A stretch of 32,000 bases of DNA from Gemmata obscuriglobus. GTDB lineage: Bacteria > Planctomycetota > Planctomycetia > Gemmatales > Gemmataceae. Below, piece after piece: positions 1-32,000 of this stretch (positions within the stretch are counted from its first letter, which is position 1; each line of letters opens with the position of its first letter). Under the pieces are notes generated by a model. It saw only the letters and a program-made list of their open reading frames with translations. It was not told where the DNA came from and did no database searches. The translations under genes were made by a program, and so were the position numbers. Where the stretch lies: assembly GCF_008065095.1 (NCBI RefSeq), contig NZ_CP042911.1, positions 540,001 to 572,000 on the forward strand, written 5' to 3'.

Positions 1-466
1 ACACCGGGGTGTTGCGACCGGCATCAACTTCGTAGGGCCGAGACCATCCGCGGCGTAACGCCGCAACTCGTGGCGCTGACTCCGCGGACGAGCGGGAATG
101 AATGTACCGGAGCGCGCGTCACGCTCACCGCCCGGTTTCGTTGTGTAAAGGTGTCGGTCCGCGGCGACCACTTTCCCGCCGAACGGCGAAAACTCTCCGG
201 GTCCCTCCACGGGAGGGCGGACCCGGAAGTTCGGCGGTCACTCAACTCGGTGGGCGTTAACCGTCCGCGGCGTAACGCCGCAACTCGTGGCGCTGACCGC
301 CGCGGACCAACACCCGCAATGTAAGCGCCCGTGCTCCGTATGCAACCTCGGTGGCGGTTGTGGCTGCTCGCGGGGCCAAGCACATCCGGGCCGCAACAAC
401 CAGCCCCGACCAACCGGACCGACGCACCGAGTTCCCGCTCAAAACCCGCCCGCGTTCTACTCCTTG

Positions 467-916
467 CCCAGCACCAGATCGATGACTCAGCACCCGCGCG
501 CGTGCGGTGCCGGGCCGCGACAGTGGTCGAGAACCCGGCCGCTCTCACACCCGACATACTGGAACGCGTCGGCCAGAATCCGACTCCCCGAGGTGCGCGA
601 CCACGTCCCCCTGGAGTTGCTCCAGCAGTCAGGCGTCGGACCACGGGGACTGGGTGATGAACTTCTGCCGGGACTGCACCACACACGCGTCGATGGCCTC
701 GGCGACGTTCTCCACGCTTCGCCGATCCGCGCCCAGTAGCAGACCCCGTACGAACCAGTAGGCGTGAGCCGCCGCTTCACCCCGGCCGAACAGCAGCCCG
801 TACCGCCCCAGGAACCGGTCCAACTCGGGCTTCAACTGGCGCAGGGCCGGCACATCCACGTGCGCGCCACCCCCAACACATCCCCATGAGCACACCAAGG
901 CCTCCGCTCGTACCAC
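467..916 (-). pseudogene. Decayed IS701-like DDE transposase (N-terminal part)
   Basis: Minus-strand ORF 629..916 reads ...LDRFLGRYGLLFGRGEAAAHAYWFVRGLLLGADRRSVENVAEAIDACVVQSRQKFITQSPWSDA, the N-terminal pattern of IS701-type transposases. It stops at an in-frame TGA (629-631), after which the same frame continues LLEQLQGDVVAHLGESDS. A frameshift is then needed to read QYVGCESGRVLDHCRG and VIDLVLGKE (to about 467). Stops plus shifts indicate a pseudogene. Weaker resemblance may continue to the window start. Confidence 0.45.
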
Positions 917-989
917 GGCACCCGGATGACGTGCAGGAGCAACTGACGAGGCTCTGTAGTATTAGAACCACGCACGGAGACCGCTTGCG

Positions 990-1436
990 TCACTTCGCCT
1001 CGAACAGTTCGATCTCGAACACCAGCGTGGAGCCGGCGGGTATGATGCCCTTGTCCTCGTCGCCGTAGGCCAGGTCCGCGGGGATCCGGAGCCGCCGGAC
1101 GCCGCCCGGCTTCATCCCCGGAATGCCCTCCTGCCACCCCTTGATGAGACGGCCCAGCGGAAAGGTCGCCTTCTTCCCGCGGTCCAGGCTGCTGTCGAAT
1201 TTGGTCGCCTTATCGTCGGTGAGCCAGCCGGTGTAGTGGATCGTCACGGTCGCGCCGGGTTTCACCGCCTCGCCCGTTCCCTCCTTCACGTCCCAGATCT
1301 CCAGCCCGGACTTGGTCTTCTTCCACTCCTTCGAGTCGAGCGCCGGGCGCTCGAGCTTCTTGTCCTCACCGGCCGCGAACGGCACCACCGTGAGCGCCGC
1401 GCACACGGCGAACATCGTCGTCAGACGCATCAGCAT
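990..1436 (-). CDS. FKBP-type peptidyl-prolyl cis-trans isomerase, secreted
   Basis: 148-aa ORF with an N-terminal signal-like segment (MLMRLTTMFAVCAALTVVPFAAG). FKBP core motifs are present: VTIHYTGWL, KFDSSLDRG, FPLGRLIKGWQEGIPGMKPGGVRRLRIPADLAYG. G/C-rich third codon positions. Confidence 0.9.
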   Translation of the reverse strand: MLMRLTTMFAVCAALTVVPFAAGEDKKLERPALDSKEWKKTKSGLEIWDVKEGTGEAVKPGATVTIHYTGWLTDDKATKFDSSLDRGKKATFPLGRLIKGWQEGIPGMKPGGVRRLRIPADLAYGDEDKGIIPAGSTLVFEIELFEAK

Positions 1437-1639
1437 CCCTCCGGACCAGAAACCGAACCGGCGCCGCGCCCGCGGCCCCGTCCTGCCAGGGTACGCCGGC
1501 CTGCCTCTGGGGGCACTGCCGGGGCGCGGAAAACTCTCACCCCTTTTCGCTTGCTTCCGTGCCCGGGAGCGGGATGATGCACAGTCCGGGGCCGCACGCC
1601 CCGGACCCGTTCGCCTCCCTTCCCCGTGAGGAACATTTC

Positions 1640-2704
1640 ATGCGCACCAAGCTGCTGGCCGCCGCGCTGCTCGTCGCGTCCGCCGCCGCGGGCCGGGCCG
1701 ACGACGGCCTGACCAGGGGCACCCCCGAGGTGAAGTCCGTCACGGCCCTCGCGTTCGGCCCCAAGGGGCTGCTGCTCATCGGCGACTCCGCTGGGGCCGC
1801 GGTGTTCGCAGTGGACACCGGCGACACCAAGCCGGCCGGCGACAAGCCGCTGAACGTCGAGAAACTGGACTCCAAGATCGCCGCGGCGCTGGGCGTCACC
1901 GACAAAGACGTGAAGATCACCGACGTGCGGGTGAACCCGGCGTCCGGGAACGTGTTCGTGGGAGTCGCCCGCGGCGCCGGCGCCGGAACCCCGGCGCTGG
2001 TCAAGGTGGCCCGCGACGGCACCGTGGCCCCGTTCGCGCTGAAGGACGTGGCGTTCGCGAAGGCCACGTTTCCGAACCCGGCCACCGCGGGGGCCAAGGG
2101 CGGCGCGCCCGAGGTCATCACCCAGCTCGCGTTCGTGGACGGCAAGGTGATCGTCGCGGGGTTGTCGAGCGAGCAGTTCGCCAGCACCCTGCGCGTAATC
2201 CCGTTCCCGTTCAAAGACGTTGATAAGGGCACCGGAATTGAAATCTTCCATGCCGCACACAACGGCGCGCTCGAAACGAAATCCCCGATCCGCACCTTCG
2301 TGCCGTACAAGATCGGCCAGGAGGACCACATCATGGCCGCGTACACCTGCACCCCGCTGGTGAAGATCCCGGTGGCCGATCTGAAGGCCGGCTCGAAGGT
2401 GAAGGGCGTGACCATCGCCGAGCTGGGTAACCAAAACAAGCCGCTGGACATGATCGTTTACACGAAAGACGGCAAGGACTACGTGCTGATGGCGAACAGC
2501 CGGCACGGAATCCTGAAGCTGCCGGCCGGCGAGTTCGCGACCGCGGCCCCTCTCACCGCGGCGGTCAAGGGCGGCGGTACGGCCGGCGTAAAGGCTGAAG
2601 CCATCAAGGAACTGGCCGACGTGGTGCAACTCGACAAGCTGAACGACACCCAAGCCCTCCTTCTGCTCAAGAGCGGCGACCTGAAGACGATCCCGCTGCC
2701 GTAA
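1640..2704 (+). CDS. Secreted hypothetical protein
   Basis: ATG at 1640 is preceded by GAGGAA. Signal peptide MRTKLLAAALLVASAAAGRA. 354 aa with strong GC3 bias. No family recognised by eye. The 5' extension to 1559 in the ORF track has no RBS. Confidence 0.7.
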   Translation: MRTKLLAAALLVASAAAGRADDGLTRGTPEVKSVTALAFGPKGLLLIGDSAGAAVFAVDTGDTKPAGDKPLNVEKLDSKIAAALGVTDKDVKITDVRVNPASGNVFVGVARGAGAGTPALVKVARDGTVAPFALKDVAFAKATFPNPATAGAKGGAPEVITQLAFVDGKVIVAGLSSEQFASTLRVIPFPFKDVDKGTGIEIFHAAHNGALETKSPIRTFVPYKIGQEDHIMAAYTCTPLVKIPVADLKAGSKVKGVTIAELGNQNKPLDMIVYTKDGKDYVLMANSRHGILKLPAGEFATAAPLTAAVKGGGTAGVKAEAIKELADVVQLDKLNDTQALLLLKSGDLKTIPLP

Positions 2705-2832
2705 CGGTTCGCTGCCCGGCTCGGTCCGGTCCGAGTTCGGTCACGGCTACCCCGCTTGCGTCAGCAGGCGGGGCCATCTCCCCGTAACGCCACTCCTCAA
2801 TTCACGTCTCGCGAATGCGGAACGGGTTCGGC

Positions 2833-3384
2833 TCACACCGGCGGCTCGTCGGTCGCGGTGTCGTCCTCGGGCGGCTTTAAGCCCGGGACGCGAGCGTTCA
2901 GCCTTTGCTGCCGGTGGACCGCCAGGTCGCGTTGCAGCTTCGTCTCGTGGTCGGCCCGGAGCTCCTTGTACCGCGCCATCCAGTACGTTCGCGTCGCCCA
3001 GAAGTCCTTTACGGCCAGGCACACGGCGACGAACACCAGCCCCATCACCACGCTCCAGTACACCGCCACGAGTCGGGCGAACTGCTTGCCCTCCGCCGGT
3101 CGCGGGTCGTCGGCTCCGTCCGGGAGCGCGGGCCGGTCGCGCTCGGGGATGGCGTCCATGCGGGCGTCCATCCCGGAGACGTAGTACCCCGCGATCAGCG
3201 CGCCGATGAGGACCAGGATCGCGGACGTGACGGTGCGGCGCCGGGCCAGCCCGCGGCGGTACGCCCGGTCCACGTCCGGCAGGAACGGCTCCGCGCCGAG
3301 CGCGCGCAGCGTCTGCCGTTGCCGCGCGCCCGTGAACAGCCCGACCAGTACCAAGCCCGCCGCGAGGAGCAGTCCACCGGTCAC
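2833..3384 (-). CDS. Hypothetical membrane protein (about 3 hydrophobic segments)
   Basis: GTG start with GGAAGG upstream. Hydrophobic stretches GGLLLAAGLVLVGLF, AILVLIGALIAGYYV and VVMGLVFVAVCLAV. GC3-rich. No family recognised. Confidence 0.6.
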   Translation of the reverse strand: MTGGLLLAAGLVLVGLFTGARQRQTLRALGAEPFLPDVDRAYRRGLARRRTVTSAILVLIGALIAGYYVSGMDARMDAIPERDRPALPDGADDPRPAEGKQFARLVAVYWSVVMGLVFVAVCLAVKDFWATRTYWMARYKELRADHETKLQRDLAVHRQQRLNARVPGLKPPEDDTATDEPPV

Positions 3385-3444
3385 GGGATCACCTTCCGTC
3401 TTGAGGGCGCTCGGTTACGGTTCGGCGGCCGGCCGCGTCCGCGC

Positions 3445-4677
3445 TCACTTCAACTCGAAGCAGAGCAGTTCCTTTTCGTCGCGCAGGTAGAGCCGCCCGT
3501 CCACGAGCGCCGGGTGCGCCCAGGTGTTCCCGCACGCCTTGCTTTTGGCCAGTTCCTTGAACTCCTTCGGGTTCGCCTCGAACAGAGTTACCGCGCCGGC
3601 GTCGTCGAGCATCAGGAGCGTTTCCTTGCCCGCGGGGCCGCACTTCACGATCGCCGCGTGGTACTTGCCGACGTTCTTCTTCTCCCACGCCACCTTCCCG
3701 GTCTTCAGTTCGACGCACCGGAGCGTGATCGTCGGGTTGCTGAACGACACGGTGCCGTTCACCATGTACAGGTAGTCGCCGACCGCCACGGGGGTCGAGA
3801 AGTAGCACGTGAGCGGCTTGCTGAACCACTCCTGCTTGGTGGCGTACTTGCCGCCGCTCTCGGTGACCTTCAGCCCGATCGCGCCGCCGGTCACGGTGCT
3901 GCCGATGACCAGGTCGCCCACCACGAGCGGGGTGGCGGACGACTCGATCAGGTCGCCCACCTTGCCCTCGAAGGGAACGGCCCACAGCTTCTCGCCCGTT
4001 TCGGACAGCCCGAGCAGGTTCCCGCCGGTGAGGAACACGAGCTGCTTGCCGGCCCGCACGGGGGACGAGTAGCTGGCGGCCTCGTCGGTCGCCTTCCACG
4101 CCGGTTTGCCGGTCTTGGCCTCGAGCGCCACGACGCCGGCGCCCTTACCGCCCACCAGCAGGATCACCTGATCGTTGACCACCAGCGGCGAGGTCGAGAC
4201 GCCGAAGAACAGGTTCTTGGCGTTGAACTCCTTCAGGGTGTCCACCTTCCACTCGAGCGCGCCGGTTTTGGCGTCCCAGCACGCGGCGATCCCGGTGCCC
4301 CCGTAGGTGAACACCTTCCCGTTGCTGACCGCGGGGGTGCCGCGCGGACCGTTGCCGAACAGCGGCTTGAACTCGGCCCGGTCGTAGCTCTTTTCCCACT
4401 TCAGTTCGCCGGTCTTGGCGTCGAACGCGGCGAGCGCGTCGGCGTTCTTCCCCTTCGGTTGGTAGAAGGCGTACACGAGTCCGTCCGCGACCACCGGGGA
4501 ACTGTGCGCCTCGCCGACCGGTTGCTTCCAGAGCGGCTTGAGGGGGGCGGCCCACGGCGCCACGGACTCGGGGGTGCTGCCGTCGCGGTTCGGCCCGAGG
4601 AACTGCGGCCAGTCGGCGGCGGAAAGCGTGAGCGCAGGGGCGAACGCGAGGGCGAGCGCGGCAAGGGAGCGTATCAT
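3445..4677 (-). CDS. PQQ-like / BamB-type beta-propeller repeat protein, secreted
   Basis: ATG is preceded by GGAGG. Signal peptide MIRSLAALALAFAPALTLSA. Recurrent blade motifs: ADGLVYAF, DAKTGELKWE, SNGKVFTYG, DAKTGALEWK, EAKTGKPAWK, ELKTGKVAWE, VDGRLYLRD. Confidence 0.85.
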   Translation of the reverse strand: MIRSLAALALAFAPALTLSAADWPQFLGPNRDGSTPESVAPWAAPLKPLWKQPVGEAHSSPVVADGLVYAFYQPKGKNADALAAFDAKTGELKWEKSYDRAEFKPLFGNGPRGTPAVSNGKVFTYGGTGIAACWDAKTGALEWKVDTLKEFNAKNLFFGVSTSPLVVNDQVILLVGGKGAGVVALEAKTGKPAWKATDEAASYSSPVRAGKQLVFLTGGNLLGLSETGEKLWAVPFEGKVGDLIESSATPLVVGDLVIGSTVTGGAIGLKVTESGGKYATKQEWFSKPLTCYFSTPVAVGDYLYMVNGTVSFSNPTITLRCVELKTGKVAWEKKNVGKYHAAIVKCGPAGKETLLMLDDAGAVTLFEANPKEFKELAKSKACGNTWAHPALVDGRLYLRDEKELLCFELK

Positions 4678-4702
4678 CGGACCTCCTGCGAACCGAGCGG
4701 CG

Positions 4703-5185
4703 TCAGCCCCCGGAGGGTGTGACGACGCTCAGGGGAACCCGTGTCACCGGCGGTGTCATGGTATCCGCACCGTCCGGGCGCGGCCGCGCGTTGAGGAAAT
4801 GGTGCAGGGGGGCGTAGTTCCACCCGGTGCCGTGCGCGTCCGCGATCCGCTTGAGTGCGGCGAGCGACTCCTCCGTGATCTCGCTCATGCGCGGTTCATA
4901 CGTCGGGTCGCAGAAGTAGATACGGCACCCGAGCGGGCGGTTTTCACGAGCGCTGCAGAGCCCGTCGATCTGGAACGGACAGCCGTCGCGGGACACGGGC
5001 TGCTCGTAGCGTGGGGCGCGTTCGAGCAGGATTTCGGCCTCGAACGCGCTGATGAAGAGCGTGTGCCCGTACTCGGTGAACCGGCAGCACCGCCCGGACG
5101 CGTCGCACCGCGGCGCGGCGGCGCTTACAGCCGCGTCCGCCGCCGCGTACACCGCCAGCACCTCACTCCGCACGTCGTCAGTCAT
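4703..5185 (-). CDS. YkgJ-family Cys-cluster (CxxCxxCC-type, UPF0153) protein
   Basis: ATG start. CDASGRCCRF near the N-terminus and a second Cys-rich half (GCPFQIDGLCSARENRPLGCRIYFC). Confidence 0.75.
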   Translation of the reverse strand: MTDDVRSEVLAVYAAADAAVSAAAPRCDASGRCCRFTEYGHTLFISAFEAEILLERAPRYEQPVSRDGCPFQIDGLCSARENRPLGCRIYFCDPTYEPRMSEITEESLAALKRIADAHGTGWNYAPLHHFLNARPRPDGADTMTPPVTRVPLSVVTPSGG

Positions 5186-5201
5186 TGATGAGGTCGTCCC
5201 A

Positions 5202-5324
5202 AAGAGGTTTCACCGCAGAGGGCGCGTGAGGGCGCAGAGAGAAGAATGAAGACCGCGTGAGAGCTCTTTCATACTTTGCATTTTCTCTCTGCGCCCTCAC
5301 GCGCCCTCTGCGGTGAAACCTCTT
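5202..5324. repeat. REP-like palindrome: perfect 42-bp inverted repeat, 39-bp spacer
   Basis: 5202..5243 (aagaggtttcaccgcagagggcgcgtgagggcgcagagagaa) is the exact reverse complement of 5283..5324. It is intergenic between two same-strand ykgJ-like genes. Confidence 0.9.
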
Positions 5325-5363
5325 ATTTCTTCTCGACTGAGGGGCTGCCACCCACGCGGCCCC

Positions 5364-5801
5364 TCACATCTTGATGACCTTGAGCCGGCGGGAAATCTCT
5401 TCGACCGGAATGACCTCGCCTCGGCCCGAGCCCGGGCAGATGTCGCAGGTGCGCTTCCAGTCCTCGGGGGTTTCGACGTTGCTCTCCCAGAACGGCCACG
5501 TGCGGCACTGGGCGGGGCGCACGCCGTACACGGTGCAGCCCCGCTTGGCGTCGAGCAGGACGCAGTCGCCGTTGGGCCGCTCGCGGAGCGTGCGGCGCCC
5601 GCGTGCGCGGCGGGTGAGGCGGTCGCGGGCCTCGTCCACCGGCTCGCCGAGTTTCGCGGCGATCGCGGCGAGTTCCTCGTCGGTGACCCACACGAACCCG
5701 GGCGCGCCGGTGCAGCAGTCCCCGCACTGGGTGCACTCGAACGCCAGCCCGTCCTTGTACCACGGCCCCGGTTCGGCCCCGCCGGTTTGACTGTCTGCCA
5801 C
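5364..5801 (-). CDS. YkgJ-family Cys-cluster (CxxCxxCC) protein
   Basis: FECTQCGDCCTG motif plus DCVLLD, RGCTVYGVRPAQCRTWPFW and CDICPG. I prefer the GTG at 5801 (GGGAGAG RBS just upstream) over the TTG at 5813 used in the ORF track. Confidence 0.8.
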   Translation of the reverse strand: MADSQTGGAEPGPWYKDGLAFECTQCGDCCTGAPGFVWVTDEELAAIAAKLGEPVDEARDRLTRRARGRRTLRERPNGDCVLLDAKRGCTVYGVRPAQCRTWPFWESNVETPEDWKRTCDICPGSGRGEVIPVEEISRRLKVIKM

Positions 5802-5953
5802 GTTCTCTCCCAAACTTCGGGCGCAATGGATGTGATGATACCGCGCCCGCGGGCCGCAACCAACGGACCAAGCTGTTCGTCTAGCGTCCGTTGCGCTTTT
5901 TTGCTACACCAACACTTCGGCGTCTGGTCCGCCCCATACAACCTGGTCCCGTG

Positions 5954-6952
5954 ATGACTCCACAGTTCGGGGTAGCTCTCCGCGGCACGGGCAGCGCCCT
6001 ACCCACCCGCGTCGTCCCCAACCAAGAGTTCACCGACGTTCTGGGATTGGACACGTCCGACGAGTGGATCCGCACCCGCACCGGCATCCGCGAGCGCCGG
6101 TTCGCCGGCCCCGGCGACACCTCGGCCACGCTCGGCACCGCCGCCGCCCGCGCCGCCCTCGCGTCCGCCGGGCTGACCGCCGCCGACCTCGACCTGATCG
6201 TGTGCGCCACCGTCACCCCGGACCTGATGTGCCCGGCCACCGCGGCGCTGATTCAGGCGGGACTGGGCACCCGCCCGATCCCCGCGTTCGACCTCAGCGC
6301 CGCGTGCTCGGGGTTCCTGTACGCCCTGTCGGTGGGGGCGCAGTTCATTTACACCGGGGCGGCCCGGCACGCGCTGCTCGTCGGGGCCGACGTGCTGTCC
6401 CGGACCCTCGACTTCACCGACCGCAACTCGTGCATCCTGTTCGGCGACGGGGCCGGGGCGGTGGTGCTGAGCGCCGCCCCGCCGGCCGACAACAGCATCC
6501 GCGCGCTGCGGCTCTACTGCGACGGCTCGCGCCAGGAGCTGATCCAGGTGCCGAGCAAGGTCACCCCCACCCCGCCGCCCGGCACGTCCCTGCCGCGGCT
6601 CGATCACATCCGGATCAGCGGGCGCGAGGTGTTCCGGTTCGCCGTCACGCGGATGGTGGAACTCATCGAGCGGGCCGAACACGACGTGTGCGAACTGGGG
6701 CTGCCCGGGGTCGACGTGCTGATCCCCCACCAGGTGAACCAGCGGATCATCGATGCGGCGCTGGAATCGACCGGGTTCCCGCGGGACAAGGTGATGGTGA
6801 ACCTGGACCGGTACGGGAACACGTCGGCCGCGAGCGTGCCGATCGCGCTCGACGAGGCGCTCCGGACGGGCCGGTGCAAGCGCGGGGACACGGTGCTGCT
6901 GGTCGCGTTCGGCGGCGGGCTGACGTGGAGCAGCGCGCTCGTGACCCTTTAA
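5954..6952 (+). CDS. fabH: Beta-ketoacyl-ACP synthase III
   Basis: DEWIRTRTGIRERR; active-site Cys context FDLSAACSGFLYAL; His context LIPHQVNQRII; Asn context YGNTSAASVPIAL; C-terminal FGGGLTW. ATG at 5954; the track ORF starts upstream at a TTG. Confidence 0.93.
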   Translation: MTPQFGVALRGTGSALPTRVVPNQEFTDVLGLDTSDEWIRTRTGIRERRFAGPGDTSATLGTAAARAALASAGLTAADLDLIVCATVTPDLMCPATAALIQAGLGTRPIPAFDLSAACSGFLYALSVGAQFIYTGAARHALLVGADVLSRTLDFTDRNSCILFGDGAGAVVLSAAPPADNSIRALRLYCDGSRQELIQVPSKVTPTPPPGTSLPRLDHIRISGREVFRFAVTRMVELIERAEHDVCELGLPGVDVLIPHQVNQRIIDAALESTGFPRDKVMVNLDRYGNTSAASVPIALDEALRTGRCKRGDTVLLVAFGGGLTWSSALVTL

Positions 6953-6970
6953 CCGGCAGAGGACGGCGGG

Positions 6971-7363
6971 GTGAGTGCCACCTTCAGCGCGGTGTTCGAG
7001 TCGGCGGTTCTGCCCCACGGCACGCTCGGCGGCGACAACCCGCAACTGCTTCGCACGCGCGAATCGCTCGACCGGCTGGCGACGAAGAACGGGCTGACGT
7101 CGCTGCTGGCGTTCGAGAGCTACGCCCCCGAGGACGTGGCCGGACTCATAGACGACGAACGGCTCGCCGAACTGCCGCCCGCGGTGTGGTTCCCGGCAGC
7201 GGCCGGGGTCGCGGCGGTCAACGCTCTGTACGAGTACCTGGAATCGCACCCCGGAGCGTTCTCCCGGCCGGCCGAGGTGATGGCCGAGTTGTCCAACCTG
7301 GGAGACGAACTGGAAGCGGCGGCCCGCGCCGGCGTCCGCTTCCGACTCGCGGTCGTGATGTGA
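6971..7363 (+). CDS. Hypothetical protein
   Basis: GTG start 18 nt after the fabH stop. 130 aa, GC3-rich, not low-complexity. No family recognised. Confidence 0.5.
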   Translation: MSATFSAVFESAVLPHGTLGGDNPQLLRTRESLDRLATKNGLTSLLAFESYAPEDVAGLIDDERLAELPPAVWFPAAAGVAAVNALYEYLESHPGAFSRPAEVMAELSNLGDELEAAARAGVRFRLAVVM

Positions 7364-7839
7364 CGCATCCGGCCGCTCCTCTCGTTCGATCGGCAATGCC
7401 GCTCGCCTCGATCGATTCGCGTGTAAGGTATTACTCAGCAAGGCTTTGTCCTCTGATCCGTGTCTGTTCTCGCTACTCACATTTGGCTGACCGTAACCCT
7501 GTTCCTGGGGCTCAAAGGCCGGGATTCGGTGGTAGCAGCACCCCAGCGAACGGCCAGCTCCTGACCAGTCGGACGGTAGCGAATGTCCAGTCGGCGCCCC
7601 GTCGGTGGTAGCCCGTGCGGTCGTGTAACCCCCGTTACAGCGCCGGCAAGTCGGAAGCGACGACGCCTCCGGACAGGCTTCAACCACCGGCTCTGCCGCG
7701 GTCCGTACCGCACAACGCTTCCAACCGGTGCCGAACGCTCAGGTCAGCAGCCCGCTCTTGACCGCTACCCTTTGCGCCGCGAACGGACACCCGACGTAGC
7801 CGGAAGCCATACACGGCTGATGGCAAGCGGTGGATCTGG

Positions 7840-7868
7840 TTATTGCTCCCCCAACCCGTCGCTATCAT
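7840..7868 (+). promoter_or_regulatory. Candidate sigma70-like promoter for the KAP/NACHT pair
   Basis: TTATTG (7840-7845), a 17-nt spacer, then TATCAT (7863-7868), 22 nt upstream of the ATG at 7890. The short leader contains GGAGGAGGAG. Pattern match only; promoter rules in this lineage are poorly known. Confidence 0.2.
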
Positions 7869-7889
7869 GCACGGGGAGGAGGAGCACGA

Positions 7890-9299
7890 ATGTCTGCGCC
7901 CACATTCCTGTCCGACGAGCCTACACTGACAGACCTGCTCACCCGCATGGACCTCGTCCGGCAGGTAGGCGACACGGCCGCCGGTTGCCACCCACCGTGC
8001 GTGCTCGGCGTGCATGGCGACTGGGGTGCCGGAAAGACCAGCTTCCTCCACATCCTCCACCACTACCTCACCGGCACCTGTCCACCGCTCGACGGGCTCG
8101 ACCGTGGTGTGGTGATGACCGAGCATTGGCCGCAAGAATGGCAACCGAAAGACCACGTTGCGGTAATCTGGTTCGAGGCGTGGCGGTATCAACACGAGCC
8201 CGCGCCAGTAGTCGCGCTGCTGCACGAGATTCGCGCGCAACTGCCTACCGCCAGCAAACTGTTCGATTCGGCCAAGAAGATTGGCGAGGTGTCGGTCAAG
8301 TCCGCACTGTTTGCGATGGAGTGGCTCACCAAGCGGGTCGGGGTGCAGGCTTCCAAGGTACAAGAGATCGGCGAGAAATGGGAGAAAGAACATTTCGCCG
8401 AGCAACTTCCCTCGCACACGCTCCGCCAGTTCCTTGAAGACACCCTGCGCCGCCTGCTCCCGCAGGTCAACAGCGCCCGCGTGGTGGTGCTGATCGACGA
8501 CCTGGACCGGTGCGAGGCTCAGGCCGCGTATCGGTTGCTGGAGGGCATCAAAATCTATCTGAACCTGCCGAATTGCGTGTTTGTATTGGGCGTTAATCAG
8601 ACAGTAATTGAGCAGAGCTTGGCAGAGCAGATGGCCAAAGAAAAGGCCGAGAAACCGAGCGATGAAGCCCGGCTCCGTGCCCGCGACTACATGGACAAGA
8701 TCTGCAAGAATTATTGGCACTTGCCTGCGTGCGCCAATTTTGAGGCGCTCGTGAACCGGTGGCTCCGGGACGCCGGCGTGGCCGATTTGGCAGCGAAAGA
8801 CGGGCAGAAACTTGCGCCGGGCACGCTGGGGTTACTGATTCAGCAGCACAAGTGTCTGCCAGCGAACCCGCGACGGATCAAATCGTTCGTGAACACCTTG
8901 GCACGGTTCCTCGCGCACGCCGCCCGGTCCGGTTCGTTGGACACCCCTGTGCCCGAGTTGTGTGTAGTGCTCGCGTACCTGCACCAGTTTAACCCAGAAC
9001 TGTATCGAGTGCTGGAATGGCACGGCCAAGAGTTTTTTAACCTCATCGCGCAGTGGTGTGAGAACCCCGGGATAACGGCTACTCACGACCTGTTCAAGGA
9101 TCTGAAGCCAGCGGACGTGCCGGGTGCCGCTGCTGCGGCGCCGACGCCCGGCGCCGCAGCGTTCCCGTCCACGTTTCCGGACCCAGCTCGGGGAAACGTA
9201 TTCCGCATCCAGTCGCTTGTCCGGTTCCTGAAGAGCCAAGCGTCGCCCGGTCTCACCACCGACATTTTTAAGCAGTGCCTGATCCGGGGGGCTGTATGA
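7890..9299 (+). CDS. KAP-family P-loop NTPase (soluble; no TM insert)
   Basis: ATG at 7890 with a GGAGGAGGAG RBS. Walker A is GVHGDWGAGKTSF. FEAWRYQ box. Walker B is VVVLIDDLDRCE followed by LLEGIKIYLNLPNCVFVLGVN. YMDKICKNYWHLP and NPRRIKSFVNT are present. These are the hallmark blocks of KAP NTPases (Pfam PF07693). No long hydrophobic segment lies between Walker A and B. Confidence 0.9.
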   Translation: MSAPTFLSDEPTLTDLLTRMDLVRQVGDTAAGCHPPCVLGVHGDWGAGKTSFLHILHHYLTGTCPPLDGLDRGVVMTEHWPQEWQPKDHVAVIWFEAWRYQHEPAPVVALLHEIRAQLPTASKLFDSAKKIGEVSVKSALFAMEWLTKRVGVQASKVQEIGEKWEKEHFAEQLPSHTLRQFLEDTLRRLLPQVNSARVVVLIDDLDRCEAQAAYRLLEGIKIYLNLPNCVFVLGVNQTVIEQSLAEQMAKEKAEKPSDEARLRARDYMDKICKNYWHLPACANFEALVNRWLRDAGVADLAAKDGQKLAPGTLGLLIQQHKCLPANPRRIKSFVNTLARFLAHAARSGSLDTPVPELCVVLAYLHQFNPELYRVLEWHGQEFFNLIAQWCENPGITATHDLFKDLKPADVPGAAAAAPTPGAAAFPSTFPDPARGNVFRIQSLVRFLKSQASPGLTTDIFKQCLIRGAV

Positions 9300-12187
9300 A
9301 CACGCGCAGAACCGCAACCCGGCCGGACCTGCCGGACCCGAACAACGACCCGCGGTTGCTCGCGTACCTGCGGTCGGTGAACGACTGGCACGGGTACATG
9401 CGTTTCCTTGGGTTGCCGCACCTGCACGAAACCCCGGATGAGCCACTGTCGCGGTTGTTCGTGGAGCCTTACGTTCACGGTGCGTACCACCGCGCCGATG
9501 AGCCCACGAAAGCGTGGGAAAAGGGGCGGCACCGGCTGATCGACCTGTTCGATGCGAAGAACCCGAATGTCGTACTGTTGGGCGACCCCGGTGCCGGCAA
9601 ATCGACGCTATTGAACTGGGTAGCGTGGAACTTTACCCGCTGGGATGGGGGAGAGTGGCTGGACAAGTTCGGTCCAATGGTGCCGATTCCACTCGTAATC
9701 CGCGAACTGGCTGTTACCCGCGACATCACCTGGAACTCGTTGTGTGACAAGTTTCTGGAGCATGGCGTCGCGAAGGACAAGCTCACCCGTACTGAGTTCG
9801 ATGCAATATTTGCACGTGGGCAGGCGTTCGTACTGGTGGACGGGTTGGATGAACTGTCCGATCTGGAGGTACGAAAGGCATTGAGGGCAGCAATTGCTGA
9901 GGGCATCGCGCGAGCACAATTTCCGCGGATTAATAAGGACAGGCATCTGCCACCCTGGCTTCTAACCTCGCGCATAGTCGGATACGACGAGGTACCATAC
10001 GACGTCCCCACGGATTGGTCCTCACCTGAGCAGGATGCCGATTCAGAAGAGAGCGTCACTCGATCAGCCGAGACGCTCTCTGGACGGACGAACGTACTGT
10101 TGGCACCGGCCCGAGGGCTGAGCGGAGAATTAATGGTTCCAATGCGTCGAGCGTATTGCTGCCCGTTCGACGACAGACAGGTAGATCAGTTTGCACGAAC
10201 GTGGTTCATGGCGAGAGAGACTAAAGGTACGACCGAAGGTACACGCCTTGCAAGCGAGTTCCTCAGCCGGCTGCGATCTGAAGGAGGGCCACTTGCGTTG
10301 GCTCGAATTCCGAACCTACTCACGCTGTTCGCGCTGGTGTACAAGGTGCAACTTGACCTGCCCCATGGTCGGGCGAAACTGTACGACAAAGTTGCCGAAG
10401 CATACCTGGAGTCGATCGACAAGTCACGCGGATTTCTCCCCAGATTTACCCGTGACCGGATGGAAATGTGGCTAGCGTTCGTCGCATTCCACCTCCAAAC
10501 CCGCCGTGCCGCGAACGCAAAGCAAAGAAGCCGCCAGCAAGCGCGGGAAATCCTTATCGGACGAGAAGAACTGCTCAAGCTTCTCGTCGATGAGATGCCA
10601 AAAGTGGGTGGCGCCCCGAGCCGCTCCGAGGCAGAGCAATTCCTTGATTATGTTGCTCGGCGTAGCGGGCTCTTGCTACCCAGGGGCGAGGGGCGATATG
10701 CGTTCATGCATTTGTCATTCCAAGAGTATTTTGCCGCTCGATGCCTTGAGAATCAAATTGCCTCTCCAAAGTGGGTGCGAGGCCGCGATCTGTACCCAGG
10801 CACATCGCGCGACTCGCTGAACGACTATGCCGATAGTGCGGCGTGGACTGAAACGATGCTACTTTTGTTCGAGCGATTGAGTGAGAGGCCGCAGTGGGCT
10901 GAGGAGTTGCGAGAAGCGCTGTTCGGTCCCCGGTATGAGCTACCCAATGATGACACGGTTTCAGAATCGCGAGTACGACTGCTAGCGGAAATACTGATCG
11001 ACCCCTACACTGGGTTGGAATCTCACGAACGCGAGCGAGATTTGCTGACAATCATTGGCTGGATGTTGCACAGCCAACAGCGAGAGCCCTCCAAAAAGCG
11101 GCACGAAAACGCTCTGCCAGTTATTCTCCGGCGCTCAGGGTTCGATCCCGACAAACGCCTTGAGATGCTCTGGACCCAAATACGCCGAGGACTATCTCTT
11201 CGACGTCTTGTGTTGAGCAAAACAGATATAGCTGATCTGTCCCCTCTAGCACCCCTTACGGCGTTAGAGGAGCTGGATCTGAGCGGCTGTGCGGGGGTAT
11301 CGGACCTGTCCCCGCTGGCCAATCTCACCGCCTTACGGTTCCTGGACCTGAGCGGCTGCGCGGGGGGGGCAGACCTGTCCCCGCTGGCCAATCTCACCGC
11401 CTTACGGTTCCTGGACCTGAGCGGCTGCGCGGGGGTGTCGGACCTGGCCCCGCTGGCCAACCTCACGGCGTTAGAGGGCCTGAACCTGCGCGGCTGCGCG
11501 GGGGTGTCGGACCTGTCCCCGCTGGCCAACCTCACGGGATTGCGGCACCTGAACCTGAGCGGCTGTGCGGGGTGGGCGGACCTGTCCCCGCTGGCCAACC
11601 TCACGGGATTGCGGCACCTGAACCTGAACGGCTGCACGGGGGTGTCGGACCTGTCCCCGCTAGCACCCCTTACGGCGTTAGAGGAGCTGGACCTGAGCGG
11701 CTGTGCGGGGGTATCGGACCTGTCCCCGCTGGCCAACCTCACGGCGTTAGAGGGCCTGGACCTGAGTGGCTGCGCGGGGGTGTCAGACCTGTCCCCGCTG
11801 GCACCACACACCGCCTTACGGTTCCTGGACCTGAGCGGCTGTGCGGGGGTGTCGTGCCTGTCCCCACTGGCACCACACACCGCCTTACGGTTCCTGGACC
11901 TGAGCGGCTGTGCGGGTGTGTCGGACCTGTCCCCGCTGGCCAACCTCACGGCGTTAGAGGACCTGGACCTGAGCGGCTGCGCGGGTGTGTCGGACCTGTC
12001 CCCGCTGGCCAACCTCACGGCGTTAGAAGGCCTGGACCTGAGTGGCTGCACGGGGGTGTTGGACCTGTCCCCGCTGGCACCACTCACCGCCCTACAGTTC
12101 CTGGACCTGGGCGGCTGCGCAAGTGCATTAAGTATCCCTGACGAGCTACAGCGCCGTGGTGTTGTGATAATGAGGCCATCGGCGTAG
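9296..12187 (+). CDS. NACHT-family STAND NTPase with C-terminal leucine-rich repeats (NLR-like architecture)
   Basis: ATG at 9296 overlaps the KAP stop (ATGA, 9296-9299). Walker A is VVLLGDPGAGKSTLLNW (about 9581-9607). Walker B is FVLVDGLDEL. Sensor-1-like motif LLTSR. CCPFDDRQVDQFARTWF block. Helical middle region. Then one degenerate and twelve full 23-aa LRR units (LxxLxLsGCaGVsDLSPLAnLTa). Confidence 0.9.
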   Translation: MNTRRTATRPDLPDPNNDPRLLAYLRSVNDWHGYMRFLGLPHLHETPDEPLSRLFVEPYVHGAYHRADEPTKAWEKGRHRLIDLFDAKNPNVVLLGDPGAGKSTLLNWVAWNFTRWDGGEWLDKFGPMVPIPLVIRELAVTRDITWNSLCDKFLEHGVAKDKLTRTEFDAIFARGQAFVLVDGLDELSDLEVRKALRAAIAEGIARAQFPRINKDRHLPPWLLTSRIVGYDEVPYDVPTDWSSPEQDADSEESVTRSAETLSGRTNVLLAPARGLSGELMVPMRRAYCCPFDDRQVDQFARTWFMARETKGTTEGTRLASEFLSRLRSEGGPLALARIPNLLTLFALVYKVQLDLPHGRAKLYDKVAEAYLESIDKSRGFLPRFTRDRMEMWLAFVAFHLQTRRAANAKQRSRQQAREILIGREELLKLLVDEMPKVGGAPSRSEAEQFLDYVARRSGLLLPRGEGRYAFMHLSFQEYFAARCLENQIASPKWVRGRDLYPGTSRDSLNDYADSAAWTETMLLLFERLSERPQWAEELREALFGPRYELPNDDTVSESRVRLLAEILIDPYTGLESHERERDLLTIIGWMLHSQQREPSKKRHENALPVILRRSGFDPDKRLEMLWTQIRRGLSLRRLVLSKTDIADLSPLAPLTALEELDLSGCAGVSDLSPLANLTALRFLDLSGCAGGADLSPLANLTALRFLDLSGCAGVSDLAPLANLTALEGLNLRGCAGVSDLSPLANLTGLRHLNLSGCAGWADLSPLANLTGLRHLNLNGCTGVSDLSPLAPLTALEELDLSGCAGVSDLSPLANLTALEGLDLSGCAGVSDLSPLAPHTALRFLDLSGCAGVSCLSPLAPHTALRFLDLSGCAGVSDLSPLANLTALEDLDLSGCAGVSDLSPLANLTALEGLDLSGCTGVLDLSPLAPLTALQFLDLGGCASALSIPDELQRRGVVIMRPSA
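11198..12130 (+). repeat. Tandem 69-bp coding repeats (LRR cassettes) inside the NACHT gene
   Basis: Twelve full units start at 11264 with an exact 69-nt period (11264, 11333, ... 12023). A degenerate unit lies at each end. Long stretches are identical between units. Confidence 0.9.
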
Positions 12188-12453
12188 TACTTTGCAAAGT
12201 GGTAGAAGGTGTGCTGGACCGCACATACCGCGCAACGCGCCGAACTCAGTTTTCACCACGTCCCTGGCAGGCCACTTCCGTGTTTCACAATGTGCGTGGG
12301 TTTGGGGCACCCCAGGCCTGCGGGCGCCGGCGGCTCTCGGCCGGCGCCCACAGGAGACGGGATAATTAAGTGGCCCAATCTGAGGCGTGGAATGGCCCGG
12401 CAGGATAGGACCTGTGGAGCGCGGGGCCGTCGCTGCCTCAACCCGGAGCGGAG

Positions 12454-13236
12454 TTACGGCTTGGGGGACACGTCGAAGTCGGTGGGCTTCAGCTCGGTGG
12501 TCGGACCGGCGATCTCGATCGGGTCGCCGGCGCGGCCCTTTACCCCGCCGCGGAGGCCGTTCTCGTGCCAGTACGCGATGCGGAACTTGCCCACGGGGGC
12601 GTTCTTGATCTCGAAGTTCCCGTTCTCGTCGGTGACCGCGTAGTACGGGTGATCGAACACGCGCACATAGCCGACCATCCACGGGTGAACGGAGCACTTG
12701 TAGGGGATTGGTGGGGATTCTTTTACCAGCGCGTTCGGCATCTTCCAGTCGGTCTGCTTGGCGATGTTCGGGTTGTGGGACCCATTGTTGCCGCTTTCCC
12801 AGTAGAAGTTGTGCGCCACCGGGGACGGATTCTTCACCACCAGCGTGTCGCCCACCCGGGCCACGGTGACGCGCTTCACGAACACGCAGCACGGTTGGTC
12901 GATCACCACTTCCGCCGGCTTCCGCTTGGCGTCATCCGGGTGGATCTGCTGCGGCGTGAACTCGGCGGTCAGTTTGGCGTCGTCCGGGCGCAGGTACACG
13001 ACCACGTTCTTGATGCCCCGGTTCTTCGGGTTCACCAGCACCGACTCGTCGAGCAATTGTCCCTTGCTCAGGCAGTGCTCTTTGTCCTGGGTGACGTTGA
13101 GCGTACCGGGCTTCGGCAGGTTCGCGTCCTGTGGGAACACGACCCGGCCTTTCACCGTGGCCCACTTGTCTTTGTCGTCCGCGCCCGCAACGGCCGCGAG
13201 CGCGCAGCACCACACGCACGACATGAGAAGTCGCAT
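12454..13236 (-). CDS. Secreted cupredoxin-like protein with a C-terminal beta-sandwich (carboxypeptidase-regulatory-like) region
   Basis: ATG at 13236 (MRLLMSCVWCCALAAVAGA signal). PVAHNF and YKCSVHPWMVGYVRV give a His...Cys-x2-His-x2-Met pattern like the amicyanin-type blue-copper site. This is followed by FDHPYYAVTDENGNFEIKNAPVGKFRIAYWHE. The track ORF (to 14700) is an artefactual upstream extension. Confidence 0.8.
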   Translation of the reverse strand: MRLLMSCVWCCALAAVAGADDKDKWATVKGRVVFPQDANLPKPGTLNVTQDKEHCLSKGQLLDESVLVNPKNRGIKNVVVYLRPDDAKLTAEFTPQQIHPDDAKRKPAEVVIDQPCCVFVKRVTVARVGDTLVVKNPSPVAHNFYWESGNNGSHNPNIAKQTDWKMPNALVKESPPIPYKCSVHPWMVGYVRVFDHPYYAVTDENGNFEIKNAPVGKFRIAYWHENGLRGGVKGRAGDPIEIAGPTTELKPTDFDVSPKP

Positions 13237-13268
13237 CGGAGCACCTCGGAAATCAGGAACGGGGAGGG

Positions 13269-14837
13269 TTACGGAGTCGGCCAGTCGTCGCTCTCGAACT
13301 CGATCGGGCCGAGTTCGATGGGGCCGCTCCCGCCGTCGGGAACGGTGAGTTTTGCGCCGAGTCGGCTCGCGGCGCGGTAGCCGGCAACCTCGTGCCACAC
13401 GACAAGGCGCCACGCGCCCGCGGGCACGCCCTTCAGCTCGAACCGCCCGTCGGCGCCCGTGACGGCGAAGTACGGGTGGTCGAACGCCCACACGCAGCCG
13501 CGCATCCACGGGTAGATGTCCGAGCGGTACACGTCCGGGACGCGCAGGGCCGGGAGCGGCTTGGCAGTGTGCGCCACGCCCTTTCCGAGCAGCACGTTGA
13601 AGTCGCGGGCGCCGTCGTCGGTCGGGGCGTAGTGGACGTTGGTCGGCACCGGGAGCCGGTTCTCGAACACCACCGCGTCGCCGGCCCGGGCCGCAACCAC
13701 GCGGGGGCGGAACTGCCCGGCCGCCGCGATTACCGCGTGCGTCTGCGGCCTCGCGCCGGCGAGCGCAGGGTGAACCCGCTCGGCCGGGAACTCGGCCCGG
13801 CGGTCGGTCGAGTCCGGTCGCAGCCAGACGACAGCGTCCGCGATCCCGCGGTTGCCCGCGTTCACGCGGACGCCCTCGTCGAACAGAGGGGCGAACGGCT
13901 CCCACACGCTCGCGTCCTTGAGCGCCGCCGTCGCCAGGGCCGTCGGGTTCGGCGCCGCGTGCCCCTTCGGGAACACGACTCGGCCCGACACGGTCGCCCA
14001 CGGAACGCGCTCGGCGGTGTGCGGGGCCACTTCCGCGGGGGCCGTGGCCTGCGCGGAAGCGGTCGGCGCGGCGTCGCTCGCGAACCCGTGCGCCAGCCCG
14101 CCGACCGCGAGCGCCACCGAGGTCAGTAGCGCGGCCGCCTTCAGCCCGACTCCCCGGACCAGCACCTCGTTCGCGAGTACCGTCGCCGCCGGAGACGGCT
14201 TCAGTGCCGGGACCGCGGCCCGCGCCGGCGCCCCGAGTCCGCCCACGAGCAGCCCCGCCCCGAGCGTCACGCCCCGGCGGGCGAGGCGCGAGCGCAGGAG
14301 TTCCTTGCCGCTTTCGAGTCGGCGGCGCAGGGTGCTGACGCTCCACCCCAGTTCGCGCGCCGCCTCGTCCTGGGTGCGCTCTTCGAGGAAGCACGCGACC
14401 AGCGCCGCCCGCATCTCCTCGGGCATCGTTCCCAGCTCTTCGTCGAGGACGCACAGGAGGTCGCTGAAATCGCTGCCCGGGGCGCCCGCTTCCGCCGCCG
14501 GCTGAGCGGCGCGGGCCTCGCGCCGCTCGCGCCGGTGCTCGTGCCGGCGGGCGGCCGACCCGACCCGCCGCGCGGTCCCGAACAGCCACCCGCCGACGGA
14601 CGCCGCCTCGACCGCCTTCTGCGGCGCGCGGGCGAGTACCAGGAACACGGCCTGGAACGCGTCCTCGGCGAGGTGGGCGTCGCGGACCGCCCGGCGGCAC
14701 ACGCCGAACACGAGGCGGCCGTGCCGCTTCACGAGCTGCTCGAACGCGTCCTCGTCGTGCTGCTCCGCGAACCGCGCCAGCAGCGTGCGGTCGTCGAGCG
14801 CGAGGAGCGGGTTCAAAAACGGGGTGCGAGCGGACAT
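13269..14837 (-). CDS. ECF (sigma-70 family) sigma factor fused to hydrophobic segment(s) and a cupredoxin-like C-terminal domain
   Basis: Region 2: HGRLVFGVCRRAVRDAHLAEDAFQAVFLVLAR. Region 4: TQDEAARELGWSVSTLRRRLESGKELLRSRLARRG. Hydrophobic stretches VTLGAGLLVGGLGAPA and AAALLTSVALAVGGLAHGF. The C-terminal 250 aa are paralogous to the product of 12454..13236 (WATVSGRVVFP, NRGIADAVVWLRPD, PWMRGCVWAFDHPYFAVTGADGRFELKGVPAG). Confidence 0.85.
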   Translation of the reverse strand: MSARTPFLNPLLALDDRTLLARFAEQHDEDAFEQLVKRHGRLVFGVCRRAVRDAHLAEDAFQAVFLVLARAPQKAVEAASVGGWLFGTARRVGSAARRHEHRRERREARAAQPAAEAGAPGSDFSDLLCVLDEELGTMPEEMRAALVACFLEERTQDEAARELGWSVSTLRRRLESGKELLRSRLARRGVTLGAGLLVGGLGAPARAAVPALKPSPAATVLANEVLVRGVGLKAAALLTSVALAVGGLAHGFASDAAPTASAQATAPAEVAPHTAERVPWATVSGRVVFPKGHAAPNPTALATAALKDASVWEPFAPLFDEGVRVNAGNRGIADAVVWLRPDSTDRRAEFPAERVHPALAGARPQTHAVIAAAGQFRPRVVAARAGDAVVFENRLPVPTNVHYAPTDDGARDFNVLLGKGVAHTAKPLPALRVPDVYRSDIYPWMRGCVWAFDHPYFAVTGADGRFELKGVPAGAWRLVVWHEVAGYRAASRLGAKLTVPDGGSGPIELGPIEFESDDWPTP

Positions 14838-14912
14838 CGGCGGGGTTCCCGGCGGGCTTCTACCCCATCATGTCCGCCCAGGCCGCGAAGTGTTCAGAAA
14901 AACGGAGCGAGC

Positions 14913-15128
14913 AAGCACGGAAGCAAAGGCAGATTGGCCGCAAAGAAGCACGGGAGCAAAGGCAGATTGGCCACAAAAAAGCACAAAGGGCACAAAAGAA
15001 AACCAAAGGCCAAAGCAGAAGAAGTGTTTTGAACTCACTCTTTTGTCTTGGTCTTCTGTCTTCTTTTGTGCCCTTTGTGCTTTTTTGTGGCCAATCTGCC
15101 TTTGCTCCCGTGCTTCTTTGCGGCCAAT
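14913..15128. repeat. REP/MITE-like palindromic element, family A (core aagcacaaagggcacaaaagaaaacc)
   Basis: 14933..15000 is the exact reverse complement of 15061..15128 (68 bp, 60-bp spacer). An extra direct copy of the aagcacgg(a/g)agcaaaggcagattggcc module lies at 14913-14939. The element lies between the manA stop and the ECF sigma start. Confidence 0.9.
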
Positions 15129-15146
15129 CCTCTTCTTCTTCCCGGC

Positions 15147-16142
15147 TCAAGCCGGAAGGCCGCATTCGAGGAGCGTGAGTTGGGTCGCCGGAACGGCCGT
15201 CACGGCGCCCACTTCGGCGGGGAGCAGGTACACGTCGCCGGTGCGGAGCGGGTAACTGTTCCCGCCCCACTCCAGCGCCCCGCTGCCGCCGACGCACACG
15301 ACCGCGCGGCACGCGTCCGCCGCCCCGGCGCGGAACGGCGCGGCGCCCGTCCGCCGCTCCAGCGTGAAGTACTCGCACGACACCAGTGTCTCGCGCCGGG
15401 CGGCGCCGTCCGCCGCCGCCGACGGGCGCACCGGGTGGCACGGGCCGCGGCCGAAGTCCGCGCACCCCAGCCCCTCATCAATGTGGAGCTGCCGCGGCTG
15501 CTTGGTCTTCGCGTCCACGCGGTCCCAGTCGTAGAGCCGGTACGTGATGTCGCTCGTCTGCTGCACCTCGAACAGCAGCAGGTCCGCCCCGATTGCGTGG
15601 ACGGTGCCGGCCTCGAGGAACACGCAGTCGCCGACCTCGGGGGTGAAGCTGTGCAGCGTGCCCGGGGTGGTTTTCGCGTCGAGCGCGGCGCGGAAGGCGG
15701 ACGCGCACACGCCCTCGGCGAACCCGGCGTACAGCCGACTGGTCGCGGGGTCGCGGTCCAGCACCACCCAGGCCTCGGTCTTGCCGAACTTCCCGGGGCC
15801 GAGCAGCGCCGCCTGCTGGTCGTTCGGGTGGACCTGGACGGACAGTTCCTGGCGGGCGTCGAGGAACTTGAGCAGCAGCGGGAACCGCCCCTGCGGGGCC
15901 TTCGCACCGCCCACCACGCGCTCCGGGGCGTCGGCGAGCAGCTCGCGCAGCGTGCGCCCGGCGAGCGGCCCGTCGGTGACGCGGCTGGGGCTCCCGTCCA
16001 CGTCGCTGAGCACCCACGCCTCGCCCACCGGGTCGTCGTGACTGACGGTGCGATTCAGGTACGCCGGGAGGCGCCGGCCGCCCCACAGGTTGGTGGTGAA
16101 GATCGGGTCGAACCGGAGCGGGTAGAGCGGCGGGCGCGCCAT
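15147..16142 (-). CDS. manA: Type I phosphomannose isomerase (cupin)
   Basis: ATG at 16142 (MARPPLYPLRFDPIF). Motifs WGG, GEAWVLSD, LLKFLDARQELSVQVHPND, GKTEAWVVL, LEAGTVHAIG, LFEVQQTSDITYRLYDW. The track ORF extends artefactually to 16400. Confidence 0.85.
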   Translation of the reverse strand: MARPPLYPLRFDPIFTTNLWGGRRLPAYLNRTVSHDDPVGEAWVLSDVDGSPSRVTDGPLAGRTLRELLADAPERVVGGAKAPQGRFPLLLKFLDARQELSVQVHPNDQQAALLGPGKFGKTEAWVVLDRDPATSRLYAGFAEGVCASAFRAALDAKTTPGTLHSFTPEVGDCVFLEAGTVHAIGADLLLFEVQQTSDITYRLYDWDRVDAKTKQPRQLHIDEGLGCADFGRGPCHPVRPSAAADGAARRETLVSCEYFTLERRTGAAPFRAGAADACRAVVCVGGSGALEWGGNSYPLRTGDVYLLPAEVGAVTAVPATQLTLLECGLPA

Positions 16143-16389
16143 TCGTGTCTCTCGTGCTCGCGCGGGCCGCGCGGCGCGGGCCGGGTCCGCCCCCGGGCCG
16201 CACCATCTCACGCGCCGCCGATCGCGCTCGTTTCGTTCCCTACCAGATATAGGCGTCCGGGCACGCGCCAACAATGCGAACCGGGGCGCAAGTCGGCCGT
16301 TGCGGCCCGTTACTTGAGTGAATCTGGCGGGAGCAGAAAACCGCCGGGAAACCTCAAGCTCTCGACTCCGAGTCGGGAAGGAAATACCG

Positions 16390-16689
16390 ATGATTCGCAA
16401 ACTGATTCTGGGGGCGGTGGCGGCGGCGGCGGTCGGGTTCGGCGGGGCCTCCGCGACGGCGGGCGAGCCGGTGCGCGGGCCGATCGGCGGGCCGCTGGAC
16501 GTCGGGTTCGTGCCCCCGGGTCACCCGCGCCACGACCACGACTATGTGGTGCTAATCCGGCACTTCGGGCACTGGGACCGGTACGGGCGGTACGAGACCC
16601 GGCACGAGGCCGAGCGCGTGGCCCGGCGCCTGGAGCGCGACGGCCGCCGCGTGCGGATCGAGGTGGTCGAGGACCGGCGCCGGTGGTGA
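16390..16689 (+). CDS. Small secreted hypothetical protein (His/Arg-rich)
   Basis: ATG at 16390 after GGAAGGAAA. Signal-like MIRKLILGAVAAAAVGFGGASATAG. 99 aa, GC3-rich. Confidence 0.55.
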   Translation: MIRKLILGAVAAAAVGFGGASATAGEPVRGPIGGPLDVGFVPPGHPRHDHDYVVLIRHFGHWDRYGRYETRHEAERVARRLERDGRRVRIEVVEDRRRW

Positions 16690-17010
16690 GCGAACTCGGG
16701 ACGCGCACCGTCCCGGCCGCTTGCCGCCGGAACCGGGTGGCGGGTAGCGGCCGGGACGGGTTCGAAATAAATCGGCGCACACCGCGAACCCGTCGGTGTG
16801 CGCCGCGTCTATATCTGCGACGACATCACCATCGAAATAGGACGCCTCCCATGACCGGGTTCATGAATAAACCGCGAAACCCGCAACGCCCGCAGCCGCA
16901 ACGGCGCGGGTTCGGGTTCGGGCGGTTTAATCGCCCCGGACAGTTCCCGAACCGCCCCCGCGCTCAACAGACCGGGTGACGCCAGGCACCGACCGCCTTC
17001 AGCACACGCT

Positions 17011-17065
17011 GAACGCACCGTCGGCCGGGCGTCTCCCATCGAGACGCCCGGCCGACGGTGCGTTC
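17011..17065. other. Perfect 25-bp stem / 5-nt loop hairpin (function unknown)
   Basis: 17011..17035 (gaacgcaccgtcggccgggcgtctc) is the exact reverse complement of 17041..17065. No U-tract follows on either strand. It sits 23 nt upstream of the first tRNA. Confidence 0.6.
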
Positions 17066-17087
17066 GTACGTTCACGGGTTCGCGCAC

Positions 17088-17161
17088 AGCGGTGTGGAGC
17101 CGAATGGTAAGGCGACGCCCTGTTAAGGCGTAATTTGTAGGTTCGATTCCTACCACCGCTG
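17088..17161 (+). tRNA. tRNA-Asn(GTT), non-canonical D region
   Basis: Acceptor AGCGGTG/CACCGCT. Anticodon stem ACGCC/GGCGT with loop CTGTTAA. T-arm GTAGG-TTCGATT-CCTAC. Only a 3-bp D stem (GCC/GGC) after a 4-nt linker. No encoded CCA. Confidence 0.6.
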
Positions 17162-17174
17162 CTCGCTGGTCGCT

Positions 17175-17248
17175 ACGGGGATGGGCTAACGGTATGCCTC
17201 CGGGCTTTGAACCCGGCCACCATGAAGGTTCGACTCCTTCTCCCCGTG
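17175..17248 (+). tRNA. tRNA-Gln(TTG)
   Basis: Acceptor ACGGGGA/TCCCCGT. D stem GGC/GCC. Anticodon stem CCGGG/CCCGG with loop CTTTGAA. T-arm GAAGG-TTCGACT-CCTTC. Unusual 7-nt variable region. No CCA. Confidence 0.65.
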
Positions 17249-17269
17249 CTCGGCGCGGTCGGGACCTGT

Positions 17270-17341
17270 TCCGGGGTAGTTCAACGGTAGCAACGCCGCG
17301 CTCTGAACGCGGAGATGTTGGTTCGATTCCAGCCCCCGGAA
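17270..17341 (+). tRNA. tRNA-Gln(CTG)
   Basis: Acceptor TCCGGGG/CCCCGGA (U1:A72). U8. Anticodon stem CCGCG/CGCGG with loop CTCTGAA. T-arm GTTGG-TTCGATT-CCAGC. No CCA. Confidence 0.85.
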
Positions 17342-17347
17342 CCTCTC

Positions 17348-17456
17348 GAATGCGGAGTGCGGAATTCAGAACGGGGAATTAAAAGCAACGGATTGAAATC
17401 ATTGCTGTGGTTGCTTTGGATTATATTCCGCATTCCGGATTCCGCACTCCGCATTC
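17348..17456. repeat. REP-like nested palindrome between tRNA genes
   Basis: gaatgcggagtgcggaat (17348-17365) is the exact reverse complement of 17439-17456. There is an inner aaagcaac...gttgcttt pair and an extra attccgcattcc half-copy. Confidence 0.85.
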
Positions 17457-17463
17457 AAAACAC

Positions 17464-17536
17464 GCCTCGCACGCTTCAACGGTGAAGCAGCCGGCTTTTA
17501 ACCGGTATACGCAGGGTTCGATCCCCTGGCGGGGCA
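17464..17536 (+). tRNA. tRNA-Lys(TTT)
   Basis: Acceptor GCCTCGC/GCGGGGC (one G:U pair). D stem GCTT/AAGC. Anticodon stem GCCGG/CCGGT with loop CTTTTAA. T-arm CAGGG-TTCGATC-CCCTG. Discriminator A. Position 8 is A rather than U. Confidence 0.75.
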
Positions 17537-17550
17537 CTGGTTCGTAACGT

Positions 17551-17623
17551 CCCGGCGAAGCTAACTCGGTAGAAGCGCCGTGCTGAAAACGCGGAGGAGC
17601 TGGTTCGACCCCAGCCACCGGGA
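17551..17623 (+). tRNA. tRNA-Phe(GAA)
   Basis: Acceptor CCCGGCG/CACCGGG with one C:A mismatch. Anticodon stem CCGTG/CGCGG with loop CTGAAAA. T-arm GCTGG-TTCGACC-CCAGC. Discriminator A. Positions 8-9 are AA. Confidence 0.7.
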
Positions 17624-17692
17624 CCTGTTTTGAAGTTCGGAACTCGGAACGGATCGCGCGGTCCTTGTCGCGATTCCGTGCTCGAAAAGACT

Positions 17693-17764
17693 GCGTTCGT
17701 GAGGTTAGTGGTAGCCTGCTTGGTTCCCAACCAGGATGCGCGGGTTCGAGTCCCGCCGAACGCT
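17693..17764 (+). tRNA. tRNA-Gly(CCC)
   Basis: Acceptor GCGTTCG/CGAACGC. U8. D stem AGGT/GCCT. Anticodon stem CTTGG/CCAGG with loop TTCCCAA. T-arm GCGGG-TTCGAGT-CCCGC. Discriminator U. Confidence 0.9.
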
Positions 17765-17781
17765 CTGCCCGCGCCCGACAT

Positions 17782-17875
17782 CGGGGGCGTACACACGTAG
17801 CTCAATAGTAGAGCACTCGCTTTGGGAGCGGGAAGTTGCCGGTGCGAATCCGGTCGTAACTTTCAACCGCCCCCG
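17782..17875 (+). tRNA. tRNA-Pro(TGG)-like element with a disrupted acceptor stem (possible pseudogene or tRNA-like RNA)
   Basis: Intact D-arm (TA GCTC AATAGTA GAGC). Anticodon arm CTCGC-TTTGGGA-GCGGG. T-arm GCCGG-TGCGAAT-CCGGT. The 7-nt acceptor positions (ACACACG/CGTAACT) pair at only about 4 of 7. Instead, an outer perfect 8-bp helix CGGGGGCG (17782-17789)/CGCCCCCG (17868-17875) closes the structure. Confidence 0.35.
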
Positions 17876-17894
17876 GCACTCGCGCGGGCAACTT

Positions 17895-17966
17895 CAGGAC
17901 GTGGGCCATTGGCTGGCCGCGAGTCTTGGGAACTCGTTCAAGTCGGTTCGATTCCGGCCGTCCTGA
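17895..17966 (+). tRNA. tRNA-Pro(TGG)
   Basis: Acceptor CAGGACG/CGTCCTG (C1:G72). U8. D stem GGCC/GGCC. Anticodon stem CGAGT/ACTCG with loop CTTGGGA (G37). T-arm GTCGG-TTCGATT-CCGGC. Discriminator A. Confidence 0.9.
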
Positions 17967-17970
17967 TCGC

Positions 17971-18041
17971 GCACCGTCCGACGGTTTATCGGCACCGGGC
18001 CTCCGAAGTCTGGTCGGCTGGTTCGACTCCAGCACGGTGTA
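17971..18041 (+). tRNA. tRNA-Arg(CCG), non-canonical D region
   Basis: Acceptor GCACCGT/ACGGTGT. Anticodon stem CGGGC/GTCTG (two G:U pairs) with loop CTCCGAA. T-arm GCTGG-TTCGACT-CCAGC. The best D helix (CCGA/TCGG) starts directly after the acceptor with no 8-9 linker. 71 nt. Confidence 0.6.
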
Positions 18042-18049
18042 CTGTTCGC

Positions 18050-18122
18050 GGGTCGGAAGCTGATACGGAATAGCGGCGGGTTGTTAACCCGCGTGTAGTG
18101 GGTTCGATTCCCACCCGGCCCT
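18050..18122 (+). tRNA. tRNA-Asn(GTT)
   Basis: Acceptor GGGTCGG/CCGGCCC (one G:U pair). D stem GCTG/TAGC. Anticodon stem GCGGG/CCCGC with loop TTGTTAA. T-arm GTGGG-TTCGATT-CCCAC. Positions 8-9 are AA. Discriminator U. Confidence 0.75.
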
Positions 18123-18174
18123 CTGCCACATCTCGCCCACAGTCCGGTTGCCGGTGTCTGCTTTGGATTTGGCT

Positions 18175-18242
18175 TTGTGGCACAGACATTCCTGTCTGTG
18201 CAGTCCTCTCGCGCCGCACAGACATTCCTGTCTGTGCCACAA
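18175..18242. repeat. REP-like element: two copies of the hairpin gcacagaca-ttcc-tgtctgtgc
   Basis: Identical 22-nt hairpins at 18180-18201 and 18216-18237. The outer arms ttgtggcacagaca (18175-18188) and tgtctgtgccacaa (18229-18242) are also complementary. Lies between the tRNA array and the gatB 3' end. Confidence 0.85.
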
Positions 18243-18360
18243 GAAATAGATGCAACTAGCCGGGCTGTGAATCTCGTTCCGCATCGGGGCAACGGAAATC
18301 CAGTAGCCCCGTTCGGCGAAACCAAGGCCCTCGACCTGGGGCACTCGCGTACCGGCGCCA

Positions 18361-19884
18361 TCACACCTTCGCCAGTTCCTCGTCCACGAGGCCGCGCACC
18401 ACCTCGTTCGACACGCCCTTGTTGGCCTTCATCACCTCGCCGACGATCTTCATCTTGGCCGCGTCCTTGCCGCTCTTGAAGTCCGCGACCGCCTTCGGGT
18501 TGTTCGCGATCGCCTGCCTCACGGACTCCCGCAGCGCGTCCGCGTTGACCTCTTTGATGCCCGCTCTCACCTTCGCGGCGGCGAGGTCCAGGCCCTCATC
18601 CACCATCAGCTTGAACACGTCGCGGCGGTCCTGCGAGTTGGTCGGGCCGGTCTTCACGAAGTCCGCGAACTTCGCGGCGTCGAACGGGAACTCCGTGATC
18701 TCCTCCTTGCGCTCGGTCAGCGCGGGGTAGACGAGGTCGCTCATCCGGTTCGCGGCGGCCTTGCCGTCGTTCAGCGCCGTCGCCACCGCCTCGAAGTACG
18801 CCACGGTGGGACGCCCCTTCGCGGTCAGCACCTGCGCGTCGTAAGACGACAGCCCGTACTGCGCCACCAGCCGCTTGCGCTGCTCCTGCGGCAGCTCGCC
18901 CATCGCGGCGCGGGCCTCGGCGAGTTGCGCCTCGGTCACCACCACCGGCACCAGGTCCGGTTCGGGGAAGTACCGGTAGTCGGCCGCATCTTCCTTGTGC
19001 CGCTGGACCACCGTGACGCCCTTCGCGTCGTCCCAGCCGGCGGTCGTCTTCAGCATCTTGCCGAAGCGGAACGTGCCCGCGGTGTCCTTCTGGTACTCCT
19101 CGTAGTGCCGCTTCGCCTCGTAGGTGATGGCCCGGCCGACGGCGCGGAAGCTGTTCAGGTTCTTGATCTCCACCAGCGGCGTGGCGTGGTAGTCCTTGCC
19201 GGTCTCGGCGTGCTCCTTGCCGATCACCGGGACGTGGATGTTCACGTTCGCGTCGCACCGCAGCGAGCCCTCCTGCATCTCGCAGTCGGACACGCCGATC
19301 TCGCGCAGCATCAGCCGGATCTCTTCCAGGTACGCGATCGCCTCCTCGGGCGAGGTCATGTCGGGGTGCGACACGATCTCCAGCAGCGGGGTGCCGGTGC
19401 GGTTGAGGTCCACGAGCGTGTCGCCGCCCTTGCCGCTCTCGTCGTGCAGGTTCTTGCCGGCGTCCTCTTCGAGGTGCGCGCGGATGATCCCGATCTTCCG
19501 GCCCACGAACTCCTTCTTGGGGTCCTTCGCGATGTTGATTTCGAGCCACCCGTCGTGGCTGAACGGCAGGTCGTACTGCGAGATCTGGTAGTTCTTCGGC
19601 AGGTCCGGGTAGTAGTAGTTCTTGCGGTCCCACTTGGTGAAGCCCGGCGCCTGCCCGGGGTGCCGGGCGATCTGGCAGTTGAGCGCCAGCGCCGCCCGGA
19701 GGGCGAGCTTGAACGCCTGCTCGTTCATCACCGGCAGTGACCCGGGCATCCCGAGGCACACCGGGCACGTGGCGGTGTTCGGGGGCAGTCCGAACTTGTT
19801 GAGGCACCCGCAGAACAGTTTGGTCTTGGTGAGGAGCTGGACGTGGACCTCCAGCCCGATGACGATCTTGTACGGCTCGGCCAT
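18361..19884 (-). CDS. gatB: Asp-tRNA(Asn)/Glu-tRNA(Gln) amidotransferase subunit B
   Basis: ATG at 19884 (MAEPYKIVIGLEVHVQLLTKTKLFCGC). CPVCLGMPGSLPV, YYYPDLPKNYQISQ, IGIIRAHLEEDAGK, NRTGTPLLEIVS, RCDANVN and YRYFPEPDL are present. The track ORF extends artefactually to 20085. Confidence 0.95.
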   Translation of the reverse strand: MAEPYKIVIGLEVHVQLLTKTKLFCGCLNKFGLPPNTATCPVCLGMPGSLPVMNEQAFKLALRAALALNCQIARHPGQAPGFTKWDRKNYYYPDLPKNYQISQYDLPFSHDGWLEINIAKDPKKEFVGRKIGIIRAHLEEDAGKNLHDESGKGGDTLVDLNRTGTPLLEIVSHPDMTSPEEAIAYLEEIRLMLREIGVSDCEMQEGSLRCDANVNIHVPVIGKEHAETGKDYHATPLVEIKNLNSFRAVGRAITYEAKRHYEEYQKDTAGTFRFGKMLKTTAGWDDAKGVTVVQRHKEDAADYRYFPEPDLVPVVVTEAQLAEARAAMGELPQEQRKRLVAQYGLSSYDAQVLTAKGRPTVAYFEAVATALNDGKAAANRMSDLVYPALTERKEEITEFPFDAAKFADFVKTGPTNSQDRRDVFKLMVDEGLDLAAAKVRAGIKEVNADALRESVRQAIANNPKAVADFKSGKDAAKMKIVGEVMKANKGVSNEVVRGLVDEELAKV

Positions 19885-19996
19885 GTGCGACGGCTCCCCA
19901 AACTCTTCCGGGTGCGGATGAAAGGGAATTGTAGCGGCCCGCGCCGGAAGGAGAACGGACCGGCCCCGCCGGTTCGCCCCGCGGCCGGAAACGCCA

Positions 19997-20048
19997 TTTT
20001 TGACAGGATCAACGGGATGGTGCTCGATCCTGTCGATCCCGTTAAAAA
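19997..20048. repeat. Cluster of four GATCCYGTY-type 9-mers (two reverse, two forward) flanked by T5 and A5
   Basis: gacaggatc (20002-20010), aacgggatg (20011-20019), gatcctgtc (20026-20034) and gatcccgtt (20035-20043). The order is A B ... A' B', i.e. crossed (pseudoknot-like) complementarity. Lies 113-164 nt upstream of the gatB start. Confidence 0.7.
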
Positions 20049-20081
20049 CGATTCGGGACCCGCCGGCGCTGCTTCCTGGTC

Positions 20082-20193
20082 TCAAGTCACAGGTCGGCAG
20101 GTCTCAAGTCACCAAGGTCGCTCGCGATGCTTGTGACTTGGGACTTGGGACTTGGGAGCCGCGACCTGTGACTTGAGACTTGCCGACCTGTGA
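20082..20193. repeat. REP-like imperfect palindrome built from gtgacttg / gacttgg motifs
   Basis: 20087-20112 pairs with 20168-20193 (26 nt, 1 mismatch). The centre holds three tandem gacttgg heptamers (about 20133-20157). Further gtgacttg copies run to 20211. Lies in the gatB / M28 divergent intergenic region. Confidence 0.8.
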
Positions 20194-20281
20194 TCTGTGA
20201 CTTGTGACTTGCGACTACTGGAGTTCGCATAATAGCCGCGTACCTCTCCGCCTGCCGCACCTCACCGGAAGGACGCACGCC

Positions 20282-21907
20282 GTGACGTTCCGACTCGCAC
20301 TCACCTGCTGCGCCGCGCTGGCGGTAACGGCCCGCGCGCCGGCCGCGGACCCGCCGGCGCTGTCCGCCGACCGCATCAAGGCCGACATCGCGTACCTCGC
20401 CAGCGACCGGCTCGAGGGACGCGGCCCCGGCACGCGCGGCGAGGAGCTGACCACCGACCACATCGCGGCCGAGTTCAAGAAGGCCGGGCTCAAGCCCATC
20501 GGCGCCGCCGGGACGTACTTCCAGCCGGTCCCGCTCGTGCGCGTGGCCACCAGTCCGAAGGCGACGCTCCAGGCCGCCGCCCCGGGCAAGGATCCGATCG
20601 CGTTCCAGTGCGAGGAGGAGTTCTCGGGCACCAGCCACACGCAAACCGAACTCGAAGAGTTCGACGCGGAGGCGGTGTTCGTGGGGCACGGGATCACCGC
20701 GCCCGAGTTCGGGTGGGACGATTACAAGGGCACCGACGTAAGGGGCAAGGTGGTGGTGCTGTTCACCAACGAGCCGCCGTCGGACGACCCGCAGTTCTTC
20801 GGCGGCAAGGCGCTGACGTACTACGGCCGGTGGACGTTCAAGTTCGAGGAGGCCGCGCGCCGCGGGGCCAAGGCGTGCTTCATCATCCACACGAACGAGA
20901 CGGCCGGGTACCCGTACTCGGTGGTGCGCCCGCTCGACGGCGCGCAGCTCAAGCGCGATCCCAACACGCCCGCGCTGGCGTTCGCGGGCTGGCTCTCGCA
21001 GAAGGCCGGGGAAAAGCTCCTGGCCCCCGCGGGCCTCACCGTCGGTGACGCGCTCAAGGCGGCCGACACGAAGGGGTTCAAACCGCGCGCGCTGGGCGTG
21101 AACCTGAAGGGCCGCGTGCCGACCACGATCGAGAAGATCCACAGCAAGAACGTCGTCGGGACGGTCGAGGGCTCCGACCCGACGCTGAAGTCCGAGGCGG
21201 TGCTGTTCACCGCGCACTGGGACCACCTCGGCGTCGGCCGGGCGGTGGTCGGGGACACCATCTACAACGGCGCCGCGGACAACGCCACCGGCACCGCCCT
21301 CCTGATGGAGCTGGCGCGGGCGTGGGCGGCGCAGAGCCCGAAGCCCAAGCGGTCGGCGGTCTTCCTGGCGGTCACCGCCGAGGAGAAGGGGCTGCTCGGG
21401 TCGAAGTACTACGCCCAGAACCCGCTGGTGCCGCTGGGCAAGACCGCGCTGAACCTGAACTTCGACATGATCCTGCCGCTGGGCGTGCCCGAGTCGGTGG
21501 TGGTGACCGGCGCGGACCGCACGACCGCGTTCCCGGTGGTAAAGGCCGCCGCGGCGAAACACAAGTTGGAGGTCGAGCCCGACCCGCGGGCGCACCTGGG
21601 GGTGTTCTACCGGTCGGATCACTTCTCGCTGGCCCGCGCCGGCGTGCCGGCGTTCTCGATCGGCGCCGGGTCGAAGCTCAAGGGCAAGTCGGCGGACTTC
21701 GCGAAGAAGGCGGCGCAGGAGTTCAACGACCAGCGCTACCACGCCCCGCAGGACGAGGTGCGCCCCGAGTGGGACTACTCGGGGTTCCCGGTGCTGGGCG
21801 GGTTCGCGCTCGACATCGCCCGCGCCGCCGCTGACGCCGACAAGCTCCCGACCTGGAACCCCGGCGACGAGTTCCTCCCGGCCCGCCAGAAGAGCGGCGT
21901 GAAGTGA
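20282..21907 (+). CDS. M28-family metallopeptidase (aminopeptidase-like), secreted
   Basis: GTG at 20282 after GGAAGGA. Signal VTFRLALTCCAALAVTARAPA. Motifs LEGRGPGTRG, NVVG, FTAHWDHLG, YNGAADNATGTA, AEEKGLLGS, NLNFDM, YRSDHFSLARAGVPA. Confidence 0.9.
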   Translation: MTFRLALTCCAALAVTARAPAADPPALSADRIKADIAYLASDRLEGRGPGTRGEELTTDHIAAEFKKAGLKPIGAAGTYFQPVPLVRVATSPKATLQAAAPGKDPIAFQCEEEFSGTSHTQTELEEFDAEAVFVGHGITAPEFGWDDYKGTDVRGKVVVLFTNEPPSDDPQFFGGKALTYYGRWTFKFEEAARRGAKACFIIHTNETAGYPYSVVRPLDGAQLKRDPNTPALAFAGWLSQKAGEKLLAPAGLTVGDALKAADTKGFKPRALGVNLKGRVPTTIEKIHSKNVVGTVEGSDPTLKSEAVLFTAHWDHLGVGRAVVGDTIYNGAADNATGTALLMELARAWAAQSPKPKRSAVFLAVTAEEKGLLGSKYYAQNPLVPLGKTALNLNFDMILPLGVPESVVVTGADRTTAFPVVKAAAAKHKLEVEPDPRAHLGVFYRSDHFSLARAGVPAFSIGAGSKLKGKSADFAKKAAQEFNDQRYHAPQDEVRPEWDYSGFPVLGGFALDIARAAADADKLPTWNPGDEFLPARQKSGVK

Positions 21908-22055
21908 CCGCCCGGCGCGGGGACCGAACGTCCGGTCCCCGCGCTCGTAGCCGCGTGCAAAACGACGCGCGCCCCCTTGCAAACCGCTCCGCACCCGGAG
22001 AGAGTGTCGGCTCGAACGCCGTTCGAGTCGGTTCCCTCCTTTCGGGTCACCCATC

Positions 22056-23117
22056 ATGACCGTCCTGTCCCTCCTCCTGCTCGTCGCCGGAGCCGGCGCG
22101 AGCCACACGCCGGCCCGCGCCGACGCCCCCAAGCCGGTCAAGGTGTTCCTGCTCGCCGGGCAGTCGAACATGGAAGGCAAGGCGCCCAACGCGCTGCTCG
22201 ATTCCCAGGCCGCCGACGCGAAGACGAAAGACCTGTTCGCCCACCTCCGCGCCGGCGACAAGTGGGCCGTTCGTGACGACGTGTTCGTCAAGTTCCTCGA
22301 CCGCAAGGGGCCGCTCACGGTCGGGTTCGGTTCGCCGGGCCGCACCGGGGCGGAGCTGGAGTTCGGGACCGCGCTGGGCAACCACTTCGACGAGCCGGTG
22401 CTGCTGGTGAAGGCGGCGTGGGGCGGGCACTCGCTGTACAAGCAGTTCCGGCCGCCGGCCGCCGGGCTGCCGGCCGACGCCGTTCTCGAAAAGGAGCTCA
22501 AGCAAGCCCGGGACCGGGTCCGGCAGAACAACGAGAAGAACAAGAAAACCGATCCGCTGCCGACCCTTGATGAAATCAAGAAGGGCTACGGGGAGTCGTA
22601 CCGCGCGATGCTCGCGGAGGTGAAAGGGGCGACCGAGAACATGGGCACGCTGTTCCCGGCGCTGAAGGGGCGGCCGTTCGAACTCGCCGGGTTCGTGTGG
22701 TTCCAGGGGTGGAACGATCAGTACAACGGGGCCGAGACCGAGTACGAGGCGAACCTCAAGCACCTCATCAACGACGTGCGCAAGGACCTGAAGGCGCCGA
22801 AGCTGCCGGTGGTGATCGCCGCGATGGGGCAGAACGGGTCGAAGCCCGCGACCGGGCCGATGCTCGTCATCCAGAAGGCGCAACTGGCGATGAACGAGGT
22901 GCCCGAGTACCGGGGGAACGTGAAGGCGGTTCGCACCGACGTGCTGGTGGACACAGCCGCGGAGGAGCTGTTCCCGACGTGGCGCGAGAACAAGGAAAAG
23001 TGGGACAAGATCGGCGGCGACTTCCCGTACCACTACCTGGGCAGTGCGATCTGGTTCAACCGCATCGGCAAGTCGCTGGCCGACGCGATGCTCGAACTGC
23101 ACAAGAACAAGCCGTGA
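22056..23117 (+). CDS. Sialate O-acetylesterase-like (SASA/DUF303) carbohydrate esterase, secreted
   Basis: Signal MTVLSLLLLVAGAGA. VFLLAGQSNMEG catalytic-Ser motif. AAWGGHSL, FVWFQGWNDQ and YHYLGSA are present. Confidence 0.85.
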   Translation: MTVLSLLLLVAGAGASHTPARADAPKPVKVFLLAGQSNMEGKAPNALLDSQAADAKTKDLFAHLRAGDKWAVRDDVFVKFLDRKGPLTVGFGSPGRTGAELEFGTALGNHFDEPVLLVKAAWGGHSLYKQFRPPAAGLPADAVLEKELKQARDRVRQNNEKNKKTDPLPTLDEIKKGYGESYRAMLAEVKGATENMGTLFPALKGRPFELAGFVWFQGWNDQYNGAETEYEANLKHLINDVRKDLKAPKLPVVIAAMGQNGSKPATGPMLVIQKAQLAMNEVPEYRGNVKAVRTDVLVDTAAEELFPTWRENKEKWDKIGGDFPYHYLGSAIWFNRIGKSLADAMLELHKNKP

Positions 23118-23372
23118 CCCGACTGCCCCGCCCCGGTCTCCGGCCCCGGTTCGGTCGCTCCGGCGCCCGGGCCGGGCGCGTCCCCGCGGGCGCCAGCAGG
23201 TGGGGACCGTGGCGCATCCGGCGCGCCGTTGGACCCGTCAACAACCCCGGGAACTTGAAACCACCGGACCGGCGCCGGCGCCCGGAACATGAGGCCGACT
23301 CTGACCTTTCCGTCGACGCGGGAACGCATTACCCTAACACCGTCAGCGCACCGACGCGCCTGAGGAGTGGGC

Positions 23373-23831
23373 ATGACCGAACCGAGCAGCACCCCGCCGC
23401 CCCCGCCGCCGGCCGCCCCGCCCGCCGAGGGCTCGGTCGTGTCGTCGGCGGCGAGCGCGATCCTCCCGCTCATGCGCCTGTTGCCGGCCCCGCCGCTCGG
23501 GGCCATCCTCACCCCGCCCGAGCCGCAAGACATTCGGAAGCCGTGGTTCTTCGTGCAGGTGTGGGCCGAGGTGCGGCTCGCCGCGCAGATGTACTTCGAC
23601 TCGCGGTACCGGATCAGCCGCACCGCGCAGATCACCTTCCCGCTGCTCGCGGCGCTGGGCGTGCTCAACTACTTCCTGCTCGCGCACTGGTTCTTCCTCC
23701 CGATCATCTCGCCGATCGTCGAGCGGCTGATGGACGGGGTGCTGGCCGTGGTCGCGTACCGCGTGCTGCTCCGCGAACTGGACCGCTACCGCACCGTGCT
23801 CGATTACCTCGCCCGCTTCTCTCACCGGTAG
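23373..23831 (+). CDS. Hypothetical membrane protein with Pro-rich N-terminus
   Basis: ATG at 23373 after GAGGAG. Hydrophobic segments ITFPLLAALGVLNYFLLAHWFFLPIISPIV and GVLAVVAYRVLL. GC3-rich. Confidence 0.55.
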   Translation: MTEPSSTPPPPPPAAPPAEGSVVSSAASAILPLMRLLPAPPLGAILTPPEPQDIRKPWFFVQVWAEVRLAAQMYFDSRYRISRTAQITFPLLAALGVLNYFLLAHWFFLPIISPIVERLMDGVLAVVAYRVLLRELDRYRTVLDYLARFSHR

Positions 23832-23864
23832 CGGCGGGCGCCCCGTCACCTGGAACCTCAGAAG

Positions 23865-24605
23865 ATGATCCGCCTCGGCGTTAACATCGATCACGTCGCC
23901 ACGCTGCGCCAGGCGCGCCGGGCGCACGAGCCCGACACGGTCGCGGCCGCCGTGCTGGCCACGCTCGGCGGGGCCGACGGGATCACGATCCACCTCCGCG
24001 AGGACCGCCGGCACATCCAGGACCGCGACGTGTTCCGCCTGCGCGAGACGGTCACCACGCGGCTGAACCTCGAAATGGCCGCCTACGACGAGATCGTCGA
24101 GATCGCACTGAAGGCGCGGCCCGACGAGGTCACACTGGTGCCCGAGAAGCGCCAGGAACTGACCACCGAGGGCGGGCTGGATGTCGTTGCCAACGCCGCG
24201 AGCGTTCGGGGCGCGGTCGAGCGCCTGAAGGGCGCCGGCGTCCACGTCTCGCTGTTCATCGATCCGGACCCGGCGCAAATCGACGCCAGCGCGCAGTTCG
24301 GCGCGGACGCGATCGAGTTCCAGACCGCGAGCTATTCGGAAGCGAAGGGCGCGGCGGTGGAGGCGGAGCTGGAGAAGCTCCGGACGGCCACCGCGCGGGC
24401 CGTCGGGCTGGGGCTGCACGTCCACATGGGCCACGGGCTGAACTACTGGAACGTGCAGCCCATCGTGCGGATCGCCGGCGTGGAAGAGCTGAACATCGGG
24501 CACAGCATCGTGTCCCGCGCGGTGCTGGTCGGCATGGAGCGGGCGGTGCGCGAGATGAAGCAGGTGATGCAGGAACACTACCCCAACCCGCGCAAGAGCG
24601 GCTGA
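23865..24605 (+). CDS. pdxJ: Pyridoxine 5'-phosphate synthase
   Basis: [69 protein letters not shown] and ELNIGHSI are present. Confidence 0.95.
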
Positions 24606-24652
24606 GGTACAACGGCCGCGAAGACAGAAGAGTTAGCCACAAAGAAGCACAA
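24606..24652. repeat. Left part of a family-A REP/MITE-like element split by the IS
   Basis: ggtacaacggccgc...agccacaaagaagcacaa starts 1 nt after the pdxJ stop. Its partner arms lie at 25961-26155. Confidence 0.85.
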
Positions 24653-25960
24653 CAGGGCAAACGCACTCAATCCTCGGGATTTTTCAGTAGTACCTGTTCG
24701 AGGTAGGTATTATCCCATCCGGCCTTGAGTCGCCGGTTCTTGATCCCACATTTGGCGTTTGCCTTCTTCAACATCGCCAAGGCGATCTTGCGCACGAGGG
24801 CCATATTCTGCGGGCCGTGCCCTTCACGGAGTCGGTGGTCGTCTTCTCGGAACGCGACATCCAGCACCCAATGGCATGAATTCTCGATGCACCAATGAGC
24901 CCGGATCCACGTTTGGAACCGCTTGGCCGATGCCTTCCGCGAGCTGATGTAATACCGCACCTCGTCGCTCGTCCTACCGGCGACCGTGCGGCTGCTGACG
25001 AGCACCACGACGGACCGCAACCGGGGCCACACATTCCGGTCCCGGATCGACTCCAGGTCGTCGATCACGAAGCAGAACCGCATCTCCTCGCGCCCGTGGC
25101 CCGTTCCTTCGTTGAGGTCGGTCGAGCGGCCCGCGTAGCTCGCCTCTAGGGCCCCCTCGGCCAACCGCTGGATGTCCTCGAGCAGCCGCGGCTGGTTGTC
25201 CTTGACCGCCAGCAGGTAGTCCCCCTTGGCGGCCACGATCTGCTGGGCGATGTCCTTCTGGGTGCCCATCGCGTCGATGCTCACCAGGGCCCCCGCGAGG
25301 TCCAGCCGCTCCAGCAGTTCCGGGATCGCGGTGATCTCGTTGGACTTCTCGTCGGTCTTCACCTGGGCCAACGTGAGGCCCAACTGCTGAGCCCATGCGC
25401 TGACGATGTGTGTGGCCTTGCGAGCCCCCGTGCCGGTGACCCGCTTGGACCCCCGCATGGTCTTCCCGTCGATCGGGATGTGGGGCACCCGGAGGCCCTC
25501 GGCGGCGTCCGCGACCCACGCCCGGAAGCACCGCCCGAACGCCTCCGGGCGGACCAGCGCGAACACCCGGTTGAGGGTGTCGTGGGACGGAATCCCGTTG
25601 CGCAGCGTCAGCCCCAGCCGGTCCCGGAACCAGGACTCCTTGGCCCGCGCGAACTCGGCGATCGACACGAAGTCATCGGCCCCGACGATCGTCCCACAGG
25701 TCACGATCATGAGTACATCAATCAAGTCGTGGAAGCACTTCAACTCGACCCGCGGATCCGGGATCTGGGACAGGTACTCGATTAACGGGCGTGGGCCGGG
25801 GGCGGCACTCATCGGCAGACTCCGAGGCGGTGAGGGCGCGCCAGAATCATATGGAGGCGGGGCCGCACATGCGCAGGAGGCGAGCGATGGCCGCTCGATC
25901 ACACGCCTCAAAATTAGCTAGAATCCAGCGATTCCTAGGGGATTGAGTGCGTTTGCCCTG
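24653..25960 (-). mobile_element. ISAs1-family insertion sequence, apparently intact (1308 bp)
   Basis: Perfect 21-bp terminal inverted repeats: CAGGGCAAACGCACTCAATCC at 24653-24673 and its complement at 25940-25960. Flanked by a 9-bp direct repeat GAAGCACAA (24644-24652 and 25961-25969). Single uninterrupted transposase ORF. Confidence 0.88.
24667..25812 (-). CDS. ISAs1-family (H-repeat-associated type) DDE transposase
   Basis: ATG at 25812 (MSAAPGPRPLIEYLSQIPDPRVELKCFHDLIDVLMIVTCGTIVGADDFVSIAEFAR is the typical ISAs1 N-terminal block). PIDGKTMRGS, VSIDAMGTQKDIAQQI, DYLLAVKDNQ, YYISS and IRAHWCIENSCHWVLDVAFRED are present. The stop codon lies inside the left IR. Confidence 0.9.
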   Translation of the reverse strand: MSAAPGPRPLIEYLSQIPDPRVELKCFHDLIDVLMIVTCGTIVGADDFVSIAEFARAKESWFRDRLGLTLRNGIPSHDTLNRVFALVRPEAFGRCFRAWVADAAEGLRVPHIPIDGKTMRGSKRVTGTGARKATHIVSAWAQQLGLTLAQVKTDEKSNEITAIPELLERLDLAGALVSIDAMGTQKDIAQQIVAAKGDYLLAVKDNQPRLLEDIQRLAEGALEASYAGRSTDLNEGTGHGREEMRFCFVIDDLESIRDRNVWPRLRSVVVLVSSRTVAGRTSDEVRYYISSRKASAKRFQTWIRAHWCIENSCHWVLDVAFREDDHRLREGHGPQNMALVRKIALAMLKKANAKCGIKNRRLKAGWDNTYLEQVLLKNPED

Positions 25961-26155
25961 GAAGCACAAAGGGCACAAAAGAAAACCAATACAGAAGAGC
26001 AGTGTTCTGAAACGCACTCTTCCTCTTCGGTTTTCTTTTGTGCCCTTTGTGCTTCTTTGTGGCTAACTCTCTTCTGTGTTCCTCTTCGGTTTTCTTTTGT
26101 GCCCTTTGTGCTTCTTTGTGGCCAATCTGCCTTCTGCCTTTGCGGCCGTTGTACC
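25961..26155. repeat. Right part of the split family-A REP/MITE-like element (includes a 59-bp tandem duplication)
   Basis: Arms complementary to 24606-24652. The tcctcttcggttttcttttgtgccctttgtgcttctttgtggc module occurs twice (26021 and 26080). The terminal gcggccgttgtacc (26142-26155) pairs with ggtacaacggccgc (24606-24619). The element ends 3 nt before the surA-like stop. Confidence 0.85.
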
Positions 26156-26158
26156 CGC

Positions 26159-27421
26159 TCACTCATCGAAGACGCGGACGACGCCCTTGCGCCACAGCTC
26201 GTCCACGAGCTTCTGGTACTCGCTCTCCATTTGAGCCCGGGTGAGCTTGTCGCGGATCTTGCTCTGAAGGGCCGCGTCGAACGGCTGAACGCCCGCCATG
26301 TCGCGCTCCACAACCTTTACGAGGTGGTAGCCGGTGGGCGTTTGGAGGATGCCGCTCACCTGCCCGGGTTGCAGCGACCACACCGTGGCTTCCAGGTCCG
26401 CGGGCTGGATCTCGTTACGCTTCTCGCCGGCGCCCAACCCCTTCTGCTGCTTCGCGAACCCCTCGTCGTACTTCATCGACAGTTCGGCCAGGTCGGCACC
26501 GCTGTTCGCCTGCTGAGCGAGTGCCGCGGCCTGGTTGTACGCCGCCTGGGCGTTCGGGTAGTTCCGCACCGCGATGAACAGGTGCTGCCACACCACCCGG
26601 TCCGGCCGCCGGAACTCGTCCGGGTGCTGGTCGTAGTAGGCGCGCACTTCGGCCAACCCGGTGCGGCGGCTCTTCTCCTTCAGCACGCTGCTCACGTACT
26701 GCTCGGCCATGAACTGGCGCTCCATCTGGCGCCGGATCACCGGCACCGTCAGCCCCTGGGTGCGGAGGATCGCCGCGAACTCCTCCTCCGATTTCGCCCC
26801 GGTGTCCTTGCGGAACATGCGCAACTGCCGGTCGATCGACTGCGTGGCCAGCTCCTTGACTTCGTCGATGATGGCCATCTTGTTGGCCTTCTTGAGCTTC
26901 GTGTACATCTCGTCGAGGATCAGCTCCCGCTCGATCGTCTTGCGCAGCACCTGGTTGTACATTTCTTTCTGTTTGGCCGAGCGGGCGTGCCCGTCGAGCG
27001 CGGCCAGTTCGCGGAACTGCTGGTACACGCCCTCGACCACCTCCTGGTCGGTGATGACGTTGTTCTCGCCCACCCGCGCGACGATCTTGACCCGCGGGAC
27101 GCTGCTGCGGAGCAGGTCGGCCGCGGTGATCGCCGTTTTGGCCGGCCCGTTCAAGCCCACCGGGACGACGGGGCCTTTCGTGTCGACCGCGAACGTCCCG
27201 ACCGGGCTCCCCATTACGGGAGCCAGTGCGGGCGCGAGCGGCGGCGCGTTCGCGGGCGGTGCGGGGGGGGCGACCGGAGCGAGTGGGGCGATCGGGTCGA
27301 GTGGGGGTTGCTGCCCGCGCGCGGCTGCGATCTGGCTCGCCCGGTCCGACTGGCACCCGAGGAGGGCGGCCAGTCCGACGGCCAACAGGGAACAGCGGCA
27401 CAGCGGGTTCGCGGCGTCCAT
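26159..27421 (-). CDS. SurA/PrsA-like parvulin-type peptidyl-prolyl isomerase, lipoprotein
   Basis: ATG at 27421. Lipobox-like LAALLGC. Pro/Ala-rich linker. SurA-like N-terminal chaperone region. Parvulin motif QPGQVSGILQTPTGYHLVKVVERD. The track ORF extends artefactually to 27829. Confidence 0.85.
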   Translation of the reverse strand: MDAANPLCRCSLLAVGLAALLGCQSDRASQIAAARGQQPPLDPIAPLAPVAPPAPPANAPPLAPALAPVMGSPVGTFAVDTKGPVVPVGLNGPAKTAITAADLLRSSVPRVKIVARVGENNVITDQEVVEGVYQQFRELAALDGHARSAKQKEMYNQVLRKTIERELILDEMYTKLKKANKMAIIDEVKELATQSIDRQLRMFRKDTGAKSEEEFAAILRTQGLTVPVIRRQMERQFMAEQYVSSVLKEKSRRTGLAEVRAYYDQHPDEFRRPDRVVWQHLFIAVRNYPNAQAAYNQAAALAQQANSGADLAELSMKYDEGFAKQQKGLGAGEKRNEIQPADLEATVWSLQPGQVSGILQTPTGYHLVKVVERDMAGVQPFDAALQSKIRDKLTRAQMESEYQKLVDELWRKGVVRVFDE

Positions 27422-27506
27422 GCCCGGCCTCGGCGCGTGAGTGCGTGGTGATGCGCCGTGGCTATATCGTCTCTCGCGAGGAGTGCAAGTGGGAACAGCG
27501 GCGATT

Positions 27507-27758
27507 TCAGCGACGCCCCCCGGCGCGGAACTCGGCCTCGCGCCGGGAACGCTCCTCCCACACCTCGCGGTCGGAGGCCGTTGGGTCGTTGACGGGTGGC
27601 GCCGCCTGTGCTGCGGCGGCCCGCAGCTCCCACTCGCGCGCGTCGCGCTCGCGGACCCGCTCCGAAAGGTGGTCCCGGCGGGCGCAGGCGCAGCCGCCGG
27701 CAAGCGGGGCGCCCAGCAGCGCCAGCACGAACGCCCGACGGCCCAGTGGCGCGAACAT
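27507..27758 (-). CDS. Small hypothetical lipoprotein
   Basis: ATG at 27758. MFAPLGRRAFVLALLGAPLAGGC has lipobox-like features. Charged helical remainder. GC3-rich. No family recognised. Confidence 0.45.
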   Translation of the reverse strand: MFAPLGRRAFVLALLGAPLAGGCACARRDHLSERVRERDAREWELRAAAAQAAPPVNDPTASDREVWEERSRREAEFRAGGRR

Positions 27759-27991
27759 GTCAGAACGCCCCGGCACAGGTGGGAAAGAGATTCGGTCGAA
27801 GCGATAACGTGAGCGACGGGGTGGGGCAAGGAAAAAGTCGACGGGCGCCGTTCAGTGTTCAGTGTTCAGTGTTCAGGGCAGTTCCGAGCTTAGCAGTTTC
27901 AAGTTCACGCGACTTTGGCGACCGGGCGGGGGACCCGAGCACGCCGAGGTCCCACCCGCCTGCTGACGCAGGCGGGTGGCGCCGACCGCAG

Positions 27992-29149
27992 TTATTTCCG
28001 GACGGCCGCGTACACGTCGCGCAGCGGAACGTTGTGCTCGCGCGCGACGCGGACGCAGTCCTCGTACTCGGGGGTGACGATCTCGAACCCGTCGCGCCAG
28101 CCGCGCTTGGCGTCCACCTGCCCCCACGGCGTTTCCACCGTAACGGCCTCCCGCCGCAGCTTCGCCCGCGCCGCGGACGTGCGCCGGACGCCGAACGTGC
28201 CCGTTTCGCGGAACAGGATCTCCTCGAACGCGGCGACATGCGCCGGGTCGCAGATCACGCTCAGCAGCACCCCGGGCCGGTGCTTCTTCATCTGCACCGG
28301 CACCGCGAACACGTCCAGCGCGCCGGCCTCGAACAGCCGCTCGATGGCGAACCCGATCACCTCGGGCGAAATGTCGTCGAGGTTCGTTTCCAGCACCGCG
28401 ACCGTGTCCGTTTCCTCGGCGGCCTGCGGCGCCGGCGCGGCGGTGCCCACCAGCAGCCGCAGGAGGTTGGGCTGCTCGATGAAGTCCTTCGTCCCCGAGC
28501 CGTGGCCGATCCGCTCGATCGTCAGCACCGGCGCGGCGGTGAACTCGCTCACCACGGCGGTGAGGATCGCCGCCCCGGTGGGGGTCGTGAGTTCCGCTTT
28601 GATCACCGACGGGGCGAGCGGCACGCCCTTGAGCAGTTCCGCGGTCCCCGGCGTCGGTACGGGCATGATCCCGTGGGCGCACTTCACCGTTCCGCTCCCC
28701 GTGGGGACCGGCGAGCTGGTGAACTTGTCCACCCCGAGCAGGTCCAGGCCGACCGCGGCGCCGACGATGTCCGCGATGCTGTCGAGCGCGCCGACCTCGT
28801 GAAAGTGGACCCGCTCGAGCGGCATCCCGTGGGCCGTCGCCTCGGCCACCGCGACCTTGCGGAAGATGGCGGCGGCGAGCCCGCGCTGCTTCTCGGTGAG
28901 GTCGCCCTTCGCCAGGATCGCCTCCACGTCCGGCAGGAACCGGTAGTCCTCCTGGTCGGCCGCCGTGACCGTCGCCTTGGTGGCCGCGAACCCGCACCGC
29001 TTCACCTTTTCGACTTCGAGCGAGATCGGGAGCCCGAGCGAATCCAGGGCGGCGCGGATCGCGTCCGCGGGCACGCCCGCGTCGATAACCGCGCCGAGCA
29101 CCATGTCCCCACTGATCCCGCTGAAGCAGTCGAAGTGAGCCACACGCAC
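27992..29149 (-). CDS. larC: Nickel-pincer cofactor biosynthesis protein LarC (DUF111, nickel insertase)
   Basis: GTG at 29149 after GGAGAA. VRVAHFDCFSGISGDMVLGA, HFHEVGALDSIADIVGAAVG and TPTGAAIL are present, plus a C-terminal domain (VLETNLDDISPEVIGFAIERLFEAGALDVF..MKKHRPG). The upstream 680 codons of the track ORF are antisense artefact. Confidence 0.9.
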   Translation of the reverse strand: MRVAHFDCFSGISGDMVLGAVIDAGVPADAIRAALDSLGLPISLEVEKVKRCGFAATKATVTAADQEDYRFLPDVEAILAKGDLTEKQRGLAAAIFRKVAVAEATAHGMPLERVHFHEVGALDSIADIVGAAVGLDLLGVDKFTSSPVPTGSGTVKCAHGIMPVPTPGTAELLKGVPLAPSVIKAELTTPTGAAILTAVVSEFTAAPVLTIERIGHGSGTKDFIEQPNLLRLLVGTAAPAPQAAEETDTVAVLETNLDDISPEVIGFAIERLFEAGALDVFAVPVQMKKHRPGVLLSVICDPAHVAAFEEILFRETGTFGVRRTSAARAKLRREAVTVETPWGQVDAKRGWRDGFEIVTPEYEDCVRVAREHNVPLRDVYAAVRK

Positions 29150-29251
29150 GGTTGTTCTCCAAACGGAACGAAGCCCTTCCCGGTGTTCTAGTGGCCGGAC
29201 GCCCCGCCGCGTGGCATAAACTGGTATCGCCCGTCCCGCGGAGGTCGTCGA

Positions 29252-31174
29252 GTGTCCGAATCGCACCCTTTGCTCGCGCGCCTGGTCGCGGCGGTCAACC
29301 CGGACGGCGGGTGGGGGTACACCGCCGGCACGGCCAGCCACCCGGAACCGACCTGCTTGGCGCTGCTGGCGCTGAGCACCGCGCGCGAGCCGTTCGCGCA
29401 GCCGATCGCGAACGGGCTGGCGGCGCTGGAGCGGCACCGGCAGCCGGACGGCGGCTACCAGCTCGCCGGCGCGCGCCCCGAGGCCGGCTGGCCCACCGCC
29501 ATCACGCTCTTCACGCAGCTCGCCCTCGGCGCGGGGCCGGAGCAGGTGAAGCCCACGGTCGCGCGCGTGCTCGGCACCGAGAGCCGGGCGGTCGAGGCGG
29601 TGCCCGAGACCGCCGACATGGAGAACGACATCGACTTGTCGCTCGTTGGGTGGCCCTGGGCGGCGACGAACTTCGGCTGGGTGGAGCCGACCGCGTGGGC
29701 GTGCCTCGCGCTGCGGGCCGCGGGGCTGGAACTGCACCCCCGGGTCCAGCAGGGGCTCAAGCTGCTCCTGGACCGCGCGTTCGACAGCGGCGGCGTGAAC
29801 TACGGGAACCGGGTGGTGCTCGGCACCGCGACCGAGCCGATCCCGGGGCCGACCGCGCTCATGCTGCTCGCGGTGCAGGGGGCGGTCGCGCACCCGCGGG
29901 TGGACGCCGCCGTGGGGTACCTGCGGGTCCACGCGGCGAAGTCGAACGACCTCGACCACCTCGCCTGGGCGCGCATCGCGCTGGGCGTTCACGACGCGGA
30001 CACCGCCACGCGCGAGCTGCTGCCGGAACTGGACAAGAAGGTCGCGGCCCTGGCGGCGGACCCGACCATCACCGTCCACCGGCTCGCCCTCGCGGCCCTG
30101 GCGGTGGCGGGCACGAACCCGATGCGCTTGCGGTACGGCGCGCACCCGGCCAGCCCGCTCGACGCGACCGCGGCGGCCCCGCCGGCCGCCGGGGGGGGGC
30201 TCCTCGCGAAGGTCGCGACCAAGTTCCGCGGCGCGATGGTCGCGGGGCTCGGCGCGCTGAAGCCGCTCCCGCCCACGTCGGCGGTCCACATCGCGCGGGC
30301 CGCGTCCTACGACGAGCCGCTCGCGGAGGTGCTCGCGGCGCAGTTCGCGCACTTCCGCCCGCACCTGCCGCTCGCGGGCAAGCGGGTGGTGCTGAAGCCG
30401 AACCTGGTCGAGTACCGGGCCGACCGGGTCATCAACACGGACCCGCGGGTCGTGGACGCCGTCATCACCCTGTGCAAGCAGGAGGGCGCGGCCGAGATCA
30501 TCGTCGCGGAAGGCCCCGGGCACTGGCGCAACGTCGAGTTCCTCGTGCGCGAGAGCGGCCTGGGTGCCGTCCTCGACAGGCACGGCGTGCGGTTCCTGGA
30601 CATCAACCACGACGAGCCCGTCAAGGTCCTCAACCTCGGCCGGCTCACGAAGCTCGACCACCTGTACATGTCGCGCACCGTGCTGGGGGCGGACGTGCTC
30701 GTCTCGCTGCCGAAGCTGAAGATGCACCACTGGGCGGGGGTGACGCTGTCGCTCAAGAACCTGTTCGGCACGCTGCCGGGGATCTGCTACGGGTGGCCGA
30801 AGAACGAGCTGCACTGGCGCGGCATCCCGCAGAGCATCGTGGACATCAGTTGCACCCACCCGGCGCACCTGTCGATCATCGACGGGATCGTCGGAATGGA
30901 AGGCGACGGGCCGCTGCACGGCACCGCGAAGCACGCCGGCGTGCTGGTGATGGGGCTGGACCCGGTGGCGGTGGACGCCACCGGCGCGCGGATCATGGGC
31001 CTGCCGCCGGAGCGGGTGCCCACCCTCGTGTACGCCGCGGCGAAGCGCGTCGGGCGGATCGCGGAGGCCGAGATCCCGCAGTTCGGGGAGCCGATCGCGG
31101 CCGTCGCGCAGACGTTCGCGCTGCCGCCGAAGATCGACCGCGAACTGCTCCCGCCGCCGAAGCAGACGGCGTGA
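29252..31174 (+). CDS. Fusion protein: prenyltransferase/squalene-cyclase-like alpha-toroid repeats + DUF362 domain
   Basis: GTG at 29252. The N-terminal half has DGGW-type repeats (NPDGGWGY, QPDGGYQL, GWPWAATNFGWVEPTAWACLAL, DSGGVNYGN). The C-terminal half matches the DUF362 pattern (GKRVVLKPNLV, NTDPRVVDAVI, IIVAEGPG, ADVLVSLPKLKMHHWAGVTLSLKNLFG, IIDGIVGMEGDGP, MGLDPVAVDATGARIMG). Confidence 0.8.
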   Translation: MSESHPLLARLVAAVNPDGGWGYTAGTASHPEPTCLALLALSTAREPFAQPIANGLAALERHRQPDGGYQLAGARPEAGWPTAITLFTQLALGAGPEQVKPTVARVLGTESRAVEAVPETADMENDIDLSLVGWPWAATNFGWVEPTAWACLALRAAGLELHPRVQQGLKLLLDRAFDSGGVNYGNRVVLGTATEPIPGPTALMLLAVQGAVAHPRVDAAVGYLRVHAAKSNDLDHLAWARIALGVHDADTATRELLPELDKKVAALAADPTITVHRLALAALAVAGTNPMRLRYGAHPASPLDATAAAPPAAGGGLLAKVATKFRGAMVAGLGALKPLPPTSAVHIARAASYDEPLAEVLAAQFAHFRPHLPLAGKRVVLKPNLVEYRADRVINTDPRVVDAVITLCKQEGAAEIIVAEGPGHWRNVEFLVRESGLGAVLDRHGVRFLDINHDEPVKVLNLGRLTKLDHLYMSRTVLGADVLVSLPKLKMHHWAGVTLSLKNLFGTLPGICYGWPKNELHWRGIPQSIVDISCTHPAHLSIIDGIVGMEGDGPLHGTAKHAGVLVMGLDPVAVDATGARIMGLPPERVPTLVYAAAKRVGRIAEAEIPQFGEPIAAVAQTFALPPKIDRELLPPPKQTA

Positions 31175-31247
31175 CGCTGGTGCGCGCACGCACGCGGGGT
31201 TAGACTAACGCCTCCCGGGGCGCCCGCCCCACTCCGAGGAGGCTCCC

Positions 31248-32000
31248 GTGTCACGAACGCTTCTCGCCTTCGCCTGTTGGCTCACCTTCGCCCCGGCGGT
31301 CCTGGGGCAACCCGCGGCGGGCGGCCCGCGCAAGCTGCTGTACCCGGCCGCGCCGGCCGACGTGCCGGCGGTGCTGCGCCCGCACGTCGAAAAGCTCCTC
31401 GCGACCGATCAGAAGCCGCTCGACCCGGGCGCCGCGAAGGCCGACGGCGTGTACCTCCGGGTGCTGTCGCGGCAGTACGCGGTGGACGCGGACCTGAAGC
31501 CGGCCGGCTGGCTCGGCACCCGGCCCGTCGTGTTCCTGACCGTGCCCGAGACCGCCTACGGCCGCGACCTGCTCGGCGTGCTGTCGGCCATCGGCTACGA
31601 CCCCGAGGACATCATCGACGCCGAGACCGGCGTGGAGAAGGTGGCGGTGGTGTTCGCGTACCCCGACACGGTCCGCGAGGCCGACCCGAAGGCCGACGCG
31701 GTCCCGGACGACTGGGACCGGCGCGTGTTCCCGTCCACGTGGGACAACCTGTTCGCGCTGGCCGACCGGAGCACGTCCGATAAGGAGCGATTCGCAGTAC
31801 GGCCGGAGGGCGACAGGTTCCAGCCGACCAAGTTCCAGTTCCGCTCGGAAAAGGAGGCGGCGTTCATCGCGAGCTTCCCGGACGCGGGCAAGAAGCGCGT
31901 GCGCGCGATCGAGTACGCCGCGCTCCGGGACGCGGGCGGGGCGGACTGGGTGTACCGGCAGTCGGTGGAGCGGTTGTTCGGCGCGTCCGAGCACTACACC
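31248..32000 (+). CDS. Secreted hypothetical protein (partial; runs off the window end)
   Basis: Not in the ORF track. GTG at 31248 lies 5 nt after GAGGAGG. My translation reads VSRTLLAFACWLTFAPAVLGQPAAGG... and stays open through 32000 (251 codons). GC3-rich and not low-complexity. Confidence 0.6.
   Translation, partial: MSRTLLAFACWLTFAPAVLGQPAAGGPRKLLYPAAPADVPAVLRPHVEKLLATDQKPLDPGAAKADGVYLRVLSRQYAVDADLKPAGWLGTRPVVFLTVPETAYGRDLLGVLSAIGYDPEDIIDAETGVEKVAVVFAYPDTVREADPKADAVPDDWDRRVFPSTWDNLFALADRSTSDKERFAVRPEGDRFQPTKFQFRSEKEAAFIASFPDAGKKRVRAIEYAALRDAGGADWVYRQSVERLFGASEHYT

Follow-up and report, generated by a model that had tools for sequence, protein, structure and literature searches.

A KAP NTPase gene coupled to a NACHT-LRR gene in Gemmata obscuriglobus: a candidate two-NTPase conflict module

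On the chromosome of Gemmata obscuriglobus, a gene for a KAP-family P-loop NTPase runs directly into a gene for a NACHT-LRR STAND NTPase. The locus raises the question whether the two genes work as one unit and, if they do, which protein senses and which one acts. The window analysed (the whole stretch of DNA, 32,000 nucleotides) was searched together with the genomes that carry homologues of the pair. The results favour, with a probability of about 0.55, one horizontally mobile conflict module, most likely anti-phage, that would resemble an animal NLR whose functions are divided between two polypeptides, with KAP as the output.

Layout and composition of the locus

The features of the locus are collected in Table 1. 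Both open reading frames and the ATGA in which they overlap were found as given in a preliminary description of this DNA, and every motif named there is present in the translations (GVHGDWGAGKTSF, FEAWRYQ, LIDDLDRCE, NPRRIKSFVN, GDPGAGKST, FVLVDGLDEL and LLTSR). The KAP gene is deposited under AWM40934.1 and QEG25759.1; RefSeq WP_148087581.1 begins at GTG 7830 instead. The NACHT-LRR protein (AWM40933.1, WP_109571341.1) is annotated as 'Internalin-A precursor' or 'LRR domain-containing protein', the former being a public label that the present analysis corrects.

Table 1. Coordinates of the features of the KAP and NACHT-LRR locus in the window
Feature	Position	Strand	Remarks
Upstream non-coding leader, 526 nt	7364..7889	+	G+C 0.633; ends in Shine-Dalgarno-like GGGGAGGAGGAG just 5' of the KAP ATG
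KAP-family P-loop NTPase gene, 469 aa	7890..9299	+	ORF from ATG 7890; Pfam KAP_NTPase 5e-32
KAP Walker A GDWGAGKTS, G43-S51	8016..8042	+	G43, W45, G46, G48, K49, T50, S51 invariant in 38 orthologues
KAP Walker B / DDLDRC motif, D203-C208	8496..8513	+	D203, D204, D206, R207, C208 invariant in 38 orthologues
ATGA, KAP stop over NACHT start	9296..9299	+	letters read directly; translational coupling
NACHT-LRR STAND NTPase gene, 963 aa	9296..12187	+	ORF from ATG 9296; Pfam NACHT + LRR_4
NACHT Walker A GDPGAGKST, G96-T104	9581..9607	+	G96, D97, P98, G99, G101, K102 invariant (48-63 orthologues)
NACHT Walker B, DGLDE type, D182-E186	9839..9853	+	D182, G183, D185, E186 invariant (48-63 orthologues)
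Sensor-1 arginine R226 of LLTSR	9971..9973	+	R226 invariant (48-63 orthologues)
Variable insert in NACHT module, predicted disordered, aa 242-278	10019..10129	+	pLDDT <50; consensus unalignable
Winged-helix histidine H472 of FMHLSFQEYFAA	10709..10711	+	F470, H472 invariant (48-63 orthologues)
LRR array, ~13 repeats x 23 aa (LxxLxLSGCxGVSDLSPLAxLTA), and C-terminal cap	11198..12187	+	
Downstream intergenic region, convergent genes either side	12188..12453		G+C 0.647; holds G+C-rich hairpin

The deviant composition claimed for the pair was confirmed. Exactly 28 G+C were counted in the 60 nt from 8581, and third-position G+C was 0.75 in KAP, 0.64 in the NACHT module and 0.79 in the LRR, as against 0.86-0.92 in six flanking genes. 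The G+C of the non-coding DNA on either side of the pair (Table 1) is below the window mean of 0.675, in agreement with the AT-richer 5' DNA described earlier. No convincing sigma-70 promoter was detected in the leader by a promoter scan, and Rfam gave no match to a structured RNA there; the promoter and terminator scans performed at or below shuffle expectation and are uninformative for a planctomycete. The G+C-rich hairpin downstream (inverted repeat I3, 12317-12354; 15-nt arms, 93% complementary, 8-nt loop) is a possible terminator, which the terminator scan did not call because a T tract is absent. The Gemmata neighbours of the pair code for FabH, an ECF sigma factor and GatB, and no direct repeats, IS element or integrase were found flanking the islet.

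Linkage, distribution and genomic surroundings of the pair

The linkage of the two genes is strict. When genome loci were retrieved by KAP alone, 77 of 80 showed a NACHT-LRR orthologue as the next gene downstream, in the same orientation; in two of the other three the contig ends, and the third is a truncated fragment of KAP. Three further metagenome contigs, inspected individually, likewise carried KAP followed by NACHT-LRR. In the reciprocal search by NACHT, KAP was present upstream of all true orthologues without effector fusion. Chance adjacency and an islet confined to Gemmata are ruled out by this synteny, which extends over at least 11 bacterial phyla, and the objection that homologues of the two genes may not be syntenic fails. 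The junctions are tight, with an overlap of exactly 4 nt in 39 of the 79 pairs and a distance within 15 nt in 65. The two proteins have also diverged together: their distance matrices correlate with r = 0.93, a value reached in none of 2000 Mantel permutations.

Clustering of the flanking ORFs of 79 loci yielded no third conserved gene. The other apparent families among these ORFs were antisense shadow ORFs and a type III methylase confined to 8 related loci. Long ORFs in three loci (L020, L042, L067) that resembled KAP-NACHT gene fusions were rejected as out-of-frame read-through in high-G+C DNA. With the family HMM, a family-type KAP adjoins the NACHT-LRR orthologues that score at least 365 bits and have no effector fusion, and NACHT paralogues at 123-273 bits have no such neighbour. 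The distant KAPs of viral contigs have no NACHT alongside, and only distant KAPs, at 26% identity, were found in sequenced plasmids and GenBank phages. Altogether 152 matches were confirmed among 185,579 species genomes, patchily distributed across phyla. A homologue search for the family gave 1,176 sequences at E <= 1e-10. The patchy distribution, the deviant third-position composition and some prophage-borne copies fit the earlier proposal that the pair was acquired horizontally as one unit.

In four Pseudomonas-type prophages the pair is placed immediately after the integrase, and in one of them (L166) the CI, Cro and CII genes flank it on the side away from the integrase. Since the integrase is common to all four, these copies represent one lineage. 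The integrase is 91% identical among them, KAP 80-91% and NACHT-LRR 60-71%, and only 17-26% of the LRR columns are invariant. Flanking genes in 39 loci are mostly housekeeping; among the genes found nearby at other loci are those for type III restriction-modification, BrnT, YafQ, PIN and SocA. The association of the pair with defence islands is only moderate. At one further locus (L120) a NACHT-HEAT gene precedes a KAP-pentapeptide gene, a pair of another build, which hints that the STAND-KAP partnership may be a broader, unrecognised theme.

The two proteins and a proposed division of roles

Residues 34-340 of the KAP protein match Pfam KAP_NTPase (PF07693) with 111.8 bits against a gathering cut-off of 20 (E 5e-32), and its NTPase motifs are intact (Table 1). 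The AF2 model has a pLDDT of 84 and a pTM of 0.84. No TM helix was detected in the protein (maximum 19-residue Kyte-Doolittle mean 1.29), and a low-confidence helical insert of the model, residues 130-152, sits where many KAP members carry TM helices. Such helices, inserted in the NTPase domain, are typical for many KAP members, not universal. The top 14 Foldseek matches of the model are all to the heptameric rings formed by RdrA of RADAR (E 1e-7 to 5e-5), with TM-scores to the RdrA folds (8hr8, 8fnt, 8fnu) of only 0.35-0.46 and identities of 12-16%; a sequence-profile match to 8fnu reached 8.4e-5. Pfam revealed no recognisable toxic domain. Because KAP has neither such a domain nor a TM helix, its effector chemistry can only be guessed. 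Proteins of the KAP NTPase type in which Walker B is intact act against phages, and defence by EF_KAP depends on Walker B (PLoS Biol 2026).

In the NACHT-LRR protein, Pfam recognised NACHT (PF05729; 28.7 bits against a gathering score of 26.7, E 1.4e-6) and LRR_4 in 9 stretches (6.8e-52), as expected from the preliminary description. NACHT was matched in 48 of 48 orthologues (best E 5.5e-13) and LRR_4 in 45 of them, and all orthologues scanned except 2 carry GDPGxGK[ST]. H472 corresponds to the ADP-contacting His in animal NLRs. Bacterial NACHT proteins (bNACHTs) are hyperactivated through the equivalent His (Kibby et al., bioRxiv 2022.07.19.500537). The LRR array, similar in type to those of Roco and internalin, is also a DNA tandem repeat (12.6 x 69 nt, 84% matches, 11254-12120), and its variability is centred on the two x residues of LxxLxL. 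The AF2 model (pLDDT 85) gave full-length Foldseek matches to NLRC4, NAIP5, NLRP3 and NOD2 (E 1e-19 to 1e-12). No N-terminal effector domain was found in the window protein by Pfam or in the model, its Walker A starting at residue 96; in most of the orthologues whose start is well placed, the Walker A begins at about residue 85-100, and these therefore have no N-terminal domain. The view of the preliminary description that NACHT+LRR is uncommon in bacteria was overstated, as LRR is a recurrent C-terminal sensor in the work of Kibby et al. (bioRxiv 2022.07.19.500537), where 'LRR' stands 116 times in the architecture table and the LRR-bearing bNACHT16 was tested.

NACHT-LRR relatives with an N-terminal effector fusion were also examined. 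In P0225 a caspase precedes NACHT-LRR, and the protein shares 63% identity with the KAP-linked P0126 over 725 aa; DUF4062 is found at the N-terminus of P0257, P0262 and L087, and a metallophosphoesterase at that of P0281. A KAP gene is absent from all five, so that in these loci KAP and a fused effector exclude each other. Full-length fused members score 645-733 bits with the family HMM, KAP-linked ones 592-799, and two partial metallophosphoesterase sequences 528 and 270. Because the fused relatives fall in the same clade without KAP, KAP appears to occupy the effector slot of NACHT-LRR; the displacement argument draws on these five loci and on a neighbour-joining tree that lacks bootstrap values, in which the three fused types are placed at three separate points inside the KAP-linked clade. 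DUF4062 is reported as a TIR-like NADase (10.64898/2026.05.01.722283). The effector-fused members may be compared with DS-8 of DefensePredictor and with the Swarozyc DUF4062 NADases.

In the mechanism that we propose, NACHT-LRR would be sensor and switch, and its fast-evolving LRR solenoid would bind an invader-derived or invader-modified ligand. The bound ligand would free the ADP-locked NACHT module and lead to nucleotide exchange and oligomerisation. NACHT-LRR having no effector of its own, the KAP NTPase would act as the output, and the translational coupling of its upstream gene would keep the two proteins in fixed proportion. The activated NACHT oligomer would contact KAP and recruit or unlock it, the signal thus passing from NACHT-LRR to KAP; KAP would probably assemble into an RdrA-like ring, and unrestrained NTP hydrolysis or remodelling by KAP would arrest the infected cell and so provide defence. 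The C-terminal FPDPxxGNVFR tail of KAP is one candidate site of contact. A more specific form of this proposal is offered tentatively and with some doubt. It states that signalling of NACHT-LRR via a separate, ring-forming KAP would give a heterotypic two-NTPase immune complex, in which KAP would be a new class of effector (one that might consume NTP or carry out remodelling once triggered), evolutionarily interchangeable with caspase, metallophosphoesterase and the DUF4062 domain reported as a TIR-like NADase.

The roles could also be reversed. KAP might be an RdrA-like sensor or regulator, or a chaperone or guard that restrains NACHT-LRR, the NACHT-LRR oligomer then being the output, as it would be if its LRR surface tied up an essential protein of phage or host. 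In RADAR, the KAP homologue RdrA is held to be regulatory and RdrB to be the effector, the opposite of the role proposed for KAP here. RdrA is the closest solved KAP and partners a separate effector; moreover, a first and translationally coupled gene is a frequent arrangement for regulators, and KAP shows no toxic domain. This assignment is nevertheless unlikely, since those NACHT-LRR relatives that lose KAP gain a caspase, a metallophosphoesterase or the putative TIR-like NADase at the N-terminus, the position of NLR outputs. Among the related prophage copies it is the LRR, not KAP, that is hypervariable, which indicates the LRR as the surface for ligand recognition.

The reading with NACHT-LRR as sensor and KAP as output presumes a role in conflict, and the pair could instead be a conserved module of two NTPases with a signalling or housekeeping task and no part in defence, such as a Roco-like switch, moved horizontally for other reasons. 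Ordinary metabolic neighbours in Gemmata and at most other loci would fit such a module, as would the likeness of the LRR to that of the bacterial Roco protein and the lack of a full-length match to any known defence HMM. It is improbable in view of the sparse occurrence of the pair over so many phyla, its location in the lysogeny-module cargo slot of prophages and the hypervariability of the LRR; toxin-antitoxin and restriction-modification genes close by and sister proteins fused to caspase, metallophosphoesterase or the reported NADase also speak against it.

Relation to known systems and significance

Comparison with PADLOC v2.0.0 (database of 2023) gave only partial matches for KAP, to PDC-S20, QatA and PifA, and for NACHT-LRR a match only to mad8, on the P-loop; no Avs model in PADLOC matched NACHT-LRR at E <= 0.01. 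With NCBIfam release 20 (June 2026), KAP scored 102.6 bits against QatA (cut-off 600) over partial stretches, and NACHT 29.5 bits against EruA (cut-off 1000). Full-text literature searches reaching to August 2026 turned up no description of a KAP + NACHT pair. Within these searches, the earlier view that the pair is not a named system is supported.

Among proteins whose P-loop NTPase domain is of the KAP type, PifA, Tmn, EF_KAP and PDC-S20 work singly, mostly equipped with TM helices or with C-terminal regions fused on, and QatA acts with QatBCD. In contrast, the KAP protein described here is soluble, has little beyond the KAP domain and is always accompanied by its NACHT-LRR partner. Against the 464-position PDC-S20 model it reaches 96 bits (8.5e-28) at best, spread over two partial stretches; the size is similar, but KAP has an obligatory partner gene. 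QatBCD are absent here, and KAP is far below the QatA cut-off. RADAR has in common with the pair a two-gene layout with a soluble KAP-type NTPase, and its RdrA is the best structural match to KAP; however, RdrA is of about 800-900 aa as against about 460 aa for KAP, and its partner is the adenosine deaminase RdrB and not a NACHT-LRR STAND protein. No deaminase is present in the Gemmata locus, and PADLOC gave no RADAR match.

The bNACHTs resemble the Gemmata protein in their NACHT module, which has all NLR motifs, in a C-terminal sensor made of repeats (LRR in the case of bNACHT16) and in being mobile and patchily distributed. They are tripartite single polypeptides with an N-terminal effector, whereas the Gemmata NACHT-LRR has none and is accompanied by an obligatory, translationally coupled KAP. 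The DUF4062-, caspase- and metallophosphoesterase-NACHT-LRR proteins contain the same NACHT-LRR module, but carry their output in cis, at the N-terminus, and have no KAP gene alongside. In animal sensor/helper pairs (NAIP/NLRC4) and plant paired NLRs, effector delivery needs a second oligomerising NTPase. By analogy, the pair may be likened to NAIP/NLRC4, with which the NACHT-LRR layout and overall fold are shared, although the second NTPase here is a KAP and not a STAND protein.

That the pair has already been named or catalogued, for example as a newer DefenseFinder or PADLOC model or as a family in the 2026 STAND survey, is very improbable: the PADLOC database compared dates from 2023 and its candidate PDC-S20 is partly matched, but the matches in the 2026 NCBIfam release are partial and sub-threshold, the pairing is absent from the literature searched, the 2026 KAP defence paper (PLoS Biol 2026) mentions neither NACHT nor LRR nor STAND, and bNACHTs occur only rarely in operons, those being poorly conserved (Kibby et al., bioRxiv 2022.07.19.500537; published Cell 2023). 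The two-NTPase conflict module thus seems to be a real, conserved and apparently undescribed variant of NLR/STAND defence.

Bacterial NLR-like proteins are viewed as ancestors of, or analogues to, the innate immune receptors of animals and plants, and those described so far are single polypeptides with their own effector. If the proposed reading is true, there would be a widespread NACHT-LRR family that leaves its output to a KAP NTPase encoded separately. The KAP family, which is poorly understood and includes PifA, Tmn, RdrA, QatA and human NKPD1 and Kidins220, would then be placed downstream of a pattern-recognition receptor. One sensor chassis combined with KAP, caspase, metallophosphoesterase or the reported TIR-like NADase would be a natural swap series in which to learn how a NACHT oligomer activates unrelated outputs. 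The pair would also be a candidate system for phyla that are missed by E. coli-centred screens, among them Planctomycetota, Acidobacteriota and Hydrogenedentota.

Gene pair in Gemmata obscuriglobus

The KAP NTPase and NACHT-LRR genes share a tetranucleotide, the overlap claimed in the preliminary description, and all the motifs quoted there were found in the translations of the two ORFs. The window is chromosomal, and its KAP protein shows 100% identity to AWM40934.1 and QEG25759.1. In RefSeq (WP_148087581.1) its start is placed at GTG 7830, giving 489 aa. Since a strong GGAGGAGGAG Shine-Dalgarno sequence lies upstream of ATG 7890 and this position agrees with the N-termini of the orthologues, the 469-aa model is the better one. 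The Pfam search proposed earlier matched KAP_NTPase (5e-32) in the first protein, and NACHT (28.7 bits, barely over the 26.7 cut-off) and LRR_4 (6.8e-52) in the second. No transmembrane helix was found in either window protein. Public labels of the NACHT-LRR gene are 'Internalin-A precursor' or 'leucine-rich repeat domain-containing protein', the NACHT NTPase being overlooked; many orthologues are labelled 'internalin A' by JGI.

Features of the window and of individual loci from the homologue searches
Feature	Sequence	Position	Strand	Remarks
KAP NTPase gene	window	7890-9299	+	ATG to stop, 469 aa; GGGGAGGAGGAG precedes ATG
NACHT-LRR gene	window	9296-12187	+	963-aa ORF
ATGA tetranucleotide	window	9296-9299	+	KAP stop overlapping NACHT-LRR ATG
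Secreted-looking protein	window	12454-13218	-	254 aa
ECF-sigma fusion	window	13269-14837	-	521 aa; next to 254-aa protein
tRNA cluster	window	17088-18123		dense; adjoins gatB; G+C 0.59-0.63 (lower)
Additional Rfam tRNA matches	window	17693-17764; 17795-17857		unreported by ARAGORN
Transposase gene	L047 (Arenicellales MAG)	7396-8646		IS256/Mutator; Transposase_mut, 1.7e-68
KAP fragment	L085 (Nitrospiraceae MAG)	5989-6774		residues 6-225 only
NACHT-HEAT gene	L120 (metagenome contig)	682-3909		1075 aa
KAP NTPase gene	L120	3897-5609		570 aa; C-terminal pentapeptide repeats
Metallophosphoesterase-NACHT variant	L206	3135-7149		152-aa TIR_2-domain protein directly upstream

Six flanking genes have third-position G+C of 0.86-0.92; the values for the KAP gene, the NACHT module and the LRR are 0.75, 0.64 and 0.79, which bears out the deviating composition noted earlier, and the figure of 28 G+C given there for the 60 nt starting at 8581 was exact. 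At the DNA level the LRR array is a tandem repeat (12.6 units of 69 nt, 84% matches). Within the window the pair is surrounded by housekeeping genes (FabH, CxxCxxCC protein, ECF-sigma fusion, GatB), and the search around it revealed neither an integrase nor an IS element nor flanking repeats. The ECF-sigma fusion and the adjacent 254-aa protein have a similar C-terminal region, WATV(S/K)GRVVFP ... YPWM ... V(F/W)(D/A)FDHPY(Y/F)AVT ... G.F.(I/L)K..P.G, to which Pfam gives a weak CarboxypepD_reg match in the sigma fusion only. Eight genes (Asn, Gln x2, Lys, Phe, Pro, Arg, Asn) were called by ARAGORN in the tRNA cluster.

Both NTPases have intact motifs. In 38 KAP orthologues, Walker A residues G43, G46, G48, K49, T50 and S51 and the Walker B DDLDRC (D203-C208) are invariant. 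The AF2 model of KAP is confident (pLDDT 84, pTM 0.84), and its best PDB folds are the heptameric RdrA rings of the two-gene defence system RADAR (E 1e-7, TM 0.46 normalised to query), followed by ORC, Cdc6 and RFC; RdrA is also the sole sequence-level PDB match. Among 48-63 NACHT-LRR orthologues the Walker A GDPGxGK, the NACHT-type Walker B DGxDE, R226 of TSR, P339 and H472 of FxHLSFQEYF are invariant; Pfam matched NACHT in 48/48 and LRR_4 in 45/48. In the NACHT-LRR model (pLDDT 85) Walker A begins at residue 96 with nothing domain-like before it, a disordered insert spans 242-278, and the solenoid has about 13 repeats, with variation in the Gemmata array focused on both x residues of LxxLxL. 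By Foldseek the full-length protein aligns to NLRC4, NAIP5, NLRP3 and NOD2, and the LRR part to Roco and internalin. Bacterial NACHT proteins (bNACHTs) have been described with an N-terminal effector (Kibby et al., bioRxiv 2022.07.19.500537). With these folds and no domain before Walker A, the protein is therefore NLR-like and without a bNACHT-type N-terminal effector.

Linkage of the two genes across genomes

A survey of 185,579 species, each represented by a single genome, yielded 152 confirmed loci when queried solely with aligned KAP homologues; 80 of these loci were kept for analysis. KAP loci occur in at least 11 phyla, including Planctomycetota, Acidobacteriota, Pseudomonadota (alpha, beta, gamma), Hydrogenedentota, Verrucomicrobiota and Actinomycetota, with Nitrospirota, Binatia, Spirochaetota, Armatimonadota and Desulfobacterota further represented. 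When the N-terminal 620 residues of the window NACHT-LRR were used as query, an orthologue was found directly downstream of KAP on the same strand at 77 of the 80 loci (E 1e-17 to 1e-214), the exceptions being two contig ends and one truncated KAP fragment. The fragment in L085, followed by 2.7 kb without NACHT, may be the remnant of a decayed copy or the product of an assembly error. Three further contigs, each looked up singly, carry the same pair in differing surroundings.

Of 79 non-redundant pairs, 39 have an overlap of exactly 4 nt, and in 65 the junction lies within 15 nt. A long gap was seen at L047 alone among the junctions examined, where the transposase gene sits exactly between the two genes. 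Pairwise distances of KAP and NACHT-LRR (62 pairs) correlate with r = 0.93; none of 2000 Mantel permutations reached this value. No third conserved gene emerged when the flanking ORFs were clustered all against all. In the reciprocal metagenome search, with a NACHT alignment as query and matches scored with family HMMs, KAP was upstream of every complete NACHT orthologue (>=365 bits) lacking an effector fusion. No family-type KAP was found near NACHT paralogues (123-273 bits), one exception (L120) having a distant KAP downstream, and no NACHT was found with the distant KAPs of viral contigs. The linkage is thus specific whichever of the two genes is taken as the starting point. When 1.84 billion cluster representatives were searched exhaustively with a profile, 1,228 proteins scored E <= 1e-30; at least 150 reached E < 1e-92, nearly all of them about 450-500 aa in length.

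The pair is thus a widely distributed, tightly coupled two-NTPase module. The synteny and co-divergence support the earlier reading of the two NTPases as one functional unit, to which we assign a probability of about 0.95.

Effector-fused relatives and prophage copies

A search seeded with the variant P0225 found close relatives in which the N-terminus of the NACHT protein carries a Peptidase_C14 caspase (P0225), DUF4062 (P0257, P0259, P0261, P0262, P0265, P0268) or a metallophosphoesterase (P0275, P0281). DUF4062 is reported to be a TIR-like NADase with a defence role (10.64898/2026.05.01.722283). P0126, the NACHT-LRR linked to KAP at locus L009, shares 63% identity with P0225 over 725 residues, and the homology starts immediately past the caspase domain. 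The KAP gene is absent from all five effector-fused loci inspected (P0225, P0262, P0257, P0281 and the DUF4062-bearing L087), the region covered being 950 nt upstream at L087 and 8 kb upstream at P0225, where a six-frame HMM scan gave no match at E <= 10. In a paralogue-rooted neighbour-joining tree of the NACHT module, the three fused types fall at three separate positions within the KAP-linked clade. Family-HMM scores are 645-733 bits for full-length fused proteins, 592-799 for KAP-linked ones and 235-273 for the outgroup; partial metallophosphoesterase sequences score 528 and 270. The simplest reading of this mutual exclusion is that the KAP gene would fill the output slot of a NACHT-LRR sensor chassis. 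The metallophosphoesterase-NACHT gene of L206 is split or frameshifted, since its LRR lies further downstream in an ORF of its own.

In three IMG/VR prophage contigs (L166-L168) and in Pseudomonas pharyngis (L084), the pair directly follows an integrase that is 91% identical among them. The order in L166 is integrase, KAP, NACHT-LRR, CI-like repressor, Cro-like and CII-like genes, so the pair occupies the slot in which a lambdoid lysogeny module carries cargo. Identity across the four copies is 80-91% for KAP and only 60-71% for NACHT-LRR. Columns with the same residue in all four make up a fraction of 0.58-0.88 in KAP, 0.34-0.92 in the NACHT module and 0.17-0.26 in the LRR region. A recognition surface engaged in an arms race is expected to give such a pattern. 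Neighbours at other loci include BrnT, YafQ and PIN toxins and SocA, and type III restriction-modification genes flank the pair in 4-5 of 39 loci; the defence-island signal is moderate, because most neighbours are unremarkable. These results suggest that the pair is probably a conflict or defence system.

Relation to known systems and proposed mechanism

The pair satisfies the NACHT and KAP family definitions, but bNACHTs are tripartite single polypeptides and the pair is not. The PADLOC comparison (v2.0.0) suggested in the preliminary description gave no match to Avs or RADAR models, and the match of the window KAP to PDC-S20, a candidate single-gene KAP system of comparable size, is only partial (96 bits). 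Scores against NCBIfam models are 102.6 bits for KAP with QatA (cut-off 600) and 29.5 bits for NACHT-LRR with EruA (cut-off 1000). KAP NTPases have been described as single-gene defences (PLoS Biol 2026), KAP has been found in place of STAND in bDLD3 and EAD10 systems, and bNACHTs with LRR are described (Kibby et al., bioRxiv 2022.07.19.500537). In the full-text literature covered, up to August 2026 and outside the supplementary files of the STAND survey of 2026 and the paper on KAP of 2004, no description of the pair was found, and the module appears to be undescribed.

The data establish a single operon with translational coupling, in which both NTPases are intact, the LRR is variable and a cis effector is lacking. 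That KAP is the output of this module has about an even chance. The main alternative, the same module with the roles swapped and KAP as sensor or regulator, would parallel RdrA of RADAR, the best fold match of KAP, for which such a role is assumed. This alternative is rated lower because the hypervariable part is the LRR and not KAP, and because a classical effector domain is gained where KAP is lost. With KAP as output, the LRR would bind a phage-derived or phage-modified ligand, and the ADP-locked NACHT (His472) would open, swap its nucleotide and oligomerise, as in established NLR/STAND behaviour. From the displacement at the effector slot and the RdrA-like fold, the oligomer may then recruit or activate KAP, which would form a ring and, through its NTPase activity, halt the cell or the invader, conceivably by triggered NTP consumption or by protein or nucleic-acid remodelling. 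The pair would work like an NLR/STAND defence system and is best classed as NLR/STAND-type defence with a proposed trans-encoded KAP output.

At L120, the NACHT-HEAT protein is unlike the window NACHT, and its gene is overlapped by the KAP gene that follows it, the reverse of the order in the window. This pair indicates that STAND-KAP partnerships may recur in other forms, and the partnership may be a more general one.

What the first reader, a model, noticed from the sequence alone, without database searches (positions are those of the whole stretch)
11198..12130. LRR sensor made of twelve near-identical 69-bp cassettes whose differences cluster at the LxxLxL x-positions
Seen in sequence: the units start at 11264 with an exact 69-nt period. 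At protein level the scaffold L..L.L.GC.GV.DLSPLA.LT. is almost invariant. Residues 2-3 switch among EE, EG, ED, RF, RH and QF. Residue 5 is D/N and residue 7 is S/R/N/G. Neighbouring units are often identical pairs (RF-RF, RH-RH, RF-RF), which suggests recent 69- or 138-bp duplications. Established: in LRR proteins the x positions of LxxLxL line the concave ligand-binding face, and long perfect tandem repeats are prone to recombination and slippage. Inference: this is a rapidly evolving, possibly copy-number-variable recognition surface, as in plant NLRs or lamprey VLRs.
Basis: partly seen in the sequence, partly recalled or inferred. Interest (0 to 1): 0.7.

Follow-up and report, generated by a model that had tools for sequence, protein, structure and literature searches.

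The report
Shuffling LRR sensor of bacterial NLR
The repeat array is the C-terminal leucine-rich-repeat sensor of a bacterial NLR-like (NACHT) ATPase in Gemmata obscuriglobus, always encoded next to a KAP ATPase gene; across its family the repeats stay alike except at the positions of the predicted binding face, much as in plant and fungal immune receptors.

Summary
Window 11264-12091 holds twelve in-frame 69-bp units with no indels. A degenerate 22-aa unit (11198-11263) precedes them and a cap unit (12092-12160) follows. The units are 70-96% identical at DNA level, so "near-identical" holds only for the protein scaffold.

The array is the C-terminus of a 963-aa NACHT-LRR protein of Gemmata obscuriglobus (9296-12187). 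Its start codon overlaps the stop of a soluble, RdrA-like KAP ATPase gene (7890-9299). The pair sits on a low-GC island. KAP lay directly upstream in every one of 16 independent relative loci with enough upstream sequence. Relatives with a fused N-terminal effector domain (DUF4062 NADase or Metallophos) lacked KAP in the two loci examined.

Amino-acid variation peaks at unit positions 2, 3 and 5, on or beside the predicted beta-strand. In this array alone dN/dS there is about 1. In ten arrays of the family, dN at these positions exceeds scaffold dS every time (1.2- to 12.7-fold). Alleles whose N-terminal 624-653 residues are 99.8-100% identical differ in unit number and order.

Most likely this is a fast-evolving recognition surface of an uncatalogued two-gene defence module. 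The plant/fungal NLR analogy holds; the VLR analogy does not. Function and variability in Gemmata itself are untested.

The parts
7890..9299 (+). KAP-family P-loop NTPase gene (469 aa from ATG 7890; the mechanical ORF starts at GTG 7830). Soluble, RdrA-like; the conserved upstream partner of the NACHT-LRR gene.
   Evidence: Pfam KAP_NTPase 5.5e-32. PADLOC PDC-S20, QatA and PifA-like domain hits. No hydrophobic segment (maximum Kyte-Doolittle 1.29). AF2 pLDDT 86.9; best PDB folds are RADAR RdrA rings at TMq 0.42-0.50. Present directly upstream in 16 of 16 independent relative loci with enough upstream sequence.
9296..12187 (+). NACHT-LRR gene (963 aa; identical to the 963-aa cluster member listed under WP_109571341.1, Gemmata obscuriglobus). 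Its ATG overlaps the KAP stop codon (ATGA).
   Evidence: ORF. ATGA overlap read directly. Cluster look-up. Pfam NACHT plus LRR families. AF2 pLDDT 86.4, pTM 0.82.
9581..9607 (+). Walker A motif GDPGAGKST (residues 96-104).
   Evidence: Sequence. G96, P98, G99, G101, K102 and T104 are invariant in 74 homologues.
9839..9853 (+). Walker B with the NACHT signature D[GAS]hDE (DGLDE, residues 182-186).
   Evidence: D182, G183, D185 and E186 are invariant. The signature definition is quoted from Kibby et al..
11198..11263 (+). First, degenerate 22-residue LRR unit (LRRLVLSKTDIADLSPLAPLTA).
   Evidence: Model strand at residues 637-639.
11264..12091 (+). Twelve in-register 69-bp (23-codon) LRR units with scaffold LxxLxLxGCxGVxDLSPLAxLTx.
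   Evidence: TRF. Unit table and diversity. Junction-block analysis. Model strands every 23 residues from 659-661.
12092..12187 (+). 13th cap unit (LQFLDLGGCASALSIPDELQRRG, 12092-12160), then an 8-residue tail and the stop codon. The cap motif is conserved in the 23-residue relatives P0002, P0003 and P0004.
   Evidence: P0002, P0003 and P0004 end in similar cap sequences.
11362..11369 (+). G8 homopolymer inside unit 2; it creates the GGA variant of the usual GVS.
8000..11250 (.). Low-GC stretch (54-63% GC, against about 67-77% in the flanks) covering the KAP gene and the NACHT part. The LRR array itself returns to 67-69% GC.
   Evidence: GC3: KAP 0.73, NACHT part 0.64, LRR 0.80; neighbouring genes 0.85-0.98.

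Best explanation
The array encodes the C-terminal ligand-sensing LRR solenoid of a cytoplasmic, NLR-like NACHT STAND ATPase. That protein works together with the KAP ATPase encoded immediately upstream, as a horizontally mobile two-gene module. The module is most probably an anti-phage or anti-invader immune system.

Shown:
- The domain architecture, the operon and its conservation.
- The concerted evolution of repeat scaffolds within each array.
- The concentration of within-array variation at LxxLxLxx positions 2, 3, 5, 7 and 8.
- Unit gain, loss and reordering between nearly identical alleles in relatives.

Inferred:
- Units are duplicated, deleted and recombined by unequal or illegitimate recombination between repeats, which homogenises the scaffold.
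- Selection keeps or promotes different residues on the concave face, so binding specificity changes quickly.
- Ligand binding to the LRR releases NACHT autoinhibition and drives oligomerisation.
- The output goes through the KAP ATPase, which occupies the slot that relatives fill with a fused N-terminal DUF4062 NADase or metallophosphoesterase.
For: Architecture:
- NACHT plus LRR by Pfam. Walker A and the DGLDE signature are invariant.
- The whole-protein AF2 model aligns to NLRC4, NLRP9, NOD2 and NLRP3, and its LRR to InlA and CtRoco.

Operon:
- ATGA overlap between the two genes.
- KAP lies upstream in L001-L005 and L007-L012, in L025-L028, L029-L032 and L033.
- The KAP and NACHT-LRR hit lists share many contigs.

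Effector slot:
- Relatives at 37-40% identity carry N-terminal Metallophos or DUF4062. The two loci examined have no KAP gene upstream.
- DUF4062 is described as a TIR-like anti-phage NADase (abstracts listed; text).
- The KAP model is closest to RADAR RdrA.

Mobility and defence context:
- Low-GC island.
- Family spread over Planctomycetota, Verrucomicrobiota, Nitrospirota, Proteobacteria and Acidobacteriota.
- In L026 the pair lies next to a type III methyltransferase and a GajB-like helicase.

Diversification:
- Within-array entropy is 1.4-1.7 bits at positions 2, 3, 5, 7 and 8, against 0.77 or less elsewhere, in 39 arrays of 22-residue units. Four 23-residue arrays show the same pattern.
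- Scaffold identity is 0.88 to an array's own consensus and 0.62 to other arrays' consensus.
- dN(x)/dS(scaffold) is 1.2-12.7 in 10 of 10 arrays, while scaffold dN/dS is 0.14-0.57.
- Pooled counts are N:S = 112:18 at x positions against 67:81 in the scaffold (odds ratio 7.5, p = 7e-13).
- Alleles with N-terminal parts 99.8-100% identical carry 12, 13 or 8 units, or 11 against 13 units in a different order. The 8-unit allele joins two units across only 8 shared nt.
Against: - No experiment links this family to defence. It matches no PADLOC v2 or NCBIfam system model beyond P-loop-level hits.
- Neither protein has a recognisable toxic effector domain, so the output step is a guess.
- In the Gemmata array the x-position dN/dS is about 1.
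- The window's neighbours are housekeeping genes.
- The polymorphic alleles come from short-read metagenome assemblies, which can collapse exact tandem repeats. The 12-versus-13-unit case could be such an artefact.
- dN(x) above dS(scaffold) could partly reflect gene conversion lowering scaffold dS rather than positive selection.
- Concave-face placement rests on the DSSP strand register plus textbook LRR geometry.
Confidence: 0.62

Rival explanations
1. It is an LRR domain of a NACHT ATPase, but it serves only as an autoinhibitory or scaffolding domain, or binds one conserved host ligand. On this view the x-position variation is relaxed constraint on solvent-exposed residues, and the repeat similarity is simply recent expansion with neutral drift. 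The module might then be regulatory rather than immune.
For: In the Gemmata array dN/dS at positions 2, 3, 5 and 7 is 1.0, and only 1.2-1.6 against scaffold dS. The per-array Fisher test for this array is p = 0.063. The x-position states are a handful of old unit types, not new mutations. Differences between the youngest duplicates fall in codons 10-16, not at x positions.
Against: Convex and loop positions are also solvent-exposed in LRRs, yet they are held nearly constant within each array while differing between arrays. In the two youngest arrays (94-95% nt identity), dN(x) is 5-13 times scaffold dS. The same five positions vary in 43 independent arrays. Relatives carry immune-type effector domains.
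Confidence: 0.2
2. It is a programmed diversification system. The array would be rewritten from silent donor cassettes (VLR-like), by a diversity-generating retroelement, or switched on and off by slippage in the G8 tract.
For: Cassette-like mosaic structure with shared junction blocks. A G8 run lies inside unit 2.
Against: There is no second copy of the cassette anywhere in the 32-kb window. A scan of metagenome contigs for the cassette found nothing. The 963-aa protein is recorded on three contigs under three GenBank accessions. Variation is not adenine-directed, and no template repeat is present.
Confidence: 0.04
3. It is a secreted or surface internalin-like adhesin, as one database name suggests ("Internalin-A precursor").
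For: Strong sequence and fold similarity of the LRR part to InlA (1e-49). NCBIfam internalin_A gives 4e-53, but far below its cut-off (181 against 1600 bits).
Against: The LRR is the C-terminus of a 963-aa protein with a NACHT NTPase. The N-terminus (MNTRRTATRPDLPDP...) has no signal-peptide-like hydrophobic stretch, and no hydrophobic segment occurs anywhere (maximum Kyte-Doolittle 1.49). The gene is translationally coupled to a cytoplasmic ATPase gene.
Confidence: 0.02
4. The repeat number or order in the window is an assembly artefact of a repetitive region.
For: Tandem repeats are a classic source of misassembly. An older draft entry ends 11 residues early (P0001, 952 aa).
Against: The 963-aa protein is recorded on three contigs, the longest 9.03 Mb, under three separate GenBank accessions. 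The older entry has the same 13 units. The reading frame is intact with zero indels over 897 nt. The units carry enough differences (3-21 nt) to be ordered uniquely.
Confidence: 0.03

Closest known systems
Bacterial NACHT (bNACHT) anti-phage proteins, especially the LRR-bearing bNACHT16 of Vibrio campbellii (Kibby et al., bioRxiv 10.1101/2022.07.19.500537)
   Same: NACHT module with the D[GAS]hDE Walker B signature and a C-terminal 'antigen-receptor-type' repeat domain, here LRR. The whole-protein model resembles NLRC4 and NOD2.
   Different: There is no N-terminal effector domain, only about 90 conserved residues before the P-loop. Instead there is an apparently obligate, separately encoded KAP ATPase, which that paper's text never mentions ('KAP' occurs 0 times). 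No phage-defence phenotype is known for this family.
Fungal NLRs with highly internally conserved WD, ANK or TPR repeats (HET-E/HNWD; Paoletti 2007, PMC1805685; Dyrka 2014, PMC4986451), and the WD/TPR counterparts noted in bacterial NLRs (Dyrka 2020, bioRxiv 10.1101/2020.01.06.895854)
   Same: Repeats inside one gene are far more alike than repeats of orthologues. A few surface positions are hypervariable. Repeat number is polymorphic. Repeat reshuffling is the proposed cause and consequence.
   Different: The repeat type here is LRR. Those papers report no LRR in fungal NLRs and say prokaryotic NLRs 'do not display LRR repeats'. The Gemmata array (mean pairwise unit identity 0.80) falls just below their 85% criterion, although several relatives exceed it.
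Plant NB-LRR resistance proteins
   Same: A STAND NTPase with a C-terminal LRR, in which the solvent-exposed xxLxLxx residues are the diversifying, specificity-determining positions and unequal crossing-over changes repeat number (established knowledge; introduction of PMC4986451).
   Different: The NTPase is NACHT, not NB-ARC. The repeats are of the 22-23-residue internalin/SDS22-like class and are much more homogeneous. Diversity is between strains of haploid bacteria carrying a single copy, not in large paralogous clusters.
RADAR (RdrA/RdrB), Qat (QatA) and PifA: defence systems built on KAP-type ATPases
   Same: The upstream protein is a KAP-family ATPase. Its model is closest to the heptameric RdrA ring, and it matches QatA, PifA and PDC-S20 models at domain level.
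   Different: It is about half the size of RdrA. There is no RdrB deaminase and no QatB, QatC or QatD gene nearby. It has no membrane segment, unlike classical KAP proteins. Its partner is a NACHT-LRR protein.
Listeria internalin A and the Chlorobium Roco LRR domain
   Same: Best sequence and fold matches of the repeat domain. Same 22-residue-class LRR, with Cys or Thr where the canonical motif has Asn.
   Different: Those are an extracellular invasin and a Roc-COR GTPase respectively. Neither has near-identical units nor a NACHT domain.
Lamprey variable lymphocyte receptors
   Same: An LRR concave face used as a variable recognition surface built from cassette-like units.
   Different: VLRs are assembled somatically from flanking donor cassettes. 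No donor cassettes exist in the window, and the 963-aa protein is recorded on three contigs under three GenBank accessions.

Membership tests
Leucine-rich repeat domain (22-23-residue internalin/SDS22-like class) | Tandem LxxLxLxx(N/C/T)xL units of constant length | tested here: met
   Thirteen units with an exact 23-codon period, LxxLxLxGCxGV. Pfam LRR_4 7.3e-52 with 9 stretches.
Leucine-rich repeat domain (22-23-residue internalin/SDS22-like class) | Solenoid fold with one short beta-strand per unit on LxxLxL | tested here: met
   AF2 gives pLDDT above 90 across the array, with a strand at unit positions 3-5 in each repeat and a 3-10 turn at positions 16-18. Foldseek to InlA, InlF and CtRoco LRR gives E 1e-18 to 1e-21 and TMt up to 0.81.
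NACHT clade of STAND NTPases | Walker A GxxxxGK[ST] and Walker B with the D[GAS]hDE signature | tested here: met
   GDPGAGKST and DGLDE, invariant in 74 homologues. Signature as quoted.
NACHT clade of STAND NTPases | Match to the curated NACHT profile, and an NLR-like NBD-HD-WHD arrangement | tested here: met
   PF05729 scores 28.6 bits against a gathering score of 26.7, which is marginal. The whole model aligns to NLRC4 4kxf over about 1100 columns (TMq 0.46), and to NLRP9, NOD2 and NLRP3.
Canonical tripartite NLR (effector-NOD-LRR in one polypeptide) | N-terminal effector or adaptor domain | tested here: not met
   Only about 90 residues precede the P-loop and no Pfam domain is found there. 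Relatives do have Metallophos or DUF4062 at this position.
bNACHT anti-phage systems (Kibby et al.) | Demonstrated protection against phage that depends on the Walker A lysine | not testable with these tools
   Needs experiments. No PADLOC or NCBIfam system model matches beyond the P-loop.
NLRs with highly internally conserved repeats (Dyrka 2014 criterion) | At least 85% identity between repeats over at least 100 aa | tested here: inconclusive
   The Gemmata array has mean pairwise unit identity 0.80 at protein level over 276 aa and 0.83 at nt level, just under the threshold. One relative exceeds it (0.92); others reach 0.83.
NLRs with highly internally conserved repeats (Dyrka 2014 criterion) | Hypervariable positions on the ligand-binding face | tested here: met
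   Positions 2, 3, 5 and 7 hold 46% of the entropy in this array (p = 0.002). The same positions vary in 43 arrays. dN(x) exceeds dS(scaffold) in 10 of 10 arrays. Face assignment comes from the strand register plus textbook geometry.
NLRs with highly internally conserved repeats (Dyrka 2014 criterion) | Repeat-number polymorphism between close relatives | tested here: inconclusive
   Met in relatives: 12, 13 or 8 units, and 11 against 13 units, on N-terminal parts that are 99.8-100% identical. For Gemmata there is no close relative (next hit 53%), and the protein is recorded on three contigs under three accessions.
VLR-like or DGR-like programmed diversification | Donor cassettes or a template repeat near the variable array | tested here: not met
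   All 12 matches to the unit consensus lie inside the array. Only the 32-kb window could be searched.
RADAR / Qat systems (for the KAP partner) | Adjacent RdrB deaminase, or QatB, QatC and QatD genes | tested here: not met
   In the window and in L025-L033 the gene next to KAP is the NACHT-LRR gene. Other neighbours vary from locus to locus.

The most novel reading that the evidence does not exclude
KAP plus NACHT-LRR is a widespread, so far uncatalogued two-gene bacterial immune system (at least 468 clusters at 50% identity, spread over several phyla). Its receptor would be a true LRR solenoid that evolves as plant and fungal NLR receptors do: scaffold homogenised by unit shuffling, concave-face residues kept diverse by selection, and unit number polymorphic within populations. 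A ring-forming KAP ATPase would replace the fused effector. That would make it a bacterial NLR class with bona fide, diversifying LRR sensors, and a natural system for studying how LRR specificity is re-tuned by cassette exchange.
Probability: 0.45. Interest if true: 0.75.

Novelty: new variant of a known kind. Interest (0 to 1): 0.6.

Why it matters
Bacterial NACHT proteins are known anti-phage sensors, but how their sensor domains keep pace with phages is largely unknown. The literature I could search states that prokaryotic NLRs typically lack LRRs.

This locus is one member of a large NACHT-LRR family that shows the evolutionary signature long known from plant and fungal immune receptors:
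- repeats homogenised within each gene;
- a hypervariable concave face;
- gain and loss of whole units.

The family also has an unexpected, strictly linked KAP ATPase partner. If the module proves to be a defence system, three things follow. It would offer a compact, genetically tractable model for LRR specificity evolution. It would add a new role for KAP ATPases. It would bear on whether the NOD-LRR pairing arose more than twice.

Tried and rejected
- **Close relatives of the Gemmata gene, to test copy-number polymorphism directly.** The protein search found only the self cluster, then 53% identity. The genome-collection scan returned no Gemmata locus, so the source is apparently masked. An exact-sequence contig look-up of the window protein found nothing. 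A metagenome scan for the cassette gave 0 hits. The test remains open.
- **Paralogues sharing the cassette.** The search with the LRR part returned only proteins of 578 aa or shorter, at 63% identity or less, and did not even list the self protein. It cannot exclude long paralogues.
- **GC-biased conversion as a general feature of the arrays.** The LRR has higher GC3 than the NACHT part in Gemmata (0.80-0.84 against 0.63-0.64), but not consistently in 12 other loci. Rejected as a family property.
- **Plasmid carriage.** Only distant NACHT proteins (23-28% identity) were found on plasmids.
- **KAP-NACHT fusion proteins.** Relatives with 160-400-residue N-terminal extensions turned out to carry Metallophos or DUF4062 domains, not KAP.
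- **Promoter and terminator scans** of 7300-12600 were uninformative. The RNA fold of the 3' flank was not exceptional (z = -1.7).
- **Literature searches** for a described KAP plus NACHT-LRR system found none. Absence from this library does not prove novelty.
- **The adhesin ('internalin A precursor') reading** was rejected on architecture.


Full report
**1. What is in the sequence**

Tandem Repeats Finder reports one array at 11254-12120: period 69, 12.6 copies, 84% matches, no indels, score 1035. Read in the frame of the long + strand ORF, the array has three parts:
- a degenerate 22-codon unit at 11198-11263;
- twelve 23-codon units at 11264-12091;
- a 13th cap unit at 12092-12160.

A 35-nt consensus of the constant part matches twelve times, all inside the array, where shuffles give none.

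The units are not near-identical as DNA. Pairwise differences run from 3 to 21 of 69 nt, and mean nucleotide identity is 0.83. The 354-aa ORF on the opposite strand (11023-12087) is a by-product of the stop-free repeat.

**2. What the gene is**

The window is from Gemmata obscuriglobus. The translated ORF is identical to the 952-aa representative of a database cluster over that entry's whole length. The cluster's other member is 963 aa. It is listed under WP_109571341.1, AWM40933.1, QEG25760.1 and VTR99557.1, and is recorded on three contigs, the longest 9.03 Mb.

- Residues 92-210 match Pfam NACHT, and the C-terminal 330 residues match several LRR families.
- Walker A (GDPGAGKST) and the NACHT-type Walker B (DGLDE) are invariant in an alignment of 74 homologues. 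The motif definition is quoted from Kibby et al..
- An AlphaFold2 model built on that alignment is confident (pLDDT 86.4, pTM 0.82).
- Foldseek aligns the whole chain to autoinhibited NLRC4 (TMq 0.46 over about 1100 columns), and to NLRP9, NOD2 and NLRP3. It aligns the LRR part to internalin A, internalin F and the Chlorobium Roco LRR (sequence level).
- About 90 residues precede the P-loop. They are strongly conserved but match no domain.
- No hydrophobic segment exists, so the protein is cytoplasmic. The database name 'Internalin-A precursor' is misleading.

**3. The partner gene**

The ATG at 9296 overlaps the TGA of the upstream gene (ATGA). That gene (7890-9299) encodes a KAP-family P-loop NTPase (Pfam 5.5e-32; PADLOC PDC-S20, QatA and PifA-like).

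- It lacks the membrane insertion of classical KAP proteins.
- Its model (pLDDT 86.9) is closest to the ring-forming RdrA ATPase of the RADAR defence system.
- A homologue lies directly upstream of the NACHT-LRR gene in eleven genome loci from five or more phyla (tblastn).
- The same holds in every metagenomic locus fetched for effector-less members: L025-L028, L029-L032 and L033. The two genes often overlap by 1-4 bp.
- The top hit lists of the two proteins share many contigs.

Relatives in the same NACHT clade (37-40% identity over the module) carry an N-terminal metallophosphoesterase or DUF4062 domain instead. The two such loci examined have no KAP gene. Recent preprints describe DUF4062 as a TIR-like NADase acting in anti-phage systems (abstracts; text). 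The KAP ATPase therefore occupies the position that an effector takes in related single-gene forms.

**4. Genomic context**

The KAP gene and the NACHT part have 54-63% GC, against roughly 67-77% in the flanks. Their GC3 is 0.64-0.73, against 0.85-0.98 for neighbouring genes. This fits horizontal acquisition.

Neighbours in the window are housekeeping genes: FabH-like, an ECF sigma factor, GatB and a tRNA cluster. In L026 the pair sits beside a type III methyltransferase and a GajB-like helicase. In L025 it sits beside an antitoxin-like gene.

The family is sizeable. A full scan of 1.84 billion representatives gives 468 clusters at E <= 1e-30. The family has no model in PADLOC v2 or NCBIfam.

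**5. Where the variation lies in this array**

Amino-acid entropy per unit position peaks at position 3 (2.19 bits), then 13, 2, 20, 12, 7 and 5. Positions 2, 3, 5 and 7 hold 46% of the total, and only 19 of 8855 four-position sets do as well. In the model the strand covers unit positions 3-5 in every repeat. By standard LRR geometry, x3 and x5 then point into the concave face and x2, x7 and x8 flank it. I could not measure exposure because coordinates are not returned.

Nei-Gojobori counts give:

| Codon class | dN/dS |
|---|---|
| Positions 2, 3, 5, 7 | 1.0 |
| Remaining scaffold codons | 0.33 |
| dN(x) against scaffold dS | 1.2-1.6 |

**6. How the array was built**

Cutting the units in a shifted phase (codons 19-23 of one unit plus codons 1-7 of the next) is more revealing.
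- The 36-nt blocks of units 2/3 and 9/10 are identical.
- The blocks of units 5/6, 1/7 and 8/12 match at 35/36.
- Synonymous differences in codons 22-23 travel with the x-position type.
- Units 10 and 11 have different heads (RF and ED) but share a rare synonymous GGT in an otherwise near-identical constant part.

The array is therefore a mosaic of a few older unit types that have been duplicated in tandem and recombined. Differences between the youngest duplicates lie in codons 10-16.

**7. The family supplies the replication a single array cannot**

- Among the best 120 homologues, 39 arrays of 22-residue units and 4 of 23-residue units have mean unit identity of at least 0.6. Within-array entropy is 1.4-1.7 bits at positions 2, 3, 5, 7 and 8, and 0.77 or less elsewhere.
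- Scaffold positions 9-22 are 88% identical to their own array's consensus but 62% identical to other arrays' consensus. This is concerted evolution.
- DNA was available for ten arrays. dN at the x positions exceeds scaffold dS in all ten (1.2- to 12.7-fold, highest in the two youngest arrays). Scaffold dN/dS is 0.14-0.57.
- Pooled counts of non-synonymous to synonymous states are 112:18 at x positions and 67:81 in the scaffold (odds ratio 7.5, p = 7e-13).

Gene conversion that lowers scaffold dS could inflate the first ratio. Even so, diversity at the x positions must be protected from that conversion.

**8. Unit-number polymorphism**

Within 90%-identity clusters, alleles differ by whole units.
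- P0100, P0266 and P0267 have identical first 653 residues but 12, 13 and 8 units.
- P0037 and P0271 are 99.8% identical over 624 residues but have 11 and 13 units in a different order.

At DNA level the first set comes from four sibling samples whose flanks are 99.96-99.98% identical. The 13-unit form was assembled twice. The 8-unit form fuses units 7 and 11 across only 8 shared nucleotides, which a de Bruijn assembler would not create. The 12-versus-13 difference is an exact tandem duplicate and could be an assembly collapse.

Unit counts across the family run from 1 to 18 (5th-95th percentile 2-13), with a median of 7. Gemmata's 13-14 units lie near the top. For Gemmata itself no comparison is possible.

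**9. Comparison with what is known**

- Bacterial NACHT proteins defend against phage, and some carry LRRs, such as bNACHT16. The architecture is therefore a known kind.
- The evolutionary regime is the one described for WD, ANK and TPR repeats of fungal NLRs and noted for WD and TPR repeats of bacterial NLRs. Those papers report no LRR examples and state that prokaryotic NLRs typically lack LRRs.
- I found no description of the KAP pairing.
- The VLR analogy fails for lack of donor cassettes.

**10. Verdict**

- The decisive evidence comes from relatives, not from this array.
- An immune function and the role of KAP are inferences.

Noticed in passing
window 11195-12160 versus 9296-11194: Within the low-GC island, the LRR array alone has host-like codon usage (GC3 0.80-0.84, against 0.63-0.64 for the NACHT part of the same gene). 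Twelve other loci do not show this consistently, so it may reflect turnover of the array inside Gemmata or a replaced C-terminus.
   Followed up: partly
window 11362-11369: A G8 homopolymer inside LRR unit 2 turns the usual GVS into GGA. It is a possible slippage or frameshift hotspect in the middle of the sensor.
   Followed up: no
P0429, P0486, P0505, P0450 (Metallophos) and P0419, P0424, P0431, P0438, P0475 (DUF4062); loci L035 and L037: Single-gene relatives of the same NACHT clade carry an N-terminal metallophosphoesterase or DUF4062 (TIR-like NADase) domain. The two loci examined lack the KAP gene. P0424 also has near-identical LRR units.
   Followed up: partly
L026 1-11454: In this metagenomic locus the KAP/NACHT-LRR pair lies between a ResIII-like gene plus a type III methyltransferase (PADLOC E = 0) and a GajB/UvrD-like helicase, which is a defence-island setting.
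   Followed up: partly
window 17088-18123: A cluster of eight tRNA genes (Asn, Gln x2, Lys, Phe, Pro, Arg, Asn) lies about 5 kb downstream of the island.
   Followed up: no
window 20130-20216: A heptamer CTTGTGA is repeated about 12 times in the gap between the divergent GatB (18361-20085, minus strand) and M28 peptidase (20204-21907, plus strand) genes.
   Followed up: no
window 14913-14984: A 33-bp tandem duplication (92% match) lies just upstream of the ECF-sigma-like gene that starts at 14837 on the minus strand.
   Followed up: no
window 12454-14837 (minus strand): Two adjacent genes end in similar C-terminal regions. The upstream one (13269-14837) is fused to ECF sigma-70 regions 2 and 4 and has a weak CarboxypepD_reg match. 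Its C-terminal sequence resembles that of the 12454-13260 product, so they look like tandem paralogues.
   Followed up: no
window 12320-12350: A GC-rich perfect hairpin (GGGCGCCGGC ... GCCGGCGCCC) lies about 135 nt after the NACHT-LRR stop codon, with no T-run. It may be a terminator shared with the convergent gene.
   Followed up: partly
P0243, P0244, P0248, P0249 (cluster of P0098; locus L004): Several members of this 90% cluster differ from the 853-aa form by frameshift-like scrambled C-termini inside the LRR array. This could be sequencing error in repeats or genuine pseudogenisation.
   Followed up: no

Follow-up and report, generated by a model that had tools for sequence, protein, structure and literature searches.

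The window, a 32,000-nt stretch of Gemmata obscuriglobus DNA (contig NZ_CP042911.1, positions 540,001 to 572,000), carries ten distinct tRNA-like genes on the + strand within 1,035 bp (17088-18122). Upstream lie a promoter-like motif, a short conserved open reading frame (the leader ORF) and a GC-rich terminator hairpin (Table 1). The gene set is obtained by combining ARAGORN, which calls eight tRNAs in the array, with Rfam RF00005, in which nine of the ten genes score 43.6-61 bits. Gly-CCC and the TGG element at about 17791 are detected by Rfam only, and Arg-CCG by ARAGORN only. The ten cloverleaves on one strand and all ten anticodons given in the initial annotation are reproduced by these programs. 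The absence of an encoded CCA is confirmed from the sequence, and the canonical form of Gln-CTG, Gly-CCC and Pro-TGG from the Rfam alignments. The sequences and alignments likewise agree with the non-canonical features it listed (position 8, connectors, variable loop, C:A mismatch, Arg D arm). The intergenic spacers, previously placed at 4-122 nt, span 2-120 nt with the ARAGORN/Rfam boundaries. A check of scores gave a divided answer: nine of the ten genes exceed the gathering score of 29, yet they fall below the stand-alone Gemmataceae tRNAs (59-72 bits). Despite these lower scores the array members are clearly tRNAs.

Table 1 Features of the tRNA array and of its upstream and downstream regions (positions in the window)
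Feature	Position	Strand	Description
Promoter-like motif	16784..16814	+	GCGAACC-N14-GCGTCTATAT; AAC ... CGTC, ECF-sigma type
Leader ORF	16851..16979	+	42 codons + TGA, MTGFMNKPRNPQRPQPQRRGFGFGRFNRPGQFPNRPRAQQTG; conserved, upstream of array
Predicted antiterminator	16974..17037	+	Stop-codon region (GGG UGA CGCC ...) pairs with terminator 5' arm
Terminator hairpin	17011..17065	+	GC-rich, 25 bp, 5-nt loop; -59 kcal/mol
tRNA-Asn(GTT), first (Asn1)	17088..17161	+	7-bp acceptor, 4-nt connector UGGA, GCC/GGC D stem, G73
tRNA-Gln(TTG)	17175..17248	+	A1-U72, 7-nt variable loop
tRNA-Gln(CTG)	17270..17341	+	Canonical, U1-A72, 61 bits
MITE-like insert	17348..17456		Perfect 18-nt terminal inverted repeats; Gln-CTG/Lys spacer
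tRNA-Lys(TTT)	17464..17536	+	A8 C9, 5-bp D stem
tRNA-Phe(GAA)	17551..17623	+	C1-G72, A8 A9, C6:A67 (relatives: U6.G67)
tRNA-Gly(CCC)	17693..17764	+	Canonical, U73, 54.3 bits
Degenerate tRNA-like element X, anticodon TGG	17791..17862	+	Rfam local match, model positions 5-66
tRNA-Pro(TGG)	17895..17966	+	Canonical, C1-G72, A73
tRNA-Arg(CCG)	17971..18041	+	Without 8-9 linker, C8, 3-4-bp D stem, 6-bp anticodon stem
tRNA-Asn(GTT), second (Asn2)	18050..18122	+	G1-C72, A8 A9, U73
Palindrome GCACAGACAGGAATGTCTGTGC, two copies	18180..18237		Between array end and convergent gatB

Related arrays hold 12-13 tRNA genes, and the ancestral gene order is Asn, Gln, Gln, Lys, Phe, Gly, (variable slot), Pro, Pro, Arg, Asn, Arg. 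Pro-CGG has been deleted from the G. obscuriglobus array. Element X, the orthologue of Arg-TCG in sister species, has acceptor mismatches, a T loop of sequence UGCGAAU and an enclosing flank stem formed by positions 17782-88 with 17869-76. The MITE-like insert folds at -56 kcal/mol (z = -7.3). A related MITE-like insert is present in another spacer of the array at locus L139.

U8, a 2-nt acceptor/D connector and a 4-bp D stem occur together in Gln-CTG, Gly, Pro and Gln-TTG, the last departing only by its variable loop; this combination is absent from Asn1, Lys, Phe, Arg and Asn2. The Gln-TTG type is also found at loci L096, L101 and L103, and the A8/G8 state of tRNA-Lys is kept in 16 unique orthologues. 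The D loop of Asn1 is otherwise canonical. Alignment of 20 unique Asn1 orthologues gives 100% paired cells, with compensatory changes in seven pairs (31 cells), and none of 500 shuffles reaches the alignment score. In tRNA-Arg the D stem directly abuts the acceptor stem; 99.7% of cells are paired among 18 aligned Arg-CCG/ACG orthologues, and nine pairs show compensatory changes. Altered connector or D-arm geometry under selection is also a property of naturally non-canonical tRNAs such as allo-tRNAs, tRNASec and tRNAPyl (review PMC7609411). In comparison with these types, the array tRNAs keep the 7/5 acceptor/T geometry, and their changes consist of a 4-nt connector (Asn1), the lack of a connector (Arg) and a position 8 other than U (Lys, Phe, Asn2).

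The array is an old, vertically inherited tRNA operon of the Gemmataceae. The synteny check in relatives shows that it keeps both its locus and its gene order: it lies beside the PMI gene, at the same locus, in Gemmata sp. SH-PL17, Gemmata sp. G18 and Frigoriglobus tundricola, and also in a 10-Mb Gemmata-like genome and several MAGs. Arrays with the same gene order are carried by 37 of 51 metagenome contigs retrieved with a pattern derived from Asn1. The PMI protein encoded in the window is 100% identical to that of G. obscuriglobus. Synteny extends to Zavarzinella-like lineages: at one clade-2 locus, the neighbouring genes are closest to those of Zavarzinella and other Gemmataceae. In Telmatocola sphagniphila no tRNAs lie near the UDPGP gene, the neighbour of a clade-2 array, a result that is uninformative. 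None of 80 Gemmataceae gatB loci has an adjacent array, and a strain-specific insertion at gatB was therefore considered. It was rejected, the 3' end of gatB being a rearrangement breakpoint and the array being anchored on the opposite side, to the PMI gene. The palindrome region coincides with the synteny breakpoint relative to G. algarum.

These observations bear on the initial view of the array as an accessory or backup set gained by horizontal transfer (phage-derived or nuclease-resistant, for instance) or as a decaying duplicate. Several members indeed have no U8 or an abnormal D arm, and score below stand-alone tRNAs; element X is degenerate, Pro-CGG has been lost, and both a MITE and the rearrangement breakpoint touch the array. 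Redundancy is moreover likely, since related Gemmataceae genomes contain 83-88 tRNA genes (PMC7534041, PMC7397252). On the other hand, the array is syntenic across genera, the Asn1 pattern gives no match among IMG/VR viral contigs, and BLAST of the array against phage and plasmid collections returns generic single-tRNA similarity only. The genes on either side are housekeeping genes of the chromosome, with no phage or mobile genes among them, which also sets it apart from phage-derived clusters. The odd features are family-wide, and the pairing of Asn1 and Arg with compensatory changes is contrary to decay. Recent acquisition and a decaying duplicate are thus not supported, no observation points specifically to anticodon-nuclease resistance, and the view as a whole appears highly improbable. 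Signs of decay are confined to element X and Pro-CGG in G. obscuriglobus, the remaining odd members being conserved. What survives of the accessory set is a possible conditionally expressed supply of particular decoders, and not its horizontal or decaying origin.

Two described kinds of tRNA cluster invite comparison. L-arrays, such as the trn operon of Anabaena sp. PCC 7120, which is induced under translational stress (PMC8421152), resemble the Gemmata array in being co-directional, dense and probably polycistronic, with an expression that apparently varies with conditions and with translational status. They comprise 20-43 genes, spread horizontally and are patchily distributed (PMC8421152; Santamaria-Gomez et al. 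2021), whereas the Gemmata array has 10-13 genes, a leader ORF and a terminator, and is inherited vertically at one PMI locus across Gemmata, Frigoriglobus and MAGs. L-arrays are supernumerary to a complete housekeeping tRNA set; for the Gemmata array the 83-88 tRNA genes of related genomes and the loss of Pro-CGG from the array in G. obscuriglobus are indirect hints that it may be so too. The tRNA array unit, in the definition given by Tran et al. 2015 (PMC4758250), has at least 20 tRNA genes and at least 2 tRNA genes per kb. High density (10 genes per kb here) and duplicated specificities are common to both; ten genes in 1,035 bp lie well within the density limit, and the gene number (10, or 12-13 in relatives) is below that of the definition.

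The leader ORF has orthologues at 31 unique loci, where it comprises 12-51 codons and ends 67-128 nt 5' of Asn1. Its start (ATG ACC) and end (ACC GGN TGA) are conserved, and all indels across loci are multiples of 3. In the distant MAG L087 the upstream region differs. In G. obscuriglobus, 37 of 41 residues belong to the set {N,Q,K,F,G,P,R}, as against 36% in 20 genes of the window (P = 1e-12), and the anticodons of the ancestral array can between them read 36 of the 41 codons (P = 2.5e-14). Codon choice follows the same direction. Pooled over the leaders, AAA occurs 31 times and AAG never, CAA 89 times against 46 for CAG, and AAT 51 times against 32 for AAC; among glycine codons, GGG (64) and GGA (31) together reach 95, against 9 for GGC. 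In the window genes, AAA, CAA, AAT and GGC make up 14%, 24%, 7% and 50% of their respective codon families.

Leader composition mirrors the content of the array only imperfectly. The frequent leader codons ACC and ATC/ATT are read by no array tRNA, and CCC is readable only by wobble from Pro-TGG. At the level of clades there is a trend for arginine: clade-2 arrays lack Arg tRNAs and their leaders contain 4-7% Arg, while leaders of Arg-bearing arrays contain 13-20%. The idea that the amino acids of the leader strictly co-vary with the tRNAs of the array was nevertheless rejected, as it holds only partly: L110 and L127 have Arg-rich leaders with no Arg tRNA detected, and the leader of L096 keeps Gly and Pro codons beside an array without Gly or Pro tRNA. 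In L103, a four-gene array (Asn-Gln-Gln-Lys) is preceded by a leader of 12 codons, MNRNPQAQHATG.

Could the upstream region act as an untranslated RNA, riboswitch-like or T-box-like, which senses a ligand or tRNA directly, the ORF being incidental? In the core block of the ORF, third codon positions are conserved as strongly as first and second positions, which could reflect an unrecognised RNA element instead of selection on codon identity. The region also folds far better than shuffles (z = -6.5) and includes a 10-nt stretch identical to the start of the tRNA-Gly T arm. Nevertheless, start, stop and frame survive the whole length range of the ORF, and RNAalifold recovers no conserved structure within it; a long in-ORF hairpin of the minimum-free-energy fold, considered as a pause or protector element, was discarded for want of alignment support. 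No Rfam family reaches its gathering score in the leader, and what appears up to E = 1 stays below threshold, owes its score to hairpins and belongs to unrelated families. T-box models in particular find nothing, either in the window at the gathering threshold or in 16650-17100 with E relaxed to 1. An RNA leader of this type is accordingly considered very unlikely. The leader ORF is rather a putative translated element. Its peptide matches no Pfam or NCBIfam family.

The terminator, a long hairpin that a simple terminator scan misses, is conserved in 15 pairs in an alignment of 18 sequences, eight of them with compensatory changes. A T4-T7 tract follows it in most relatives; in G. obscuriglobus this tract is degenerate (GUACGUUCAC), compared with T6 in the closest relative, L139. 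With the U-tract lost, attenuation in G. obscuriglobus itself may therefore have become leaky or disappeared.

The predicted antiterminator, whose 5' strand includes the leader stop codon (16977-79), folds at -39 kcal/mol once the 3' arm of the terminator is excluded. This architecture is shared by most relatives of the Gemmata clade. RNAalifold recovers it with 93% of cells paired, against 29-57% in slid controls; three pairs show compensatory changes and none of 500 shuffles reaches the score. In L106, a change of the stop codon from UGA to UAA is compensated on the partner strand. Antiterminator folds of clade 2 are no better than shuffles. The RNAalifold alignment of the leader contains no conserved 1:2 'protector' hairpin, so that read-through would be the default state without translation.

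The arrangement of these elements also bears on a simpler explanation, in which the array is a plain constitutive housekeeping tRNA operon, expressed from a separate promoter or by unregulated read-through, and the ORF is the gene of a small protein that has no connection with the tRNAs and ends at a terminator of its own. Deep conservation and synteny are as expected for housekeeping genes, the Lys and Phe tRNAs of clade-2 arrays look canonical, and the terminator of G. obscuriglobus has no U-tract. Yet in the tightest loci only 7-13 nt separate the T-run of the terminator from the first tRNA, tRNA-Asn, so that a separate promoter would not fit in at those loci. The residues and codons of the ORF agree with the array anticodons (P of about 1e-12 to 1e-14), an alternative hairpin with covariation takes in the stop codon, and no known protein family includes the leader peptide. 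A constitutive operon thus seems unlikely.

Each of 33 array loci contains a single copy of the promoter-like motif, 5' of the leader; the 80 gatB loci, which together cover about 1.1 Mb from Gemmataceae, contain none. The motif overlaps with the inverted repeat GGCGCACACC/GGTGTGCGCC. ECF promoters typically combine a CGTC -10 element with a spacer of about 16 nt (PMC3426412), and the motif may accordingly function as a promoter of this type. A sigma-70 consensus scan gave no promoter. The neighbouring ECF sigma gene has no copy of the motif in its own upstream region, and its product cannot be assigned to the motif.

The best reading of the locus, and in our judgement a probable one, is a tRNA operon controlled by leader-peptide transcription attenuation. 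The operon would be transcribed from the conserved ECF-type promoter-like element, with a predicted start about 7-10 nt 3' of GCGTCTAT, and the transcript would open with a short leader ORF made up almost wholly of codons of the operon's own tRNAs. After the ORF, a strong terminator hairpin would end a few nt before the first tRNA, and the leader stop codon would lie in the 5' strand of an alternative hairpin able to sequester the 5' arm of the terminator. When decoding is fast, ribosomes reaching the stop codon would cover the antiterminator strand; the terminator would then form and the tRNA genes stay silent. When ribosomes stall on tRNAs that are scarce, uncharged or damaged, or when no ribosome is present, the antiterminator would form first and RNA polymerase would proceed into the array. 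The polycistronic precursor would presumably be cut into individual tRNAs, to which CCA would be added enzymatically because no array gene encodes it. This suggests that the cell makes more of the array tRNAs when its ribosomes run short of them, a feedback loop in which the output of a defined subset of tRNAs would follow the demand of decoding. Spatial separation of transcription and translation has been reported in G. obscuriglobus (Gottshall et al. 2014, as cited in PMC6212462), which would argue against this model, since it requires the ribosome to follow RNA polymerase closely.

In the leader-peptide attenuators trpL, hisL, pheL, leuL, thrL, ilvL and pheST (pheM), the position of the ribosome sets a mutually exclusive antiterminator. 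The Gemmata leader shares with them a short ORF rich in diagnostic codons and a predicted mutually exclusive antiterminator. Their intrinsic terminator 5' of the regulated genes corresponds here to the covarying hairpin, followed by the T4-T7 tract in most relatives and by a degenerate U-tract in G. obscuriglobus. It differs in three respects: the known attenuators regulate enzymes or synthetases, whereas here tRNAs would be regulated; they contain a run of one codon, whereas the Gemmata leader draws on seven amino acids and about eleven codons; and they form a 1:2 hairpin that has no conserved counterpart here. T-boxes bind uncharged tRNA directly, without an ORF, and control aminoacyl-tRNA synthetase and amino-acid genes. 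They resemble the Gemmata leader in coupling a choice between terminator and antiterminator to tRNA status through a leader RNA. No family in Rfam, Pfam or NCBIfam matches the upstream leader system, and no description of a leader-gated tRNA operon was found in the literature searched.

A more specific proposal is that the array supplies stress-inducible reserve decoders whose cores are altered by remodelled D arms and by the lack of U8, and hence of s4U8. An ECF sigma factor would direct their transcription, and stalling on a leader made of their own codons would release it. This proposal is tentative and we regard it as doubtful. If the array is such a reserve set, the system would monitor the quality of translation and restore a tRNA pool that has been damaged or depleted, and its conservation would imply co-transcriptional translation in Gemmata, which is reported to separate the two processes, because the mechanism needs the ribosome right behind RNA polymerase. 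The array also offers a genetically testable locus for the disputed coupling of transcription and translation in this genus. The conserved 4-nt connector, the absent connector and the non-U position 8 merit attention in their own right, with regard to how tRNAs are built, processed and modified.

In the usual account of bacterial tRNA genes, growth rate and the stringent response act on their promoters. If leader-peptide attenuation does operate here, access to a tRNA operon would depend on a leader peptide decoded by the operon's own products, a direct feedback on decoding capacity. Such an operon would be a compact natural device for sensing whether particular tRNAs are available, among them the decoders of the rare codons AAA, CAA and GGG, and would explain why an unusual set of tRNAs has been retained in fixed order across a bacterial family.

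The union of two gene finders places ten tRNA genes on the + strand, as initially annotated: eight were found by ARAGORN (17088-18123) and nine by the Rfam tRNA model (43.6-61 bits, gathering score 29), Gly-CCC and the defective TGG element being recovered by Rfam only and Arg-CCG by ARAGORN only. Stand-alone tRNAs of related genomes score 59-72 bits. The anticodons read earlier from the sequence, GTT, TTG, CTG, TTT, GAA, CCC, TGG (defective), TGG, CCG and GTT, match this union, and no CCA is encoded 3' of any of the genes. The Rfam alignments and the sequences also bear out the unusual features described for individual members: position 8 is A in Lys, Phe and the second Asn and C in Arg, four unpaired bases follow the 7-bp acceptor of the first Asn, the Gln-TTG variable loop has 7 nt, the Phe acceptor carries a C6:A67 mismatch, and the aberrant D stem of Arg abuts the acceptor stem. 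In Phe, relatives have a U6.G67 wobble at the mismatched position; the change thus affects both sides and gives an isosteric C.A+ geometry rather than a Watson-Crick pair.

Decay of the array, which had been put forward to account for such features, is not supported, since the stems of the first Asn and of Arg remain paired through compensatory changes. In an alignment of 20 unique first-Asn orthologues, all 400 stem cells hold a standard pair and both-side changes occur in 7 pairs (31 cells), two of them in the acceptor stem; slid controls reach only 32-65% pairing, which fixes the register as a 7-bp acceptor followed by a 4-nt connector, UGGA. In 18 orthologues of Arg-CCG and Arg-ACG, 99.7% of cells pair, with compensatory changes in nine pairs, supporting a structure that lacks the 8-9 linker and in which the D stem has 3 bp and the anticodon stem 6 bp. 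Throughout the Gemmata clade, Lys, Phe and the second Asn keep a base other than U at position 8, and the two Gln genes of 76-77 nt in sister species likewise conserve G8. The seventh slot is the exception. It has conserved C2.C71 and A3.A70 acceptor mismatches, a UGCGAAU T loop and an anticodon that varies by genome (TGG in the window; TCG, TAG, GAA or ATT elsewhere), and in Gemmata it is enclosed by a flanking stem with one compensatory change; this element may be no ordinary tRNA. Related genomes contain 83-88 tRNA genes each (PMC7534041, PMC7397252), so that redundancy of the array with other genomic tRNA genes is likely.

Coordinates of features in and around the tRNA array (window positions unless a related locus is named)
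Feature	Position	Strand	Remarks
Low-GC segment	7583-12187		GC 57-60% vs about 68-70%
ECF sigma factor	13269-14837	-	two genes from array
PMI-like protein	15147-16139	-	
Inverted repeat	16774-16804		GGCGCACACC...GGTGTGCGCC; preceded by A-run
Promoter-like motif	16784-16814		GCGAACC-N14-19-GCGTCT
Leader ORF	ATG 16851 to TGA 16979		encodes MTGFMNKPRNPQRPQPQRRGFGFGRFNRPGQFPNRPRAQQTG
Invariant leader core	16913-16922		CGCGGGTTCG
Antiterminator	16974-17037		-39 kcal/mol
Terminator hairpin	17011-17065		GC-rich, 25 bp, -59 kcal/mol
Gln gene pair	17175-17341		72-75 nt, U8
MITE-like element	17348-17456		Gln-CTG/Lys spacer
Related insert, close relative L139	2140-2215		between two Gln genes
Phe positions 6 and 67	17556 / 17617		
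T-arm start of tRNA-Gly(CCC)	17739-17748		
Seventh-slot element	17791-17862		
Seventh-slot flanking stem	17782-17788 / 17869-17876		
Seventh-slot element, L083	8342-8414		
Seventh-slot element, L119	1698-1772		
Seventh-slot element, L085	8443-8515		
Seventh-slot element, L113	1774-1845		
22-nt palindromes GCACAGACAGGAATGTCTGTGC	18180-18201 and 18216-18237		identical copies
GatB	18361-20085	-	96% identity to Gemmata algarum GatB
IS element	24667-25911	-	DDE_Tnp_1 + DDE_Tnp_1_assoc transposase
Mini-ORFs, distant MAG L087	~9400-9560	-	upstream of four-gene array

The surroundings of the array are chromosomal housekeeping genes (FabH, FKBP, PMI, ECF sigma factor, GatB, M28 peptidase, PdxJ, LarC). 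The PMI-like protein shows 100% identity to one recorded under the name Gemmata obscuriglobus. Synteny with G. algarum ends precisely at the gatB 3' end, and none of 80 Gemmataceae gatB loci has adjacent tRNAs; an insertion of the array beside gatB was considered and rejected, the gatB 3' end being a rearrangement breakpoint. On its opposite side the array has a fixed neighbour, the PMI gene, an arrangement also found in Gemmata sp. SH-PL17, Gemmata sp. G18, a 10-Mb Gemmata-like genome, Frigoriglobus tundricola, a more distant Gemmataceae MAG and two further close relatives. Fifty-one metagenome contigs match a 19-nt pattern taken from the unusual first Asn, and 37 of them carry arrays opening with this Asn and continuing Gln, Gln, Lys, Phe, Gly, Pro and so on. 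A lower-GC clade (clade 2) has the order Asn, Gly, Gln, Gln, Lys, Phe, Pro, and the proteins encoded next to it have their nearest counterparts in Zavarzinella and other Gemmataceae. In IMG/VR the 19-nt Asn pattern has no match, and phage and plasmid collections yield generic tRNA similarity only. The foreign origin suggested in the initial annotation therefore finds no support; judging from this genomic context, the array is an old, family-wide, vertically inherited Gemmataceae operon.

Compared with its sister species, G. obscuriglobus has lost Pro-CGG, has a different Gln gene pair and carries a MITE-like insert with perfect 18-nt terminal inverted repeats (GAATGCGGAGTGCGGAAT) in one spacer; the terminal Arg-ACG is missing because of the breakpoint. 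The window Gln genes are of types common to distant arrays (L096, L101, L103), while the closest relatives (cf. L083, L084, L139) have two paralogues of 76-77 nt in which position 8 is G and the D arm is enlarged, a difference which points to gene replacement inside the array. Other features of the window may be mentioned here. The GCACAGACAGGAATGTCTGTGC palindromes, lying between the array end and the convergent gatB at the G. algarum breakpoint, may represent either a REP-like repeat or a terminator acting in both directions. G. algarum locus L001, collinear apart from this, lacks the IS element. The low-GC segment, which codes for a NACHT-LRR protein of 970 aa and a KAP-family P-loop NTPase, may represent an acquired island of defence type.

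A short ORF precedes the array. The array serves seven amino acids (Asn, Gln, Lys, Phe, Gly, Pro and Arg). Behind the start codon of the ORF, 37 of the 41 encoded residues belong to this set, against a share of 36% in 20 window genes (binomial P=1e-12). The ancestral array has anticodons that read 36 of the 41 codons (P=2.5e-14), and the reduced array still in the window can read 30 by hand count; ACC and ATC/ATT have no decoder in the array, and CCC would need wobble by Pro-TGG. Orthologues (31 unique sequences) have 12-51 codons with all indels multiples of three, and stop 67-128 nt short of the first tRNA. In these genomes of ~67% GC, leader Lys codons are AAA 31 and AAG 0 (AAA is 14% of its family in window genes), Gln codons CAA 89 vs CAG 46 (CAA, 24%), Asn codons AAT 51 vs AAC 32 (AAT, 7%) and Gly codons GGG 64, GGA 31 and GGC 9 (GGC, 50%). 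The leader thus uses the codons of Lys-UUU, Gln-UUG and Gly-CCC/UCC and avoids those of tRNAs outside the array, for example Lys-CUU, a stand-alone gene in relatives. Moreover, in the core block CAA CGC GGG TTC GGG TTC GGG CCG TTT AAT, third-position conservation (0.87) is on a par with that of first and second positions (0.90), indicating selection on codon or nucleotide identity and not on the peptide alone. Leader Arg content is 4-7% in clade 2, whose arrays are without Arg tRNA, and 13-20% where the array has Arg tRNAs, L110 and L127 being exceptions. In L103 a four-gene array (Asn-Gln-Gln-Lys) goes with a 12-codon leader, MNRNPQAQHATG. The match between leader and array is imperfect, L096 being a misfit along with L110 and L127.

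The peptide has no family match in Pfam or NCBIfam, and a search of 5.8 billion proteins gave two matches only, both unnamed 41-residue entries of close relatives. A long hairpin predicted within the ORF from the single sequence lacked comparative support. The invariant leader core is identical to the T-arm start of tRNA-Gly(CCC) in the same array; the identity may be coincidental, may stem from a common origin or may mark an RNA signal that has escaped recognition. The upstream design of L087 is different: three tandem overlapping mini-ORFs (MKLGPAKPHGG, ATGA-joined) replace the usual leader.

Alignment of the 400 nt from the small ORF 16318-16689 to the first tRNA in six genomes reveals strong non-coding conservation, with three elements standing out: the promoter-like motif, the short ORF and the GC-rich hairpin. 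The promoter-like motif occurs exactly once, at a constant position, in 33 array loci and is absent from 80 gatB loci. ECF-sigma promoters are recognised by an AAC -35 and a CGTC -10 about 16 nt apart (PMC3426412), and by this resemblance the motif is ECF-type promoter-like. The inverted repeat spanning its spacer is kept in Gemmata and Frigoriglobus, though not in every array; it may act as an operator or else terminate antisense transcription. The nearby ECF sigma factor has a long C-terminal extension with a weak CarboxypepD_reg match, and its synteny covers Gemmata spp. without extending to Frigoriglobus; the array motif was not found upstream of its gene.

The putative terminator hairpin has 15 conserved pairs, eight with compensatory changes, and in most relatives a T4-T7 run follows it. 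The tightest loci have no more than 7-13 nt between the T-run and the first tRNA, leaving no room there for a promoter. When the 3' arm of the hairpin is omitted, its 5' arm pairs with the segment GGG-UGA-CGCC..., which includes the leader stop codon, and the same alternative fold occurs in most Gemmata-clade sequences. RNAalifold recovers this antiterminator from 19 sequences, with 93% of cells paired vs 29-57% in slid controls, both-side changes in three pairs and a covariation score reached by none of 500 shuffles. In L106, a UAA stop for UGA is accompanied by the matching change in the partner base. Clade-2 antiterminators are no better than shuffles.

By sequence, leader, terminator and antiterminator together have the anatomy of a putative ribosome-mediated attenuator. 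A ribosome at the leader stop codon would cover the antiterminator strand, allowing the terminator to form; a ribosome stalled earlier would leave this strand free, and polymerase would enter the tRNA genes. With a leader made up of the array's own codons, such feedback would hold the array tRNAs at the level required for decoding those codons. For the family, the best explanation, and in our opinion a probable one, is a tRNA operon under leader-peptide attenuation which senses its own decoding capacity. We are less confident for G. obscuriglobus itself: its T-run is replaced by GUACGUUCAC, where the closest relative has T6, and in this window the switch may leak or have stopped working.

The logic is that of the leader-peptide attenuators of amino-acid operons and pheST, from which the array differs in its tRNA cargo and multi-amino-acid leader; the leader is not a T-box. 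With ten genes the array does not qualify as a tRNA array unit sensu Tran et al. (at least 20 genes), nor is it of the same kind as the L-arrays spread by horizontal transfer, such as the Anabaena trn operon, which translational stress induces through promoter repeats (PMC8421152). Full-text literature searches for leader-peptide control of tRNA operons returned nothing relevant. Spatial separation of transcription from translation has been reported in G. obscuriglobus (Gottshall et al. 2014, cited in PMC6212462) and, if general, would argue against the mechanism. Conversely, a conserved attenuator makes this question testable.
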